From an uncultured Collinsella sp. (GTDB lineage: Bacteria > Actinomycetota > Coriobacteriia > Coriobacteriales > Coriobacteriaceae): DNA of 64,000 nucleotides. Below are positions 1 to 64,000 of this stretch, one piece after another; the stretch's first letter is position 1, and every line of letters begins with the position of its first letter. The notes beneath the pieces were generated by a model, which worked only from the letters and a program-made list of their open reading frames with translations, searched no databases and was not told the origin of the DNA. The DNA lies in contig CATZIX010000007.1 in NCBI GenBank assembly GCA_958420205.1, forward strand, positions 63,490-127,489, given 5' to 3'. A program made the position numbers and the translations under genes.

Positions 1-71
1 GCGAGCACCGGGCAGGCGAGCGCGGCGAGGACAATTGAGGTGACGAGCGCCGTGAGTATCTTTGTCTTCAT
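1..71 (-). CDS. 5' end of a signal-peptide-like protein (MKTKILTALVTSIVLAALACPVL...), runs off the window
   Basis: ATG at 71..69 overlaps the TGA of the upstream MobC ORF (ATGA), which suggests coupling. The N-terminus is hydrophobic. Only 23 codons are visible. Confidence 0.3.
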   Translation of the reverse strand, partial: MKTKILTALVTSIVLAALACPVL

Positions 72-418
72 GGTTGTTCCTTTGTTTTTGACAGAAGGTC
101 CGAGAGTTGAGAGGTCGTGCGGGCTATGAGGTTTAAGGCCTCCGAGAGCCGATGTGCCGTCTGTCCGTCGACCCCGTATTTGTTAATGGCCCGTTGGGCT
201 TGGTTAAGGTTGTTTCCCTGCCGCTTCATCTCGGTGAGCATCTGCCGGAGGGTCGACTCGTCGGCGATCTTGACCGGTTTCTCTCCGAGATTGAGCGCGG
301 CCTCGCGCATGAACGTCGATGGGGGCATGCCGAAAGAGGAGGAGCGGGCCACGATTGCGACCCGCTCCTCATCGGTCATCCTGACGTTTATATGTGCGGT
401 CCTGCTATTGCCGCGCAT
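68..418 (-). CDS. mobC: MobC-family relaxosome accessory protein (ribbon-helix-helix)
   Basis: 116 aa. VRMTDEERVAIVARSSSFGMPPSTFMREAAL followed by MKRQGNNLNQAQRAIN matches the MobC pattern (RHH N-terminus plus the GxNLNQxAr motif). Confidence 0.7.
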   Translation of the reverse strand: MRGNSRTAHINVRMTDEERVAIVARSSSFGMPPSTFMREAALNLGEKPVKIADESTLRQMLTEMKRQGNNLNQAQRAINKYGVDGQTAHRLSEALNLIARTTSQLSDLLSKTKEQP

Positions 419-421
419 CGC

Positions 422-1321
422 CTAATCCCTATCGAGGAAGGTGGCATGGGCTCCGTCGAAATCGAGCCGCGCCTCGGCCAACATTCCGTAACGGTTCTTG
501 AGGGCAATGAGCTTGAGCGGAGTTCCGCTTGCGGGAGGCTCATAGGGAAAGCTGGGCTTACCGTTGTCATCGGCGAGGTAGAGCACAGAGTCGAAGCCGT
601 ATTCGACGGCGGAGGAACCGCCGAACATGCCGAGGCTTGGCTTGGTCGACTTTCCAGACTCGTAGGACTTGCGCGTGGTCGAGCTCAGGGCGATGACGGG
701 CGAGCCATAGAGGTTCGAAATTTCGCGCAAACCCTTTACGCATGCGGTGATTGCCAGGCGCTCGTCGATGAACTGCTGGTCTGCCGTGGTGCCGCAGGCC
801 AGGAGCTGCAGGTAATCCACGAAGACGATAGGGGCCTCGTTGCGCTCGCGTGCCACCAGGCCGACGAGGTTCGAGAGCTCGACGGTGTTCAGCGGACCGG
901 TGATGCAGAGATTGGGGGCGATGCGGTCGCGGTACATGCCGAGTGCGTTTTCGAAGGCCACGTGCTTGGGGTGGCTCTCCGCCGCCGCATCTGCGACCTC
1001 GGAGAGGGCAAGCTCGGTGCCGCTGAGCCGCGTAAGGCTCTTTTCCAGGAGCTTGTGCGCGGGGAGCTCGGCGGAGACGTAGACGACCGGGTGCCCGTCG
1101 TCCGCGAGCTTGTCGGCCTCCTGCAAGGCCAGGGTCGTCTTGCCCTTGCCGGGTGCGGTGCCGATGGCGTAATTCAGTCCGGGGTAAACGCCACCGAGAA
1201 CGTCGTTGAGGGCCTTGAGGCCAAAGTGGGCGACGGGCTGGTCGCCCTCAAGGGCGCTTAGATGCTCGTCGAGCTTATCGGATTCGAAAACGAGGAGGTT
1301 GGAGGTCGGGCACTGCATCAC
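422..1321 (-). CDS. DnaB-like helicase C-terminal domain / RecA-fold ATPase (replication or transfer protein of the element)
   Basis: Walker A is GTAPGKGKTTLAL. The DnaB-type motif IVFVDYLQLL is present. 299 aa. Its start overlaps the stop of the upstream ORF. Confidence 0.7.
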   Translation of the reverse strand: MMQCPTSNLLVFESDKLDEHLSALEGDQPVAHFGLKALNDVLGGVYPGLNYAIGTAPGKGKTTLALQEADKLADDGHPVVYVSAELPAHKLLEKSLTRLSGTELALSEVADAAAESHPKHVAFENALGMYRDRIAPNLCITGPLNTVELSNLVGLVARERNEAPIVFVDYLQLLACGTTADQQFIDERLAITACVKGLREISNLYGSPVIALSSTTRKSYESGKSTKPSLGMFGGSSAVEYGFDSVLYLADDNGKPSFPYEPPASGTPLKLIALKNRYGMLAEARLDFDGAHATFLDRD

Positions 1322-1560
1322 TCGCTCGCCTCTTCAGCGAGCTTTTTGAAGTAGTCGTAGAGGTCTTCCTCCATGACAAAATACTGGTTGGCGATGCGGA
1401 AGCAATGATGAGTCGACTTCATGAGCCGGATGGCACTTGACTGGCCAATGCCGATGAGAATCTGAACATCAAGACGGCTCAAGATACGCTTGGTGCCAGT
1501 GCGGCGAAGGTTGATGCCTGCGGAAATGGCGTCAACCTTGGGGTCATCTGCAAGATGCAT
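1318..1560 (-). CDS. small helix-turn-helix DNA-binding protein (excisionase/AlpA-like)
   Basis: 80 aa, lying between the integrase-proximal genes and the ATPase. The HTH-like segment is ILIGIGQSSAIRLMKS. It overlaps the next gene by 4 nt. Confidence 0.4.
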   Translation of the reverse strand: MHLADDPKVDAISAGINLRRTGTKRILSRLDVQILIGIGQSSAIRLMKSTHHCFRIANQYFVMEEDLYDYFKKLAEEASE

Positions 1561-1639
1561 GATAAACTCCTTGTTTGGGGTGCTCGGCTCCTCTTCGAGG
1601 TTTGGCGACTAAGAGAGGGGAGTCGGGTGCCGTTTTTTA

Positions 1640-2368
1640 TTACCAGTCGGAACAAACTTCTTCAAGAAGACTGCTCCATTTGCGACGCAACTCCGGGGTA
1701 TCCGGGAGTACGTGCTGGTTGCCGCAGTCTGCGGCAGAGGTCGTGACGCTCTCTTCGAGCGCGGAGAAGGCGTCGGCGAGATAGGCGCATGTCGCGTTCA
1801 GCTGGCCGATTTCGTCAAAATACTCGATGGCGAAGCGCACGAGCGCCACAACGGGGGCGCGGTTATAGTTGGTGGACGCCTCGTCCATCAGGGTGCGGCC
1901 GTACTTCACCGCCCTGTCGGTCTCGTAATCGACAAAGGGGTCTGAGGGATCGCGCGGAACCTTGTGCTCCATAAAGTCAATGACGGAATCAAAGCAGCGG
2001 CGAAGGTGCGGCATGTCCATCGCGCCGGTAAAGAGCGCGGTCCCACAACGCCTCTCGTGGATTAGCTCGAAACCGAACTCGACAATGGACTTATAGCCGC
2101 CGTGGGCGACGGTTCCCGTCGCGCCAGTGACGTTCGAACGCAGAACGTCCGAGACGCTCGCAAACAGACCACTACCGCTGTAGACGTCGAGCATCCTGTC
2201 CCTCGGAAATGCCGGGGAGGGAAGCACCTCGTCAAAGACAAGGCCGATAATGGCTTTTGACTCATCGGTCGCTCGAAGGTAAGCCTCGTCGGAGACCATC
2301 TGTGAGAAGGGGGTCTTGAGGTTTTCGGGTATGCGGATACGCTTCTCGGCCTTCTTCTTATAGACCAT
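1640..2368 (-). CDS. hypothetical protein of the mobile element
   Basis: ORF 1640..2401. The internal ATG at 2368 is preceded by GGAGGTG plus 6 nt. No domain recognised. Confidence 0.45.
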   Translation of the reverse strand: MVYKKKAEKRIRIPENLKTPFSQMVSDEAYLRATDESKAIIGLVFDEVLPSPAFPRDRMLDVYSGSGLFASVSDVLRSNVTGATGTVAHGGYKSIVEFGFELIHERRCGTALFTGAMDMPHLRRCFDSVIDFMEHKVPRDPSDPFVDYETDRAVKYGRTLMDEASTNYNRAPVVALVRFAIEYFDEIGQLNATCAYLADAFSALEESVTTSAADCGNQHVLPDTPELRRKWSSLLEEVCSDW

Positions 2369-2480
2369 TTTATTCACCTCCAATCGTTTGTCTGCAATCA
2401 TCGTACCATCAGACGGCGCATGTAGCCCTAGTAGTAGCCCACCGTATGAAGAGATAGTGAAAATCGAGGTAAACTAGCTA

Positions 2481-3779
2481 TTACTTAGATGACAGCAATT
2501 CAAAGACTTCTGCTGCGTTTCGGTCATTGGCCCTGATTGCATGGGTGTAGAAATTAGCCGTTGTGCTTGCGGAGGCATGGCCCATTCGCGCCTGAACGGT
2601 CTTTAAATCGACGTTGCTCGCCACGAGAGCGGTCGCGGCGGTGTGACGGAGGCCATGGGGAACAAGTCCTGAGTAACCAGTGCCGCGCGTATGAAGCTTG
2701 CCGTCTCGCATGAACTGCTTTGTCACATCGCTATAAGTCCCATAGCCGTTATCGACGCAGAAGTCCCTAAACCATCGAGAGTAGTTGTGCCCGCTTGGTC
2801 TGGTGACGCTTATGCTGCGGAAACCGTCGGCATCCTTTCCAACGCTGAATGCGTGGACGATGGGGTCGGTATCCTTTTGTTCCAACCCGCGACGTCTGAA
2901 TATGTCGCGCTGCATAGTCTTCCACTTGTCTAAATACTCGGCCAGAGCTTTGTCTATGGAGAGAATGCGCCTGCTCATCTCCGATTTCGGGGGCCTCAAG
3001 GTCTTGTCGCTGGTGTACTGCCGGACGATTCGGAGCTCCATGGCTTCGGGGTCGTAATCGAGCCAGCTGAGCCCTAAAGCCTCGCCCTTCCTTAGCCCAA
3101 GGTGAAATATAAGCATGGTGCAGACGGTCATGGGCCCCATCGGCTCGGAAAGCAAGCACTCAGTGAATCTTGGGAGCTCATCGGGAGGGAGAAAGTTTCG
3201 TGCTCGCAGGTCCGGTTTCGGCAGCTTTATGCCGATGCAAGGATTGCGGCCAATCAGTTCGTTCTCAAGGGCATCTTGCATGACCTGCTTAAGCTTGACG
3301 TGAATGCGACGAATCTCGGCGTCGGTGAACCTTCCATTTGAACGGGCCTCAGCGTAGGCGCGTTTAACATCGTCGGGCCTCAGGTCGGCTAGGGGCACGT
3401 CTTCGAACAGTTCGCGTATGTGTCGCACGTCGTATCCCTCTCGCTCATATGAGAGAGGGGAGCCGAATGAGCTCTCTCGGAGCACGTGGAAGGATTCGGC
3501 ATATGCCGCTACGGTGCTCGGAGCATCCCTAGATGGTTCATAGCTCTCAAGTTCCTCGCGGTACTCGTTGAGAGCGTTTGCGACTTCGCTAGGCCAGTTC
3601 TTCGGGTTCTTGCTCTTGCAATGGATGGTCCTCTTGGGTGTTTTGAGATACTTAACTTTGCTGCCGTTCTTTCCGGAGTTCGGGTCTCTCCCAAGAGAGA
3701 AGTAAATCTTGAATGAGCCGGGCTTTCCCTTGATGGGTTCAGATGTTCCCTTTGCGGTTGGTTTGATTCTGGTTTCCAA
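2481..3779 (-). CDS. int: tyrosine site-specific recombinase (phage-type integrase)
   Basis: 432 aa. The C-terminal catalytic region has LRKGEALGL (Arg I) and HGLRHTAATALV...MGHASASTTANFYTH (H-x-x-R ... Y). Confidence 0.88.
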   Translation of the reverse strand: METRIKPTAKGTSEPIKGKPGSFKIYFSLGRDPNSGKNGSKVKYLKTPKRTIHCKSKNPKNWPSEVANALNEYREELESYEPSRDAPSTVAAYAESFHVLRESSFGSPLSYEREGYDVRHIRELFEDVPLADLRPDDVKRAYAEARSNGRFTDAEIRRIHVKLKQVMQDALENELIGRNPCIGIKLPKPDLRARNFLPPDELPRFTECLLSEPMGPMTVCTMLIFHLGLRKGEALGLSWLDYDPEAMELRIVRQYTSDKTLRPPKSEMSRRILSIDKALAEYLDKWKTMQRDIFRRRGLEQKDTDPIVHAFSVGKDADGFRSISVTRPSGHNYSRWFRDFCVDNGYGTYSDVTKQFMRDGKLHTRGTGYSGLVPHGLRHTAATALVASNVDLKTVQARMGHASASTTANFYTHAIRANDRNAAEVFELLSSK

Positions 3780-3798
3780 AAGTGTCCTCCAAGGGGAT

Positions 3799-3853
3799 TA
3801 CGTTAGGCTCGGGGCCGGGGCTTTGAGGGCCTCGGCCCCGAGCCTAACGTAAA
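3799..3853. repeat. perfect 20-bp inverted repeat (TTACGTTAGGCTCGGGGCCG / CGGCCCCGAGCCTAACGTAA) with a 15-nt loop
   Basis: Read directly. It sits between the integrase start and the att-like repeats. Candidate insulator/terminator or recombination-directionality site. Confidence 0.7.
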
Positions 3854-4037
3854 CTTTTCACCCCTGCAAGCCGTAAACGCAACTGCTAGGGGTGAAAAAG
3901 AGGTGAAATAGAATTCTAATAAGAACCAGCAGAAACTCAAAAATAGCTAATCTACCTGCGAATATATAAAATAGGGCAAAATTGCATTTGCCCAGGTAAG
4001 GTAAATGACCATGACCTCCTAAAGCGGGTGTCGACGG

Positions 4038-4112
4038 TTCGAATCCGCCCGGGGGCACCAGAAATTTGCCGAGCCCGGTACCACTACGGTGCCGGGCTCT
4101 TCTGGTCTAAAG
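4038..4112 (+). repeat. att-like module 1: tRNA T-loop/acceptor 3' end (TTCGAATCCGCCCGGGGGCACCA) plus a terminator hairpin (GAGCCCGGTACCACTACGGTGCCGGGCTC-TTCTGG)
   Basis: Canonical GGTTCGAATCC...CACCA tRNA 3' end, but no matching 5' acceptor strand, D arm or anticodon arm lies upstream. Confidence 0.6.
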
Positions 4113-4166
4113 GCCGGATTCGGACCGTCGACACCCGCGTCACTCATTTCCCCGCGGGGGGGAGTT

Positions 4167-4241
4167 TTCGAATCCGCCCGGGGGCACCAGAGGAATATCG
4201 AGCCCGGTACCGTTACGGTGCCGGGCTCTTTTGGTTTAAGG
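4167..4241 (+). repeat. att-like module 2: second copy of the tRNA-3'-end plus terminator module, 129 bp downstream of module 1
   Basis: TTCGAATCCGCCCGGGGGCACCAGAGGAATATCGAGCCCGGTACCGTTACGGTGCCGGGCTCTTTTGG. Roughly 9 in 10 positions are identical to module 1 by eye. Confidence 0.6.
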
Positions 4242-4358
4242 CATGCCGTAGTATTCGCTGCTTCAGATAAAGAAAGCGCCCGCTTGCTGGGGGAGCAAGC
4301 GGGCGCCTGTGAGCGAATATGTTTGCGGCGAAAGCCGTGATGAGCGGTGGGGTGGCGA

Positions 4359-6320
4359 CTAGTTGGTCGTACCGGAATCGTCGCCCGTGCTCGTGCCCGA
4401 GCCCGAGCCCGAACCAGAAAGTGCGACCGTCAGCGTAATCGTGCTGTCGGTGGACTGCTTTCCAGTGGGGGAGACGCCCGTAACGGTGGCATCCTCGTTA
4501 CCGCTTACGGGATTGCCGTTCTGGTCACAGAAGCCAATGTTATAGAAACCGGCGTTGTTGAGCGCGGTAACGGCGGCGGAGATGCTCTTGCCGTACAGGT
4601 TGCCCGGGACGGTGGCCTTGCCGGACTTCTTGGCAATGACGACGGTAATCGTGGCGCCGGGCTTCTGCTTGCCGCTGGGGTTCCAGCTGATCACGGTGCC
4701 CTCGGTAACCGAGTCGTTCTCCTGGTAGCTCACGTCGACGCCAAAGCCTGCCATATCGAGGGCGTTGCGCGCCTGGGCCTCGGTCATGTCGGTCAGGTCG
4801 GGGACGGACGTGGTATCCGGGCCGCTCGAGACCTTGTACGAGATGGTCGTGCCCTTCGCGACTTCCTTACCGGCTTCGGTGCCCTGCTCAAAGACCTGGC
4901 CCTCATCAGCCTCGTTGGCCTCCTCGGAGGCGTTGCCCTTCAGGCCAACGCTTGCCAGCGCGGCCTCGGCCTGGTCCTTGGTCAGGCCGACAAGATGGGG
5001 AACCTCAACCTTCTCGGAGGGCTTGGGACCCTTGGAGATTACCAGGTTCACCTTGGTGCCCTTGGCCTTCTTGGTGTTGCCGTTGGGCGTCTGCTCGGCG
5101 ACCTTGCCCTCGTCGACATCGTCGTTGTAGCTTTGGTCGATGGTGCCGACCTCGAGGCCGGCTTCCTTGATCAGCTCGACGGCAGTCTGCTGGTCCTTGC
5201 CCAGCACATCGGGCACGGTGACCTGCTCGCCGCCAAAGAGTCCTGTGGCAAAGGCCACCACGATGCAGATGACGGCAACGGCTGCCACCACGGCGGCGAT
5301 GATCTTGTTCTTGTTGGATTTGGGCTTTTCGACCTCGTAGGAGCCGGTGGAGCCCGAAACCGAGCTACGGGTGGTATTCTGGCCGCTCACGCCCGAGACG
5401 GGACGCACCATGGCGCGCGTCTGATCGGAAAGCTCGCGAGTCTTGGTGGCGCCCAGCTCACCGGGGGCACCGATGATGCGCGTGGGCTCCGAGACGTTGA
5501 CGGCACGGCCCGACAGGTAGCTGTTGAGCACCTGACGCAGCTCGTCGGCGGTCTGGAAGCGGTTTGCCGGGTCTTTCTCCATGCACTTGAGGATGATGCG
5601 CTCAAGGTCGGCGTCGACACCGGAGTTGATCTGGCTCGGCGGAATAGGCAGCTCGTTGACCTGCTTGAGTGCGACCGAGATGGCGTCGTCACCGTCAAAG
5701 GGAACGCGGCCGGTGGCGCACTCGTACATCACGACGCCCAGCGAGTAGATATCCGAGGTGGGGCCGAGGTCCTGACCGCGGGTCTGCTCGGGGCTGACGT
5801 AGTGGGCGGTTCCCAGCACGTTGTTGTCTTGCGTGAGGTGGCTGTTCTTGGCACGCGCGATGCCAAAGTCCATCACCTTGATGTTGCCGTCGGGCAGCAC
5901 CATGATGTTCTGCGGCTTAATGTCGCGGTGGATGATCTCGTGCTTGTGGGCGACCGAAAGCGCAGAGCTGATCTGCGAGCCGATCTGGGCGACCTTCTTG
6001 GGGTCGAGGGCGCCGTGGCTCTTGATGCCGCTCTTAAGGTCGGTGCCGCGCAGGTACTCCATGACGATGTAATAGGTGTCGCCGTCCTTGCCCCAATCGT
6101 AGACGCCCACGATATAGGGGGAGGAGAGACCGGCTGCTGCCTGGGCCTCCTGCTTAAAGCGTGCGGCGAAGGTTGCGTCGCCGGCATACTGCGGCAGCAT
6201 GATCTTGACGGCGACCGTGCGGTCGAGGACCTGGTCCTGTGCACGGTAGACGGTCGCCATGCCGCCCGTTCCCACCTTATCCTTGAGGAGGTATCTTCCC
6301 CCGAGGACCCTCTGTTCCAT
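4359..6320 (-). CDS. pknB: Ser/Thr protein kinase PknB with a transmembrane helix and extracellular PASTA repeats
   Basis: Hanks motifs are GTGGMATVY, VAVK, HRDIKPQN, DFG and SPEQ. The TM helix is IIAAVVAAVAVICIVVAF. PASTA-like repeats follow (VPDVLGK..., VPHLVGL..., VPDLTDM...). ATG 6320 has a GGAG RBS; the alternative ATG is 6335. Confidence 0.92.
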   Translation of the reverse strand: MEQRVLGGRYLLKDKVGTGGMATVYRAQDQVLDRTVAVKIMLPQYAGDATFAARFKQEAQAAAGLSSPYIVGVYDWGKDGDTYYIVMEYLRGTDLKSGIKSHGALDPKKVAQIGSQISSALSVAHKHEIIHRDIKPQNIMVLPDGNIKVMDFGIARAKNSHLTQDNNVLGTAHYVSPEQTRGQDLGPTSDIYSLGVVMYECATGRVPFDGDDAISVALKQVNELPIPPSQINSGVDADLERIILKCMEKDPANRFQTADELRQVLNSYLSGRAVNVSEPTRIIGAPGELGATKTRELSDQTRAMVRPVSGVSGQNTTRSSVSGSTGSYEVEKPKSNKNKIIAAVVAAVAVICIVVAFATGLFGGEQVTVPDVLGKDQQTAVELIKEAGLEVGTIDQSYNDDVDEGKVAEQTPNGNTKKAKGTKVNLVISKGPKPSEKVEVPHLVGLTKDQAEAALASVGLKGNASEEANEADEGQVFEQGTEAGKEVAKGTTISYKVSSGPDTTSVPDLTDMTEAQARNALDMAGFGVDVSYQENDSVTEGTVISWNPSGKQKPGATITVVIAKKSGKATVPGNLYGKSISAAVTALNNAGFYNIGFCDQNGNPVSGNEDATVTGVSPTGKQSTDSTITLTVALSGSGSGSGTSTGDDSGTTN

Positions 6321-6452
6321 TCCTGCTCCTAACATAACTATTCGCTCAACGATGTGTGTAGTACCTACGATGTGGCCGCTGGGGCCGTGTGGCGCGTTGC
6401 CGCTAACTCTTCGGCCGCGGCGCGCCTCGGGTGTCCGATTCGATCATGGGCA

Positions 6453-9323
6453 TCACGCTCCCTGTGCGGCAAGCGCCGCGGTCAGGACGATACCGGCGAT
6501 CTTGGCGGCCTTGACGTCATGCTTGTCGAAATCCTCCAAGGCCACCGAGATGGCGACCGTGGGTGAATCGTAAGGTGCAAAGCCAACGAACATAGAGTTG
6601 ACGTTGGTGCCGCCGGTCTCGGCCGAGCCGGTCTTGCCGGCGACCTTGACGCCGGGGATCTGGGCATCGGTGCCGGTGCCGGACTGGACGACGGCAAGCA
6701 TGGCCTGCTTGACCTGGTCGGCCGTGGCGGAGCTGACGGCCTGCCCCAGCGAGCGGGACTGCGTGGTCTTGACCACGGTTCCGTCCGGGGCAAGTACCTG
6801 GGCTACAAAGTACGGGTCCATGACCACGCCACTGTTGGCGATGGCGGCGGCAATCACGGCGTTTTGCATGACGGTGGTCTGCGGTCCGGGCGTGTGGTCC
6901 ATGCCGACAGGCTGGCCGGCGCCGGCCCAGGCGGTCTCCCACTCGGTCATGAGTGACGGGTCGGCCATGATGGAGGCCGCGGAGGTCAGGTCCTGGCCGA
7001 GCTTTTGGCCGTAGCCAAAGGCGTTGGCAAACTGTACGAGCGTGTTTGCGCCAACTTCGTTTGCCACCTGGCCAAAGACGACGTTGGAGGACACGGCAAA
7101 GGCCTGCTGCAGGCTGATGGTGCCGTAGCTCTCGTTGGCATAGTTGGTGACCGGTGCGTTGCCGATGTCCATGGAGCCGGGCGCCTGGTAGGTGCTGGTA
7201 AGGCTGGCGGTACCGGTCTCGAGTGCCGCGGAAAGCGTAACGACCTTAAACGTTGAGCCCGGCGTGTACAGCGCGTCCATGGCGCGATTGTACATGGAGC
7301 CGTCCTCGCCGCCGCCCGTCTGCAGCAGGGCATCGATGTTGGTGTTGTCGTAGGTGGGCGAGCTGGCACATGCGAGCACCGCGCCGGTACGCGGGTCGAT
7401 GACCACTACAGCGCCCTTAAAGCCCTTGAGTGCCTGCTCGGCCGCCGTCTGGATGCGCGAGTCGATGGTGAGCTTGGCGGTGTTGCCCGGCTGGGTCTGG
7501 CCCGCGAGCGACGCGATGGCGTTGTTCCAGCTGGAGTAGTCCTTAGAACCGGTGAGCGTGTCGTTCATGACGCTCTCGATGGCGGTGGTGCCATACTGCT
7601 GGCTCACGTAGCCAACCACGTGCGCTGCCAGGTTACCGTTGGGGTAGGAGCGTACGTAGGTGCCGTCCTCCTGCTGCAGCGACTCGGCCAGCGTCACGCC
7701 GTCGGACGTGATGATGGAGCCGCGCTGGATGTACTTGGAGCGGGCGATGGTGTGGTTGTTGGTCGGCATGTCCTGATAGTCCTTGGCCTTAATGACCTGG
7801 ACATAGGTGAGGTTGCCGATAAGGATGGCGAACAGCGCCGTAAAGGCGAGCACCGCACGGGTTAGACGGTTGGCGAGCGCAACGCGGCCGAGCACACCGG
7901 ATTCAGGCGTGTCGAGCAGGCGACGGCGCATGCGCGAGCCGACGGAATGGCTGCCGCTGCCGTAGGAAGACGAGGTGGCAAAGCGCGTGCCCGTCGGGGC
8001 GGCGGAAGATGCGACCTGATCATCGGTGATGGCGGCCATGGTGCCGGTGCCGGTAAGCTCGGCCTCGCGTCCGGTCGCCTCGTCACCGGCGCGCAGCAGG
8101 AGCGCGACGATGATGAAGCTCGCCAGCAGCGAGGAGCCGCCCTGGCTCATAAAGGGCAGGGTGACGCCGGTCAGCGGGATCAGGCGGGTTACGCCGCCAA
8201 CGATCAAAAAGGCCTGGAAGCTGATGGCTGCCGTAAGACCGGTGGCGCTAAAGGCGGCGAGGTCGGATTTAGCGCGGGCAGCCGTGGTGAGGCCACGCAC
8301 GGCAAAGAGCATAAACAGGATGAGCACGGCGCCGCCGCCCAAAAGGCCCATCTCCTCGCCGATAGCCGAGAAGATAAAGTCGGACTCGACGACAGGGATG
8401 TTGTTGGCCATGCCATTGCCGATGCCAACACCGACCAGACCGCCATCGGCAAGCGAGAAGAGCGACTGGACGATCTGGTAGCCCTGGCCCTGGGCGTCCT
8501 TAAACGGATCGACCCAAACCTGGAAACGCACCTGAACGTGCGATAGGAACTTGTAGGCGCCCACGGCTCCGACAGCTAAGAGCGCAAGGCCGATGACGAC
8601 ATACGAAAAGCGCCCCGTGGCAACGTAGAGCATCAGCAAGAAGATGGTGTAGAACAGCACGGCCGAACCCAGATCGCGTTCGAAGACGACGACGAGCAGG
8701 CACACACCCCACACGGCAAACAGCGGCAGCAGCAGTCGCAGACGAGGGATCTTAAAGCCCAGGATCTTGCGGTTGGAGATGGAGAGCAACTCGCGGTTCT
8801 CGGCTAGGTAGCCGGCCAGGAACAGGACGATAAAGACCTTGGCGAACTCGCCGGGCTGGATGGTAAAGCCCGCGATGCGAATCCACAGCTTGGAGCCCGA
8901 GATCGTGGTGCCGATAAAGATAGGCAGCATCAGCAGGATGATGCCGATAATGCCAAAGGTGTACTTGTAGCGCATGACCACGTCGAGGTTTTTGACTAGT
9001 GCAAGCGTTCCCACCATGAGCGCCACCGAGACAAACAGGATGATGAGCTGTGAGATGGCGAGAGCGGGGGCGAGACGCGTCACGAACGTGATGCCGATGC
9101 CCGAAAGTATAAATACGATGGGCAGGATGGCGGGGTCGGCACCGGGCGCCAAGATGCGCACGGCAATGTGGGCCGCGGCAAAGGCGGCAAAGAGGCCGAT
9201 CGGTACGGCGAGCGTCTCAAAGGAGATGGCAGCGCCCGCGGTGAGGACGTACATCGCATACAGCAGGATGACGGGGAACGCCGAGGCGATGAGCAAGAGC
9301 AGCTCGGTGTTGCGGCGACTCAT
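6453..9323 (-). CDS. in-frame fusion of a SEDS glycosyltransferase (RodA/FtsW) and a class B penicillin-binding transpeptidase (PbpA)
   Basis: The N-terminal ~440 aa is polytopic SEDS (QPGEFAKV, DFIFSAIGEEMG, LPFMSQGGSS). After a linker and a TM helix, the PBP motifs STFK, SSN and KTGS appear. There is no stop between the two parts. Start is ATG 9323 (AAGGGAG RBS) or GTG 9332. Confidence 0.85.
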   Translation of the reverse strand: MSRRNTELLLLIASAFPVILLYAMYVLTAGAAISFETLAVPIGLFAAFAAAHIAVRILAPGADPAILPIVFILSGIGITFVTRLAPALAISQLIILFVSVALMVGTLALVKNLDVVMRYKYTFGIIGIILLMLPIFIGTTISGSKLWIRIAGFTIQPGEFAKVFIVLFLAGYLAENRELLSISNRKILGFKIPRLRLLLPLFAVWGVCLLVVVFERDLGSAVLFYTIFLLMLYVATGRFSYVVIGLALLAVGAVGAYKFLSHVQVRFQVWVDPFKDAQGQGYQIVQSLFSLADGGLVGVGIGNGMANNIPVVESDFIFSAIGEEMGLLGGGAVLILFMLFAVRGLTTAARAKSDLAAFSATGLTAAISFQAFLIVGGVTRLIPLTGVTLPFMSQGGSSLLASFIIVALLLRAGDEATGREAELTGTGTMAAITDDQVASSAAPTGTRFATSSSYGSGSHSVGSRMRRRLLDTPESGVLGRVALANRLTRAVLAFTALFAILIGNLTYVQVIKAKDYQDMPTNNHTIARSKYIQRGSIITSDGVTLAESLQQEDGTYVRSYPNGNLAAHVVGYVSQQYGTTAIESVMNDTLTGSKDYSSWNNAIASLAGQTQPGNTAKLTIDSRIQTAAEQALKGFKGAVVVIDPRTGAVLACASSPTYDNTNIDALLQTGGGEDGSMYNRAMDALYTPGSTFKVVTLSAALETGTASLTSTYQAPGSMDIGNAPVTNYANESYGTISLQQAFAVSSNVVFGQVANEVGANTLVQFANAFGYGQKLGQDLTSAASIMADPSLMTEWETAWAGAGQPVGMDHTPGPQTTVMQNAVIAAAIANSGVVMDPYFVAQVLAPDGTVVKTTQSRSLGQAVSSATADQVKQAMLAVVQSGTGTDAQIPGVKVAGKTGSAETGGTNVNSMFVGFAPYDSPTVAISVALEDFDKHDVKAAKIAGIVLTAALAAQGA

Positions 9324-9339
9324 AAGCGGCACTCCCTTT

Positions 9340-11139
9340 CTAATTCTTATCGGAGGCTTCGGCCTCGGCGGACTGTTCGGCGGTTTTCTCGGAATCTGAT
9401 TCGGAGGTCGATCCCTGATTGGTGTTGTCGCGAATCGTTTGCGCGTCGATCACCTGGCGGGTCTGCTCCTCGTCGATCTGGTGGCGGTACTTGGATATCG
9501 TGTCCTGCGCATCGTCGACACTTGTTTGCGGAATGCCCGCCTTGAGGCGGTTTTGCGTGTCTTCGGGCAGGTCGGACAGCTTGATGCTGGTTTCGCTTTC
9601 GAGCCAGTGGAGCTTGAGTCCGAGTGGCTCGCCGGGCAGGCCGCGCCAGACGGCGACATTGCCCTGGTAGGTACCCAGGTAGTACGAGCCGGTGACACCC
9701 GTGTAGGCCCAGATGCCAGCTGCCAGCACAAAGACGAGGGCCAGGATGGCGGCGATAGTAACGTTGCGGCGACGCACGCGTTGCGCCTCGCGCATGACGC
9801 CATCGTCAACCAGGTCAACGACTACTACGGTCACGTTGTCGTGGCCGCCGGCGGCAAGCGCCGCGTCCACTAGGTTGTCGACGCAGATTTGCGCGGTTGA
9901 GGACTGCGTGGCGATGTTCTCGATATCGCTATCGGGAATCATGCTCGAAAGGCCGTCAGAGCACAGGATCAGACGGTCGCCTTCCTCGATATGCAGAGTG
10001 AAGTGGTCGGCATACATGGCGGGGTCCGAGCCCAGCGCACGGGTGATGACCGAACGGTTGGGGTGGACGCGAGCCTCGTCTGCCGTAATCTCGCCGGCGT
10101 CCACGAGTTCTTCCACATAGGAGTGGTCGCGGGTCACGCGGATGAGCGTGCCCTCGTGGAGCAGGTAGGCGCGCGAGTCGCCCACGTGGGCGATGGCGAG
10201 CGTGTCGTTTTCGATATAGGCGCAAGTGGCTGTGCAGCCCATGCCGGGCTTGCCCAGGCCGTTCAGGGCCGCCTCGATTACGGCGGCGTTGGCTGCCTCG
10301 ACGGCTGCGGCCAGGCGTGCTGCGTCGGCGGACTGTGGGGCCGTCTTGGCTATAGTCTCGACAGCGATAGAAGAGGCTACCTCGCCGGCGGCGTGACCAC
10401 CCATGCCGTCGCATACGCAAAAGAGCGGCGACTGCACCAGGTAGGAATCCTCATTGTGCGGGCGCACGCAGCCAACGTCGGAGCGGGCGCCCCACATGAG
10501 TTGCGTGGTGGTGCCGGCATCATAGGTCGAGTCGGTCTCGATGCGCTCCTCGGTCAGGGGCTCAAAGCTCATGGTCGAGCCGGGGTCTTTGAGCTTGGCC
10601 TCAACGGCGGCAACGTCGATTTCGGCTGTGTCACCGGGAGAGACGGTGTCGGTCTCGGCGTTTGATTCGGAATCACCGGTGTCCGGGGAGTCGGGCTCCT
10701 CGGAAACGCGGGCGGTCGACTCGTCGTCTTGCAGGCTGACGTCTATAGGCTCGGGCGCCGGCGTAGACGCGGGCGCAACCTCGGATGCCGGGGCTATGGG
10801 AAACGCCGGCGCGGCGGGCTCGGGTGCCGCAAACACCGCAGCGCTCTCGTTGATTGCCGCGGCGACGGGCTCTGCAAAGTGAGCCGGCGCCGGGGCTGCT
10901 TCGGGCGCTGTGGGCTGTTCCGCAGCATGTGCGCCGATGGGCGCCGCTGCGGCATCCTCTTCGTCCTCGTTATCGGCGAGATCCGAAATATCATGCGTTA
11001 CATGCGAAAGAGGCAGGGAGAACACGGTGTCCTCGGGTTCCACGGGTGCGGAGCCCGCCGGAGCGGCGTGGGCCGGTGCAGCTGCGGCGGCAGCCGGTGC
11101 CTCGGTCATGGTTGCGGACTTGTTCTCCTCGTCGATCAT
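9340..11139 (-). CDS. pstP: PP2C-family Ser/Thr phosphatase PstP with a long acidic/Ala-Pro-rich N-terminal extension, a TM helix and an extracytoplasmic tail
   Basis: PP2C motifs are RPHNEDS, CDGMGGHAAGE and DGLS...GGHDN. TM helix is VTIAAILALVFVLAAGIW. The ATG overlaps the fhaB stop (ATGA). Confidence 0.85.
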   Translation of the reverse strand: MIDEENKSATMTEAPAAAAAAPAHAAPAGSAPVEPEDTVFSLPLSHVTHDISDLADNEDEEDAAAAPIGAHAAEQPTAPEAAPAPAHFAEPVAAAINESAAVFAAPEPAAPAFPIAPASEVAPASTPAPEPIDVSLQDDESTARVSEEPDSPDTGDSESNAETDTVSPGDTAEIDVAAVEAKLKDPGSTMSFEPLTEERIETDSTYDAGTTTQLMWGARSDVGCVRPHNEDSYLVQSPLFCVCDGMGGHAAGEVASSIAVETIAKTAPQSADAARLAAAVEAANAAVIEAALNGLGKPGMGCTATCAYIENDTLAIAHVGDSRAYLLHEGTLIRVTRDHSYVEELVDAGEITADEARVHPNRSVITRALGSDPAMYADHFTLHIEEGDRLILCSDGLSSMIPDSDIENIATQSSTAQICVDNLVDAALAAGGHDNVTVVVVDLVDDGVMREAQRVRRRNVTIAAILALVFVLAAGIWAYTGVTGSYYLGTYQGNVAVWRGLPGEPLGLKLHWLESETSIKLSDLPEDTQNRLKAGIPQTSVDDAQDTISKYRHQIDEEQTRQVIDAQTIRDNTNQGSTSESDSEKTAEQSAEAEASDKN

Positions 11140-11552
11140 CGACGGTTCACCTTCATGACCACGTCGCCAATCTGGACTTCGTCGCCCTCACGCAGCGTCG
11201 CGGGCTCCACGAGCTGGCGGCCGTTGACGAGCGTGCCGTTAAGCGAGTTGAGGTCCTCGATGATGAGCGCCGGGCCCTGCAGCGAAAAGCGCGCATGCGA
11301 GGCCGAGACAAACGGCTCGTTGATGCAGATGTCCGAAGATGGCGAGCGACCGACGATGACGGGGCCGAGCATGTCTACGTGGATGCCGCGGATACCGCGC
11401 GGACCCTTGTCCACATCAATCGTCCAGATAGCCGAGTCGCGGCGCTGCCCGCGCACAAGTCCCACGCCGGTCTTCATGACGGCGAACAGGAAGATATAGA
11501 GCAGGGCGACCAGGACGATGCGGCCTGCAAAAAGGACGATATCGATGTTCAT
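11136..11552 (-). CDS. fhaB: FHA-domain protein FhaB (N-terminal TM helix plus FHA)
   Basis: 138 aa. The FHA core is VGRSPSSDICINEPFVSASHARF...DLNSLNGTLVNG. Confidence 0.85.
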   Translation of the reverse strand: MNIDIVLFAGRIVLVALLYIFLFAVMKTGVGLVRGQRRDSAIWTIDVDKGPRGIRGIHVDMLGPVIVGRSPSSDICINEPFVSASHARFSLQGPALIIEDLNSLNGTLVNGRQLVEPATLREGDEVQIGDVVMKVNRR

Positions 11553-11558
11553 AAGCGA

Positions 11559-12572
11559 CTATCCCCTAAATTCAAAGGTACTCAGGCCAAACGTCAGCAG
11601 ATCGCCGTTGCGCAGCGGGCAGCGCGTAATGCGGCGGTTGTTGACGAGCGTGCCGTTGGTGGAATTGAGGTCCTCGATCGACCAATCCGAGCCCGTAAAG
11701 GTGAGCTGGGCGTGGCGGCGCGACACGTTGGGGTCGCGCAGGGCAATGTCGGAAACTGAGCGCTCGCGACCGATGGTCACCTGTGCGGAGGTGATGCTAT
11801 GGCTCTCGCCGCTCACGACGTCGACGAGCTGGGCGAGCGGGCGCTGCGGGGCGCGAGTGTTCGCCATGTTGGAGGCGATGCCGGCTGCGGCGCCTAGGCC
11901 CACGGCGGCACCGGTCGCGGCGGCTCCGCCCATGCCGGCAAGCGCGTCGCGCGAGACGGTCTGCGGCACTGGGATGGGTGCGGCGGCGGGGTCGGGGACG
12001 CTAGGCGCGAAGGGGTCTGCCACGGCAAGCGGGTCGGGAGCGGCGGCGCGAGGCGTCGGCTGCTGCTGGGGCATGGCGGCGGGGCGCTGCTGCTGCGGGG
12101 CAGCAAACTGCTGCTGGCCGGCGCGCGGGGCGCTGGCGGCACGGCTTGCCGCGGAGTTGTTCTGGCCCAGGCCGTTTTGATAGGCGCGCTCTTCTTCGTA
12201 CAGACGGCCGAGCGTGGGGGCATCGACGTTCTCGGCAAAGACCGAGAACTTGCCGGCGCGCAGCTGCGGATCGATCATAAAGCGCACGAGGGGCTCGCCG
12301 ACAAAGACATAGCGGCGCTTTTCGGCCTGTGCCTTCACAAACTCGCGGACCTCGCGCGAAAGCTCGGGGTAGAACGGGGCGAGCATGGGATCGTCGTCGG
12401 CGGCGATAAGGATGGTATAGAGTGCCGGCGCCGTGTTGACGCCGTTGATCACCAGAGTCTGATCCTCCATGTCGCGAGCGGCCTGCTTGGCAAGCTTCTT
12501 AAAGGAGAACGGGGCACGGGTGGCACCGAAGATGCCGGCCACGTGGTCCTCGAAGATGTTCAGGAAGTTCAC
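11559..12572 (-). CDS. fhaA: FhaA (DUF3662-type N-terminal domain, Q/P/A-rich linker, C-terminal FHA)
   Basis: The N-terminus FEDHVAGIF...FKKLAKQAARDME is typical of FhaA. The C-terminus is IGRERSVSDIALRDPNVSRRHAQL...DLNSTNGTLVN. The GTG start overlaps the upstream kinase stop. Confidence 0.85.
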   Translation of the reverse strand: MNFLNIFEDHVAGIFGATRAPFSFKKLAKQAARDMEDQTLVINGVNTAPALYTILIAADDDPMLAPFYPELSREVREFVKAQAEKRRYVFVGEPLVRFMIDPQLRAGKFSVFAENVDAPTLGRLYEEERAYQNGLGQNNSAASRAASAPRAGQQQFAAPQQQRPAAMPQQQPTPRAAAPDPLAVADPFAPSVPDPAAAPIPVPQTVSRDALAGMGGAAATGAAVGLGAAAGIASNMANTRAPQRPLAQLVDVVSGESHSITSAQVTIGRERSVSDIALRDPNVSRRHAQLTFTGSDWSIEDLNSTNGTLVNNRRITRCPLRNGDLLTFGLSTFEFRG

Positions 12573-14422
12573 GAAAGATCACTCTCCGTATAGGTTCTTT
12601 GGTATCCGAGCAAATATAGGCATATTCCAACGATTATAGAGGATAGGGTTCCCGCAACCGCCGCCTTGGCGACGACCGCGGCTGCAAGGCTGGCAATTTC
12701 CATATGGTGTGCAAGACAGGACGCCGCTGCGCAGCCGATACCGGTGACAGCGATGGCGGCGATTGCGGCAAGGTTTGAGCCCTGGTCGGCACGCTTGACA
12801 TGGGCATTGAGCAGCGCGGATGATGCTGCGGCAGTTGCCGCGACCAGCACAAAGGCAGTCCAAAGGAGCGGATCTCCCAGCGCTGCGGCAACGTTACCGA
12901 GCCCCAGCACGCCTCCGGCTGAAAGCGCGACCGTGGCCAGACGGGCAAAAAGCGCGCCCATGCCCGTTGCCGCGGCGGCGCTTGCCGGGCCGAGCCAAAA
13001 TGACGCGACGCTGGCGGCGACCCCAGCTGCCAGGAAGGTATTGCCGGTCAGACAGCCAAGCGCGAGCGCACAGGTGAGCGCGGCGCTCGCGGCAGCCTCG
13101 GTACGACCCCAGGCGACCCACCAACCGGACATGGCGGCGGCAAAGATCACCGCGACCGGCAACATCGACAGGATGCCCTGTGCCTGCATGGTGGCGTTGG
13201 CCATGAGCACCAAAAAGCCCACAGCCGAGATGGCCGAGCCAATCTGGGGGGCCAGGCCAGCCGCCGCGCCGATCGCGATGGCCGCAATGACCAGGCCGGG
13301 AAGCGCCGCGACCCCGGCCGTTTGCATCAGCAAAAAGCTAAAGGTGCCGCACGTTAGCGCCGAGATAATGCGCATGGTGTAGTCGCGCGCATGGCTCCAG
13401 CGCGTGCCCGCCCAGCCGAGTGCGGGGTCGACCTCGATGGCGTCGTCCTCGTAGTGCGACGGCTCGATACCGCCGAGCTCCTGCTCGTCATCCGAAAGCT
13501 CGCCAACCATTTGCTCCAGGCTGCGACGGCCCTCGCGCACGCTGCCCAGACCGGCAAGGAGCTGGTCGCAAAATGCCTCGATGCTGTTGGGGCGGTCCTG
13601 CGGCATGGGGGAGAGCGCGCTCATGAGCGCGGCCTCGGCTCCCGGGGGAAAGTGTGGTATCAGCTCGCTGGGATAGGTGGCGCCGCCGATGATGCGGTTG
13701 AGCGAGTCGGCGGGCGTGGCCGCCATAAAGGGAGCGCTGCCGCACAGGCCCTCGTAGATCACACAGGCGAGGGCAAAGACATCGGCGCGTTCGTCGACCG
13801 TGCCGGTCTCGATATCGAGCTGCTCGGGCGGCATGTAGCCGATGGTGCCGCCTCGCGAGCCGCCAAAGCCACCGGCGGACGACAGTCGCGCCATGCCAAA
13901 GTCGGTGAGCTTTACATTGCCCGAGTGGTCGATGAGCACGTTGGCGGGCTTAATGTCCAGGTGGAGTACGCCATTACTATGGGCGAAGGTGAGCGCCTGG
14001 CCCAGGGCATCGGCAATGGCTGCGGCCTCGTCAAAGGTAAGTGAGTGGCCGTCCACGCGGTGCAAAAACTCGGCCAGCGACATGCCATCGACATATTCCA
14101 TAACCAGGTAGGCATAGGCTGTGTCGTGCGTAAAGTCGATAACCTGCACGATATTGGGATGTTGAAGCATAGCGGCGGTGTGCGCCTCGCGCAGGACATC
14201 CATGATGTCGCTGGCGGGCATGCCGGCACCGTTGATAAGGGGGATGCGTTTAATGGCGACGCGGCGGCGCAGGTGCGTGTCGCGGCAGATCTCGATGGAG
14301 CCAAAACCGCCGGTCGCAAGTGTCTCGAGCGGCTGGTACCGCTTGAGCAGCTCGCGAGAGCTGGTGCCCTCCAAAGGAACGTCCGGCGAGAACCGGGCGG
14401 TATGTTGCGAGAAAAGCGGCAT
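12569..14422 (-). CDS. Hanks-type Ser/Thr kinase with a polytopic Ala/Gly-rich membrane C-terminal half
   Basis: Kinase motifs are GGFGSI, VAIKRI, HLDIKPAN (non-RD) and DFGMA. About 270 C-terminal residues form multiple hydrophobic helices. ATG 14422 has a GAGGG RBS; the track start is TTG 14428. Confidence 0.8.
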   Translation of the reverse strand: MPLFSQHTARFSPDVPLEGTSSRELLKRYQPLETLATGGFGSIEICRDTHLRRRVAIKRIPLINGAGMPASDIMDVLREAHTAAMLQHPNIVQVIDFTHDTAYAYLVMEYVDGMSLAEFLHRVDGHSLTFDEAAAIADALGQALTFAHSNGVLHLDIKPANVLIDHSGNVKLTDFGMARLSSAGGFGGSRGGTIGYMPPEQLDIETGTVDERADVFALACVIYEGLCGSAPFMAATPADSLNRIIGGATYPSELIPHFPPGAEAALMSALSPMPQDRPNSIEAFCDQLLAGLGSVREGRRSLEQMVGELSDDEQELGGIEPSHYEDDAIEVDPALGWAGTRWSHARDYTMRIISALTCGTFSFLLMQTAGVAALPGLVIAAIAIGAAAGLAPQIGSAISAVGFLVLMANATMQAQGILSMLPVAVIFAAAMSGWWVAWGRTEAAASAALTCALALGCLTGNTFLAAGVAASVASFWLGPASAAAATGMGALFARLATVALSAGGVLGLGNVAAALGDPLLWTAFVLVAATAAASSALLNAHVKRADQGSNLAAIAAIAVTGIGCAAASCLAHHMEIASLAAAVVAKAAVAGTLSSIIVGICLYLLGYQRTYTESDLS

Positions 14423-14566
14423 GGCCAACCCTCGTGCGTTTAAAGTTCGTTTGCGAGCGGCGGGCGCGGAGCCGAGCCGTTCGCGGTGGCATAGATGCTG
14501 CTAGTGTAGCACGCTCGGGCAGATGGCGAGGATAACGGGATGCGAGGCTGCCTGTCTGGCTTGGCC

Positions 14567-15274
14567 TTAGCGCTTCTTCTTGTTCTTTTTCTGCTTGCGC
14601 TTGGTCTCCTGGGGCTTGTCGCCCTGTTTGGCTTCGGCAGCGGCCTTTTCTGCCTTCATCTTCTTGCGCTTGGTCTCGATGCGGAGTTTTTTGTTGATGC
14701 GGGCCTTGAGGAAGGGGCCGAACTGCTCGGCATCGCCACGGACGAAGGTGTCCTTGGGGATCGTCACGCCCTGGTCGGCGAACATGGCCACAAAGATGCG
14801 CTCGCCGTCGAGTACGTGGTCGAGCTTGTCAAACGGGAAGAACTGTGACTTGCCGCTCTTGCCCCAAACCATCAGGCCGTCCTCGTTGGCGGCGACGCGG
14901 CGATAGCGGCCACCCATTGACTCGTCGGCCTCAACGGCGTCGATAAAGTCGCGGGCGAGGGTGTGGTGCAGGTTTTTGCTCCACCAGGCCAAAAAGGCGC
15001 CGAATACGATCAGGACGATGCCAAACTTGATCCAGTTGCCGCCGGCCACCAGCATGCCGATGCCGATGAGCGCGGCAATTGCCGCGGCGACATACAGCGA
15101 GCCGCGACGCCTGGGCGAGGCGACCAGACGGGCGAAGTCGGTGACCAGGTCGTTTTCGTACTGGTACTCGTTGAGGTACAGGATGCCGTCGTCGGCTGCG
15201 GCCTGCTTCTCGAGCGCGACCTCGACCTGGTCGGCTGCTTCGGAGGGAACGAGGTTGCTCTCTGCGTCTGCCAT
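14567..15274 (-). CDS. YcxB-like membrane protein with a Lys-rich C-terminal tail
   Basis: 235 aa with two TM helices (LYVAAAIAALIGIGMLVAGG, FGIVLIVFGAFLAWW). A YcxB-like segment follows, then KKLRIETKRKKMKAEK.... Confidence 0.5.
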   Translation of the reverse strand: MADAESNLVPSEAADQVEVALEKQAAADDGILYLNEYQYENDLVTDFARLVASPRRRGSLYVAAAIAALIGIGMLVAGGNWIKFGIVLIVFGAFLAWWSKNLHHTLARDFIDAVEADESMGGRYRRVAANEDGLMVWGKSGKSQFFPFDKLDHVLDGERIFVAMFADQGVTIPKDTFVRGDAEQFGPFLKARINKKLRIETKRKKMKAEKAAAEAKQGDKPQETKRKQKKNKKKR

Positions 15275-15389
15275 GCTCTTTGGACTCCTATCGCGGCGGG
15301 CTCGCCGTACGGGTTATTATGAATGCAGTATGCCGTGCGACCGCTTGGCCGTCGCGGCAACAAGACTCAGTATACCCGGGGGAGCACCC

Positions 15390-17840
15390 ATGGAATCGTT
15401 GTACCGAAAGTATCGCCCGCTCACCTTCGACTCTGTGGTGGGCCAGCAGCATATCGTCTCGACGCTCGAGCACGCCATCACCGAGGGGCGCCTGTCCCAC
15501 GCCTACCTGTTCTGCGGACCGCGCGGCACGGGCAAGACCACCATGGCGCGCATTCTGGCCAAGGCGCTACTGTGCCGCAATGCCGAGGCGGCGCGCGCCG
15601 AGGGTGCAAGCGGCTGCATGCCCGACGGTACTTGCGAGGAGTGCGAGCTCATCGCCGAGGGCAACCACCCCGATGTCTACGAGCTCGATGCTGCAAGCCG
15701 TACCGGCGTGGACAACGTGCGCGAGGAGATCATCAACTCCGTCAACTTTGCCCCGGTGCGCGGCAAGTACAAGATCTATATCATCGACGAGGTCCACATG
15801 CTCACGACGGCGGCGTTCAACGCGCTGCTCAAGACGCTCGAAGAGCCGCCGGCGCACGTGATCTTTGTGCTGTGCACCACCGACCCGCAAAAGATTCTGG
15901 AGACCATCCTCTCGCGCTGCCAGCGCTTCGATTTCCACCGCATCGGCAACGAGGATATCGAGCATCGCCTGGCATACGTGTGCGAGCAGGAGGGCTTCGA
16001 TTACGACGACGAGGCGCTGGCTATCGTGGCGCGCCATGCAAAGGGCGGCATGCGCGACGCGTTGTCCACGCTGGAGCAGCTGAGCGTCTTTGGCAACGGT
16101 TCTGTGCATGCGGACGACGCCCGCTCGCTTTTAGGCGAGGTTTCGGACCAGATTCTGGGCGAGTTTTCCCGCGCCATTGCCGATCGCGATGTTGCCGAGC
16201 TGTATGGGCTTATTCGCGCGCAGGTCGAGGAAGGTAACGATCTGCTGGAGCTGACGCGCGACCTGGTGGCGCACGTGCGCGACGTGTATGTTGCCTGCGT
16301 TGCCGGTGCCCGTGCCGAGTTGTTTGAGGGCGGCTCCGAGCAGGCCGAGGCGCTTGCTGCCGAGGCCGCTGCCTTTGGCGAGCATCCTGCCGACCGCCTG
16401 GCTCGTGTGCTGACAGTGCTCGACGATGCCGCACTGGAGATGAGGGGCGCGAGCGACGTGCGCCTGGTGCTCGAGATTGCCTGCACGCGTCTGGCGCGTC
16501 CCGAGGCTGATTTAACGATTGAGGCATTGGCCGAGCGCGTGGCACGCCTGGAGGCCATGGTTGCCAACGCCGCCGTGCCGGCGAGCGTGGCTGCTGCTCA
16601 GGCCGCCGCGCCTGCAGCATCCGTACCCGCTGCTGCCCAACAGCCGACGCTCATTTCGGGCGCCCGCGCTGCCGCCCCGGCGGCATCCGCTGCCCCCGCT
16701 GCTACGTCCGCGCGCCAGGGCGGTATGCCTTGGGACCGTGGTGCTGCTGTTCCGGTTGCCCAGCCTTCGCCCCGTTCTGCGTCCGTGTCAGCTTCCAAGC
16801 CTGCAGCGCCTGCACCTCAGCCTGCGCCGGCTCCGACGCCTCAGCCCGTTGCGGCCCCCGCGCCTGCCATCGCTCCGGCACCTAAGCCCCAGTCCAACAA
16901 TGCCGCCCAGGTTGCCGCCGCCGGTGCTGCCGAGACGCCCGCGGTCGAGGATGCCGGAGAGCTGCAGCGCAAATGGGCCGAGGTTGTCGAGCGTGTCAAG
17001 GCGCGTCAGGCTTCCTACGCAGGGCTTTTGCTCAACGCCCGCGCCACGGCCGACGACGGCTCCAAGCTCACGGTCTCGTTCCCCGCGGGTTCGACTTTTG
17101 CCATTAAGATGCTCGGTCGCGCCGATACGCAGTCGGTGGTCCTGCCGACGGTCTGCGCGGTCTTCGGTCGTCGTACCGTCGACTATATCCTGGATGGGGG
17201 TGGCACGCCGGCTCCTCAACATGAGGAGCATTCTCCATCTGCACGGGCTGCGGCATCTGCGGACCCGCAACCCGTGTCCTCGGCGGCCCCTGTATCCTCG
17301 AGCGCCAGCGCGCCGCAGCAGCAAGCGGCGCCGGTAGCGGCATCGACCCCGTCGGCGCCTAAGCCCGCGGCGCCCAAACCGGCTGCTCCGACACCCGCGC
17401 CCAAGTCGTCTGACCTGGGCAAAGCCCCCTGGCTACGCTCCGACAACCCCGCCGGCGCTCCTGCCACGGGTAAGCTCCCGACCGAGCCCGCGCCCCGAGC
17501 GCCCGAGCGCGCGTCCGCTCCCAAGGCTCAGCCTGTCGCGCCGTGGGAATCCGAGCAGGTGCCCTACGACGACGCTATGGTCGGCGGCTTCGCCGGCGAT
17601 GCGAGCGGGGACGATCTGCCTCCGTTCGACGTGCCGGGTGCGACGCCCGCGCCCAAGTCCGCTGCATCTGCCCCCAAAGAGGAGGACGCTCCTGCAGCTC
17701 CCTGGGAGTCCAACCCCGGCGCCGGCAGCCCCTTCGGCCATCAGGGCGCAGCCCCGAGCATCCCGCAGACCGAGGACGAGGCCAAAGACCTCATCCGCAG
17801 CGTCTTCGGCCAGTCCACCATCTTCAAGCCGGTGGAGTAG
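15390..17840 (+). CDS. dnaX: DNA polymerase III subunit gamma/tau
   Basis: YRKYRPLTFDSVVGQ, GPRGTGKTT and IYIIDEVHMLT are present. A long Ala/Pro-rich low-complexity region precedes the C-terminus. The ATG follows GGGGGAG. The track ORF is extended upstream artefactually. Confidence 0.92.
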   Translation: MESLYRKYRPLTFDSVVGQQHIVSTLEHAITEGRLSHAYLFCGPRGTGKTTMARILAKALLCRNAEAARAEGASGCMPDGTCEECELIAEGNHPDVYELDAASRTGVDNVREEIINSVNFAPVRGKYKIYIIDEVHMLTTAAFNALLKTLEEPPAHVIFVLCTTDPQKILETILSRCQRFDFHRIGNEDIEHRLAYVCEQEGFDYDDEALAIVARHAKGGMRDALSTLEQLSVFGNGSVHADDARSLLGEVSDQILGEFSRAIADRDVAELYGLIRAQVEEGNDLLELTRDLVAHVRDVYVACVAGARAELFEGGSEQAEALAAEAAAFGEHPADRLARVLTVLDDAALEMRGASDVRLVLEIACTRLARPEADLTIEALAERVARLEAMVANAAVPASVAAAQAAAPAASVPAAAQQPTLISGARAAAPAASAAPAATSARQGGMPWDRGAAVPVAQPSPRSASVSASKPAAPAPQPAPAPTPQPVAAPAPAIAPAPKPQSNNAAQVAAAGAAETPAVEDAGELQRKWAEVVERVKARQASYAGLLLNARATADDGSKLTVSFPAGSTFAIKMLGRADTQSVVLPTVCAVFGRRTVDYILDGGGTPAPQHEEHSPSARAAASADPQPVSSAAPVSSSASAPQQQAAPVAASTPSAPKPAAPKPAAPTPAPKSSDLGKAPWLRSDNPAGAPATGKLPTEPAPRAPERASAPKAQPVAPWESEQVPYDDAMVGGFAGDASGDDLPPFDVPGATPAPKSAASAPKEEDAPAAPWESNPGAGSPFGHQGAAPSIPQTEDEAKDLIRSVFGQSTIFKPVE

Positions 17841-17861
17841 CTGTACGGGCGGGTATACTGC

Positions 17862-18335
17862 TCAAGAAGAGATCTCTTTGTCCGGGCGCATCTGTATTTC
17901 GGACATGTGTAGTGTGGTGCCGCGTATATCGCATTCGAGCAGACAGGTGCGTGACGGTCGGCCTAGGATGCTGAGGTCGATACGATACGTCGCATGGCTG
18001 TCCGTGTATTCGGCTTGCTCGGCGTTGACGGTTGCTCCGATTGTCAATAAAGAGCCTAGTTCGGCATCGACAATCTTGGAGTCCTTTATCTTGACCTTGA
18101 ACTCTTGGTAGAGGGACGGGCTGTTGTAGTAAATGGTTCGACTTCCGTCGGTGCACTCATCGGTCGCTTCCCATTTGACGACGGGCTGGTCCGAGCTGGC
18201 TATCAGTAGTTCTGCTCCAAAGGCTATAGCATGGGTGATGACAACCAGTAATGCCCAGCCGACAAAGAGATAGAGAACCACATATGCAACGGGGTGTTTT
18301 GAGCGGATGTTTTGGAGCGCGTCGGGGGCATTCAT
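17862..18335 (-). CDS. hypothetical membrane-anchored protein
   Basis: 157 aa. GGAGGTG RBS lies 5 nt before the ATG. One N-terminal TM helix. Locally lower GC. Confidence 0.55.
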   Translation of the reverse strand: MNAPDALQNIRSKHPVAYVVLYLFVGWALLVVITHAIAFGAELLIASSDQPVVKWEATDECTDGSRTIYYNSPSLYQEFKVKIKDSKIVDAELGSLLTIGATVNAEQAEYTDSHATYRIDLSILGRPSRTCLLECDIRGTTLHMSEIQMRPDKEISS

Positions 18336-18676
18336 GGGGGCACCTCCAAATTGCTGTCTGTGACAATCAAATTATACCTTGCCATCATGAGCGCCGCCTC
18401 GAGCAGCGGTTCGGCATTTTGTTATCTAGCTGGATGCAGAAAATGTCGGATTCCGGCTCTACAAGATTTAGCTTTCAATATTATGCAGATGCGAATTATT
18501 CAACTTCGCATAATCTTTGGGTGCGGCTTGCACTCCAGGACATGTATATCGACTGAGGTAGCGTGTCCGCCCCGCTCGCTGGCCTCGCGCCGTGGTACGA
18601 TTTTTGAGTTTGAAAGTCCCGCCGTGCTCCGGCTGCCCTTGCAGCTTGTCGCGCGGCCGCACGTAAAGGAGCCATC

Positions 18677-18997
18677 ATGGCCGGTATGAACATGCAGCAG
18701 ATGATGAAGCAGGCTCGCAAGATGCAGGAGCAGCTTGCCGCCGCGCAGGAGAATCTCAAGTCCCAGACCGTCGACGCCTCTGCCGGCGGCGGCATGGTCA
18801 AGGTGACCGTTAACGGCGAGATGGAGCTCGTCAACCTCACCATCGATCCCGATGCCCTCGATCCCGAGGACGTCGATATGCTGCAGGATATGATCATGGC
18901 TGCCGTCAACGAGGCCGTCCGCGGCGTCAACGAGCTCGCCAACAAGCAGATGGGCGCCATCACCGGCGGCCTCAACATCCCGGGCATGCCGTTCTAA
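18677..18997 (+). CDS. ybaB: YbaB/EbfC nucleoid-associated protein
   Basis: 106 aa. [15 protein letters not shown]...[11 protein letters not shown] is the YbaB signature. It occupies the conserved position before recR. Confidence 0.92.
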
Positions 18998-19010
18998 GAC
19001 ACGCATATAT

Positions 19011-19607
19011 ATGAGTGCGAATCACAGTCTGCAAAAACTGCTCGATGAACTGGGTCGTCTGCCGGGCATTGGTCCCAAGTCGGCCCAGCGCATCGCCTAT
19101 TACCTGCTCGAGGCCGATGCCGAGGAGGCCCGCCGCCTGGCCGAGGCCATCCTGGAGGTCAAGCAGGAGGTCCACTTTTGCAGCCGTTGCTTTAACTACG
19201 CCACGGCCGACGAGTGCTCCATCTGCCAGGACCCGATGCGCGATACCACTCGTATTTGCGTGGTGGGCGAGCCGCGCGACGTCCAGGCGATCGAGCGCAC
19301 GGGCAGCTACCACGGCCTGTACCATGTGCTGGGCGGCGTGATTAGCCCCATGGACAAGATCGGTCCCGAGCAGCTGCATATCCGCGAGCTGCTGGCGCGC
19401 CTGGGCCACGAGGACATCCACGAGGTCATTATCGCCACCAACCCCAATATCGAGGGCGAGACCACGGCGAGCTACCTAGCTCGCACCATCAAGCCACTAG
19501 GCGTCGAGGTGTCGCGTCTGGCAAGCGGCCTTCCCGTGGGCGGCGACCTGGAGTATGCCGACGAGCTTACGCTTGGCCGCGCCATCGAGGCCCGTCGCGC
19601 GATTTAG
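19011..19607 (+). CDS. recR: recombination protein RecR
   Basis: The HhH is [17 protein letters not shown], the zinc finger is [16 protein letters not shown], and a Toprim domain follows. Confidence 0.95.
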
Positions 19608-19852
19608 GTGGCGAGCCTGCTCCTGCCGTATGTTTTCCTCGCGATGCACGGGGTAGTCATAATTTCCCCGTGCGACTGTGAGTTTGTTGTGCAACAAAGA
19701 TGCTTCGTATCCGCTTATCGCATGGATGCTTCCGCTTGCATCCTTAATTTGCCCATTCGTTGCGCAACCTTTTAGGTTCGCTGATACACTCAAATATGGA
19801 TTTGAATGAATGCGCCGCTTCTGAGCGGCGTGTTTTTCTTGGAGGAGAACGC

Positions 19853-20758
19853 ATGCGGCCCGGTGGCACTCAGACAAAGCGCGGCGCCGCGGTGCGCATG
19901 CGACGCCGACTGGGCTTGGCGCCGCGGGCGTACGTGCTGCTGTCGTGCTCGCTGGTGCTGGTCATGGCTGGCGTTTCTGCCTATGGCATGACCGTGCCGT
20001 CCATGATGCAGGCGCATACCGCACGCGAACCGCGCGTGGGGCATGAGGTCAAAAGTGATCTGGGTACCACGACTGGATATGCTTGGGCAAGTGTGGTCGC
20101 GCATATTGTGTTTGGCACCGACGATGCGGACGGCGCCGAGGCCCCGGACAACGAAGTCACGCTTGCCAATGGCAAAACCATCGTGCTCACCAACACCAAG
20201 ATCATCGATCGGTTGTCCAACAATAGCGTGGCGGCAACGGTGAAAAAGGTCGAGCAGCAGAAGGAGCAGGACGCCCAGCAGTCCGGAAAGCCCGGTAGCT
20301 CGGATACTTCTGGCTCCGGCTCGGATTCATCGAGTTCGGGCGGCGGCTCTGGGTCGGGTTCCTCTACCGGAGGGTCTGGAAACGGCGGCTCGACGGGCGG
20401 CAACACTGACAACGATGCAAACTCCGGTGGCCTTTCCGCTGCTGAAGAAGAGAGCATTCACAGTTGGCTTGTGACCAAGTACAACATGCTCGACGGCTAT
20501 GTTTCTCGTGCCAATGACGTGGTCTCGACCTATAACTCTACGGGAGATCCCAGACCGTGCGACAGCCTGGTCGGGGAGATGTTTGTCATTCGAGCCGAGT
20601 TCGGTCGTCAGACATTCTCGCCCCGGTCAAAGTGGTATCAGCAGTATGCCAATCTGTGGGGCTGTTACACCAACCTATGTCAATGGGTCGGCCATTACGG
20701 CGATGATGACGTCGCGCTCGGTAACTTCAACAATAACGTGGCGGCGCTTGCCCTATGA
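19853..20758 (+). CDS. membrane-anchored/secreted protein with a Ser/Gly-rich linker, unknown function
   Basis: The ATG follows GGAGGAG. The signal anchor is VLLSCSLVLVMAGVSAYG, followed by the tract SGSGSDSSSSGGGSGSGSSTGGSGNGGSTGG. Its stop overlaps the kinase start (ATGA). Confidence 0.55.
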   Translation: MRPGGTQTKRGAAVRMRRRLGLAPRAYVLLSCSLVLVMAGVSAYGMTVPSMMQAHTAREPRVGHEVKSDLGTTTGYAWASVVAHIVFGTDDADGAEAPDNEVTLANGKTIVLTNTKIIDRLSNNSVAATVKKVEQQKEQDAQQSGKPGSSDTSGSGSDSSSSGGGSGSGSSTGGSGNGGSTGGNTDNDANSGGLSAAEEESIHSWLVTKYNMLDGYVSRANDVVSTYNSTGDPRPCDSLVGEMFVIRAEFGRQTFSPRSKWYQQYANLWGCYTNLCQWVGHYGDDDVALGNFNNNVAALAL

Positions 20759-22599
20759 TGACCGATCTTGCATCCACCACACCACAATCGCTCGGTCGCG
20801 ATTCCATGGTCGGCCTGCGCCTGGCGCGTGTCGACGGGTTTGAGCCGGCCATTGCGCTCGGTCAGGACGAACTGCCTGCCTATTTGCGTCGTTTTACGAT
20901 GCTGTTTGCCGACGATGCCACCATGCGCCGTGGCGGTATCGGCCGCGTGACGCGTGCCGTCAACGCCCAAGGCGAGGCCGTGGCACTCAAGCAGCTCATC
21001 TTGCCGACGCGCGATGAGTTTGACGACGATGCCGCTCACGAGGCGCTGGTCGCCAAGTTCAAGGCGGCGTTTCGCGAGGAATACGAATGCCATCGCGCCC
21101 TTTCGGGCCTTAAGGGCTTTCCCCGCCTCTATGGCTGGGGCGAGGTCGACGGTGTGCCTGCAATTGTCATGGAATGGGTCGAGGGCGAGACGCTTGCCCG
21201 CTTGCGTTCGCGACTCGCCGTGGACGATGCCGGACGTCTGTCGCCGCTCGTGGCGGCGCGTCTGGGTCGCGACCTGTTCGATTTGCTCTGCCGTATGAGC
21301 CTGGTGGGCGAGGGCTTTGTCCATCGCGATATCTCGCCCGCTAATATTATGGTGCGCACGGCGCGTCTACCGCTTGACCGGCAGCTTGCCGAGGGCACAT
21401 TTGACCTGTGCCTGATCGACTTTGGCTCATCGCTGGCGCTTGAGCCTGCGTCGGCCGTGGCCGGTACCGGCGGCAAGGCGTCGTTTACGGAGCGTTATGC
21501 CACGCTGCGTCGCGCGACGGTTGCCTATGCCCCGCCCGAGATGCTCACCGACGATATTCCCGACCTGCGCGCTTTGCGTATGTCACCGGCGATTGACGTC
21601 TATGCCGCGGCAAGCACGGTTTACGAGCTCATTGCCGGCGTCACGCCATACGAAGCCGCGCCGAGCACTTCGGGCGCCTCGGGTTCGCGCAAAAGGACGC
21701 GCGACATCGCGAGCCCCTACCGTCTTAAGATGGACACGCGGCCCGACTATCCCATTGGTGCCCATGCGCCCGGTTGTGATTTGACTCAGCTGCTTCGTCG
21801 TGAGCCCGATGTGGCGCTCGCCGCGGCCGAGCAGGCCCAGCAGCTAGGGCTTGAGCCGGATTCCGAAGAGCTACGCGATGCGCTGGCGTTTGTCGATGCC
21901 CAGCTGTTCGACGTGGTGATGGCCTGTCTGTCCAGCCATCAAAAAGATCGTCCCGAGCCGGCGGCGGTCGAGGCGGCGCTCTCAGCGTTTTGTGACCACT
22001 ATGCGCAAAATGTCGGCCGTTCGCTCCGCGGCGAGCCGCTCACGCCGTGCCCCATGGATGCGTCTGGCCGCGCGGTTCGTCGCGCGCTGATGGTCGGCGC
22101 GACGGTCGTCTGTGGCGTGGTTTGGGCTGTGATCGTGGTTTCGGCCGCGCTGCTGGCGTCGGGCGCTCGCGTGACGGCGACTTTGGGATCGCTCGTGTGG
22201 TCTGGGTCGCTACCGGGTATTATTGCCGCACTGGCGTTGGCGCTGCCAGGCATAGCCGGCGTTGCCGCGGGGGCGCTTGCGCGCGATCGGCGCTCGGGCT
22301 TCCTGCAGGGTGTGCTTGCGCTTTCTGCCTGCGAGGTTCCGGTGCTGGTTGTGGCTGCATGTAGCGTATTTTCCCAACGCGCCGTGATGGGCGGCCTTGT
22401 TGCCGCTCTGGTTGCAACCTATACGCTTACGTGGTTTTTGCTTGCGATGGGCTTTGCCTTTGAACTTCCCGTTTCGGCACCGCGACGCACAAAAGCCCAG
22501 ATGGCGACTCCGCTTGCCGGTGGAGCCGCAGCTGCCCGTACTTTTGGCGGACCTGTCGAAGTATCGTCCGATTCTATTTCTACGACTAAGGAGGCCTAG
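20755..22599 (+). CDS. Hanks-type kinase-like protein with an atypical catalytic loop and a polytopic membrane C-terminus
   Basis: VALKQL, HRDISPAN (Ser in place of the catalytic-loop Lys), DFGSS and APE are present. The C-terminal ~170 aa has several TM helices. Confidence 0.75.
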   Translation: MMTDLASTTPQSLGRDSMVGLRLARVDGFEPAIALGQDELPAYLRRFTMLFADDATMRRGGIGRVTRAVNAQGEAVALKQLILPTRDEFDDDAAHEALVAKFKAAFREEYECHRALSGLKGFPRLYGWGEVDGVPAIVMEWVEGETLARLRSRLAVDDAGRLSPLVAARLGRDLFDLLCRMSLVGEGFVHRDISPANIMVRTARLPLDRQLAEGTFDLCLIDFGSSLALEPASAVAGTGGKASFTERYATLRRATVAYAPPEMLTDDIPDLRALRMSPAIDVYAAASTVYELIAGVTPYEAAPSTSGASGSRKRTRDIASPYRLKMDTRPDYPIGAHAPGCDLTQLLRREPDVALAAAEQAQQLGLEPDSEELRDALAFVDAQLFDVVMACLSSHQKDRPEPAAVEAALSAFCDHYAQNVGRSLRGEPLTPCPMDASGRAVRRALMVGATVVCGVVWAVIVVSAALLASGARVTATLGSLVWSGSLPGIIAALALALPGIAGVAAGALARDRRSGFLQGVLALSACEVPVLVVAACSVFSQRAVMGGLVAALVATYTLTWFLLAMGFAFELPVSAPRRTKAQMATPLAGGAAAARTFGGPVEVSSDSISTTKEA

Positions 22600-22602
22600 G
22601 TC

Positions 22603-23541
22603 ATGGCATCTCAAGTTGAGCTCACCCCATGCGGGGCCATGTTTGACATCTTTAAGCGCGCGGCGCATCTGAGCCATATCGAGCTGTGCGGCTTGGTGCT
22701 TTCGTCCCGTCCGCTCGCCGACGGCCGCAGCCCGCAGAGCCGAGCCGCCGATCGCTCTTGGGTTTCCCGCTTTATCGTTCGCGCGCCGGTCGGCACGCTT
22801 CAGCAGCGCTACTTTGCCGAATACGGTACCTCGGCTGCGCGCATTATGTCGCAACTGGCCCTGCGCCAGCGAAATCCCATGGACTCCACGGCTGTGATCA
22901 ATATGGTGTGCGGTCCTGCAGGTGAACCGATGGTACGCGCGCTCGAAGAGTGCCACCAGGACACGAATCTCTATCGCAACGCGCTCGATCGCCTGTCCCA
23001 GGCGGCGGAACTCATGCCCGCCGAGCGCGCCGAGGCCGTGCTGGTGCTGTTTGTCGCTGTCGGTTGTTCGGCGGATGTGCGGTCCTCGGTGAACTATGCC
23101 ATCGACTACGCGCACGCGACCTGTGGCGGAGGCACCTCCACGCCGCGTTCGCTTGGCATGTCGATGACCGCGGGCGAGCGCGAACCCGCCCCGGCGCACC
23201 CCTTGGGCTTGCTGCGCGTGCAAAACAGTTTTGTCGTGAGCGCTCCGCGCTGGATTCAGCCGAGTGAGCAGGGTGTTGAGATTGGCGCGCTGGCCACTGG
23301 TGAGGGCGATATTACCGACGTCGGCGACGATGTCTCGGCCCGCCATGCCCATATCTGGTGCGATGCTCAAAATATCTGGCGCGTCGAGGACTTGTCGTCC
23401 ACCAACGGAACCGTGGTGGTAAACGGGGCCACGCGCGTCTGCATTCAGGTCGAGCCCGGCCGTTCCGCCCAACTCAATCCCGGCGACGAGCTCAAGCTCG
23501 GCGAATCCACTACCTACGCCATCCTGCTCGGCGCCCTCTAG
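22603..23541 (+). CDS. FHA-domain protein (unknown N-terminal domain plus C-terminal FHA)
   Basis: AAGGAGG RBS. The FHA core is VSARHAHIWCDAQNIWRVEDLSSTNGTVVVNG...LNPGDELKLG. Confidence 0.78.
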   Translation: MASQVELTPCGAMFDIFKRAAHLSHIELCGLVLSSRPLADGRSPQSRAADRSWVSRFIVRAPVGTLQQRYFAEYGTSAARIMSQLALRQRNPMDSTAVINMVCGPAGEPMVRALEECHQDTNLYRNALDRLSQAAELMPAERAEAVLVLFVAVGCSADVRSSVNYAIDYAHATCGGGTSTPRSLGMSMTAGEREPAPAHPLGLLRVQNSFVVSAPRWIQPSEQGVEIGALATGEGDITDVGDDVSARHAHIWCDAQNIWRVEDLSSTNGTVVVNGATRVCIQVEPGRSAQLNPGDELKLGESTTYAILLGAL

Positions 23542-23647
23542 CCGGCAGTTAGGGGCGTTCCTTTTCTGCCGGCACTTGGGGGCACTTCTCTGCGCGCCAG
23601 AGCCGGTCGCCTGGGGATGGAGAGGCCATTTTGGCCCTTGGCGGTCA
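23109..23647 (+). repeat. left copy of the ~530-bp direct repeat flanking the AT-richer island (3' half of the FHA gene plus ~105 bp downstream)
   Basis: Aligned by eye to 29860..30382. The 5' part is diverged. Tract 23332..23525 matches 30067..30260 with a single mismatch. Confidence 0.85.
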
Positions 23648-23778
23648 GTCGGGGCGAAACTAGAAGATCTTTCCGATTCGCGGCTGTTCATGCTTGTAGA
23701 GCATCTAAAACAATAGGATGTTATTCTGGAATATGCCGGGTGCGTGAACTTGCCTGTCTTAGCCTTAAAAAGGTATAG

Positions 23779-24527
23779 GGGAGTTTGGCTCAGGGGTTCC
23801 GTCTTGTTCTTCAGCGCAGTATTGTGGGACAGATTTGCTGAGATTGGCGCCTTACACCGCAGAGCGCACGGAAGGCTCTCGATTTGTGTTCTGGCCCCAG
23901 AATACAGGGCCTGATACTTACCAACTGTGGCATGGATGTAACATCTGTAGAAATCAACCCTTTTGTTGTCGACCTTTGTAAGAAGAACACTGCCATCAAC
24001 TCTTTGGATGACGAAACTAGGGTGCTTGAGGGGAGCCTTTACTCCCCTCTGTGAGATGACTCATGTTTTTCGCTTGTCGTTGTGAATCCTCCGTTACTGC
24101 CGATTCCGGATGAGATTCCTTATCCCTTCGTTGGGGATGGGGGACAATCGGGTCTGGATATAACACTTCATATTCTTAAGGGTGGCGATACGCATTTAGA
24201 GGAAAACACTAAATACTGCTAATAGGGGTGACGACGATGGCGTAGGGGCGACCCACGATGCTCGCATCAATACGTCGGCTACTTGGGGAATCAGGTCTAG
24301 ATGCATGTATGATGATACTGTGCAGCTATTCAATTAGTCCGCGTTCCGAATGGGTGCGGGGTATGGCGGCGACGTCGTATGCTTTTGCCCTGGCGCGATA
24401 CTCAGGTATTTCTGAGGCGGTTGACGAAGTTTATACGCGCTATGCCGCGCAAGGCGTCCGGAAGTTTGCACATCTACATTACGGGCTTAGGTTTCTTCAA
24501 GCGAGCAGGCTGGTTGCGTTATTATGA
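23779..24527 (+). pseudogene. decayed class I SAM-dependent methyltransferase
   Basis: Motif I-like LDLCSGP, then VTSVEINPFVVDLCKKN and an NPPY-like VVVNPPLLP, all in one frame. That frame is broken by in-frame TGA codons at 23839 and 24052. A frame shift leads into the 24258..24527 ORF (LLGESGLDACMMIL). Confidence 0.45.
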
Positions 24528-24614
24528 GCGATTTTTCTAGCCTAGGCGACAAAAGGCAAAGGATTTGGTGGGTGTAAAACGAGGTCGTTTGCGGGCGGAC
24601 GCTCCAATCTATTG

Positions 24615-24660
24615 TGGCAATCGGGCGGTTGAAAAAGATATTTCAATCGCCCGATTGCCA
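24615..24660. promoter_or_regulatory. 20-bp-arm palindrome (TGGCAATCGGGCGGTTGAAA-AAGATA-TTTCAATCGCCCGATTGCCA) ~150 bp upstream of the ABC exporter
   Basis: Read directly. There is one G:T position in the arms and no flanking T-run. Candidate operator rather than intrinsic terminator. Confidence 0.4.
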
Positions 24661-24805
24661 GATTCGTCGGAGGAGATGTCCGATTCCGACTCTCTTGTAG
24701 GAAGAGCTTGAGACCGTATTGGCCCAAGGCAATCTTAAAGCAGTCTCATTGGCAAATCTTCGCTCCTGTTGTGTTGAGGTGTAAGGTATCAGTGATTGAT
24801 GTTTT

Positions 24806-26458
24806 GTGGCGGGTAGATTGGGGCCTTCCTTGATTCGATGCGTTCTCTCGAGGTTCATCAGAGCAAAAGGGGCTTTCGTCTTCATTGCTATCACGGTGAT
24901 TGGAACCGCTCTCTCCTATGCCATGCCATACGTGAACGGAAAATTTTTAGATTTTCTTCTCGGTAACCGCAGCGAAAGAGACGCCGCACTCTTCGCACTC
25001 CTGGTTGCGTCAATAGGAGTTTTCTCCACCCTCTTTACTTATTTTGCAGGAACACTTTCCATTCGCATAAGCACGAGACTTTCCTTTGATCTTCTCAGGG
25101 AGGCCGTCTTGCGTTTTGAAAGAGACGATTACTTGGTGAGTCGGACCATCGATCCAGCCTATACAACGCAACGGATTATTTCCGACTCCAGCGTGGTCTC
25201 ATCCTTCGTTTTGGCGAATTTCATCAGTGCGCCGCTGTCCATTGTAGCTATTCCCATCGTATTGCTTATCATATGGTCAATTGATTCAACTCTCGCGGTG
25301 TTTTCCATCATTCTCCTCATCGTGTATTTCTGTGTAATTACTGGGTTGAGGAAACTTTTGTATAGGGTCACGTATGAGAAGAAAGAGGCGGACAGCGCCT
25401 TTTACGCCGCAATTGCATCGCAGCTTAATCAGATTCTCAACATTCAACTGGCATCTTCGTACGGCAAGAGCGAACAAGCGCTCGACGCTGGGTTTAAGAG
25501 CTATTTTCCCAAAGTTTTGCGCTCCGGAAAGCTATCATATTCTCTGACATCGCTCGATGGTCTTTTCGCAGCGTTGTTTCAAGCGGTGATACTTGTTGTT
25601 TCCGGAGTACGAATCATTAACGGAACTATGTCAATAGGCGAGTACACTATCATCGGTACATACTTCGCGGTTCTCTTTAAGACTTTGAAAAGTATGATGT
25701 CATTGTTCAAATCCTATCAAGATGCCAAAGCATCATGGGATAGGACGGCTATCGCGACGAGAGAAAAGGAGAGATCGGGGTGGAATCGGACCGATTTAGC
25801 TAAACTCGATGAAATAAATGACATTTCGGTATCTGATTTGGAATTCTCGGTTGCCCTTCCAGACGGATCTGTCCGAGAGGTCCTCGGCGGGTTTTCTTTC
25901 AAGTTTTCCGGTCCTGGTACATATTGCATAGTTGGGGAAAACGGAAGAGGCAAGACATCACTTCTTTACTTGATGCTCGGGCTATACTCATCGAAAGGCA
26001 AAGTAAAATACAACGGCGTGCCAATCGAAGAATGCGACTTGGATTACATACGTGCGAGAGAGATATCGTGCTGCCCACAGTCGTGCTTCGCGCCGGACGA
26101 AACGGTGAAAGAGCTGTTAGAGTATTTCGACACGCCCTTTTCTTCCTATCACCGGGGTGTAGATGGCCTACTTTCGCTGGAAAACAGCGTGAAGGAGTTG
26201 CTCGGGAAACGTTGCTCCGCGCTTTCGGGCGGTGAGCTGCGCCGAGTGTACTTATGGTCGGCGATTTCACGCAAGTCGTCAGTTTTGGTACTCGACGAGC
26301 CCACGACTGGGTTAGACGCTGTAAGCCGCGCCGAGCTTGCGGCCTATGTTAAGCGCAACAAGCAAAGCCAGCTGATCATCGTTGTCTCTCACGATGACGA
26401 GATGGTCGGCGCGGTAGAAGGGGTAGTGGATTTAGGCAGCATGTACCAGGGTAAATGA
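24806..26458 (+). CDS. fused TMD-NBD ABC exporter (no C39 peptidase domain)
   Basis: The N-terminal ~300 aa holds six hydrophobic segments. The NBD has Walker A GENGRGKTS, Q-loop CCPQS, signature LSGGELRR, Walker B VLVLDEPTTGLD and H-loop VVSHD. The start codon is uncertain (GTG 24806). Confidence 0.85.
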   Translation: MAGRLGPSLIRCVLSRFIRAKGAFVFIAITVIGTALSYAMPYVNGKFLDFLLGNRSERDAALFALLVASIGVFSTLFTYFAGTLSIRISTRLSFDLLREAVLRFERDDYLVSRTIDPAYTTQRIISDSSVVSSFVLANFISAPLSIVAIPIVLLIIWSIDSTLAVFSIILLIVYFCVITGLRKLLYRVTYEKKEADSAFYAAIASQLNQILNIQLASSYGKSEQALDAGFKSYFPKVLRSGKLSYSLTSLDGLFAALFQAVILVVSGVRIINGTMSIGEYTIIGTYFAVLFKTLKSMMSLFKSYQDAKASWDRTAIATREKERSGWNRTDLAKLDEINDISVSDLEFSVALPDGSVREVLGGFSFKFSGPGTYCIVGENGRGKTSLLYLMLGLYSSKGKVKYNGVPIEECDLDYIRAREISCCPQSCFAPDETVKELLEYFDTPFSSYHRGVDGLLSLENSVKELLGKRCSALSGGELRRVYLWSAISRKSSVLVLDEPTTGLDAVSRAELAAYVKRNKQSQLIIVVSHDDEMVGAVEGVVDLGSMYQGK

Positions 26459-27050
26459 TGACAAGTGTAGTGCTACCCAACTGGCAGAGATAACAAAAAG
26501 GCGATGCAGATGCACGTAGCATTCAGGCGGTTCGGACTCGGTGCCTTCACGCCATCGCAACGCTTTCAGATATAGTTCTCGTTCTCTTACTAAAGGAAAC
26601 TTTAGTCTACGTCATCTTGTCGAGACAGAGGTGAAGCGAAGTGTTGTCGCGACGTATCTTATTCCAGGTGGCTCAGTATCAGCGTGAGAATCGCACCAAA
26701 GTGTACTTACGATTCTCGTGTCCCACGGACAACATGAGCTGAGCATTGAGGTTCCACCCTTTGCTGCAACTACACGGGGTTGGACGGCAATGAATATGCC
26801 GGGCCGCATACCACGCGCAGCGGGGGTCCATGTCCCAGTATGTTGCCTACAGCAGCCTCGATGTCCGCGCACACATCATCTCTGCCTTCGCGTTCAATCC
26901 ATTTGCCGGAGAGTGCGAGGGTTGCCAGGCCGTAGAATTCGAGCCGAACAAATGAAATGCGGTATCAGCGCATAGGATTAAACTGACGATTGCTTTGCAC
27001 TGAGAATACGCTTGGAAAGCCGCTATGGGTGGCGGCCCGGGTTAAATAGA

Positions 27051-27093
27051 GAAGCCCGTCCGATCACTTTCATGTGGCGAACGGTCGGGCTTC
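27051..27093 (-). terminator. hairpin GAAGCCCG(T)CCG...CGG(T)CGGGCTTC downstream of the minus-strand peptide operon
   Basis: An 11-bp stem with one mismatch and T/A-rich flanks on both sides. It lies 66 nt after the stop of the 35-aa ORF. Confidence 0.45.
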
Positions 27094-27158
27094 TTATTCC
27101 ACTTGCCAATGCTCGGCTCATATTGGAAGAAAGCTACGCTAATGTTTGCGTGACACTC

Positions 27159-27266
27159 CTATTTTCTCCGAAGAAAGAGTCGGATAATGAAGAATAGAAT
27201 TAAAAAAGGTGCCAGATATAACGCAAGTATAAAGGCTAATCCAACGAGACCTTGCAATAATGGCAT
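27159..27266 (-). CDS. 35-aa hydrophobic peptide MPLLQGLVGLAFILALYLAPFLILFFIIRLFLRRK (candidate membrane/immunity or accessory peptide)
   Basis: Not in the ORF track (below 60 aa). GGGAGGAG RBS lies 4 nt before the ATG. A single TM helix is followed by a basic tail. It sits directly downstream of the precursors on the same strand. Confidence 0.4.
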   Translation of the reverse strand: MPLLQGLVGLAFILALYLAPFLILFFIIRLFLRRK

Positions 27267-27344
27267 AACTCCTCCCAGACACGAGATTTTGGTATTTGTT
27301 CCCATCTTATTCTGAATTGGACCAAATAGTTCCTAGCCACAAAA

Positions 27345-27524
27345 CTACTCGTCAACTGGATCGCACCAATCTGCTGGCAAAACACAGCTTGATTCTTTAT
27401 CGACATAGCACCAATCCGCAACAGGGCACTCGGCGATGTCGTAAAAATTGCATATATCAACTCCAAGACAACAAGGCTCAACGGGAGGATGTTCATTTGA
27501 ACCAACAGGATGGATATGCTTCAT
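27345..27524 (-). CDS. RiPP precursor peptide 2 (59 aa): MKHIHPVGSNEHPPVEPCCLGVDICNFYDIAECPVADWCYVDKESSCVLPADWCDPVDE
   Basis: Hand-translated; absent from the ORF track (below 60 aa). The ATG is preceded by AAGGTGAGGAG. It shares the MKHIHP leader and the C-LG-x-DIC-x-(V/F)YD block with precursor 1. It has 7 Cys and 10 Asp/Glu. Confidence 0.75.
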   Translation of the reverse strand: MKHIHPVGSNEHPPVEPCCLGVDICNFYDIAECPVADWCYVDKESSCVLPADWCDPVDE

Positions 27525-27554
27525 AACAGCTCCTCACCTTAATCCAATTAGAGA

Positions 27555-27758
27555 CTACGTTTGATCAATGCCACAGTGATCTACAACGCAGATGCTGCCG
27601 CCATCCATGTCATAGTCGCAGTAATCGTATGCACCACAGCCATCTGCTTTATCATAAACAGTACAGATGTCAGTAATGCCCAAGAGGCAGTCAAAAGACA
27701 TCGGCTTCACGCCTGCCTCGTCGCCACTTCCTGGATTAATCGGATGAATATGCTTCAC
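27555..27758 (-). CDS. RiPP precursor peptide 1 (67 aa from GTG): MKHIHPINPGSGDEAGVKPMSFDCLLGITDICTVYDKADGCGAYDYCDYDMDGGSICVVDHCGIDQT
   Basis: This is the 3' part of track ORF 27555..27806. GTG 27758 is preceded by GGGAGG plus 5 nt, and using it gives the same MKHIHP N-terminus as precursor 2. It has 6 Cys and 11 Asp, and lies immediately downstream of the rSAM gene. Confidence 0.8.
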   Translation of the reverse strand: MKHIHPINPGSGDEAGVKPMSFDCLLGITDICTVYDKADGCGAYDYCDYDMDGGSICVVDHCGIDQT

Positions 27759-27927
27759 GACTACCTCCCTTTGAGTGCAGAAAAACCTCAATATTGTGTA
27801 TAACAAACCAAGATGTCTAGTTCACCATATTTCTAGAATGGTTTCGGCGAATGTAGCAATAAGCTTCGCAGACGGTAATCAGAAGAACGAACACCTCCAC
27901 AATGGTGACAGCAATGCGCTGAACCGC

Positions 27928-29286
27928 TTATTCCGATACAGTAGCTTCTCGTTGATTTTTCTCCTGCGAAGATGAGTGGCGGGAAATAAGGTCAAAAGCC
28001 ATCTCGTAGCACATTTTTCTATATTCACATGATGCAGGGTGTAGACTCTTGGGCAAGTAGCCGTGCTCGTCTGCAGCCTCCCAGCTACAGCCCCCACCAC
28101 AGAAAGACCGAGCCCAACAGTCCGTACAGTCAATTCTTTTTTCGACACCCTGACTCCAGTTTTCAATATACCTAGTTTCGTCAATTCCGGTGACGATGTT
28201 GCCCATTTTGAATCGCATCATCCCGACAAACCTGTGACAGGGGTATACGTCCCCTTCGGGAGTCACGGAAATAAAACGCCTGCCAGCCCCGCATCCGACA
28301 AAGGCGATCCTGTTGCTCATAATCAAATCAACTGCAGTTTTCAATGTTCTAAACAAGGGCTTTTCCCCTTGATCAATCTGTTTGAGATATTGATCCGCCA
28401 AATCTATTAGGCCCGCCCTGATTTTGTTTAATGAGTGTTCGTCGAGTTTGATATTCTCATCGAATGAGCTCACGGGCGAGAAGTAAATCCTTCTGAAGCC
28501 CATCTCTTTAAACTGAAGATAGTCTTCAACAAGGTTACAGTTATTATTTGTTAAGGTCGCTCTTGCGCCGAAGGGGAACGACTCGGAAAAACGACGAACG
28601 TTTTTGTCGATATCGGAGAAAGAGCCGCCTCCCGTCTTGTACGGGCGCGATGCATCGTGCTTGCATCCTGTACCATCGAGACTAATCAGAACAGAAAACC
28701 CGTGCTCCTTGAAAGAATTCACAGCAGTGTCATTCAAAAGCGTTCCGTTGGTCGTAATAGAATAGGTAAAGTTTCTATTGGGGTATATTCTTTTTGAATA
28801 GTCGACCGTTTTCCATATCAGCGGCTCGTTAATCATGGGTTCCCCACCAAAAAAGACGATCGCAAGCGTTTCGTTTTCCGATGAACTTGCGACGAGGTAG
28901 TCGACCGCCTTGAAGGCTATCTCGTCTGTCATCAGCAGAGGAGACGTTCCATAATCTCCTTTACCGGCAAAACAGTAACTACAACCAAGGTTGCATGCAT
29001 GTGAAACGTGGAGTTCGATGGATCTAAGTTTTCGAGGCGTGTCTTTTGTTAAGAAAGTCCGCTCAGACAATCGTTGATACTCATCAATGTCGTCTTCAAG
29101 TTCTGCTATGGTCGTTTGGTCGTAGCCTTTCGCAGCAAGTGACTTTGTTAGCAACTTCGAGTTGACCGTTCTTCCCGATGCTTCAAATATGCGAAGCGCA
29201 TCTTCTGATGCTTGGTCAACCTGAAAGCAATTGCGAGTGACCTCATCGAAGCAGTAACGACGATCACTTACTGAGAAAAAATGCAT
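27928..29286 (-). CDS. radical SAM enzyme with a C-terminal SPASM domain (peptide maturase; SCIFF/ranthipeptide/sactipeptide-maturase-like)
   Basis: The CX3CX2C motif is SHACNLGCSYCF. The SPASM cysteines are CGAGRRFISVTPEGDVYPC, CTDCWARSFCGGGC and CEYRKMC. The N-terminal ~100 aa looks like a peptide-recognition (RRE-type) domain. Start is ATG 29286, or GTG 29316 as in the track. Confidence 0.9.
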   Translation of the reverse strand: MHFFSVSDRRYCFDEVTRNCFQVDQASEDALRIFEASGRTVNSKLLTKSLAAKGYDQTTIAELEDDIDEYQRLSERTFLTKDTPRKLRSIELHVSHACNLGCSYCFAGKGDYGTSPLLMTDEIAFKAVDYLVASSSENETLAIVFFGGEPMINEPLIWKTVDYSKRIYPNRNFTYSITTNGTLLNDTAVNSFKEHGFSVLISLDGTGCKHDASRPYKTGGGSFSDIDKNVRRFSESFPFGARATLTNNNCNLVEDYLQFKEMGFRRIYFSPVSSFDENIKLDEHSLNKIRAGLIDLADQYLKQIDQGEKPLFRTLKTAVDLIMSNRIAFVGCGAGRRFISVTPEGDVYPCHRFVGMMRFKMGNIVTGIDETRYIENWSQGVEKRIDCTDCWARSFCGGGCSWEAADEHGYLPKSLHPASCEYRKMCYEMAFDLISRHSSSQEKNQREATVSE

Positions 29287-29802
29287 ACGTTCCTCAATTT
29301 CATGCTGGACTGGCACTAACCTTGTTTATTGTCGCGCAGCTATAAAAAACCACCAGCGGGGATTCGGTGTGCGGCCCAATCGGACTCCCAAAAGGTTCTA
29401 TTTGAGACTGGCAAGCTTTGTGTTGTTGGCACTTCGACAGCGCTCTTTATTCCAACATGGAGCCTCGCAGTTTGAGTCGACTTGCCTCTGGAAGGTCCGA
29501 TCTTAACTTGATTTAGGATGAAAACAGATTACAGGCGCGCTCCTCTAGAAAGAAAGGAAACCAATCGCCGCCTTTCACCAGGAAAGTTTTCATAGCCCAC
29601 CTCGAGCAAAATGAAAGATGCGAGAGCGATTGGGGAACAACGCGAATCTCCCCTTTTGGGTGGGAGCGAGCCTTCAGCCACCGGCGAACGACTCGCCCTG
29701 GTCAGAATCTGGAAGTGGTGCCGGGCCGCTTGGGCCTCCCCGGTGACTTCGTGGGGCTTACCTGCCTGACGTCGAGGAGTACATCCGCAAGATTCGTTCC
29801 CT

Positions 29803-30276
29803 ATGCCGTTTGCTCTCACGCCCGCCTTAGTTCCAAGTCGGGCGAGCCGCCGCGCTCATGCGACCCGTGGCGGCGACACGTCGACGCCGCGCTCGCTGAG
29901 CACATCTTCGGTCGCGGGCGAGCACGAGGTCGCGCCGGCGCATCCGCTGGGACTGCTGTGCGTGCAAAACGGCTACGTGGTGAGCGTCCCGCGCTGGATT
30001 CAGCCGAGTGAGGAAGGCGTTGAGATCGGCGCGCTGGCAACGGGGGAGGGCGGCATCACCGACGACGTCTCGGCCCGCCATGCCCATATCTGGTGCGATG
30101 CTCAAAATATCTGGCACGTCGAGGACTTGTCGTCCACCAACGGAACCGTGGTGGTAAACGGGGCCACGCGCGTCTGCATTCAGGTCGAGCCCGGCCGTTC
30201 CGCCCAACTCAATCCCGGCGACGAGCTCAAGCTCGGCGAATCCACTACCTACGCCATCCTCTTCGGTGCCCTCTAG
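29803..30276 (+). CDS. 5'-truncated paralog of the FHA-domain gene 22603..23541 (complete FHA core, no N-terminal domain); possibly a pseudogene
   Basis: From HATRGG... onward it aligns with the C-terminal half of the 312-aa protein, and the last ~65 codons are almost identical. There is no convincing RBS at ATG 29803. Confidence 0.5.
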   Translation: MPFALTPALVPSRASRRAHATRGGDTSTPRSLSTSSVAGEHEVAPAHPLGLLCVQNGYVVSVPRWIQPSEEGVEIGALATGEGGITDDVSARHAHIWCDAQNIWHVEDLSSTNGTVVVNGATRVCIQVEPGRSAQLNPGDELKLGESTTYAILFGAL

Positions 30277-30382
30277 CCGGCAGATAGGGACGTTCCTTTT
30301 CTGCCGGCACTTGGGGACACTTCTTGGCGCACCAGGGCCGGTCGCCCAGGGATGGAGGGGCCATTTTGGCCCTTGGCAGTCA
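29860..30382 (+). repeat. right copy of the direct repeat flanking the island
   Basis: See 23109..23647. Relative to the left copy it carries a 9-nt deletion (GTCGGCGAC). Confidence 0.85.
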
Positions 30383-30727
30383 CCCAAGGTAAACCTTTAC
30401 CGCCCGCCTATATTTGCCGAAATTACACTTGACGGCGGGGTACAATAAGCCCGCATGCGGATTTCCGTTGCGGGCGCTTCCCATCGCCGGGGCGTGCCCG
30501 GGAGCATCCGGCATGCGGCCTTTGCGGCGCTCGGTCATGTGCAAGACGGGCGGTCGGGTCTGTGGGGCGCATCAGCTGCTCCTCGCCTCGGCATGTCTTC
30601 TCTCCACGCCACGTACCTGCTGCTGAGCCTGCCTGCCAGATGATTGGAAGCAACAGCGTAAATCCCATCACGCCAACATCCCGGCGATCGCCGGGGCCTG
30701 TATACCTATATGAGAGGAGAGGGGTAT

Positions 30728-34267
<3,540 letters not shown>

Positions 34268-34318
34268 GTCTCCCACCGCAGGATCTGAGGACTGACCTTC
34301 GCGGACGTCCTCGGACAT

Positions 34319-34361
34319 GAAAGAACCCCCGCTGCGCACTACGTGCGGCGGGGGTTCTTTC
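34319..34361 (+). terminator. stem-loop GAAAGAACCCCCGC...GCGGGGGTTCTTTC after nifJ
   Basis: A 14-bp perfect stem with a short T-rich tail. It is nested inside a larger palindrome at 34278..34402. Confidence 0.6.
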
Positions 34362-34921
34362 GTCCTGCGGAGTGTCCGCGAAGGTTAGCCCTCAGATCCT
34401 GCTACGACTACGTCCTCGGATGTGATGGCGGATGAAGGACGTGGTTGTGGGGGGCTTTTGTCCCCTTCGCTGTTTCGCGGCTTTGCCGCGAAACCTCGCG
34501 CCACTTTGGGGATGGATGGGGGACTTGGCCGTTGCCGCTTTTTCGGAGCTCTTCTTTATTCCTTTTGTTGGATGAAAAGCCCCTTGTTTTTGCAGGGGTG
34601 CATACTCGACTTATATGTGCATAGAATCTCGTATAGTGCGAGTAAGATATTGCGCTGTCTGTTTTGTGTTTAGCAAAGATATAGTTTGCATAATCCGACA
34701 TAATCCTCGCTTCATTTAAATAAAGTCGCACGTAAATTACGTAGATATGTCTTAGCTGGAGTTCTGTACGCTGAGCGGATAAAAACGACCGTTCACCGTT
34801 CCGCTATTTTCAAAATGAATAAAATGAGCGATAAAGAGAATATAAACCTTAATAAACTCGCGTATCGCACGGACGCGGGTTATTAATGGGTTGTAGGCCT
34901 TTTACAGAAAGGATTCCAGCA

Positions 34922-35884
34922 ATGTCTAAGCCTCTTGGCAAGCCCGATCGTATTGTCGTCGCCCTTGGCGGCAACGCCCTCGGCAACAACCCCGTCGAGC
35001 AGATCGAGGCCGTGAGCAACACCGCCCATGCCCTCCTCGGCCTCATCGAGCAGGGCAACGAGATCATCATCACCCACGGCAACGGCCCGCAGGTCGGCAT
35101 GATCCAGAACGCCTTCGCCGCTGCCCACGATGCCATCGGTACCCCCGAGATGCCGCTGCCCGAGTGCGGCGCCATGTCCCAGGGCTACATTGGTTATCAC
35201 CTGCAGCAGGGCATCGGCCGCGAGATGCACAAGCGCTATAAGCGTTGGCACGCCGCCACCGTCGTCACCCAGATCGAGTGCGACCCGGATGATCCCGCGT
35301 TCAAGAACCCGACCAAGCCGATCGGCCCCTTCTACACCGAGGAGCAGGCCAAGGAGTTCATGGCCGAGGATCCCTCCAAGGTCTTCGTCGAGGATTCCGG
35401 CCGCGGCTGGCGTCGCGTCGTCGCTTCCCCCGATCCCAAGAAGATCGTCGAGGCTGACTCCATCCTCAACCTGCTCGACAACGAGTTCATCGTCATCGCC
35501 TGCGGTGGCGGCGGCATTCCCGTCGTCCGCGACTACGAGAACAAGGGCTGCTACAAGGGCGTTCCCGCCGTCATCGACAAGGACCTGGGCGGCGAGCTGC
35601 TGGCCGAGGACTGCGATGCTGACGTTCTGTTCCTGCTGACCGCCGTTGAGCATGTTGCCATCAACTTTGGCAAGCCCAACCAGGAGGAGCTCGAGGACCT
35701 CACCGCCGACGAGGCCGAGCGCCTGGCAGACGAGGGTCAGTTCGGCAAGGGTTCCATGGAGCCCAAGGTTCGCGCTGCCATCAAGTTCGCCCGTTCCCGC
35801 AAGGGCCGCACCTGCATCATCGGCGCTCTGGACAAGGCCGCCGAGACCATGGCTGGCCTCTCCGGTACCCGCATTCACGAGTAG
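34922..35884 (+). CDS. arcC: carbamate kinase
   Basis: IVVALGGNAL, ITHGNGPQVG and IACGGGGIPV are carbamate kinase / amino-acid kinase family signatures. Confidence 0.88.
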   Translation: MSKPLGKPDRIVVALGGNALGNNPVEQIEAVSNTAHALLGLIEQGNEIIITHGNGPQVGMIQNAFAAAHDAIGTPEMPLPECGAMSQGYIGYHLQQGIGREMHKRYKRWHAATVVTQIECDPDDPAFKNPTKPIGPFYTEEQAKEFMAEDPSKVFVEDSGRGWRRVVASPDPKKIVEADSILNLLDNEFIVIACGGGGIPVVRDYENKGCYKGVPAVIDKDLGGELLAEDCDADVLFLLTAVEHVAINFGKPNQEELEDLTADEAERLADEGQFGKGSMEPKVRAAIKFARSRKGRTCIIGALDKAAETMAGLSGTRIHE

Positions 35885-35950
35885 TCTCTACTCTGTTGCC
35901 TCTCTCGTGGGCGCCAGGTAAAGCGCCCACAAACTAGCCTCTCTTCATGA

Positions 35951-35984
35951 GCCCCGCAGTCCGCTCCGACTGCGGGGCTTTTGC
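35951..35984 (+). terminator. rho-independent terminator GCCCCGCAGTC-CGCTCC-GACTGCGGGGC-TTTTGC after arcC
   Basis: An 11-bp GC-rich stem followed by a T-run. Confidence 0.75.
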
Positions 35985-36072
35985 TATTCACCTAGTCATT
36001 GGGGACGTTCTTAAATGACTAGTCAAACAAGAGCGTCCCCAATGACCACTCATTTAAGTCTGTCCCCAATGA

Positions 36073-37074
36073 CTAGTAGTAGGCCCACATGGCTTCGACT
36101 TCGTTGAGGACCTCTACGACGCCCCAGCGGCGGGCGCTGCGGCTGGCCGAGTTGGGGTCGTAGACGCCAATTTGGTTGGCATCGTCGATGCCGTAGAGCA
36201 CGATGTAGTGGCCTACGTTGGTAAACGTACCGGGGCGCACTGCGGCGATGACGGGCGCACCCGAGCGAAGTGCTTGGGTAATCGATTCGCGATCGTTATA
36301 GAGCTGTGTTCCGTTGAGCCCCAGCTGCCACGCACCGCCTGTCATAAACGACCACTCGGTGGCACCGGTGGGGGCGTAGTTGCCGGCTTCGGCCAGTGCG
36401 CATATATCGACCGGCGTCTTATCGGTATGGCCGGTCTTAAAGATATAGACCATGGTGAGGCAGGTAGGACCGCAAGCGTTTTCGCGAATAGTGCCACCGG
36501 CATAGGGCAGCTCCGACCATGCGGGGTCAATTTGGTAGATGTGGGGCATGGTGCCGGCCTGCCATTGCGAGCGTGGGGTCGAGAACGCAAAGGAGTAGCC
36601 GGGCGCGACGGGAGCTTTAAGCAGCTTGTCCTCGGCAGTGGGCTCAAGACCGGCTGATCCGTGGGAGATACAGGATCCCAAAAACACAAAGACGAGGCAG
36701 GCGGCGATGGAGCAAAGCGCAAGGCGTAGGCGGCGGGCCGGAAGCGCGTGGCTTGTGGTGTGCGACGCGGGGTGAGGGGCGGAATTGCCGCGATCGCGTT
36801 GAGGTCGCGAAAAGGAGCGCTTAACGTAGTAGTCGGTCGTACGGCGATCGTAGCGGCGTGGCTGCGATGTGTCGGTCTGGCGTTGGCGTGTGCTCGTGCT
36901 CACGCGGTCTGACTGCTGCACGGTACGGCTTTGTTGCCGCGAAGAAGCCCCGAGCTGCTCTTGGGGGCGCTGCGGGTTGTCGTTGTCGGAGGTGCTTCTG
37001 GGCGTTGGCATGGTGCGGCCGGCAAGGCGCACGCTTTGTGGCCGTTGGTCGCCGTCATTGTATCCGTATGCCAT
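36073..37074 (-). CDS. membrane-anchored papain-fold (peptidase C39-like) domain protein with a disordered basic/Gln-Ser-Thr-rich N-terminus
   Basis: The C-terminal domain has NACGPTCLTMVY (catalytic Cys context) and NVGHYIVLYGID (His). TM helix is LALCSIAACLVFVFLGSCI. ATG 37074 has an AAGGTG RBS; the track start is GTG 37083. Confidence 0.55.
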   Translation of the reverse strand: MAYGYNDGDQRPQSVRLAGRTMPTPRSTSDNDNPQRPQEQLGASSRQQSRTVQQSDRVSTSTRQRQTDTSQPRRYDRRTTDYYVKRSFSRPQRDRGNSAPHPASHTTSHALPARRLRLALCSIAACLVFVFLGSCISHGSAGLEPTAEDKLLKAPVAPGYSFAFSTPRSQWQAGTMPHIYQIDPAWSELPYAGGTIRENACGPTCLTMVYIFKTGHTDKTPVDICALAEAGNYAPTGATEWSFMTGGAWQLGLNGTQLYNDRESITQALRSGAPVIAAVRPGTFTNVGHYIVLYGIDDANQIGVYDPNSASRSARRWGVVEVLNEVEAMWAYY

Positions 37075-37428
37075 TCGAATCACCTTGTCTCATGTGTAAC
37101 TTGTCTATCCTACATAAAAAGATGCACGACACATGGGTATGTGCGCCAAAAGCCTGACAAATGGTATGAACGTTGCCGCGCCGCGCGTCAAGCGTCACGG
37201 CAACAGGTATTCAAAAGCAGAAAAGATGAAAGCGCCCAAGACGAATGACGTCTCCCGCCGTTCGTCCCAAAAACGGTGCCGCTCGTTTTGCAGTTCTGCC
37301 TTCGGTCGAGCTGCGAGCGGCGCTGCTGCGCCAAGGCCGTATCTTAAAGCCATGGAATAAAAGCGCGCGGCAAAACGGACCGCGCAAGGGGTGACGCCAA
37401 GGGCGTCAAATAGGAAAGGAGGGGAACA

Positions 37429-38880
37429 ATGGCGGACAAGAACGCAGAAGTTGCAGTCGAGGATAACGGCGGCATGAAGAAAACGCTTTCGCTCTGGAAC
37501 TTCTTCACCATCGGCTTTGGTGCCATCATCGGTACCGGTTGGGTTCTGCAGGTCGGCGACTGGATGGTCGTGGGCGGCGGTCCCGTTCCCGCTATGATCG
37601 CATTCCTCTTGGGTGCAATCTTCCTCGTGCCCGTCGGAGCTGTTTTCGGTGAGCTCACGGCTGCTATCCCCATCTCGGGCGGCATCGTCGAGTATGTCGA
37701 TCGTAGCTTTGGCCGTACGCTGAGCTACATCACCGGATGGCTTTTGGCCCTGGGCAACGGCATCCTGTGCCCGTGGGAGGCCATCGCCATTTCGACCCTC
37801 GTGTCCGAGATGTTCGGCAGCCTGCCCGGCCTTGAGTGGCTGCGCGCCGTCAAGCTCTACACCATCCTGGGCGCTGACGTCTACCTGTTCCCGACGCTGA
37901 TCGCGCTCGGCTTTGCAGCCTACGTCATCTTCCTCAATTTCCGCGGTGCCAGCTCGGCCGCCAAGCTCCAAGCCTTCCTGACCAAGGCCCTGCTCTGCGG
38001 CATGCTGCTCGCCATGGGCGTCTCGCTGTTCACCGGCTCGCCGAACAACGCCATGCCTGTGTTCTCCCAGGTCGCCGGTGCTGGCGGCGGTAAGGCCGCC
38101 ACCGAGGGCACCAGCCTGTTCGCCGGTATCGTGTCGGTCCTGGTTCTGACTCCGTTCTTCTACGCCGGCTTCGACACCATTCCTCAGCAGGCTGAGGAAG
38201 CAGCCGAGGGCCTTAACTGGAACAAGTTCGGCAAGATCATCTCCCTGGCCCTGCTGGCCGCCGGCGGCTTCTACATGGTCTGCATCTACTCGTTCGGCAC
38301 CATCCTCGACTGGCATGAGTTTGTTAAGAGCCCGGTTCCCGCGCTTGCCTGCCTCAAGGGCATCAACATGCTCCTGTACCTGGCCATGCTTGTCATCGCC
38401 ACGCTTGGACCCATGGGCCCGATGAACTCCTTCTACGGCGCCACGAGCCGCATCATGCTCGCCATGGGCCGCAAGGGCCAGCTGCCCGAGAAGTTCGCCG
38501 AGGTCGATCCCGGCTCCGGCGCTCCCAAGCTCGCCTGCGTCGTTCTGGGCGTCATCACCGTCGTCGGTCCGTTCCTGGGCAAGAACATGCTCATCCCTCT
38601 GACCAACGTGTCGGCTCTCGCCTTCATCTTCTCCTGTGGCATGGTCGCCCTCGCTTGCCTGCGCATGCGCTTCACCGAGCCCGACCTGCCTCGTCCCTAC
38701 GAGGTGCCCGGCGGCAAGTTTGGCATCGGCCTCGCTATCGCTGCCTGCGCCATCATCATCGGCCTGCTCGTGATTCCGTTCTCTCCCGCCTCCCTCAACA
38801 TGGTGGAGTGGAGCATCGTGATCGGCTGGCTGGCCGTCGGCCTGGCTCTCATGGCCTTCACCAATTCCCGCAAAAAGTAA
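37429..38880 (+). CDS. APC-superfamily amino acid/polyamine permease
   Basis: 483 aa with ~12 TM segments. The N-terminus is LSLWNFFTIGFGAIIGTGW. AAAGGAGGGG RBS. Confidence 0.8.
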   Translation: MADKNAEVAVEDNGGMKKTLSLWNFFTIGFGAIIGTGWVLQVGDWMVVGGGPVPAMIAFLLGAIFLVPVGAVFGELTAAIPISGGIVEYVDRSFGRTLSYITGWLLALGNGILCPWEAIAISTLVSEMFGSLPGLEWLRAVKLYTILGADVYLFPTLIALGFAAYVIFLNFRGASSAAKLQAFLTKALLCGMLLAMGVSLFTGSPNNAMPVFSQVAGAGGGKAATEGTSLFAGIVSVLVLTPFFYAGFDTIPQQAEEAAEGLNWNKFGKIISLALLAAGGFYMVCIYSFGTILDWHEFVKSPVPALACLKGINMLLYLAMLVIATLGPMGPMNSFYGATSRIMLAMGRKGQLPEKFAEVDPGSGAPKLACVVLGVITVVGPFLGKNMLIPLTNVSALAFIFSCGMVALACLRMRFTEPDLPRPYEVPGGKFGIGLAIAACAIIIGLLVIPFSPASLNMVEWSIVIGWLAVGLALMAFTNSRKK

Positions 38881-39011
38881 CGCCGAGCCGGGGCGGATCA
38901 GGTGCGCGGGACCCTCTCTTCCGCGCACCGAACCCGGCGCCACTTGGGTAGCTTTGTGAGGCCTTAACCCAACACGGCCTCGCCCACTATATGGATCCAT
39001 AAGGAGGAACC

Positions 39012-40289
39012 ATGTCCACTAAGTATGCAATCGTTGGCGGCAAGCTCATCGACGGTACCGGTGCCGAGCCGGTCGAGAACTCCCTCGTTCTCGTCGACAA
39101 CAACGGCAAGATCGAGTACGCCGGCGCCATGCAGGACCTTCCCGAGGGCGTTGAGGTCATCGACGCCGCCGGCAAGACCGTCCTTCCCGGCCTGATCGAC
39201 ACCCACCTGCACTTCTCGGGCAACTTGACCGATGATGACACCGACTGGGTCATGCAGCCGCTCCTCGAGAAGCAGGCCGTCGCCGTCAAGCAGGCCTACG
39301 ACTGCCTCACCCACGGCCTCACCACCGTCTGCGAGATCGGCCGCTTTGGTATCCAGATCCGTGACTGCATCGACAAGGGCGTCTTCAAGGGCCCGCGCGT
39401 TCTGGCCACCGGCCTTGGCTTCTGCCGCGTTGCCGGCCACGGCGACTCCCACCACTGCAGCCAGGAGCTCAACAAGGAATCCCACCCCTGGGGCGACCAG
39501 GTCGATGGTCCTTGGGATCTGCGCAAGGCCGTCCGTCGTCGCCTGCGCGAGAACCCCGATGCCATCAAGATTTGGGCTACCGGTGGCGGCATCTGGCGCT
39601 GGGATTCCGGTCGCGACCAGCACTACTGCTCCGAGGAGATTCAGGCCGTGGTCGAAGAGGCCAAGATGGTCGGCATCCCCGTGTGGAGCCACTGCTACAA
39701 CAACCACGCCGCTGCCTACGACTCCGTCCGCTTTGGCTGCGAGCAGCTGATTCACGGCTTCGATATCGATGAGCGCACCATGGACCTCATGGCCGAGCAG
39801 GGCACCTTCTTCACCCCGACGATTGCCTTCCTGCCCACCTGGTACGCCACCTATCCGCCCGTCTACGTCCCCGAGCTGCACGACAAGTACGAGGGCACCC
39901 TGGTCGAGAAGGAGCTGCAGCGCAACTACGACTGCCTGCGCGAGGCCAAGAAGCGCGGCGTCATCATGACGATTGGCTCCGACTCCTTCTCCTTCGTCAC
40001 CCCGTACGGTACCTGCTCCATCGAGGAGATGTACGAGTTCGTCGACAAGATCGGCTTCACCCCGGTCGAGACCATCACCTGTGCCACTCTCAACGGTGCC
40101 AAGATGTGCCACATCGAGGACGAGACCGGTTCCATCGAGGCCGGCAAGTGCGCCGACCTGCTGGTCGTCAACGGTGACGTCGCCGCCGACATCCACGTGC
40201 TCAACACCGACAACATGGACGTCATTATGAAGGACGGCTGGATTGTCGAGGGCGGCACCTTCGGCGAGGCAAACAGGTACAGCGCCTAA
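39012..40289 (+). CDS. amidohydrolase-family metal-dependent hydrolase
   Basis: The pattern KIEYAGA...GKTVLPGLIDTHLHF (HxH metal site) ... GSDS ... AGKCADLLVVNGD is typical of the amidohydrolase superfamily. Confidence 0.8.
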   Translation: MSTKYAIVGGKLIDGTGAEPVENSLVLVDNNGKIEYAGAMQDLPEGVEVIDAAGKTVLPGLIDTHLHFSGNLTDDDTDWVMQPLLEKQAVAVKQAYDCLTHGLTTVCEIGRFGIQIRDCIDKGVFKGPRVLATGLGFCRVAGHGDSHHCSQELNKESHPWGDQVDGPWDLRKAVRRRLRENPDAIKIWATGGGIWRWDSGRDQHYCSEEIQAVVEEAKMVGIPVWSHCYNNHAAAYDSVRFGCEQLIHGFDIDERTMDLMAEQGTFFTPTIAFLPTWYATYPPVYVPELHDKYEGTLVEKELQRNYDCLREAKKRGVIMTIGSDSFSFVTPYGTCSIEEMYEFVDKIGFTPVETITCATLNGAKMCHIEDETGSIEAGKCADLLVVNGDVAADIHVLNTDNMDVIMKDGWIVEGGTFGEANRYSA

Positions 40290-40338
40290 GCTACCGTTCA
40301 TCGATGGCTTGATGTAAAACACAGTATTTGATTGCATA

Positions 40339-41793
40339 ATGCAATGGAGAGGGTCGCTTGCGGCCCTCTTTATTGCTATGGGGTGCGTCAGTAAGAAGGA
40401 GATGACGGTGGATCTCAATAGGCTGATTCTGGGCAAGAGCTACAACTCTACCAAGGTCTTTCGTACCGCTCAGCATGTGGTTCAAGCCATCTTGCTCGGT
40501 ATTGTCGTTCCGCTGCTTATCCTGCTGCTCATCTGGGATCTAACCGATAATCCCAATCCCGTTCCGGCCGTTGTCGTCATTGCCGGCTTGGTCATGCTGT
40601 GCTTCTTCTTCTCGTACGTCTTTGTCGTTCCCGACGACCTCACATCGAGCGCAACCGACCGCACGCTCGCCATCGCTTCAAAAATATTCGCCTACACGTC
40701 GCGCGGCCTTACGCCCGAAGCTGCCCTGGGCGCCTCTAAGATCATCCTGTCCGAAACTATCGCCTCTGCCATCTGCTTTACCGACGGCAAGCAGGTGTTG
40801 GCAAGCTGGGGCGAGGACTCGGCAAAATGCCCCGCGGGCACCCCGGTGGTGCTGCGGACTACGCTCAACGTGATCAACAGCGGCGAGCAAAGCGTGTTCT
40901 CGCGCGATGCCTCGACCGAGACAGGTGGCTACTTTCCGCGCCTGCGCGCCGGTATTGTCGCGCCGCTTACCGTGCGCGGGCATTGCGTGGGCACGCTCGA
41001 GCTGTATTATCCCCGTCTGAGCAGCATCGATATGCGCCAGACGGCGCTTGCCTCGGGCTTTGCCGACCTCATTTCCACGCAGCTTGCGAGCTTTGAGCTC
41101 GAGCGCCAGGACGAGCTTACGGCCCACGTGGAGCTGCGCGCCTTGCAATCGCAGGTCGATCCTCATTTTCTGTTTAACACCATCAGCACCATCGTGTCGC
41201 TCGTTCGAACCGAGCCCGACAAGGCGCGATCGCTGCTGATCGACTTCTCCAACTACTATCGTCAGACGCTTTCTGATTCCGATACGCTCACCACGCTCGA
41301 GCACGAGGTGGAACAGGGTACTCGTTATATCAATCTTATGCAGGCCCGGTATGGCGACGGCCGTCTGCGCGTCTCGGTCGATATCGACTTTGAGGTGCGC
41401 GATTGCATGGTGCCGCCGTTTATCTTGCAGCCGTTGCTCGAAAACTGCATCAAGCACGCGCAGCGCGAGACCGAGCCGCTTTCTATTCATGTTAGGGCTT
41501 TCGAGACCGATGACGGTTTGGAGATCATCGTCGAGGACGATGGCATCGGTATGAGCGAAGAGGTCTGCGCGCATCTGTTTGAGCAGCATCGCTTGGAGGA
41601 GCCCGAGAACATTACCGCCGACGGCTCCGTCAAGCGAGGTTGCGGCCTGGCGCTCTTCAACGTGCTTCAGCGCATCCATTTCTTTTACGGAGAAGATTCC
41701 GGCATGCGCGTGAAGTCCCAGGAGGGCGTGGGAACGCAGGTCATCGTCGAGCTGAACGGCGAGCCGCATGAGCCGGCGCCGTTGACGGCGTAG
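40339..41793 (+). CDS. LytS/YehU-type sensor histidine kinase (2 TM, GAF-like, His_kinase, HATPase_c)
   Basis: LRALQSQVDPHFLFNTISTIVSLVR is the PF06580-type H-box. The ATPase N and G boxes are LQPLLENCIKHA and DDGIGM. The start codon is uncertain. Confidence 0.8.
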   Translation: MQWRGSLAALFIAMGCVSKKEMTVDLNRLILGKSYNSTKVFRTAQHVVQAILLGIVVPLLILLLIWDLTDNPNPVPAVVVIAGLVMLCFFFSYVFVVPDDLTSSATDRTLAIASKIFAYTSRGLTPEAALGASKIILSETIASAICFTDGKQVLASWGEDSAKCPAGTPVVLRTTLNVINSGEQSVFSRDASTETGGYFPRLRAGIVAPLTVRGHCVGTLELYYPRLSSIDMRQTALASGFADLISTQLASFELERQDELTAHVELRALQSQVDPHFLFNTISTIVSLVRTEPDKARSLLIDFSNYYRQTLSDSDTLTTLEHEVEQGTRYINLMQARYGDGRLRVSVDIDFEVRDCMVPPFILQPLLENCIKHAQRETEPLSIHVRAFETDDGLEIIVEDDGIGMSEEVCAHLFEQHRLEEPENITADGSVKRGCGLALFNVLQRIHFFYGEDSGMRVKSQEGVGTQVIVELNGEPHEPAPLTA

Positions 41794-41831
41794 CACGCGG
41801 TTGGATTGAGAGAAAAAGAGGGGAAGCACAT

Positions 41832-42566
41832 ATGTCCGAAGGCTGGAACATCTTGGTGGTTGATGACGAGCCTCCCATTAGGGCTGAGTTACGCTATCTG
41901 TTGGAAAAGGATACGCGCGTGGGTCAGATTGCCGAGGCGGGCAATGTCACCGAAGCCGTGGAGTCGATTCTGTCGAACAAGCCCGACGTGTTGTTTTTAG
42001 ACATTACCATGCCCGGTCGCTCGGGAATTGAGCTTGCCGAGACGCTGCAGAACCTAAAGACGCCGCCGGTGGTTGTGTTTGTGACGGCATTTGCCGAGTA
42101 TGCGGCTGATGCCTATAACCTCGATGCCGTCGATTATGTCGTCAAGCCGGTCGAGGACGCACGCCTGTCAAAGGCGCTCGACAAGATCGAGGCGGCCTTG
42201 GGTGCCCGTCGTGTTATCCATGCTCCGCGCCAGCCTTTGCGTCTGACGGTGGACCGCGGGGGCAAAAAGGTGTTCATTCCCGCCGCAGACGTCTGCTACT
42301 TTGAGGCGCGCGCCGATTTTTGCAACGCCATCTGCGCCGAGGGAACGTACCTGATCAATGAGTCGATCTCTTCGCTCGAGCGTCGCTTGGACTCCGAGGG
42401 CTTTATTCGCGTTCATCGCAGCTATCTGGTCAATTTGGAAGACGTGCACAATGTTGAGATTGGCTCCACGGGGTTGATGGAGCTCAGGCTCGACCGCGTG
42501 AACTCGACGGTACCGGTGTCCCGTCGTCGTGCCGCCGAGGTCAAGTCGCACCTGGGGCTTGCGTAA
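41832..42566 (+). CDS. LytR/AlgR-family response regulator (REC plus LytTR)
   Basis: ILVVDDEPPIR...DVLFLDITMPG...VTAF, then the LytTR C-terminus FIRVHRSYLVNL. Confidence 0.88.
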   Translation: MSEGWNILVVDDEPPIRAELRYLLEKDTRVGQIAEAGNVTEAVESILSNKPDVLFLDITMPGRSGIELAETLQNLKTPPVVVFVTAFAEYAADAYNLDAVDYVVKPVEDARLSKALDKIEAALGARRVIHAPRQPLRLTVDRGGKKVFIPAADVCYFEARADFCNAICAEGTYLINESISSLERRLDSEGFIRVHRSYLVNLEDVHNVEIGSTGLMELRLDRVNSTVPVSRRRAAEVKSHLGLA

Positions 42567-42658
42567 GAGGCTTGCGTGCCGTCGTTTACCATCGCAGGTT
42601 TGGCATGGGCGCGCGGTGGGCATAATGGGTGGCATCGAATGAAATCGAAAGGATCATT

Positions 42659-43603
42659 ATGCCCGCGCTTATCACCCATCATCTGTTTGGCGAGGAAAGC
42701 ATCGACCGTCTTCCGCAGGGCGTCATCACGTCCGATGAAGAGCGCATTGCCTTTATCTTGGGCAACCAAGGCCCCGACCCGTTTTTCTTTCACATTCTGA
42801 CACCGCGTGTTTCCGACTGCACGCTGCTGGCGCAGGTCATGCATCGGTCGCGTATGTCTCGCCAGTTCGCGTGCCTGCGCGACGGCGTGTCGCATCTGCT
42901 GCCGCGCGACGCCAGCTTGGGTCGCGCCTTTGCGCTGGGCCTGCTGTCTCATTACGTGCTCGACCGCAACGCCCATCCCTTTGTCTATGAGCAGCAGTTT
43001 GGCATCGTGGAGTCCGATTCAGAGCTTGAGGATTCGAGCAGTCAGGTCCATGCCGTGATCGAGAGCGACCTGGATGTACTGATGCTGCAGCTTAAACGCG
43101 ATGGCGCTACGGTCGACGATTACCCGCCGGCGGGCGAGATCGTCACTACCGATCGCATCAATCGCGTGGCCGGCGTGCTGATGAGCTATGTTGCCGGACG
43201 CGTGTACGGCATTGACATTCCGGCGGGGGAGTACGGTGCTGCCGTTGCCAATATGCAGCGACTTTACCACGCGATTGAGCCGGCCGGCTCCGCAAAGACG
43301 CGCGCGATCTCGCTGGTTGAGGGCTTGGTGCACGACTACTCGCTGCTCGACGGCCTTGCCCATCGCGTGACGACGGAGCTGCCCGAGCGCACCGGTAACC
43401 TGGGCCATCTGACATGGAAGAATCCCTTTACCGACGAGGTCTCGAACGAGAGTTTCCCCGAGGTCTTTGATCGCGCGCTGGTCGATTACGAGTGCACGGT
43501 CGCACGTTTTATCGAGACCGGTGACATGGATGCCGTGACCAGTCACGTCAACTACAGCGGTCGCGTGCTCAATGCCGATGAGGAGTTCGACCGCGAGGAA
43601 TAG
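42659..43603 (+). CDS. zinc-dependent phospholipase C-like family protein
   Basis: ITHHLFG at the N-terminus, NQGPDPFFF, and SHYVLDRNAHPFVY. The His-rich metal ligand pattern resembles Zn_dep_PLPC-like proteins. AAAGGA RBS before ATG 42659. Confidence 0.5.
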   Translation: MPALITHHLFGEESIDRLPQGVITSDEERIAFILGNQGPDPFFFHILTPRVSDCTLLAQVMHRSRMSRQFACLRDGVSHLLPRDASLGRAFALGLLSHYVLDRNAHPFVYEQQFGIVESDSELEDSSSQVHAVIESDLDVLMLQLKRDGATVDDYPPAGEIVTTDRINRVAGVLMSYVAGRVYGIDIPAGEYGAAVANMQRLYHAIEPAGSAKTRAISLVEGLVHDYSLLDGLAHRVTTELPERTGNLGHLTWKNPFTDEVSNESFPEVFDRALVDYECTVARFIETGDMDAVTSHVNYSGRVLNADEEFDREE

Positions 43604-43704
43604 GGCCCGTGCGTGCCCCTTTGCCGAATCCTTACCGGCGGTTCTGGACAATTGGGGTACGATGAACTAACTGCATATCGGGCGAATACGAAGGGTCCCT
43701 GTCC

Positions 43705-44964
43705 ATGAAATACACCAAGCTCGAGCGTAACTGGGTTATGTATGATGTGGGCAATTCGGCCCTCGTGCTGCTCAATACCTCGGTGGTGCCCATTTACTTT
43801 AACGCCATCAATACCGGCGCTTCTTCGGCCGACCTGGTGGTCGCCTGGGGCAATGCGCAGACGATTGCCTCGCTGGTCATCGCCATGCTCATGCCCATTC
43901 TGGGCGCGCTTGCCGACTACGCCGGCAACAAGATCAAGTTCTTCTTGGGCTTCTTCCTCACGGGCCTGGTGCTTTGCCTGGCGCAGGCTATCCCAATGTC
44001 CGCCATGGCATTTTTGACCGTGTACGTGCTGTGCACCATCGGCCTTAACTCTTCTATGACGTTCTACGACGCCATGCTGCCCGACATTACCACCGACGAG
44101 CGCATGGACGCCGTGTCCAGCTCGGGCTATGCCTGGGGCTACATCGGTTCCACCGTGCCGTTCGTCATCTGCCTGGCGCTCATCATGGGCGGCCCCGCTC
44201 TTGGCGTCCCCACCATGCTGGCAACGCGTCTGTCGTTTATCATCACTGGTGCCTGGTGGCTCATCTTTACTCTGCCGCTCATTCGCACCTATAAGCAAAA
44301 GTACGGTCGCGAGCGCGGTCCCGAGGACACCATCGGCCACATCGTGGGCGGTGTGTTCTCCGAGGTCGGACACACCATGCGCGAGATCGCCCACAACAAG
44401 ACCGTGCTGGTCTACATGATCGCGTTCTTCTTCTATATCGACGGTGTGCACACGGTCATTTCCATGGCAACCAGCTACGGATCGGCCTTGGGCATCGATT
44501 CGACCCAGTTGGTCCTGGCGCTGCTCGTCACGCAGTTCGTGGCCTTTCCGTCCGCCATCATCTACGGCAAGCTCGCCGGCCGCGTGGGCACGCTCAACAT
44601 GATCTTGGTGGCAGTCGCCGCCTACATGGGCATTGTGCTGTTCGCCGCGTTCTTCCTAAAGACCGCCTTTGAGTTTTGGGTGCTTGCCATTATGGTCGGC
44701 CTGTTCCAGGGCGGCGTGCAGGCGCTCAGCCGTAGCTACTTTGGCCGCATTATCCCCAAGGAAAAGTCCAACGAGTACTACGGCTTCTTTGACATCTTTG
44801 GTCGTTATGCAAGCGTTATGGGCACCTTCCTGGTGTCGGTCGTCACCTCGCTGACCGGCAACCCGTCGCTGGGCGTCCTTTCCATTGGCGTGCTGCTGGT
44901 CGTTGGCTTTATGCTGCTGGTCCGCCTGTCCCGCATGACTCGGGCGGCAGAGCATGCCGCATAG
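43705..44964 (+). CDS. MFS transporter (UMF1/Atg22-like)
   Basis: 419 aa with ~12 TM segments. WVMYDVGNSA at the N-terminus is typical of the UMF1 family. Confidence 0.7.
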   Translation: MKYTKLERNWVMYDVGNSALVLLNTSVVPIYFNAINTGASSADLVVAWGNAQTIASLVIAMLMPILGALADYAGNKIKFFLGFFLTGLVLCLAQAIPMSAMAFLTVYVLCTIGLNSSMTFYDAMLPDITTDERMDAVSSSGYAWGYIGSTVPFVICLALIMGGPALGVPTMLATRLSFIITGAWWLIFTLPLIRTYKQKYGRERGPEDTIGHIVGGVFSEVGHTMREIAHNKTVLVYMIAFFFYIDGVHTVISMATSYGSALGIDSTQLVLALLVTQFVAFPSAIIYGKLAGRVGTLNMILVAVAAYMGIVLFAAFFLKTAFEFWVLAIMVGLFQGGVQALSRSYFGRIIPKEKSNEYYGFFDIFGRYASVMGTFLVSVVTSLTGNPSLGVLSIGVLLVVGFMLLVRLSRMTRAAEHAA

Positions 44965-45135
44965 GAGCGAGCGGCTATTGTGCCTGTCCACGGTACTCTT
45001 TTGGGGTTATCCGCAATAAACATTGCGACTTGCGAGCAATGATTTGCCCAAGTGGGTATGATGGAATCAGCTAGGTCGCGGGGCGTCGCCTGTGTTTGGC
45101 GGCGTCCCGTTTTTGTGTTGCAGGGAGGGTAAGGC

Positions 45136-46323
45136 ATGAACGCCACAGTCGTGATTCCAACGTATTGGGCGGGCGATGACGCTTGCGCAAACGCCCCTGG
45201 CACCTATGACCATTCGACGCGACTCAACGCCGACAATCCCGAACTCGACCGCTGCCTGGCCTCGCTTGAGCAGGTGCGTGACATCCCGCGCATCATCCTT
45301 TTGGTGGTCTGTCCCGTTTCTGCCACAGCCGATGTGTCGCTGCGCGTGCGCGAGATTGTCGACGCGCATCCCACGCTCAAGGTCACCGTTGTCACCAACA
45401 CCCAGGCCTCGCGCATTGCAGACCGGGTTGCTCAGATCGCGCCCAAGGGTTCGGGCGAGTGCGTGAGCCTGCGAGGCTACGGTGCCATCCGCAACATGGG
45501 GCTAGCCTGTGCCGCTGTGCTGGGGCATGACGCGGTTATCTTTTTGGATGACGATGAGACTGTCATCGACGCCGACTTTATGAAGCGCGCGACCTATGCG
45601 TTGGGGCAGCAGACACGTCAGGGCTTGCCGATCTTGGTCAAGAGCGGCTATTTCTACGATCGCGACGGCTCGCCGCTGGCTCCCACGGACAAGGCGGGCA
45701 TCTGCCATCGTTGGTGGACCAAGCGCATCGAGTTCAACCGTTGGATGAAAAAGGCGCTCTCGGGCACCCGCATCTCGCGCTCCAACTACGTGTGCGGCGG
45801 CCTGATGGCCCTGCACGCCCGCGCCTTTACGCGTGTAGCCTTTGACCCGTTTATCACCCGCGGCGAGGACTTGGATTACCTCTTTAACATGCGCATGTTT
45901 GGCTACGACGTGTGGTTCGATAACGAGTGGACCGTGCGTCATCTGCCTCCGGAGTCCGAAAAGCGCTCACCGCGCTTTATGCAGGATGTATACCGTTGGT
46001 ACTACGAACGGGCAAAGTTGACATTCGCCGCGCATCAAAAGGAGCTCATTCCCGTTACGGCGGCATCGCTCATGCCCTACCCGGGCCCGTGGATTTCGCG
46101 CGAGCTCGACGACCGCGTGCACAAGACCGCTATGGTCCGCAGCGTGTTTACCCGCGAGCATGAGGGCTACCTGCGCATCTGGCGCCATGGTATCGACGAG
46201 GCAAAGGCCTATGCGCGCCAAAACGCTGCAAGCTACCTGCGTTTCCAGAGCTTTTGGCCCAAGATCATGGACGGGCTTTGGCGTGACGCACAACTGATCA
46301 GTATCCTGGAGGGGGCCGAATGA
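45136..46323 (+). CDS. glycosyltransferase family 2-like protein
   Basis: VVIPTYW at the N-terminus and the DxD-like motif IFLDDDE. The stop overlaps the start of the downstream histidine kinase (ATGA). Confidence 0.55.
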   Translation: MNATVVIPTYWAGDDACANAPGTYDHSTRLNADNPELDRCLASLEQVRDIPRIILLVVCPVSATADVSLRVREIVDAHPTLKVTVVTNTQASRIADRVAQIAPKGSGECVSLRGYGAIRNMGLACAAVLGHDAVIFLDDDETVIDADFMKRATYALGQQTRQGLPILVKSGYFYDRDGSPLAPTDKAGICHRWWTKRIEFNRWMKKALSGTRISRSNYVCGGLMALHARAFTRVAFDPFITRGEDLDYLFNMRMFGYDVWFDNEWTVRHLPPESEKRSPRFMQDVYRWYYERAKLTFAAHQKELIPVTAASLMPYPGPWISRELDDRVHKTAMVRSVFTREHEGYLRIWRHGIDEAKAYARQNAASYLRFQSFWPKIMDGLWRDAQLISILEGAE

Positions 46324-47663
46324 TCGACCGCCGCGCCCAGCGCGATAGTTCAATATCAATCTTTCGCATCATTGCCGTTGCCTGCGCCATTTGCGTGCTG
46401 GTGTACTTTATTTTTGCCTTGGTGACCGGTATCGAGCCGATCGCCACGGTGATTGCCTGCGCGCTGCTGTGCATCTTTCTGTACATCTTTATCTTTTTGA
46501 CGCTCAATCCCGATTCGGTGCGCTCCCAGTACACCGAGGAGACGCTCTCGGTGGCCTCGGCCATGCTTGAGGACATTAAGGGCGGTCTGACGCAGGAGTC
46601 GGCGCGTTTGGTGTGCCGGCGCATTTTGCCCGAGACGCGCGCCATGACGGTGGCCATCACCGACGAGGGCAACGTGTTGGCCTGCGCAGGCGAGTTTGAG
46701 GAAAAACTACTGCCAGATTCTCCCATCCACACGCTTGCCACACGCTACGTTATCGAACATGGCATCGTGCAGTCGTTCAACCGTATGGTGGATGTCGTGG
46801 GCTCGGATGGCTCGCACAACCAAGTCCCCGCCGGCATTATCGCCCCCATCAAGGTGGGCGATCGTACCGTCGGCACGCTCAAGTTCTACTACAAGACCCC
46901 GCGCGCCGTCGACCGTACCCAGTACGCGCTTGCCTCGGGCTTTGCCGAGATCTTGTCCACGCAGCTCGCCATCCACGAGCTCGAGGTGCAAAAGGAACTC
47001 ACGGCGCGCGCCGAGGTGCGTGCGCTGCAAGCGCAGATTAACCCGCACTTCCTGTTCAACACGCTGAACACCATTGCATCGTTTACGCGCACCGACCCGC
47101 TGCGGGCCCGCGAACTGCTTCGTGAGTTCTCATCGTTCTATCGTGCCACGCTCGACAACTCGGGATCGCTTATTCCGGTCTCGCGCGAGGTTGCACAGAC
47201 CAAGCGCTACCTTACCTTTGAGAAGGCCCGCTTTGGCGAGGACCGCGTGCTTGCGACGTTCGATGTGTCCGAGGACGTGGAAGATACGCTGGTGCCGGCG
47301 TTCGTGATCCAGCCGATTGTCGAGAACGCCGTACGTCATGGTATGGGCGATGACGACGCCCTGAGGATCGACGTGACCGTTCACCAAGACGGCGAGGATG
47401 CAATCTTGATTGCCGTGGCCGATAATGGCGTGGGCATGGATGAGGGTACCGCCGCCAGACTGTTTGACGAGCGTTCTGCCCGTCCCGACGCCAGCTCTCC
47501 CCAGGGTGGCGGCGCCGGTGTGGCCATGCACAATATTTCGGAGCGCATCCATCGCTTTTATGGGCCGCACTCCTATACGCGTGTCGAATCGGCGCCGGGC
47601 AAGGGCACCAAAGTGCTCCTTCATCTTGATTTGTCAGAGAGCATCTTTGACATTCAAGAGTAA
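46320..47663 (+). CDS. LytS/YehU-type sensor histidine kinase, paralog of 40339..41793
   Basis: VRALQAQINPHFLFNTLNTIASFTR, IQPIVENAVRHG and DNGVGM. The 2TM-GAF-like-HK architecture is the same. Confidence 0.82.
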   Translation: MIDRRAQRDSSISIFRIIAVACAICVLVYFIFALVTGIEPIATVIACALLCIFLYIFIFLTLNPDSVRSQYTEETLSVASAMLEDIKGGLTQESARLVCRRILPETRAMTVAITDEGNVLACAGEFEEKLLPDSPIHTLATRYVIEHGIVQSFNRMVDVVGSDGSHNQVPAGIIAPIKVGDRTVGTLKFYYKTPRAVDRTQYALASGFAEILSTQLAIHELEVQKELTARAEVRALQAQINPHFLFNTLNTIASFTRTDPLRARELLREFSSFYRATLDNSGSLIPVSREVAQTKRYLTFEKARFGEDRVLATFDVSEDVEDTLVPAFVIQPIVENAVRHGMGDDDALRIDVTVHQDGEDAILIAVADNGVGMDEGTAARLFDERSARPDASSPQGGGAGVAMHNISERIHRFYGPHSYTRVESAPGKGTKVLLHLDLSESIFDIQE

Positions 47664-47735
47664 AATAAAAGGCTACGGGCTCAACGTCATGCGACGGATG
47701 CCCGGCGTAGTTAGTTGACGAAAGGTTTTATCCCT

Positions 47736-48452
47736 ATGCTGCGTGCGATGATTGTGGATGATGAGGCGCCGGCTCGCTCGGAGCTTCGCTTCCTGCTCGA
47801 GCAAACGGGCAAGATCGGCACGATCACGGAGGCGTCGAGCGTCCGCTCCGCCATCGAGATGCTTATGGAAAGTCGCGTGGATGTCGTGTTTCTCGATATC
47901 TCGATGCCCGGTGCCTCGGGCCTGCAACTTGCCGAGGCGCTGCATAAGCTCAAAAATCCGCCGGCGATCGTGTTTGTGACTGCGTATAGTGACCATGCGG
48001 TCGAGGCATTCGACGTGGATGCCGTCGATTATCTGATGAAGCCGGTCGAGGAAGCTCGCTTGGATCGCGCGATCGAGAAGGTCATGCAACGCACCAAGCC
48101 GGTTACGGACAGCAAGGTGACCATCGAGCGTATCCCGGTGGAAAAGGGCGGCCGCAAGGTGCTCATTCCCGTGGACGACATTCGCTTTATCATGGCCAAG
48201 GACGATTACTCCTGCATCTATACCGTCGATGATCGCTTTTTGTCGACGACCTCGCTGGCGCAGTTTGAGGCCAAGCTCTGCGACTTTGGCTTCTTCCGTG
48301 TTCACCGCCGCTATATCGTCAACTTGGCGTGCGTCACGGATGTCGAGACGGTGCCCTCGGGTGCCATCCAGCTGGGCATTACGGGCGTCGACGAACGCGT
48401 GCCGGTTTCGCGCCGCCGCGTCGTGCCGCTCAAGAAGGCCCTGAGTCTCTAG
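47736..48452 (+). CDS. LytR/AlgR-family response regulator, paralog of 41832..42566
   Basis: MIVDDEAPARSEL...DVVFLDISMPG, then the LytTR segment FFRVHRRYIVNL. ATG 47736 is preferred over the TTG track start at 47715. Confidence 0.85.
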   Translation: MLRAMIVDDEAPARSELRFLLEQTGKIGTITEASSVRSAIEMLMESRVDVVFLDISMPGASGLQLAEALHKLKNPPAIVFVTAYSDHAVEAFDVDAVDYLMKPVEEARLDRAIEKVMQRTKPVTDSKVTIERIPVEKGGRKVLIPVDDIRFIMAKDDYSCIYTVDDRFLSTTSLAQFEAKLCDFGFFRVHRRYIVNLACVTDVETVPSGAIQLGITGVDERVPVSRRRVVPLKKALSL

Positions 48453-48549
48453 CACACTGGCCCCGCAGCCCTGTAGACCCATCGTCTGCGGAGCCGTGGG
48501 GCCTTTTTTGTATGTATCTGCCGAATCGTTTTTTTGCGGAAGGGATCCC

Positions 48550-49017
48550 ATGAACAGTGCAAGCGCCAAGCGCATCGACATCATCTCGGACACCCACGGC
48601 TATTTATCGCCTGCGCTCCTGGACGAGCTTGAGGGCGCGGATCTGATTATCCACGCCGGCGACCTTACGTCAGAGATGGACTACGAGCACCTATGCACCA
48701 TCGCCCCCGTGCGGGCCGTACTGGGCAACAACGATTACTACCGTGACTACGGCCCCGATGTAGACCGTCTTGCACTCTTTACCTACGAAGGCCTCAAATT
48801 CGCCGTAGCCCACTACCGCGAAGACCTTCCGGTGGGATCCGTAGACGTAGCCATCAACGGCCACACCCACGTAACCAAAGAAGCCCAAGTGGGCCGTTGC
48901 TTAGTCCTCAACCCGGGCAGCGCCAGCTACCCCAGAGGCACCCGAGGCCCCACCATGGCCAGAATGCTAGTAAAAGACGGCAAGATCATAAGTACCAAGT
49001 TTATTGACCTAGACTAA
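48550..49017 (+). CDS. YfcE-like metallophosphoesterase
   Basis: IISDTHG, HAGD, GNND and NGHTH are calcineurin-like phosphoesterase motifs. The ATG follows GGAAGGGA. Confidence 0.82.
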   Translation: MNSASAKRIDIISDTHGYLSPALLDELEGADLIIHAGDLTSEMDYEHLCTIAPVRAVLGNNDYYRDYGPDVDRLALFTYEGLKFAVAHYREDLPVGSVDVAINGHTHVTKEAQVGRCLVLNPGSASYPRGTRGPTMARMLVKDGKIISTKFIDLD

Positions 49018-49029
49018 CCGCAACAAAAA

Positions 49030-49059
49030 CGGGGGATGCACAATGCGTCCCCCGTTTTT
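49030..49059. terminator. bidirectional terminator AAAAA-CGGGGGATGC-ACAAT-GCGTCCCCCG-TTTTT
   Basis: A 10-bp stem (one G:T) flanked by an A-run and a T-run. Confidence 0.7.
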
Positions 49060-49175
49060 CTTTAAGCCAAAGGCCGAAGTTCAACAAGATCCATCAGACC
49101 AACCCCGCCGAAGAGCACGCGGGCTAGCCGCGCAGCGGCGCACGCCCGCAAAACTGGTTGAATAATGTGACGGCA

Positions 49176-49318
49176 GGGAGGGTCTCCGGGGCTGAGGGCG
49201 GGGGTTAAGTTTGTCGCGAGTTCCGCACGCAAAGGAAAGCACTTAATGTGCTTTCCGTCTTGCGCAGGACTGTAGAGCAGCAAACTTAACCCCCGCCCTC
49301 AGCCCCGGAGACCCTCCC
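49176..49318. repeat. perfect 38-bp inverted repeat (GGGAGGGTCTCCGGGGCTGAGGGCGGGGGTTAAGTTTG and its complement) with a 67-nt spacer containing a 9-bp hairpin
   Basis: Verified base by base: arms at 49176..49213 and 49281..49318. The inner hairpin is GGAAAGCAC-TTAAT-GTGCTTTCC. Confidence 0.85.
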
Positions 49319-49427
49319 GGATGGCCCCGAAAAATTTTTTCAAAAAAGTTGTTGCGCGCCGGACAGACTTCTGTGTATACTAATCCCCGCAGCACACGCG
49401 AGCGGAAACAAACGCGAACGTCTGCCT

Positions 49428-49505
<78 letters not shown>

Positions 49506-49513
49506 ACGCAATT

Positions 49514-49541
49514 AAAGCCACGTCTTCGGACGTGGCTTTTT
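49514..49541 (+). terminator. rho-independent terminator AAAGCCACGTC-TTCG-GACGTGGCTTTTT after tRNA-Asp
   Basis: A perfect stem followed by a T-run. Confidence 0.8.
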
Positions 49542-49864
49542 GCGTTTGATGCACTTTGTTTTGATAGAACGATCGCCCTGGTGCATCTTCGCCCAGAACC
49601 CCCGCGCCTTCGGGAACGCAAGTAAAATCTAATGAGTATATCTGTCTGAACAACAGCTTTGTTGCGCAACACCTGTTCTACGAGACAGGGGGTTAGGTTA
49701 TACTAAATTGCACTGTGCGTCGCATCTGATGCATTTCGCTCCAAGCGCGGCACTCAGTGGATATCCGATTTACCATTTGGATGTCCTGGCGGTCATTTAG
49801 CGTCTCGACACAAGCTCGGCCCCGGAGCTCGTTCGAGCTGTTCGTATTCCTTGAAAGGGGAAAA

Positions 49865-50350
49865 ATGGACATATCGAGGAAGACTGATTACGCCCTTCGT
49901 ATGCTGGCGATGCTTGCCGAGGATCCGGAGTGCTTGCTTTCTGTTCGCACCGCTGCCGAAGAGGTCAATGTTCCGTATTCGTTTGCCCGCTCGATTCAGC
50001 ACGGTTTGGTCCAGGCCGGTATTGTGGAGAGCCTGCGTGGCGTCCACGGTGGCATGCGTCTCAAGGTCAGTCCGGACGACGTCACTATCCGCCAGGTCGT
50101 CGAGGCCGTTCAGGGTCCTATGGTTATGAACGATTGCACCGCGCCCGATGGTGACTGTGCGCGCATGGGCGCGTGCTGCTATCATCCCCTGTGGGCCGGA
50201 GCTCAGGCGTTGATGCGCGACTACCTCGATTCCGTTTCGCTCGGCGACATCGTCGCTCACCGCCAGTTCCCGGCCGTCGATCCCAAGTTCGCCGACCGCG
50301 AAGCGTTTCCCGAGTACGCCACCTGCGCGTGCGCTTACCGGGAGGAATAG
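49865..50350 (+). CDS. Rrf2-family transcriptional regulator (probable Fe-S cluster ligands)
   Basis: MDISRKTDYALRMLAML is the Rrf2 N-terminus. The Cys cluster is CTAPDGDCARMGACCYH. The ATG follows GAAAGGGGA. Confidence 0.85.
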   Translation: MDISRKTDYALRMLAMLAEDPECLLSVRTAAEEVNVPYSFARSIQHGLVQAGIVESLRGVHGGMRLKVSPDDVTIRQVVEAVQGPMVMNDCTAPDGDCARMGACCYHPLWAGAQALMRDYLDSVSLGDIVAHRQFPAVDPKFADREAFPEYATCACAYREE

Positions 50351-50371
50351 CGCCGCATAAGGAGCATAGCC

Positions 50372-51277
50372 ATGATTCAGGACCCCTTTCGTTCGATGAT
50401 TCGTTCGGAAGGGGTCCTGCGTTATCGCGACCTTCCGTGGCGCCGCACACGCGATCCGTACATCATTTGGCTTTCTGAGGTCATGCTGCAGCAAACACAG
50501 GTGCCGCGTGTGGAGGCGCGCATGCCGGTGTGGCTCGATCGTTTTCCGACTGTGCAGGCGCTTGCCCAGGCCGCGCCTTCCGATGTTTTGGACGCTTGGC
50601 AGGGCATGGGCTACAACCGACGCGCTCTGGCGCTTCACGGGGCCGCTCAGCGCGTTGTAGAGGACTGGGACGGGGAGTTTCCGCGTGAGACGCGTGACTT
50701 GGTCGCTCTGCCTGGTATTGGCCCGGCAACGGCGCAGGGTATCCGTTCGTTTGCGTTTGATCTTCCGGGCGTGTATTTGGAGACCAATGTGCGCACGGTC
50801 TTTTTGCATCATTTCTTTCCCGATGTGCCGGCCGTTCCCGATCGCGAACTGGTGCCGCTGATCCAAGCTGCCTGTCCGGCGGTCCCCGGTGCGGCGGCGG
50901 ACGAGATCGCGCCCTTTGCCGCGCCTCAAGACGATGCCGACACGCCGCGCGCGTGGTATTACGCATTGCTGGATTACGGCGCGTATCTTAAAAAGACACT
51001 GCCCAATCCGTCCAGGCGGTCGGCGGGCTATAGTCGTCAGTCCAAGTTTGAGGGCTCGCGCCGCCAAAAGCGCGCGCATATCGTGCGTATGTTGTTGGCA
51101 GCGCGCGATGGGCAGCCGGCGGGGATTACGCTTGCTGATGCCGTGGTGGGCGTTAACGAGATGGAAGCGGCAGCCGGTCGCGGGCCGGTCGAGTGCGACT
51201 TGATCGCGGGCATTCTAGCTGACCTGGAGCGCGAGGGCTTTTGCCGAGCCGAGGACGATCGTTGGTTGAGTGTGTAG
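50372..51277 (+). CDS. HhH-GPD base-excision glycosylase (MutY-like N-terminal domain, no Fe-S Cys cluster)
   Basis: WLSEVMLQQTQVPRV...W.GMGYNRRALAL...LPGIGPATA. The region where MutY/Nth carry CX6CX2CX5C has no cysteines. Confidence 0.65.
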   Translation: MIQDPFRSMIRSEGVLRYRDLPWRRTRDPYIIWLSEVMLQQTQVPRVEARMPVWLDRFPTVQALAQAAPSDVLDAWQGMGYNRRALALHGAAQRVVEDWDGEFPRETRDLVALPGIGPATAQGIRSFAFDLPGVYLETNVRTVFLHHFFPDVPAVPDRELVPLIQAACPAVPGAAADEIAPFAAPQDDADTPRAWYYALLDYGAYLKKTLPNPSRRSAGYSRQSKFEGSRRQKRAHIVRMLLAARDGQPAGITLADAVVGVNEMEAAAGRGPVECDLIAGILADLEREGFCRAEDDRWLSV

Positions 51278-51391
51278 CCCGCTCAAATCTGAAGAACGGG
51301 ATTGTAAGGTTTAAATTCGCGGCTTGAGGGCATCCTAAAGACAAGGTCGCTCAAAGCCTATGGGCGGCACGTGTTGAAGGGAAGTACACCT

Positions 51392-51931
51392 ATGGATTTT
51401 GAGAATTCCCAAACCAAGAAGAACCTCGAGACCGCTTTTGCCGGTGAGTCCCAGGCACACACCAAGTATCGCTACTACGCATCTAAGGCCAAGAAGGATG
51501 GCTACGTTCAGATTTCGAATATCTTTGCCGAGACGGCGGGCAACGAGTCCGAGCACGCCAAGCTGTGGTTTAAGTATCTGCACGACGGCGCCGTTCCGGG
51601 CACTCTGGACAACCTGCGCGACGCCGCCGCGGGCGAGAACTACGAGTGGACCACGATGTACGACGAGTTCGCCAAGACCGCCGAGGAGGAGGGCTTTGCC
51701 GAGATCGCCGAGAAGTTCCGTGGTGTCGCCGCCGTCGAGAAGGCCCACGAGGAGCGCTACAACAAACTCGTCGAGCGCATCGAGTCGGGCGAGGTGTTTG
51801 AGCGTGAGGGCGTGAAGGTATGGAAGTGCCTGAACTGCGGGCACCTGCACGTTGGTGCCGAGGCGCCTGAGGTGTGCCCGGTGTGTAACCACCCGAAGGC
51901 GTACTTTGAGGAGCAGGTGGTGAACTACTAG
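51392..51931 (+). CDS. rbr: rubrerythrin
   Basis: The diiron four-helix motifs are [13 protein letters not shown] and EHAKLW / GENYEW. The C-terminal rubredoxin-type motif is CLNCGH...CPVCNHP. Confidence 0.92.
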
Positions 51932-51952
51932 CGCGTGGCGCTGGCATGAGCT

Positions 51953-52117
51953 GGGCCGGGAGGGCGGGATTACCTTCCCTCCCCGCTCACGGCTCCGCAG
52001 GGTCGCGTTGAGGGAAGGTAATCCCGCCCTCCCGGCCCGCTTTGGGTCGTCGCGTGCTCGCTACAGAAAAGCTGATTAGAAGTTTGTGTGCCGCCCCTTT
52101 TGGGGCGGCACGTTTTT
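51953..52117 (+). repeat. structured intergenic repeat, copy A: 29-bp perfect hairpin arms, conserved loop, conserved tail, terminator GTGCCGCCCC-TTTT-GGGGCGGCAC-GTTTTT
   Basis: Arms are at 51953..51981 and 52010..52038. The tail and terminator are near-identical to copy B. Confidence 0.8.
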
Positions 52118-52202
52118 GTGGGGGCCGGTTGGGGCGGTGACGTTGCTTAGAGGGTACACTGGGTAGCGTTGGCTATTCGTTTCCTCTTGTGAGGTGTTGG
52201 TA

Positions 52203-52835
52203 ATGGGTAAGAAGCCTCGGGCTCGGGTTGCTGCGGCGGGAACTCGCAAGGATCCTGGTCGTCGGGTTGCCGAGGGTAAAAAGGCCGATCGTGCCGAGAA
52301 GGACAAGAAAGTCGGCGCGCATGCTCATCCTGAGTGGGCGCCTCATTTGAATTCGGCTAGTGAGGATTTGACTGCCAAGTTGTTTACTCTGGTCGAGGAA
52401 ATTTTGGGCGTGGTGCCCCTTGTGGTTATCGGTTTATTCTTGGCTTCGAAGGACGCCACGAGTGTCGATAAACTCACCGAGGTCTTTTCGCAGGACCCCT
52501 CGATGGTGGTCTCGTTTATTTCTGCGTGCTTGCAGCCGTTTGTGGCGTACATGCTGTATATGGTCTACCGCAAATACTGCGAGGGTGATGCGGGCTTTGC
52601 CGCCGGTAACCTGATCGGTCTTTTGTGCTCCGAGATCCTACTGCTCAATATCCCGGGCGTCATCGGTATGGGCATCTTGCTGTGGCGTGTTTGGCGCAAC
52701 GTCGCCCCGCACTTTGAGAGCTGGTTGTTTGAACGCCGTGCAATGGGCGTGCTGGCAGACATCGCGGGCTCGCTCGTGATTCTAGCCTTGGCGTTTATGT
52801 GCGCCACCGCCACCCGAGGTCTCGCGGGCATCTAA
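52203..52835 (+). CDS. hypothetical polytopic membrane protein with a basic N-terminal tail
   Basis: ATG 52203 follows GAGGTG. About 4 TM helices. No domain recognised. It is bracketed by repeat copies A and B. Confidence 0.5.
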   Translation: MGKKPRARVAAAGTRKDPGRRVAEGKKADRAEKDKKVGAHAHPEWAPHLNSASEDLTAKLFTLVEEILGVVPLVVIGLFLASKDATSVDKLTEVFSQDPSMVVSFISACLQPFVAYMLYMVYRKYCEGDAGFAAGNLIGLLCSEILLLNIPGVIGMGILLWRVWRNVAPHFESWLFERRAMGVLADIAGSLVILALAFMCATATRGLAGI

Positions 52836-52854
52836 AGCTGCCTCCACCGACTGC

Positions 52855-53021
52855 GGAGCACGGGGCGGGGAAACACCTTTCCCTCTCGCTCACGGCTGCG
52901 CAGGTCGCGCGAGGTAAAGGTGTTTCCCTACCCTGTGCTCCGGCTTCGGGTCGTCGCGTGCTTGCTACTGAAAAACTGATAAGAAGTTAGCGTGCCGCCC
53001 CTTTTGGGGCGGCACGTTTTT
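52855..53021 (+). repeat. structured intergenic repeat, copy B
   Basis: Arms are at 52855..52885 and 52911..52941 (31 nt, a few G:T pairs or mismatches). The loop TCGCTCACGGCTGCGCAGGTCGCGC and tail GGGTCGTCGCGTGCTTGCTACTGAAAAACTGATAAGAAGTT match copy A. The terminator hairpin is identical. Confidence 0.8.
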
Positions 53022-53274
53022 GTATGGGGTCCCTGTCTTCACAATTTCCGTCAAGCTTTTGGTTAGATTTTGGTCAGTTGGCGTAAGGGTGGAAGGCCAA
53101 AAGATTGCTGACGAAAAAAGCTCAGAGAAAGTGCTGGTAGGGGAGTTGTTGAGCTTTTCGACAGCTTTTGAGCAAAAGAAACTTTGTGGCTATTGCCGGC
53201 GATTGCGTTGTCGCGGTCATGGCGGTGCGGGATGCTGGTCGTAAGCGTCGAATGCTCCGATTTTGGAGGCCAGC

Positions 53275-53697
53275 ATGGATCTGTTTCTTGAGACTCCGCA
53301 GCAACAAGCTGAGCGCATGCTGCGTCAGCAGCAACGACTCATGGAGATGCAAATGCAGGGGGCGGCAGCCCAGCCCCCTGCGCAAAATGCCACGCCTGTG
53401 GTTTCGCCTGCGGGCGAATCGGCACCAGAGGCCTATTCCGTACAGCAAGATTCATATGCGCAGGAGCTCGCGTTCGACAAGCGTCGTGCGCGTCGTCGCC
53501 GCGTGGGCCAGCGCCTGCGCACCTTGACGATGATCGTGCTCATCCCGTTAGGGCTTGTGGCCATCTTTCTGGCGTCGTATGCCCTCACGTGCATCCTCAA
53601 CGGCGCATCGCCCAACGAGGTGCTCCAACATCTGTCAGCCCTCGGCCAGCGCCTAGGCGACGTCATGACAACCATTCGCACCGGCTGGGAGAGCTAG
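53275..53697 (+). CDS. hypothetical single-pass membrane protein (Gln-rich N-terminus)
   Basis: GGAGG lies 6 nt before ATG 53275. TM helix is MIVLIPLGLVAIFLASYALTCIL. Confidence 0.45.
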   Translation: MDLFLETPQQQAERMLRQQQRLMEMQMQGAAAQPPAQNATPVVSPAGESAPEAYSVQQDSYAQELAFDKRRARRRRVGQRLRTLTMIVLIPLGLVAIFLASYALTCILNGASPNEVLQHLSALGQRLGDVMTTIRTGWES

Positions 53698-53821
53698 CGT
53701 TTTAGCGTCCGCGGCTCTAAGAGAAATTTGTCTGCAAGGCAGTGGGTGATCCGTGCGTGTGGCGGGGTAAGATTGATCGCGGTTTTGATTGGTGCTCGAT
53801 TGGGTTTGTTGGGCGGAGTTT

Positions 53822-55177
53822 ATGTCTGCTATTGATATTGTGCTTGTTGTGATCGCCTTGGTGGCGGTGGGAGTTGCTGTGGCTTGCGCCCTCCAGCTTA
53901 AGAGCCTGCGTGCCGAGTTGCGGGAGCGTGGCGACAGTAGCACGGAAACGCTGGCAGCACTCGAGCAGGCCAACAACGCGCTCGATGCCCTGAACGCCGC
54001 GCTGGCCGAAACCCGCCGCACGGCCAATGCCATCGCGCAGCAGCAGACGACCGATGCGGCCGTGGAGCAGCAACGTTACCTGGCCATCGCACGCGAGTTC
54101 TCGCAAGCTGGTGACCGGATGGATGACCTGCGCCGCGAGACGGCCCAACAGCTCGGTGCCAACCGCGAGGGCATCGAGCGCCGCCTGGACAAGGTGCGCG
54201 AGACGGTCGATGCCCAGCTGGGTGCTATCCGCAAAGACAACAACGTGCAACTCGATCAGATGCGCGCAACGGTGGACGAGAAGCTCTCCCGCACGCTCAA
54301 CGATCGCCTGTCGGCATCGTTTAAGCAGGTGAGCGACCAGCTCGAAGCCGTCTACAAGGGCCTGGGCGATATGCAATCCATCGCCACCGGCGTGGGCGAT
54401 CTTAAGCGCGTACTGGGCAATGTGAAGGCGCGTGGCATTTTGGGCGAGGTGCAGCTGGGTGCAATTCTGGCGGACATCCTTACACCCGACCAGTATCTGG
54501 AAAACGTCGCCACCAAGCCCGGCGCCTCGGAGCGCGTTGAGTTTGCCGTCAAGCTGCCGGTGGACGAGGGCGACCCCGTGCTGCTGCCGATTGACTCCAA
54601 GTTTCCGGGCGACGCGTACGAGCACCTGCTCGACGCGCAGGAGTCGGGCGATGCGGAGACCGTGGCGGCTGCGCGTAAGACGCTCGACACCATGGTGAAA
54701 CGCGAGGCAAAGGACATCTGCGAAAAGTACCTGAGTGTGCCGGCAACGACCAACTTTGGCATCATGTTCGTGCCGTTTGAGGGGCTGTACGCCGAGGTCG
54801 TCAGCCGACCCGGGCTCATCGAAACCCTGGGCCGCGACTATCATGTCAACGTTGCCGGTCCCAGCACTATGGCCGCCATTCTCAACAGCCTGCAGATGAG
54901 CTACCAGACGTTTAGGCTGCAAAAACGTACCGACGACGTACTGCGCGTGCTTTCCGCCGTCAAGGCCGAGCTGCCGCGCTATCAAAAGGCGCTGCGCCGC
55001 GCCCAGCAGCAGATCGAGACCGCGGGCAAAACGGTCGAGGGCATCATTACCACGCGCACCAACGTAATGGAGCGCAAGCTCAAGGACATCGACGCACTGG
55101 AAGACACCGACCAAGTCGATGAGATCTTGGGACTCACGCCCGCGGGCCTTCCCACAGACCAAGAAGACGAGGACTAA
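53822..55177 (+). CDS. rmuC: DNA recombination protein RmuC
   Basis: An N-terminal TM helix is followed by a long coiled coil. The RmuC nuclease-like C-terminus is GILGEVQLG...VEFAVKLP...LPIDSKFP...IMFVPFEGLY. Confidence 0.85.
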   Translation: MSAIDIVLVVIALVAVGVAVACALQLKSLRAELRERGDSSTETLAALEQANNALDALNAALAETRRTANAIAQQQTTDAAVEQQRYLAIAREFSQAGDRMDDLRRETAQQLGANREGIERRLDKVRETVDAQLGAIRKDNNVQLDQMRATVDEKLSRTLNDRLSASFKQVSDQLEAVYKGLGDMQSIATGVGDLKRVLGNVKARGILGEVQLGAILADILTPDQYLENVATKPGASERVEFAVKLPVDEGDPVLLPIDSKFPGDAYEHLLDAQESGDAETVAAARKTLDTMVKREAKDICEKYLSVPATTNFGIMFVPFEGLYAEVVSRPGLIETLGRDYHVNVAGPSTMAAILNSLQMSYQTFRLQKRTDDVLRVLSAVKAELPRYQKALRRAQQQIETAGKTVEGIITTRTNVMERKLKDIDALEDTDQVDEILGLTPAGLPTDQEDED

Positions 55178-55304
55178 TTGCAACAAGACGGCGGGGCACC
55201 GGTGCAAACGCGGGCGCCCTACCGCCTTTCGTATCGCACTTGTCTGGAGCGTGCTCCAATGTGCAACAATGGCGTTTCGCCCTATCAGATGCGAAAGGAA
55301 GCCC

Positions 55305-57107
<1,803 letters not shown>

Positions 57108-57170
57108 GCGTCTCGGACGTGGGACAATTGTGCCCATAAGTTTATTGTGCCGTCGAGCCGAGGAGTCGTT

Positions 57171-57836
57171 ATGCCACGCGAGACCAATGCCGCCAAGCGC
57201 GAGCGCGCCATCGAGGTGTGCGAGCGTCTCAACCGTCGCTATGGCCCGGTCGAGTGTTTTCTGGATCACGAGAATCCCTTCCGCCTGCTGATCGCGGTGC
57301 TGCTCTCGGCGCAAACGACCGACGCGCAGGTCAACAAGGTGACGCCGAGGCTGTTTGCCCAGTGGCCCACGCCCGAGGCCATGGCCGGGGCGAGCGTGGC
57401 TGACGTGGCAGACACCATCAAGTCACTCGGCTTCTACAAGAGCAAGGCCAAGCATGCCGTGGAGGCCGCGCAGATGATCGTCGCCGACTATGGCGGCGAG
57501 GTGCCGGCCGACATGAAGGAACTCGTGAAGCTGCCGGGCGTGGGACGCAAGACGGCGAACATCGTGCTCAACGTGGGGTATGGCATCGTGGAGGGCATTG
57601 CGGTGGACACGCACGTCAACCGCATTGCGCACCGCCTGATGCTGAGTCCCAAGATGCATGCCAAGGAGCCGCTCAAGACCGAGCAGGATCTGCTCAAGAT
57701 TTTGCCGCACGAGTATTGGGAGTCGGTCAACCATCAGTGGATCACCTTCGGTCGCGAGATCTGCGACGCCCGCAAACCCAAGTGTGACGAGTGTCCGCTG
57801 GCAGATTTGTGCCCCAGCGTGCGCGTAGCGGGGTAG
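57171..57836 (+). CDS. nth: endonuclease III
   Basis: LIAVLLSAQTTD, LPGVGRKTANIVL and the Fe-S loop CDARKPKCDECPLADLC. The ATG follows GAGGAG. Confidence 0.92.
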   Translation: MPRETNAAKRERAIEVCERLNRRYGPVECFLDHENPFRLLIAVLLSAQTTDAQVNKVTPRLFAQWPTPEAMAGASVADVADTIKSLGFYKSKAKHAVEAAQMIVADYGGEVPADMKELVKLPGVGRKTANIVLNVGYGIVEGIAVDTHVNRIAHRLMLSPKMHAKEPLKTEQDLLKILPHEYWESVNHQWITFGREICDARKPKCDECPLADLCPSVRVAG

Positions 57837-57993
57837 GGCGGAACACATCTTCGTCTGGCGTTTTTTGCGGGGCTGGGTCTGCCCTTGAGCCGGAGTCCTC
57901 TCCATGCGCTACCATGACAGACAATGTATTTGACGTACGACCCGCCGAGCTTGCCCCGGCGGGCTTTTGGCGTTGCAATGCCGGAGGAACAGC

Positions 57994-60900
57994 ATGCTCA
58001 TTCACCGTATAGCCGCGCAGCTCTACACTGCCGAGGCGCTGCAGACCGTCGAGGCCGGCCTCGATGCCGGCGAGGATGTGACGCTGGCTGTGTCGCAGTC
58101 GGGCCGCACGCTTATGGCGGCCGCCCAGTTTGCGCGCCGCCCGCGTCCCACGGTCTACATTGTGAGTGGCGAGGATGCGGCCGATCGCGCCGCGCGCAGC
58201 CTTGCCGCCTACGTGGGCCTAGCGCACGTGTGCCGTTTTCCCGAGCGCAAGGACTATCCGTGGCGCGAGCAGGCGCCCGACGATGCCGTGGTGGCGCAGC
58301 GCTGCGAGGCACTGGGACGCATCGTGCGCGGAGACAATTGCATCATGGTCGCCTCGGCTCGCGCGCTGCTGCGTTGCGTGCCGCCGGTCGAGAGCCACTA
58401 TTGGGAGTCCACGACCTTTGCGGTGGGCGAGGAGATTCCCTTTGACGAGGTGCCGCAGCGCCTGGTGGGCATGGGCTACACCAATGCCGGTGCCGCCGAT
58501 GCGCCCGGTCTGTTCCGCGTTCACGGCGACACCGTCGAGGTGTTTCCCGCACAAGAGAAAGCGCCCGTGCGCATTGAGTTTTTCGGCGACGAGATCGATC
58601 GCATCCGCCGCATGGTGAGCTCAACGGGGCAGACCATCGGCAACGAGGACAGTATCGAGATTTTCCCGTGCCGTGAGCTGGCGCTTACCGACGAGGCCGT
58701 CCACAACATGCATGTGGCGCTCTACCGCGCCAGCCAGGACGACAGCAAGTTGGCGGCGCTGCTCGAGATGGTGGATGCGCGCATCGTCACGCCCGAACTC
58801 GACCGCTTTTTGCCGGTGATGTACGGCCAGACCGTGAGCCCGCTGGCGCACGTGAGCGGCAAGGCGCTCGTGGTTCTGTCCGAGCCGCGCTCGCTGTTCG
58901 ACGACTGTCTGCGCGCCTACGAGGATATCGAGGCCCGTGCCGGCGAGGCGGGGATTGACCGACTGGATGGCCTATATGTACGTGCTCAGCAGCTCGACTT
59001 TGGTTCCCAGCAACGCCTGAACTATGTGAGCCTCATCCGTGCCGGCGGTGCGGTGACGGCCGAGCTCAAGATTGAGCAGCCTGCCATCGCAGGCTCGGAC
59101 AACCGTTTCATGACGCGCATCCAGGAGGTCGTGGGCAAGCGCTATGCCTGCGTGTTTGCCATCCCCGACCGTGGTGCGCGCGAGTCGATGGAGCTCACCT
59201 TTGGTGACGAGGGCATTACCTTTGAGGAATCGCTGACCGCGGCGCCCGAAAATGCCGGCGCTATCGGCGACCGCGTGCGCGTGGCGGCGGCGGATTCCGC
59301 CGACCGTGCCGCACGCCAGGAAGCCCGTGCTTCCATTCGCGAGCGTAAGGCAGATGCGCTCAACGCCCGCTCGCTCGAGGCGGGCGCCGCGCAGGCTGCC
59401 GCCGGCGCCGCCGTGCCCACCATCTCGCGCGGGCGTGTGACCTTTGTGGACGCGGCCCTGCCGCAGGGCGTGGTCGTGCCCGACGCCAATTTGGCCGTGT
59501 TCTCGATCGCCGACCTCAACGCCCGCATGGATGCCAACCGCGCGCGCAGCCGCCGCAAGGTTGACATTACGCAGATCACCTTCCCGTTTAAGCCGGGCGA
59601 CTACGTGGTGCACGCTACCCACGGCATCGCGCTCTTTAGCGAGATCGCGCGCCAGGAAGTGGGCGGCAAGGAACGCGACTACTTTTTGCTGGAATACGCC
59701 GATGGCGACAAGCTCTACGTGCCGTTGGAGCAGGTCGACCGCATTACGCGCTACGTTGGTCCCGACGGCGATAAACCGCGTCTGACCAGACTCAACACCG
59801 CCGACTGGACGCGGGCTACCAACAAGGCGCGCAAGAATGCCAAAAAGCTGGCGTTTGACCTGGTCGACCTGTATACGCGCCGCTCGTCGATTACCGGTAT
59901 CGCCTGTCCGCCCGATACGCCCGAGCAGATTGAGATGGAGGAGAGCTTCCCCTACGACGAGACGCGCGACCAGCTGGAGGCAATCGCCGACATCAAGGCC
60001 GACATGGAGGCGCCCAAGCCCATGGACCGCCTGCTGTGCGGCGACGTGGGCTTTGGCAAGACCGAGGTCGCCCTGCGCGCGGCGTTTAAGTGCGTGGACT
60101 CCGGCCGCCAGGTCATGGTGCTCTGTCCCACGACCATTCTGGCCCAACAGCACTACGAGACTTTCTTTGAGCGCTTTGCCCCGTTTGGCCTGGAGGTCGA
60201 GGTGCTCAGCCGCTTCCGTACCCCGGCGCAGCAAAAGCGTGCGCTTAAGGCGTTTGCCGAGGGCACGATTGATGTGCTCATCGGCACGCACCGTCTGCTT
60301 TCTGCCGATGTGAACCCCAAGAACCTGGGCATGGTGATCATCGACGAGGAGCAGCGCTTTGGCGTGCAACACAAGGAACAGCTCAAAAACCTGCGCGAGC
60401 AGATCGACGTGCTCACGCTTTCGGCCACGCCGATTCCGCGAACCATGCAGATGGCAACGAGCGGCGTGCGCGACATGAGCCTGATCACGACGCCGCCGAC
60501 CGGGCGCCGCCCCGTAATCGTGCACGTGGGAGAGTACGACCCCGACGTGGTGAGCGCGGCGATTCGCCTGGAGGTGGGCCGCGGCGGTCAGGTGTACTAC
60601 GTGTCCAACCGCGTCAAGACCATCGACGACGCCGTGGCGCGCGTGCACGAGGCCGCGCCCGAGGCGCGCGTGGGCGTGGCGCACGGCAAGATGAGCCCGC
60701 GCGAGGTCGAGGATGTGATGATCGAGTTCGCGACCAAAAAGATCGACGTGCTCATCGCCACGACCATCGTGGAGAGCGGCATCGACAACGCGACCGCCAA
60801 CACGCTCATCATCGAGGACTCGCAGCGCCTGGGTCTGGCACAGCTCTACCAGCTCAAGGGCCGTGTGGGCCGCTCTGCCACGCAGGCCTACGCGTACTTT

Positions 60901-61626
60901 ATGTTCCCGGGCGAGCTGCCGCTCACCGAGGAGGCGACGGCGCGCCTGACCGCACTTTCCGAGTTCCAGGACCTGGGCAGCGGCATGCGCATCGCCATGC
61001 GCGACCTGGAGATTCGCGGTGCCGGCTCGCTTATGGGAGCCGAGCAGCACGGCAACCTGTCGAGCGTGGGCTTTGACCTGTTTACGCAGATGCTGGGCCA
61101 GGCCGTGGCTGAGGCGCGCGGCGATGACGACGCCGGCGTGGAGGCGGCGAGCGTGGGTATTAACCTGCCGGCCGACTACTTCTTGTCCGAGGAGTACCTG
61201 CCGGCGGTGGATCAGCGCGTGCTCGTGTACCGTAAGCTCGCAGCGGCCGAGGACCTAGAGAGCATCGATGAGGTGCAGGAGGAGACCGAGGCTGCGCATG
61301 GCGAGCTGCCGCTGGCGGGACTCAACCTGTTCAATCGCGCACGAATCCGCATTCGCGGCGAGCGCCTGGGGCTCGAGAGCGTCACGCTCAGCGGCGGCCG
61401 CATCACGTTTTTGGGCGTCGACGTGCCCAAGAAGGTGGCCTTTGAACTTAAGACCCGCTATGGCGCGGTGAACTTCCCCAAGAGCCGCAAGCTGTCGGTG
61501 CCCTACAAGGCGGGCGCCGGTGCGGGCAGCGGCCTGGGTCGCGGCCTCGACGCCAACGACGGCACCGGCCCGGTGACGGCGGCGCTCATGCTGCTGCAAC
61601 AGCTGGGTGCTAGTGATGATGACTAA
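57994..61626 (+). CDS. mfd: transcription-repair coupling factor
   Basis: The CarD/TRCF RNAP-interaction region is GDYVVHATHGIA. The SF2 helicase motifs are GDVGFGKTEVA, IIDEEQRFG and SATPIPRT, followed by a TRCF C-terminal domain. The ATG follows GGAGGA. Confidence 0.93.
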   Translation: MLIHRIAAQLYTAEALQTVEAGLDAGEDVTLAVSQSGRTLMAAAQFARRPRPTVYIVSGEDAADRAARSLAAYVGLAHVCRFPERKDYPWREQAPDDAVVAQRCEALGRIVRGDNCIMVASARALLRCVPPVESHYWESTTFAVGEEIPFDEVPQRLVGMGYTNAGAADAPGLFRVHGDTVEVFPAQEKAPVRIEFFGDEIDRIRRMVSSTGQTIGNEDSIEIFPCRELALTDEAVHNMHVALYRASQDDSKLAALLEMVDARIVTPELDRFLPVMYGQTVSPLAHVSGKALVVLSEPRSLFDDCLRAYEDIEARAGEAGIDRLDGLYVRAQQLDFGSQQRLNYVSLIRAGGAVTAELKIEQPAIAGSDNRFMTRIQEVVGKRYACVFAIPDRGARESMELTFGDEGITFEESLTAAPENAGAIGDRVRVAAADSADRAARQEARASIRERKADALNARSLEAGAAQAAAGAAVPTISRGRVTFVDAALPQGVVVPDANLAVFSIADLNARMDANRARSRRKVDITQITFPFKPGDYVVHATHGIALFSEIARQEVGGKERDYFLLEYADGDKLYVPLEQVDRITRYVGPDGDKPRLTRLNTADWTRATNKARKNAKKLAFDLVDLYTRRSSITGIACPPDTPEQIEMEESFPYDETRDQLEAIADIKADMEAPKPMDRLLCGDVGFGKTEVALRAAFKCVDSGRQVMVLCPTTILAQQHYETFFERFAPFGLEVEVLSRFRTPAQQKRALKAFAEGTIDVLIGTHRLLSADVNPKNLGMVIIDEEQRFGVQHKEQLKNLREQIDVLTLSATPIPRTMQMATSGVRDMSLITTPPTGRRPVIVHVGEYDPDVVSAAIRLEVGRGGQVYYVSNRVKTIDDAVARVHEAAPEARVGVAHGKMSPREVEDVMIEFATKKIDVLIATTIVESGIDNATANTLIIEDSQRLGLAQLYQLKGRVGRSATQAYAYFMFPGELPLTEEATARLTALSEFQDLGSGMRIAMRDLEIRGAGSLMGAEQHGNLSSVGFDLFTQMLGQAVAEARGDDDAGVEAASVGINLPADYFLSEEYLPAVDQRVLVYRKLAAAEDLESIDEVQEETEAAHGELPLAGLNLFNRARIRIRGERLGLESVTLSGGRITFLGVDVPKKVAFELKTRYGAVNFPKSRKLSVPYKAGAGAGSGLGRGLDANDGTGPVTAALMLLQQLGASDDD

Positions 61627-61706
61627 CGAGTAGGGGACGTGGCGGGACGAAGTCATCTTTGTCCCGCCATGTTGCAGGTTGATTCCAGGCCCATCGAAAG
61701 GAAAGC

Positions 61707-62570
61707 ATGTTCGGATACATCTATAAGAAAGATGTCGCCATTATCGCGGTTGTCCTGTGTCTTTGTCTGGGCGCGGGCAGTTTCTTCGATTATCAGATCT
61801 CGAGCGCGCTGTTCAATATCGGCAGCATGTACGGTCGCTTTATCGAGGCCGCCGGCGAGCTGCCGTTCGAGCTGACGGCGAGCATCGCGGGCGTTATGCT
61901 CGTGCGCGCGGTGCGTCCCGACTCCAGGGGGAGCAAATGGCTCGCCGTGCTCGGCATCCTCGTCAACATTGGCCTGGCCGGCTACGAGATCGTTTCGTCC
62001 CTGCGGGTTGGCGGCAAACTCATCGCGGTTCAGTTGGTGCTGACGTTTGTGCTGGTCATCGCCGCTAACCTTGTCGTCTATCGCCTCACGCGCACGACCG
62101 AGCCCGACGAGCTCACGCGCTGGGCATTGATGGTGCTTGTCGTGTGGGTCGCTCAGGCCATCATCCTCAACGTGATTGTCAAGCCGCTGTGGTCGCGCCC
62201 ACGCATGCGCGTGATCGAGGTGACGCAGGGACTCGAGTTTCAGCCGTGGTGGGTGATCGGCAACCCCGACAAGTGGGCCTATATTGCCGCCGGCGTGATC
62301 AAGGACGGCTTTAAGTCGTTTGCGAGCGGACACACGGCGCACGCGGCAATCGGCCTCATGCTCGCGGGGCTTCCCGCGACGGCCTTTAAGGAAAAGCCGT
62401 CGCGCCGTCGTGTGGTCTTTTGGACGGCGGCTGTGGTCGCGGCGCTCGTCGCGTTTGGCCGCATCGTGATTGGAGCACACTTTTTGAGTGACGTGAGCTG
62501 CGGTTTTGCTCTGGTATTGGCACTTGAGTGCCTTGCCGCGCGCATTGCCTATCCCAGCGGCGTACAATAG
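61707..62570 (+). CDS. PAP2-family membrane phosphatase
   Basis: The acid phosphatase motifs are KPLWSRPRMR, SGHTAHAA and GRIVIGAHFLSDV. The protein is polytopic. Confidence 0.82.
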   Translation: MFGYIYKKDVAIIAVVLCLCLGAGSFFDYQISSALFNIGSMYGRFIEAAGELPFELTASIAGVMLVRAVRPDSRGSKWLAVLGILVNIGLAGYEIVSSLRVGGKLIAVQLVLTFVLVIAANLVVYRLTRTTEPDELTRWALMVLVVWVAQAIILNVIVKPLWSRPRMRVIEVTQGLEFQPWWVIGNPDKWAYIAAGVIKDGFKSFASGHTAHAAIGLMLAGLPATAFKEKPSRRRVVFWTAAVVAALVAFGRIVIGAHFLSDVSCGFALVLALECLAARIAYPSGVQ

Positions 62571-62615
62571 CTCCGTTTGAATCATCTGGCCGATACCCGG
62601 TAAGAGAGGATTGCC

Positions 62616-63641
62616 ATGCTCGCGTTCAACAACGACTATTCCCACGGCGCACACCCAGCGGTGCTGCAGGCGCTCGTCGACACCAATATGGAGCCGCAGC
62701 CCGGCTACGGTACCGATGCACATACCGAGCGTGCCAAGCAACTTATTCGCGAGGCCTGCCAGGCGCCTGACGCCGACGTGTTTTTCCTGGTGGGCGGCAC
62801 GCAGGCTAACGCGACGGTGATCGACATGCTGCTTGCGCCGTACGAGGGCGTCGTTGCTGCCGAGACTGGCCACGTTGCCTGCCACGAGGCGGGCGCCATC
62901 GAGTTTGGCGGCCACAAGGTGCTCACCATCCCCGGCTACGAGGGCAAGATGCACGCCGAGGACCTCGAGAACTATATCCAGGTGTTCTACGAAAACGAGA
63001 GCTACGAGCACACGGTGTTCCCGGGTGCCGTGTACGTGAGCCTATCGACCGAGTACGGCACGCTGTACTCCAAGGCCGAGCTCGCGGCGATTCACGCAGT
63101 GTGCCAGAAGCGCGAGATTCCGCTGTTTGTGGATGGCGCCCGCCTGGCCTATGCGCTGGCGGCCGATGAGTGCGACATTACCCTGCCCGAGCTGGCGCAG
63201 CTGTGCGACGTGCTCTACATCGGCGGCACCAAGTGCGGCGCGCTCTGCGGCGAGGCTGTGGTGTTCTGCGGCATGCGCGCCCCGGCGCATCCCATTCCGC
63301 GTATTAAGCAGCACGGCGCGCTGTTGGCCAAGGGCCGCCTGACGGGCGTGCAGTTTGAGGCGCTCTTTACCGACGGCCTGTATTTTGAGATTGGCCGTCA
63401 GGCGATCGAAACCGCGCAGGCGCTTCGTCGCGTGCTGCACGAGCACGGCTACCGGTTCTTCTTGGAGACGCCGACTAACCAGCAGTTCGTGATTCTGCCC
63501 AACGAGGACATGGCGCGCATTCGCGAGCATGCGGCGATCGAGTACTGGGAAAAGTACGACGAGACCCACACGGTGGTGCGCTTTTGCACCAGCTGGGCCA
63601 CGACGCAGGAGGATATCGACGCGTTGGCGGCTGTCCTGTAG
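62616..63641 (+). CDS. ltaE: low-specificity threonine aldolase / beta-eliminating lyase family PLP enzyme
   Basis: FNNDYSHGAHP..., GTQANA, DGARL, and GGTKCG as the PLP-Lys context. Confidence 0.8.
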   Translation: MLAFNNDYSHGAHPAVLQALVDTNMEPQPGYGTDAHTERAKQLIREACQAPDADVFFLVGGTQANATVIDMLLAPYEGVVAAETGHVACHEAGAIEFGGHKVLTIPGYEGKMHAEDLENYIQVFYENESYEHTVFPGAVYVSLSTEYGTLYSKAELAAIHAVCQKREIPLFVDGARLAYALAADECDITLPELAQLCDVLYIGGTKCGALCGEAVVFCGMRAPAHPIPRIKQHGALLAKGRLTGVQFEALFTDGLYFEIGRQAIETAQALRRVLHEHGYRFFLETPTNQQFVILPNEDMARIREHAAIEYWEKYDETHTVVRFCTSWATTQEDIDALAAVL

Positions 63642-63659
63642 CCTGATGTAATGACGGGG

Positions 63660-63702
63660 GGCCGCCTTGCGCTGGGTTTGGCGCAAGGCGGCCTCTGTTT
63701 TT
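63660..63702 (+). terminator. rho-independent terminator GGCCGCCTTGCGC-TGGGTTTG-GCGCAAGGCGGCC-TCTGTTTTT
   Basis: A 13-bp perfect stem followed by a T-run after ltaE. Confidence 0.8.
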
Positions 63703-63718
63703 GAGGGGGAAGGGTTGT

Positions 63719-64000
63719 ATGACCGAGATGTCCGAGCCGACGATTCGCCTGGCGACGCCCGATGATGCGCCGGCGTTGCTTGCCATCTATGAGCCGTATG
63801 TGCGCCAGACGGCGATTACCTGCGAATACGAGGTGCCGAGCGTTGAGGAGTTCGCCGGGCGTATTGAGCGTACGCTCAAGCGCTATCCGTATTTGGTGAT
63901 GGAGTTGGACGGGCGTCCGGTAGGCTATGCCTACGTGAGTCCGCTTAACAGCCGCGAGGCATACGACTGGTCGGTCGAGACGTCGATCTACCTGGCACGC
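63719..64000 (+). CDS. GNAT-family N-acetyltransferase (phosphinothricin acetyltransferase-like), 3' end outside the window
   Basis: MTEMSEPTIRLATPDDAPALLAIYEPYVRQTAITCEYEVPSVEEF...GYAYVSP resembles PAT/GNAT N-termini. The frame is open to the window end. Confidence 0.7.
   Translation, partial: MTEMSEPTIRLATPDDAPALLAIYEPYVRQTAITCEYEVPSVEEFAGRIERTLKRYPYLVMELDGRPVGYAYVSPLNSREAYDWSVETSIYLAR

Follow-up and report, generated by a model that had tools for sequence, protein, structure and literature searches.

A low-GC RiPP-like islet between an FHA-domain gene and nifJ in Collinsella and the probable origin of its flanking repeats

Introduction

The locus described here raises the question of how a small, AT-rich gene cassette came to lie between two long direct repeats of the 3′ half of a resident gene, and by what means it has spread. 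The stretch of DNA analyzed, referred to as the window, consists of 64,000 nucleotides from an uncultured Collinsella sp. (GCA_958420205.1 CATZIX010000007.1:63490-127489), and its host was assigned to Collinsella (aerofaciens group). The initial annotation likened the layout to islands that integrate into the 3′ end of a target gene and supply a replacement 3′ end, with homologous recombination between the repeats as another possible route of movement. We have compared the locus with related Collinsella loci and with known systems of similar architecture.

Results

A low-GC islet in a hypervariable spacer

The locus is arranged as follows, in window coordinates:

20755..22599, plus strand: Ser/Thr-kinase-like gene of the left flank, upstream partner of the FHA gene (Pfam Pkinase, E=4e-17)
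22603..23541, plus strand: intact FHA-domain gene, 312 aa, the L-type allele (Pfam FHA, residues 236-300)
23109..23647, plus strand: left direct repeat, the final 144 FHA codons and a 106-bp post-stop spacer (type A), from the repeat alignment
23332..23525, plus strand: near-identical 194-bp core with one mismatch to 30067-30260, encoding the FHA beta-sandwich core
23648..29852, no strand: accessory islet of 48% GC, carried by some Collinsella genomes and missing from others
29803..30276, plus strand: 157-aa ORF comprising 17 islet-encoded residues and the FHA C-terminal half, with an intact FHA domain (Pfam E=3e-9)
29853..30382, plus strand: right direct repeat, read as the 5′-truncated 3′ end of an R-type FHA allele with its post-stop spacer, from the repeat alignment and allele comparison
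30383..30709, plus strand: conserved nifJ upstream region, from comparison of related loci
30710..34267, plus strand: nifJ, pyruvate:ferredoxin oxidoreductase, of the right flank (Pfam POR_N, POR, PFOR_II, EKR, TPP_enzyme_C)

The 6.2-kb islet is set in a hypervariable spacer that lies between the FHA gene and nifJ and has a fixed right limit at CCCRAGGTAAACC, the left edge of the nifJ upstream region. Every related locus retains the kinase-like gene 5′ of the FHA gene, and the L-type FHA gene is 99% identical across 80 Collinsella genomes. Computed GC content confirms that the islet is poorer in GC than both flanks (0.484 for 23648-29852, versus 0.63 on the left and 0.617 on the right); its right end is less AT-rich, with a GC of 0.564 over the final 350 bp (29500-29852). 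No tRNA or Rfam match was found near the islet. The initial annotation had seen no integrase or transposase inside it, and Pfam scans of all islet ORFs of at least about 46 aa agree, finding neither of these nor any other recombinase domain. A search for plasmid or phage relatives of the islet gave no match.

Presence and absence among Collinsella genomes

The comparison set comprised 174 related loci, 84 of which carry the L-type FHA allele, and the islet is polymorphic for presence and absence, occurring in 44 of those 84. Among a subset of 80 species-representative Collinsella loci, 38 are occupied, eight have an IS110-family insertion instead, and 30 are empty, with one FHA gene followed by the nifJ upstream region, which is the vacant arrangement that the initial annotation had expected in relatives. 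A second FHA copy was found in none of the 79 island-less loci, so the objection that an older tandem duplication preceded the island fails.

Identity between genomes is higher in the islet (99.4%) than in its flanks (97.1% and 97.5%), and in extreme cases the islet is 99.5% or 98.7% identical where the flank is only 91% or 89.8% identical. A tree built from the neighboring 3 kb requires 23 changes in islet presence (at least 14 of them forced), the same as with shuffled labels: islet occurrence is unlinked to flank phylogeny. The islet is met in both L-type and R-type backgrounds. The R-type carriers L082 and L095, whose contigs end within or just past the left repeat so that the left side alone is visible, possess a hybrid FHA gene in which identity to the window rises from ~74-88% to 97.6% at 23332 and stays high from there into the islet. 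These genome comparisons show the islet and the displaced fragment at its right end to behave as an insertion allele, exchanged among Collinsella lineages and lost again.

The two repeats and the identity between them

The ~530-bp direct repeats of the 3′ half of the FHA gene are real. The left copy (23109-23647) and the right copy (29853-30382) are 87% identical overall and share an exact run of up to 144 bp; a single 9-bp in-frame indel separates them in the full alignment. This similarity is far above chance. The pair of repeats stands as originally proposed, except that the start of the right copy moves from 29860 to 29853, and the right repeat does lie within a 157-aa 5′-truncated FHA ORF (29803-30276). 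Identity is unevenly distributed: 79% between 23109-23323 and 29853-30067, 94% between 23316-23615 and 30051-30350, and ~93% over the 105 bp past the stop codon. A hairpin is found at 23541-23573 inside the type A spacer of the left repeat.

The 194-bp near-identical core is particular to the lineage of the window, and most occupied genomes have no identical core. In typical carriers the repeats are only ~81% identical (median), and the longest exact run between left and right copies, with a median of 33 bp, sits at differing positions from carrier to carrier. The repeats are not evolving in concert, since identity between copies is 0.878 within genomes and 0.880 between genomes.

Origin of the right copy

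The first ~220 bp of the right repeat (29853-30066) are only 78% identical to the resident FHA gene in every genome. In L081 and L082, loci whose flanks are 83-84% identical to the window, the full-length FHA gene matches this segment at 100% and 99.5% identity, respectively; the left flank of the R-type lineage as a whole has 83-90% identity to the window. This first segment is near-invariant among carriers. Over the next 210 bp, L-type genes encode DAQNIWH..ILFGAL with or without the islet (74/84), and R-type genes encode DDSGTWF, DDQNVWY or DESGAWF together with ILLGAL; R-type alleles occupy 29 of the 31 right copies. A post-stop variant specific to the R type is shared by seven right copies and 12 R-type genes and is absent from all 84 L-type genes. 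Because the right copy carries R-type sequence, R-type alleles and R-type spacer variants, it is not a duplicate of the resident gene, and we interpret it as a probable displaced relic, the orphaned 3′ end of an alternative (R-type) FHA allele.

At its 3′ end the intact gene of the L-type carriers has the native allele, which empty-site strains carry in identical form, and most carriers have an L-type left copy and an R-type right copy over the coding length. The exceptions are the window and L063. In the window, 30067-30276 of the right copy is exactly the commonest L-type haplotype, from which L063 differs at two positions and the other right copies at 18 or more of the 210, and the last codons of the left repeat have R-type-like bases.

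The breakpoint between the end of the islet and the relic lies at 29852/29853 (..GCCGCCG followed by CGCTCATGCGACC), and the same islet end directly precedes all 31 right copies. Microhomology at this junction is not obvious, with at most one or two common bases visible. An orphan 3′ fragment from another allele lies downstream of an intact FHA gene, the arrangement that characterizes 3′-end displacement, and the carriers have in common by descent a single illegitimate junction, to which a subset has added a secondary 76-bp deletion. An islet without the relic, the expected precursor, occurs in no genome examined.

The ORF over the relic

The 157-aa ORF is probably not a gene. A functional stand-alone FHA protein acting for the RiPP cassette, perhaps in its regulation or in the control of export, would account for the intact frame and FHA domain in at least 21 of the 28 carriers and for the match of its alleles to functional FHA alleles, but no Shine-Dalgarno sequence is visible before the ATG at 29803, and the 76-bp deletion removes that start codon in five of the 28 GTDB carriers (L002, L007, L023, L028 and L050). 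The right copies of L085 and L091 are truncated in the same way, and related cassettes elsewhere are without an FHA gene. We consider such a role quite improbable, and the intactness of the ORF would instead be due to its recency and to exchange with functional alleles.

The cargo is a putative ranthipeptide-like cassette

The RiPP-like genes placed inside the island by the initial annotation are borne out by Pfam matches for the maturase and exporter and by translation of the precursor ORFs:

23779..24527, plus strand: decayed SAM-methyltransferase remnant, NPP-type motifs in interrupted frames (weak TRM5/TYW2 match, E=0.03)
24806..26458, plus strand: ABC exporter, fused permease and ATPase, 550 aa (Pfam ABC_membrane, ABC_tran)
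27159..27305, minus strand: small hydrophobic ORF that closes the precursor operon, from translation
27345..27524, minus strand: Cys/Asp-rich precursor peptide 2, 59 aa, from translation; an annotated gene in L084, L086 and L092
27555..27758, minus strand: Cys/Asp-rich precursor peptide 1, 67 aa from a GTG start, from translation; an annotated gene in L084, L086 and L092
27928..29316, minus strand: radical SAM/SPASM peptide maturase, 462 aa (Pfam Radical_SAM, Fer4_12, SPASM)

As judged from sequence, the cassette is a predicted radical-SAM/SPASM (ranthipeptide-like) RiPP system that has two precursors, an exporter of the ABC type and a small membrane peptide and also includes a dead methyltransferase. 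The best NCBIfam matches of the maturase are both under cut-off, at 272 bits for the PapB ranthipeptide family (cut-off 340) and 266 bits for SCIFF (cut-off 425), and the exporter matches bacteriocin/peptide-export ABC families of NCBIfam, all likewise under cut-off. Both precursor ORFs lie downstream of and next to the maturase, the adjacency expected of Cys-rich precursors in ranthipeptide/SCIFF clusters, and have a KHIHP leader in common; they match no NCBIfam family, and the small hydrophobic ORF at 27159..27305 has no Pfam match. A short form of the islet (L022, L041 and L063) begins only at window position 24546 and lacks the methyltransferase remnant. Relatives of the cassette, with radical SAM proteins of 67-73% amino acid identity, sit at other sites in genomes of 66% GC; there too they make up low-GC islets, which lack repeats.

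Discussion

The explanation that we favor, and regard as probable, is that the islet is an integrase-free accessory insertion accompanied by a displaced 3′ fragment of an alternative FHA allele and shuffled by homologous recombination. It is an explanation ordinary in kind. With no integrase, and with the 3′ end of another allele left over, spread apparently proceeds by ordinary homologous recombination, and the population patterns suggest transfer by recombination of the RecA type. The left anchor would be the 3′ region of the FHA gene, with the L-type segment 23332-23647 moving along with the islet, and the right anchor would be the relic, the spacer and nifJ. The founding event, about which we are less certain, may have been a one-off illegitimate join, reached either through 3′-end displacement by homology-facilitated illegitimate recombination or through a single, Campbell-type crossover with a circular fragment. 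The core of 194 bp in the window would have come from a later exchange in which 30067-30276 of the right copy was replaced by common L-type sequence. Homologous recombination, which had been proposed as exchange between the repeats, is favored by the data; the restriction to the repeats is not, as exchange appears to run mainly via the flanks and between genomes.

The surface likeness to a classical site-specific island, with an att site in the FHA 3′ end, an integrase supplied in trans or lost, and a replacement 3′ end brought by the island, extends to the R-type carriers, where the 3′ end of the gene does come from the islet; visible replacement is confined to the left copy of L082 and L095. 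In the 44 L-type carriers the native end has not been displaced distally: the native allele stands on the left and the foreign one on the right, the reverse of what the site-specific model states. Given this native 3′ end and foreign distal fragment, we do not read the layout as duplication of a target (att) site, and the ~81% identity without identical core that most carriers exhibit speaks against it as well. An identical att core at both ends does not recur across the occupied genomes, no constant core being common to the carriers, and the islet has no recombinase and no plasmid or phage relative. What survives of the replacement-end proposal is an accessory island with empty sites, and site-specific integration itself is very improbable. 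We give hardly any credence to a duplication in situ, in which ~530 bp of the resident gene were doubled on insertion and the right copy later diverged in its 5′ part. The direct repeats do adjoin the insert exactly, but the diverged part matches a functional full-length allele of another lineage at 100% identity and is near-invariant among carriers, and its alleles and spacer variants match those of R-type genes; neutral decay would not recreate an existing allele, so the sequences contradict this account.

A RecA-dependent Campbell cycle, in which a crossover between the repeats would release a circle that re-enters an FHA gene, in its own or a different cell, by single crossover, would make the repeats a device of mobility. 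It predicts the topology of insertion-duplication that is seen, with the intact gene to the left of a 5′-truncated copy; empty sites exist, the copies of the window look partly swapped (left tail R-like, right second segment L-type), and spacer types after right copies also occur at empty sites. The reciprocal chimeras expected around a crossover are nevertheless rare, seen in the window and L063, and most genomes are wholly L-type on the left and wholly R-type on the right. Copies with ~81% identity and 33-bp exact runs would be a poor RecA substrate. A hybrid L/R first segment is found at none of the 30 empty sites, and no right copy is followed by the type B spacer, although that is the commonest empty-site type (16/30). 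Such a cycle is unlikely. Doubtful, too, is a reading in which the cassette would be self-armed, carrying its own homology arms for both FHA allele classes, an L-type segment on the left and an R-type segment on the right.

The integrase-free insertion resembles the orphan 3′ fragments of rhs, cdiA and T6SS effector-immunity loci, for which homology-facilitated illegitimate recombination has been proposed (PMC5361080 and the rhs work cited there). In both, cargo and then an orphan 3′ fragment of a different allele come after an intact gene, without an integrase, and one homologous anchor with one illegitimate junction would precede homologous spread. Here, however, the gene encodes a regulatory FHA protein and not a polymorphic toxin, the RiPP cassette is unrelated to the displaced allele, and there is one orphan instead of an array, with no evident junction microhomology. 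Tyrosine-integrase islands at tRNA, tmRNA and protein-gene 3′ ends likewise combine low-GC cargo, direct repeats of a 3′ end and empty sites, in contrast to which this islet has no integrase, a foreign distal copy, and 530-bp repeats that share ~81% identity and no common core. Campbell-type insertion-duplication gives the same final topology, a complete gene on the left and a 5′-truncated copy on the right; unlike it, the islet has no known circular form and its copies are mostly not reciprocal chimeras. The cargo resembles the ranthipeptide/SCIFF clusters of PapB and ScfB in its radical SAM/SPASM maturase, adjacent Cys-/Asp-rich precursors and ABC exporter, here recognized from sequence, and differs in a maturase that falls under both family cut-offs and in precursors without an NCBIfam family.

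Long direct repeats at the edges of an island are not necessarily att sites, and here one repeat would be a fossil alternative allele; for a repeat-flanked low-GC island, population data should be checked before it is annotated as an integrative element. Of more interest as a biological target is the peptide product. The locus is both a recombination boundary and a hotspot, its spacer or insert occurring in at least five states, and could serve for Collinsella strain typing and for the study of between-species recombination in the gut. If the cassette is indeed self-armed, an integrase-free cluster would cross between lineages that normal recombination would not bridge because of flank divergence (83-90% identity), and the relic would be kept for promoting spread and might be a silent donor for FHA allele switching. 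A small biosynthetic cluster can, on the favored explanation, circulate among gut Collinsella lineages without a mobility gene.

Structure of the islet and its flanks

The 48%-GC segment at 23648-29852, between an FHA gene and nifJ, is an accessory islet bracketed by direct repeats. Self-comparison of the window gave 94% identity between 23316-23615 and 30051-30350 and 79% between 23109-23323 and 29853-30067, and full alignment set the homology at 23109-23647 against 29853-30382, with a 9-bp in-frame indel inside. Within it, a tract of 194 bp (23332-23525) holds a single mismatch, and the 105 bp past the stop codon are about 93% identical. The GC fraction is 0.484 between the repeats versus 0.63 in the left flank and 0.617 in the right, so that the direct repeats around a low-GC segment described in the initial annotation are confirmed.

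Features of the islet and its flanks (strand given where minus)
20755-22599, kinase-like gene
22603-23541, FHA gene, 312 aa
about 23779-24527, decayed methyltransferase (weak match only)
24806-26458, ABC exporter
29316-27928, minus, radical-SAM/SPASM maturase
27758-27555, minus, Cys/Asp-rich precursor, after the maturase
27524-27345, minus, Cys/Asp-rich precursor
minus, small hydrophobic ORF, after the two precursors
29803-30276, 157-aa ORF, FHA domain intact
30710-34267, nifJ

The maturase scores 272 bits against PapB ranthipeptide maturase (cut-off of 340) and 266 bits against SCIFF maturase (cut-off of 425); these are its top NCBIfam matches, and each falls under its cut-off. A domain scan found a recombinase domain in none of the islet ORFs, in agreement with the earlier statement that the island contains no integrase. 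Rfam and tRNA scans found no family near the region, promoter and terminator scans gave counts not above those of shuffled sequence and nothing bearing on mobility, and blastn-sensitivity searches of plasmid and phage collections gave no islet match. The GC-richer islet end (29317-29852), compared with the flanks of empty-site genomes by blastn at word size 7 and by tblastx, showed homology only at the repeat itself.

The islet is an indel polymorphism

The FHA protein was used to retrieve 80 loci from species-representative genomes, all Collinsella of the aerofaciens group with 99-100% amino acid identity, and window segments were mapped onto each to assign its state. All population inferences come from this one locus, in assemblies and MAGs.

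State of the site downstream of the FHA gene in 80 loci
Islet present: 38
Empty, type A spacer (105 bp): 11
Empty, type B spacer (55 bp): 16
Empty, type C spacer (137 bp): 3
Another insert, beginning at 23565 within the hairpin of the FHA terminator: 8
Contig too short for a call: 4

The 30 empty sites that the proposed island called for have one FHA gene followed by the nifJ upstream region, and a search at the protein level detected a second FHA copy at none of them. An older tandem duplication, raised in the initial annotation, would leave both copies in relatives lacking the island; in an enlarged set, a second copy was present in none of 79 island-less loci having at least 1.5 kb of downstream sequence, and the island is therefore a genuine indel polymorphism. 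All 31 right-hand copies directly follow the right end of the islet. Carriers make up 44 of 84 loci with the allele class of the window's intact FHA gene (L-type), including three of a short form, and 2 of 73 loci with the class of another Collinsella lineage (R-type).

The spacer (23542-23647 in the window) between the FHA stop codon and the fixed motif CCCRAGGTAAACC takes at least three unrelated forms, of 105, 55 and 137 bp. The 55-bp form, the commonest at empty sites, was found after no right copy, and R-type genomes have rarer FHA-to-nifJ-upstream-region lengths of 463-709 bp. The short-form islets (loci L022, L041 and L063) lack the type-A spacer and the entire methyltransferase remnant (equivalent to 23542-24545), the loop of a type-C-like spacer hairpin being joined to window position 24546; a search of the window for the type-C hairpin motif, which would have accounted for them by internal deletion, gave zero matches.

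The insert at 23565 is an IS110-family insertion sequence (DEDD_Tnp_IS110 and Transposase_20), about 1.6 kb long in L061. It occupies one identical point inside the terminator hairpin (23541-23573), with ends 99-100% identical, in the eight species representatives (L006, L015, L019, L042, L047, L049, L061, L078) and one R-type genome (L081), and this placement suggests that the target is specific in sequence or structure.

Foreign origin of the right repeat

Comparison of the left and right copies of the window over 23109-23331 gives 55 differing positions, and at these every left copy, from occupied or empty loci, is L-type and every right copy R-type. A protein search retrieved complete FHA proteins of 309 aa with a C-terminal half equal to the right copy of the window, and a metagenome scan showed the R-type haplotype to be common. 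The contigs of two such proteins, L081 and L082, share just 83-84% identity with the window over the kinase-FHA region, and their FHA genes match 29853-30066 at 100% and 99.5%; duplication in situ followed by decay is contradicted by these full-length matches. Over 23332-23541, L-type genes read DAQNIWH..ILFGAL in 36 of 41 carriers and 38 of 43 non-carriers, R-type genes read DDSGTWF, DDQNVWY, DESGAWF or DAQNAWH with ILLGAL, and 29 of 31 right copies bear R-type alleles. The post-stop variant CTCATCTCCTAA... follows seven right copies and 12 R-type genes and none of 84 L-type genes. From this sorting of alleles and of the post-stop variant, the right repeat and its spacer are R-type DNA, a foreign allele and not a duplicate.

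The FHA-domain core (23360-23400 and 23440-23541) as a whole segregates deeply diverged alleles (DAQNIWH, DESGAWF, DDSGTWF, DDQNVWY; TRV, TSV, TNV; ILFGAL, ILLGAL) that differ by 8-16% at the DNA level in genomes otherwise 97-99% identical, a divergence that could stem from co-variation with the kinase, which is just as dimorphic.

The two repeats of a carrier are typically about 81% identical, and their longest exact run (median 33 bp) varies in position by genome. Left and right cores are 0.878 identical within genomes and 0.880 between genomes, and this equality rejects concerted evolution as a general process acting on the repeats. Among carriers the window lies at the extreme, with repeats 87% identical and an exact run of 144 bp. 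Its right copy at 30067-30276 equals the commonest L-type haplotype without differences, the other right copies being off it at no fewer than 18 of 210 positions except in the short-form carrier L063 (two differences); its left copy has four differences from that haplotype, three of which yield the R-like tail ILLGAL. Since the right copy thus carries an L-type haplotype and the left an R-like tail, the 194-bp tract is a later exchange specific to the window's lineage and not a feature of the element.

The island interpretation therefore holds in part. The island, its empty sites and the lack of an integrase stand, whereas an att-type duplication is contradicted by repeats about 81% identical, without a fixed core and with a foreign right copy, and in this genome the island has not supplied a replacement 3' end.

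At least 21 of 28 carriers have an unbroken frame for the 157-aa ORF over the right copy, and its alleles are those of functional R-type genes; no ribosome-binding site is visible. A 76-bp deletion takes out its start codon in five GTDB carriers (L002, L007, L023, L028, L050), and the right copy is truncated likewise in L085 and L091. The ORF is probably a young relic refreshed by recombination. In a search of sequencing runs the DNA matches were assembled contigs, and a wastewater run labelled 'RNA', which may contain DNA, covers parts of 28660-30377.

Spread across backgrounds

Between genomes the islet averages 99.4% identity, the left flank 97.1% and the right flank 97.5%; in the carrier L051 a flank at 91% stands against an islet at 99.5%, and in L085 the nifJ flank at 89.8% against an islet at 98.7%. 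A maximum-likelihood tree built from the neighboring 3 kb demands 23 changes in islet presence, at least 14 of them forced by well-supported branches, no fewer than with shuffled labels (mean 24.1). Five protein look-ups and a metagenome scan yielded no complete R-type islet locus and no right copy from an R-type carrier; what they gave was the left junction in L082 and L095 and a single, divergent right junction in L085. The FHA gene of the R-type carriers L082 and L095 is a hybrid, about 74-88% identical to the window up to 23331 and 97.6% identical from 23332 onward, across the spacer into the islet, so L-type 23332-23647 moves with the left end of the islet and the R-type fragment with its right end.

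The FHA-nifJ spacer is also a sharp boundary (loci L099, L106, L111, L133, L152 and L155; window about 12500-23540 versus 30380-40200). R-type genomes are 87-91% identical to the window over 10 kb left of the spacer, and about 75% at the kinase 3' end, versus about 97.5% over nifJ and 10 kb to its right, reflecting either a right-side sweep across species or a deeply dimorphic left side. At least one metagenome contig, L085, looks chimeric in its distal part: over positions 1-6800, Bacteroidota-like genes (LpxB, NigD, SurE, FtsH) run into a truncated nifJ, which the Collinsella islet follows, most likely through a chimeric assembly at conserved nifJ and not a transfer.

Relatives of the cargo and neighboring variation

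The nearest maturase relatives outside the cluster (73% and 67% amino acid identity) belong to similar minimal cassettes, each made up of a maturase, one or more precursors and an ABC exporter, at 46-50% GC inside 66%-GC genomes and at unrelated sites (L087-L090). As similar low-GC cassettes recur at these sites, the cassette is a recurrent, portable, low-GC module of high-GC genomes. The relatives' cassettes have neither flanking repeats nor an FHA gene, the FHA repeats being a feature of the Collinsella insertion alone. One cassette lies between IS elements and clpX, and the remaining ones are flanked by an ECF transporter and murB; L088 and L089 have a truncated exporter.

L091-L094 (proteins P0122-P0130) have a 468-aa maturase variant that keeps 97-100% identity along about 80% of its length and has a differing end. 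It occurs with a 511-aa exporter in L091 and L093, where the 59-aa second precursor is uncalled (L091 has zero precursor genes called); in L092 it is accompanied by the two precursors and a full-length exporter of 550 aa. In the metagenome contig L093 an IS110-family transposase and a region with adenine deaminase stand in place of the relic and nifJ on the islet's right side, which indicates an IS-associated rearrangement adjoining the maturase promoter. A second variable spot lies downstream of nifJ (34529-34557, in a GC dip at 34500-34999), where L084 and L091 have an extra 2.8 kb encoding an AAA_14/DUF4143 ATPase in both and a DUF3830 protein in L084; L086 has an IS (rve transposase) just past nifJ.

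Origin and exchange of the islet

Carriers have a single right junction in common, ..GCCGCCG/CGCTCATGCGACC at 29852/29853, with no evident microhomology. The islet would be exchanged by homologous recombination, anchored at one end in the 3' region of the FHA gene and at the other in the relic, the spacer and nifJ. Its founding is less certain. At rhs, CDI and T6SS effector-immunity loci, 'C-terminal displacement' has been attributed, as a proposal, to homology-facilitated illegitimate recombination (PMC5361080), and the final structure at those loci is like that of the present one. A founding event of this kind may have produced the intact gene, cargo and orphan 3' fragment of another allele, which are the product of that model. 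Insertion of a circular fragment through one Campbell-type crossover would give a topology equal to that observed, but it predicts reciprocal chimeras, which are rare at this locus. A precursor, an islet without the relic, was not found among the loci compared.

The islet is free of integrase, shares a single right junction and has been frequently exchanged and lost across diverged backgrounds. The locus is an accessory islet at a recombination hotspot together with a displaced orphan gene fragment, a further member of known phenomena.

Follow-up and report, generated by a model that had tools for sequence, protein, structure and literature searches.

We identified a gene cassette of an uncultured Collinsella sp. 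in which two adjacent small genes, pepA and pepB, probably encode the paralogous precursors of a ranthipeptide-type radical SAM (rSAM) RiPP operon, a two-precursor system with six Cys-Asp thioethers that is carried on a low-GC cassette. Motif periodicity and homology suggest the type of thioether, the acceptor residue and the topology of the rings. The stretch of DNA analyzed, hereafter the window, is 64,000 nt long and belongs to contig CATZIX010000007.1 of assembly GCA_958420205.1. The gene arrangement is best explained as an operon in the order maturase, pepA, pepB, a 35-aa membrane peptide and a terminator, with an ABC exporter gene lying convergent to it. A maturase with two such peptides was found in six locus types, namely the window and the loci that we labeled L081, L082/83/84, L085/86, L087/88 and L089.

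Two paralogous peptides share a leader and six Cys-Asp pairs

The first of the two genes, pepA (27555..27758, minus strand), encodes a 67-aa peptide, MKHIHPINPGSGDEAGVKPMSFDCLLGITDICTVYDKADGCGAYDYCDYDMDGGSICVVDHCGIDQT, from a GTG start, and the second, pepB (27345..27524, minus strand), encodes a 59-aa peptide, MKHIHPVGSNEHPPVEPCCLGVDICNFYDIAECPVADWCYVDKESSCVLPADWCDPVDE, from ATG 27524. The two peptides show 25/62 identities (BLASTP E 1e-10), a similarity far beyond chance that identifies them, by their sequences, as paralogues. They share the leader MKHIHP, whose codons differ only synonymously between the two genes (ATC/ATT, CCT/CCG). The block that an earlier note on this DNA had described as common to both peptides is real, but it requires a one-residue gap to be aligned (CCLGV-DICNFYD against CLLGITDICTVYD). 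No further copy of the family was found in the 64-kb window.

The leader of the family reads M-K-H-(I/M/L/V)-x-x-(I/V/L) and continues into a variable segment that closes with a conserved Pro, after which the first conserved Cys is found at residue 19 in pepB and at residue 24 in pepA. Judging from these positions, a leader of about 17-23 aa is plausible. The core holds six conserved Cys, each with an Asp 2-5 residues later, and both the Cys and the partner Asp are invariant across the alignment of A and B peptides. In 10 divergent peptides, which are related so that the counts are not independent, an Asp is present at +3 or +4 for 51 of 61 Cys, compared with 20.3 +/- 3.5 in composition-preserving shuffles (0/5000), and for 59 of the 61 Cys an Asp comes before the following Cys; even the most divergent pairs, those of L087 and L089, show this pattern. 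The canonical CX3D spacing is seen for four of the six Cys in pepB and two of the six in pepA, with x2, x4 or x5 for the rest.

When 1.84 billion representative proteins were searched with a profile, 16 clusters were obtained at E <= 0.001, among them one false positive, which leaves ~15 true clusters, and several frameshifted or truncated versions. When pepA and pepB were searched against Pfam and NCBIfam, no family was found (NCBIfam E <= 1), the only hit being a spurious sub-threshold match to SapA. The B peptide of L087 scores 96-108 against B cores versus 34-46 against A cores, and each of the two L089 peptides has the other as its nearest match, showing that the A/B split is not universal. 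That A-type and B-type cores are separately kept suggests, from the sequences, that the two have non-redundant roles, possibly as parts of a two-component product.

The maturase forms a clade of its own and has a predicted RRE-like domain

The gene preceding pepA (27928..29286, minus strand) encodes a radical SAM/SPASM peptide maturase of 452 aa, with Pfam matches to Radical_SAM, Fer4_12 and SPASM. The mechanical ORF extends to GTG 29316 (462 aa), and the orthologues as well as a public cluster of 4315 members start at MHFFSV; ATG 29286 is, on this sequence comparison, the most likely start. The best NCBIfam scores were obtained with PapB (271.7 bits, cutoff 340), the SCIFF maturase (266.4 bits, cutoff 425), nif11 (260 bits) and QhpD (241.3 bits, cutoff 453), each of them below the family cutoff, and PapB was not clearly favored over the SCIFF maturase by score. 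In the protein database, the maturase clade extends from 100% to ~40% identity (1053 to 331 bits), and a score gap parts it from the annotated SCIFF maturases (<=259 bits, ~33%).

The maturase matched CteB (PDB 5WGG) with an E value of 3e-64 and 29-30% identity. The Fe-S motifs CX3CX2C, GCG..YPC and CX2CX5CX3C..C aligned to those of CteB, and the corresponding stretches CNLGCSYC, GCGAG..YPC and CTDCWARSFCGGGC..C are invariant in a 28-sequence alignment. An AlphaFold2 model computed from this alignment (pLDDT 92, pTM 0.90) places residues 2-73 in a beta-beta-beta-alpha-alpha-alpha domain with the topology of an RRE. Foldseek superimposed the model on CteB over its full length, including the RRE (TM 0.83-0.89), and on SkfB with a TM of 0.49. 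The modeled N-terminal domain is RRE-like and may bind the leader.

The residues C350-H351-R352 ('YPCHR') are invariant in six clade members, the equivalent stretch in CteB being 'YPCHQ'. By motif context, H351/R352 would correspond to H377/R378 of PapB, the conserved His-Arg pair on which the acceptor carboxylate is placed in a model of that enzyme (PMC10739248). In PapA, PapB joins Cys-S to Asp-C-beta by a thioether in each of six CX3D motifs, and it accepts CXnD motifs with n = 0-6 in vitro (PMC9413430). It is because of this PapB chemistry, together with the invariant 'YPCHR' as opposed to the His-Gln of CteB, that we propose a Cys-Asp thioether mechanism.

We reasoned that the peptides could also be rSAM-modified in a different manner, either as sactipeptides, with Cys-S linked to an alpha-carbon, or with an acceptor other than Asp (Thr, Tyr, Trp), in which case the Asp residues would instead help the peptides to dissolve or to bind a metal or a target. 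In favor of this, CteB, whose solved structure is the closest, links Cys to Thr, the maturase falls outside the PapB equivalogs, and sactisynthases likewise use rSAM/SPASM domains and an RRE. The maturase nevertheless scored far lower against the sactisynthase families RumMC (119.6 bits, cutoff 720), StsB (63.9 bits, cutoff 625) and lachnocin (114.8 bits, cutoff 550) than the ~270 bits reached for PapB and SCIFF. A non-Asp acceptor would also make the strict alternation of Cys and then Asp across divergent peptides hard to explain, and it sits poorly with the His-Arg that follows the Aux I Cys in place of the His-Gln of CteB. We regard this alternative as improbable, though it is the strongest competitor of the Cys-Asp reading.

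The peptide pair travels with the maturase

The cassettes of L082/83/84 (pepB 90% identical) and L081 (67%) come from other high-GC hosts and keep the order maturase, 67-aa peptide, 59-61-aa peptide and small hydrophobic peptide. At larger distances, where maturase identity falls to 67% (L085/86), 48% (the additional locus L090), 44% (L089) and 40% (L087/88), peptides with an MKH leader and six Cys still adjoin the maturase. Two peptides each were found in L085/86, L087/88 and L089, with differing gene order and orientation, and a single, apparently truncated peptide was recovered from L090, which is a short contig. Both the neighboring rSAM/SPASM maturase and the synteny kept in six locus types thus support the precursor status that had been proposed for the two peptides.

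The same evidence bears on the possibility that pepA and pepB are genuine small proteins yet not substrates of the maturase, being instead Cys/Asp-rich metal-binding or disulfide-bonded proteins that merely share the island. Neither peptide carries a family-library annotation and their modification is argued from context, which leaves some room for such a view. However, the pair adjoins the maturase clade in all six locus types, at 40-100% maturase identity and despite rearrangement, and a signal peptide is absent from both. Moreover, the precursor family is tiny (~15 true clusters) and each member examined is linked to the maturase clade, and the predicted RRE domain would imply a peptide substrate that bears a leader. 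We therefore consider it quite unlikely that the two peptides are not substrates of the maturase, and retain the view that they are probably its precursors.

pepA and pepB are protein-coding genes under purifying selection

The earlier note had placed pepB in a 59-aa minus-strand ORF from ATG 27524; this ORF exists, and its translation is exactly as quoted. The ribosome-binding site reported for it, AAGGTGAGGAG, is present at 27540..27530 (27530..27540, minus strand), 5 nt before the ATG, and is identical in L082. The gene had been called hidden, and it does lie below the first-stage cutoff on ORF length, but public gene callers already annotate the exact 59-aa protein, which is deposited as "hypothetical protein" (HJI44520.1; UniRef A0A6L8RLT5) and occurs on at least 1000 contigs.

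Among the divergent cassettes, differences are concentrated at the third positions of the proposed pepA and pepB frames. Between the window and L082, codon differences in pepB are 15 synonymous and 6 non-synonymous, and between the window and L081 they are 23 and 18. Orthologues of pepB were found in L081, L082, L085 and L087, so that the related loci recovered by homology search keep an ORF in this frame. Within Collinsella, the peptide region is 97.7-100% identical in 80 genomes; pepB is intact in 81/81 sequences, the sole indel being an in-frame 6-nt insertion in the leader, and all Cys are invariant. For pepA, the window and L081 differ by 25 synonymous and 24 non-synonymous codon changes, compared with 4 / 46 and 11 / 40 in the other frames, and none of the Collinsella sequences has a disrupted pepA (81/81 intact). 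Public annotation also includes the exact 67-aa protein as a "hypothetical protein" (CUN48709.1; UniRef A0A173XA95), on at least 1000 contigs. These data show that both pepA and pepB are real genes that encode proteins and evolve under purifying selection.

The overlapping 89-aa ORF in another frame (27236..27505), which the earlier note had also listed, exists with a TTG start and is open in the window, with related open frames of 102 aa in L082 and 87 aa in L081. The notion that this ORF is the real gene, and the 59-aa ORF a chance ORF or a decaying duplicate, has next to nothing to recommend it and is ruled out by the substitution pattern in its frame (2 synonymous / 20 non-synonymous between the window and L082, 6 / 36 between the window and L081), by a stop codon gained in one of the 80 Collinsella genomes and by the absence of its product from ~15 billion public proteins in an exact-sequence look-up, and it matches no family. 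The homologues thus conserve the pepB frame and not the 89-aa frame.

The pepA start was examined separately. As had been claimed, GTG 27758, preceded at 5 nt by GGGAGG (27764..27769, minus strand), opens a 67-aa reading frame beginning MKHIHPINPGS, with the same leader start as pepB. The orthologues in L082, L081 and L085 have an ATG at exactly the codon of GTG 27758, where the MKH of the leader begins, and the position of the ribosome-binding site is occupied by GGAGGAGG in L082 and by GGGGG in L081. The longer candidate start, TTG 27806 (mechanical ORF 27555..27806, 83 aa), was rejected: the in-frame sequence upstream of the pepA start shows no relationship from locus to locus, and in L082 a stop codon lies in frame four codons ahead of the ATG. 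The pepA call accordingly relies on orthologue starts, the substitution pattern and public annotation. A promoter-like site, TAGACA-18-AATATT (27790..27819, minus strand), lies ~30 nt upstream of pepA; in the consensus scan for promoters and terminators, the number of sites in the region was not above that of shuffles, and only the position of this one is suggestive.

A membrane peptide, a probable terminator and an ABC exporter complete the locus

A third small gene (27159..27266, minus strand) is conserved after pepB and encodes a hydrophobic single-pass peptide of 35 aa, MPLLQGLVGLAFILALYLAPFLILFFIIRLFLRRK, with the ribosome-binding site GGGAGGAG. The peptide was found after pepB in L081, L082 and L085. 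Its ORF is intact in 81/81 Collinsella sequences, in which changes are conservative, and the 13 codons upstream of ATG 27266 gain stops. We infer that it is a candidate immunity or accessory factor. Further downstream, RNA folding showed a strong hairpin followed by UCUAUUU (27050..27094, minus strand); the region 27175..27020 (minus strand) folds with -53.1 kcal/mol (z = -3.46, 0/200 shuffles as stable). The predicted hairpin is probably the terminator of the operon.

The convergent gene (24806..26458, plus strand) encodes an ABC exporter with a transmembrane domain and an ATPase (Pfam ABC_membrane and ABC_tran). The match of the protein to ABC models for peptide export begins only at about position 150, so that the C39 peptidase domain is lacking. 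The exporter travels with the cassette, at 86% identity in L082, 72% in L081 and 47% in L086. A gene for a leader peptidase is absent from the Collinsella island; distant relatives of the cassette carry a protease similar to Rce1/CPBP.

A model for maturation of the two peptides

We propose that the leader, MKH(I/M/L/V)..(I/V/L) and ending at the conserved Pro, would dock on the N-terminal RRE of the maturase. The six core Cys thiolates would then, each in turn, bind the open iron of auxiliary cluster I, and the 5'-deoxyadenosyl radical would take a hydrogen from C-beta of the Asp downstream, with the carboxylate of this Asp resting on the conserved His351-Arg352 pair that follows the cluster ligand Cys350. 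The resulting Cys-S to Asp-C-beta thioethers would close six small rings in each peptide, as they do in freyrasin, with a mass change of -12 Da. The products would be exported by the ABC transporter, and the 35-aa membrane peptide may contribute immunity or an accessory function.

The cassette is a low-GC island flanked by direct repeats

The operon and its exporter are located in a low-GC block (~23616-29500) of 48% GC, compared with 61.5% for the chromosome. The block is bracketed by two direct repeats of ~500 bp with 79-94% identity, found by repeat search. The left copy (23109..23615, plus strand) is the 3' half of a gene for an FHA-domain protein, and the right copy (29853..30350, plus strand) coincides with a truncated FHA ORF (29803..30276), the FHA domain being present in both ORFs. 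Between the repeats, GC drops from ~0.65 to 0.45-0.53. Genes neighboring the peptide operon encode the ABC exporter, FHA and Ser/Thr kinase proteins and PFOR.

The cassette keeps a GC content of 46-50% also within other hosts of 62-67% GC, and only in L089 is the background GC low and matched to that of the cassette. In L082/83 it sits between two IS3 copies, and in L081 it adjoins IS110 and IS21 transposases. From its composition and surroundings, the Collinsella cassette is read as a horizontally acquired low-GC island in a high-GC genome.

A tblastn search of GTDB species representatives gave 397 matching stretches; the best 80 of these 397 loci are all from Collinsella or Coriobacteriaceae, with the maturase segment 100% identical. 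The 80 Collinsella genomes retrieved are all close relatives, with flanks 97-99% and the island core 99.9-100% identical, and since they are so closely related, the comparison of island and flank conservation was uninformative as a sign of recent transfer within Collinsella. An empty site was sought through contigs encoding an identical FHA protein, and none was found because the public contigs break at the repeat, every such contig ending there. A search of the island with Rfam at a relaxed threshold found no RNA family, and Pfam searches of ORF fragments from its two ORF-poor stretches gave only a weak match to a TRM5/TYW2 methyltransferase (E 0.03).

Significance and comparison with known systems

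Collinsella is a prevalent, disease-associated genus of the human gut, for which almost no natural products have, to our knowledge, been characterized. A search of the literature available to us turned up no account of a ranthipeptide, sactipeptide or rSAM RiPP from Collinsella, and gut surveys of biosynthetic gene clusters give only generic ranthipeptide or sactipeptide counts. The cassette is present in hundreds of species-level Collinsella genomes, where public annotation of every component goes no further than "hypothetical" or a generic radical SAM label. With both precursors, their starts and the six Cys-Asp pairs defined, the proposal becomes a testable prediction, -12 Da per peptide with cross-links that depend on Asp, and a minimal four-gene construct for heterologous production follows from it. 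The cassette adds to the ranthipeptide class a precursor family and a maturase clade that are distinct from those of PapB and SCIFF. The new clade should be useful because PapB-type enzymes are under development as tools for peptide macrocyclization. These results overturn no concept, since known systems share both the architecture and the likely chemistry.

Going further, one may speculate that the system is a two-component ranthipeptide in which one maturase introduces six Cys-Asp rings into each peptide, and that it spreads as a self-contained low-GC cassette, complete with an immunity-like 35-aa membrane peptide and an exporter, among high-GC gut Actinobacteria as a competition or signaling factor; we hold this extended view only tentatively and think it rather doubtful in full. 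We know of no description so far of a two-component format for the ranthipeptide class. A precedent among sactipeptides is thuricin CD (Trn-alpha/Trn-beta), which has tandem related precursors, two dedicated rSAM enzymes and an ABC transporter. The Collinsella locus likewise has tandem related precursors and an ABC transporter, and by analogy this suggests a two-component product, but a single maturase would serve both peptides.

Functionally, the closest known system is freyrasin (PapA/PapB), a ranthipeptide of Paenibacillus polymyxa, and structurally it is CteB. Both the freyrasin and the Collinsella systems have an rSAM/SPASM maturase with an RRE and a six-Cys precursor with an Asp after each Cys; PapB is the top NCBIfam match of the Collinsella maturase, and, by motif context, a His-Arg would follow the Aux I Cys in both enzymes. 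Unlike an equivalog of PapB, however, the Collinsella maturase stays below the cutoff of that family (271.7 < 340 bits). The spacings are mixed (x2-x5) where those of freyrasin are uniformly x3, the cassette encodes two distinct precursors against the single one of freyrasin, the leader MKHI..P is unrelated, and the host is a gut actinobacterium that carries the genes on a mobile cassette with a 35-aa membrane peptide added.

The SCIFF/thermocellin system CteA/CteB of Clostridium thermocellum (PDB 5WGG/5WHY) provides the best solved match, with all Fe-S ligands conserved, and SCIFF precursors likewise have six Cys in ~40-45 residues. In contrast to the Collinsella clade, with its His-Arg, CteB has His-Gln and forms a Cys-to-Thr link; in addition, the maturase falls short of the SCIFF cutoff (266.4 < 425 bits), and neither pepA nor pepB matched the SCIFF model at E <= 1. 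QhpD, the fourth-best family match, belongs to the QhpD/QhpC system, which matures the gamma subunit of quinohemoprotein amine dehydrogenase; it is also an rSAM/SPASM enzyme and introduces Cys-to-Asp/Glu thioethers. The Collinsella maturase is below its 453-bit cutoff, amine dehydrogenase subunits and a QhpC-like gene are absent nearby, and the putative substrates are short peptides with a leader, accompanied by an exporter. Since the maturase stays below the cutoffs for PapB, SCIFF, nif11 and QhpD and the precursors do not match the SCIFF model, the system should be filed outside the named families, as an uncharacterized clade within the ranthipeptide-type rSAM/SPASM RiPPs.

Insertion of the island at an FHA-domain gene

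On the plus strand of the window, the gene for a Ser/Thr protein kinase (614 aa) directly precedes an FHA-domain gene (312 aa; 20755-23541 for both), the two being a typical kinase/FHA signalling pair, and the 3' end of the FHA-domain gene is the insertion point of the low-GC island. Two direct-repeat copies of about 500 bp, 79-94% identical and each comprising the 3' half of this gene, enclose the island at 23109-23615 (left) and 29853-30350 (right), and the right copy produces a truncated FHA ORF of 157 aa (29803-30276). The repeats resemble what target duplication or recombination during island insertion would leave behind. Every public contig that encodes an identical FHA protein stops at the repeat.

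Related cassettes were also found in other high-GC hosts. At L082/L083, two IS3-family copies (2423-3585 and 12788-13950) surround the low-GC cassette, which there looks like a composite transposon, and at L081 the cassette adjoins IS110 and IS21 transposases (2004-5148). The presence of IS elements beside the cassette in these hosts indicates that it was acquired horizontally, and repeatedly. In L081 the spacer between the genes for the radical SAM/SPASM maturase and the putative precursor PepA (9143-9654) is enlarged to about 600 bp, compared to about 170 bp in the window and in L082, by a GC-rich stretch that is absent from both.

Small and overlooked ORFs of the island

An ORF on the minus strand (27159-27266), with its own RBS, encodes a hydrophobic peptide of 35 aa, MPLLQGLVGLAFILALYLAPFLILFFIIRLFLRRK, which is shorter than usual ORF cutoffs. 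The related loci L081, L082 and L085 keep this ORF 3' of pepB, the gene for the 59-aa PepA paralogue, and an intact copy occurs in each of the 81 Collinsella sequences. Its product may be a membrane peptide with an immunity or accessory function.

In clustered databases, pepB falls in a cluster of 538 members represented by a 107-aa ENA gene call (P0006), in which two TAG codons downstream of pepB are read as Gln. This read-through is apparently a gene-calling artefact from an alternative genetic code, and it hides the true 59-aa product.

The ABC exporter gene and the peptide operon converge on an ORF-poor gap of about 700 bp (26458-27159). The GC content of this gap, about 0.53, is above that of the remaining island, and a hairpin of significant stability within it, at 27094-27050 (minus strand), is a probable terminator. 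At the island's left end, 1.2 kb (23616-24806) carries no long ORF; a 56-aa fragment therein (23884-24054) weakly matches a TRM5/TYW2 methyltransferase (E 0.03), which possibly marks a decayed gene.

Comparison with distant loci of the maturase clade

At distant loci of the maturase clade, additional genes are present (L087/L088, 6355-11357; L089, 2484-7491; L090, 4441-5691). Among these loci we found an ABC ATPase with a permease of about 500 aa, an Rce1/CPBP-like protease, a second ABC exporter and an HTH regulator, all of which are missing from Collinsella; L090 also encodes a second radical SAM/SPASM enzyme.
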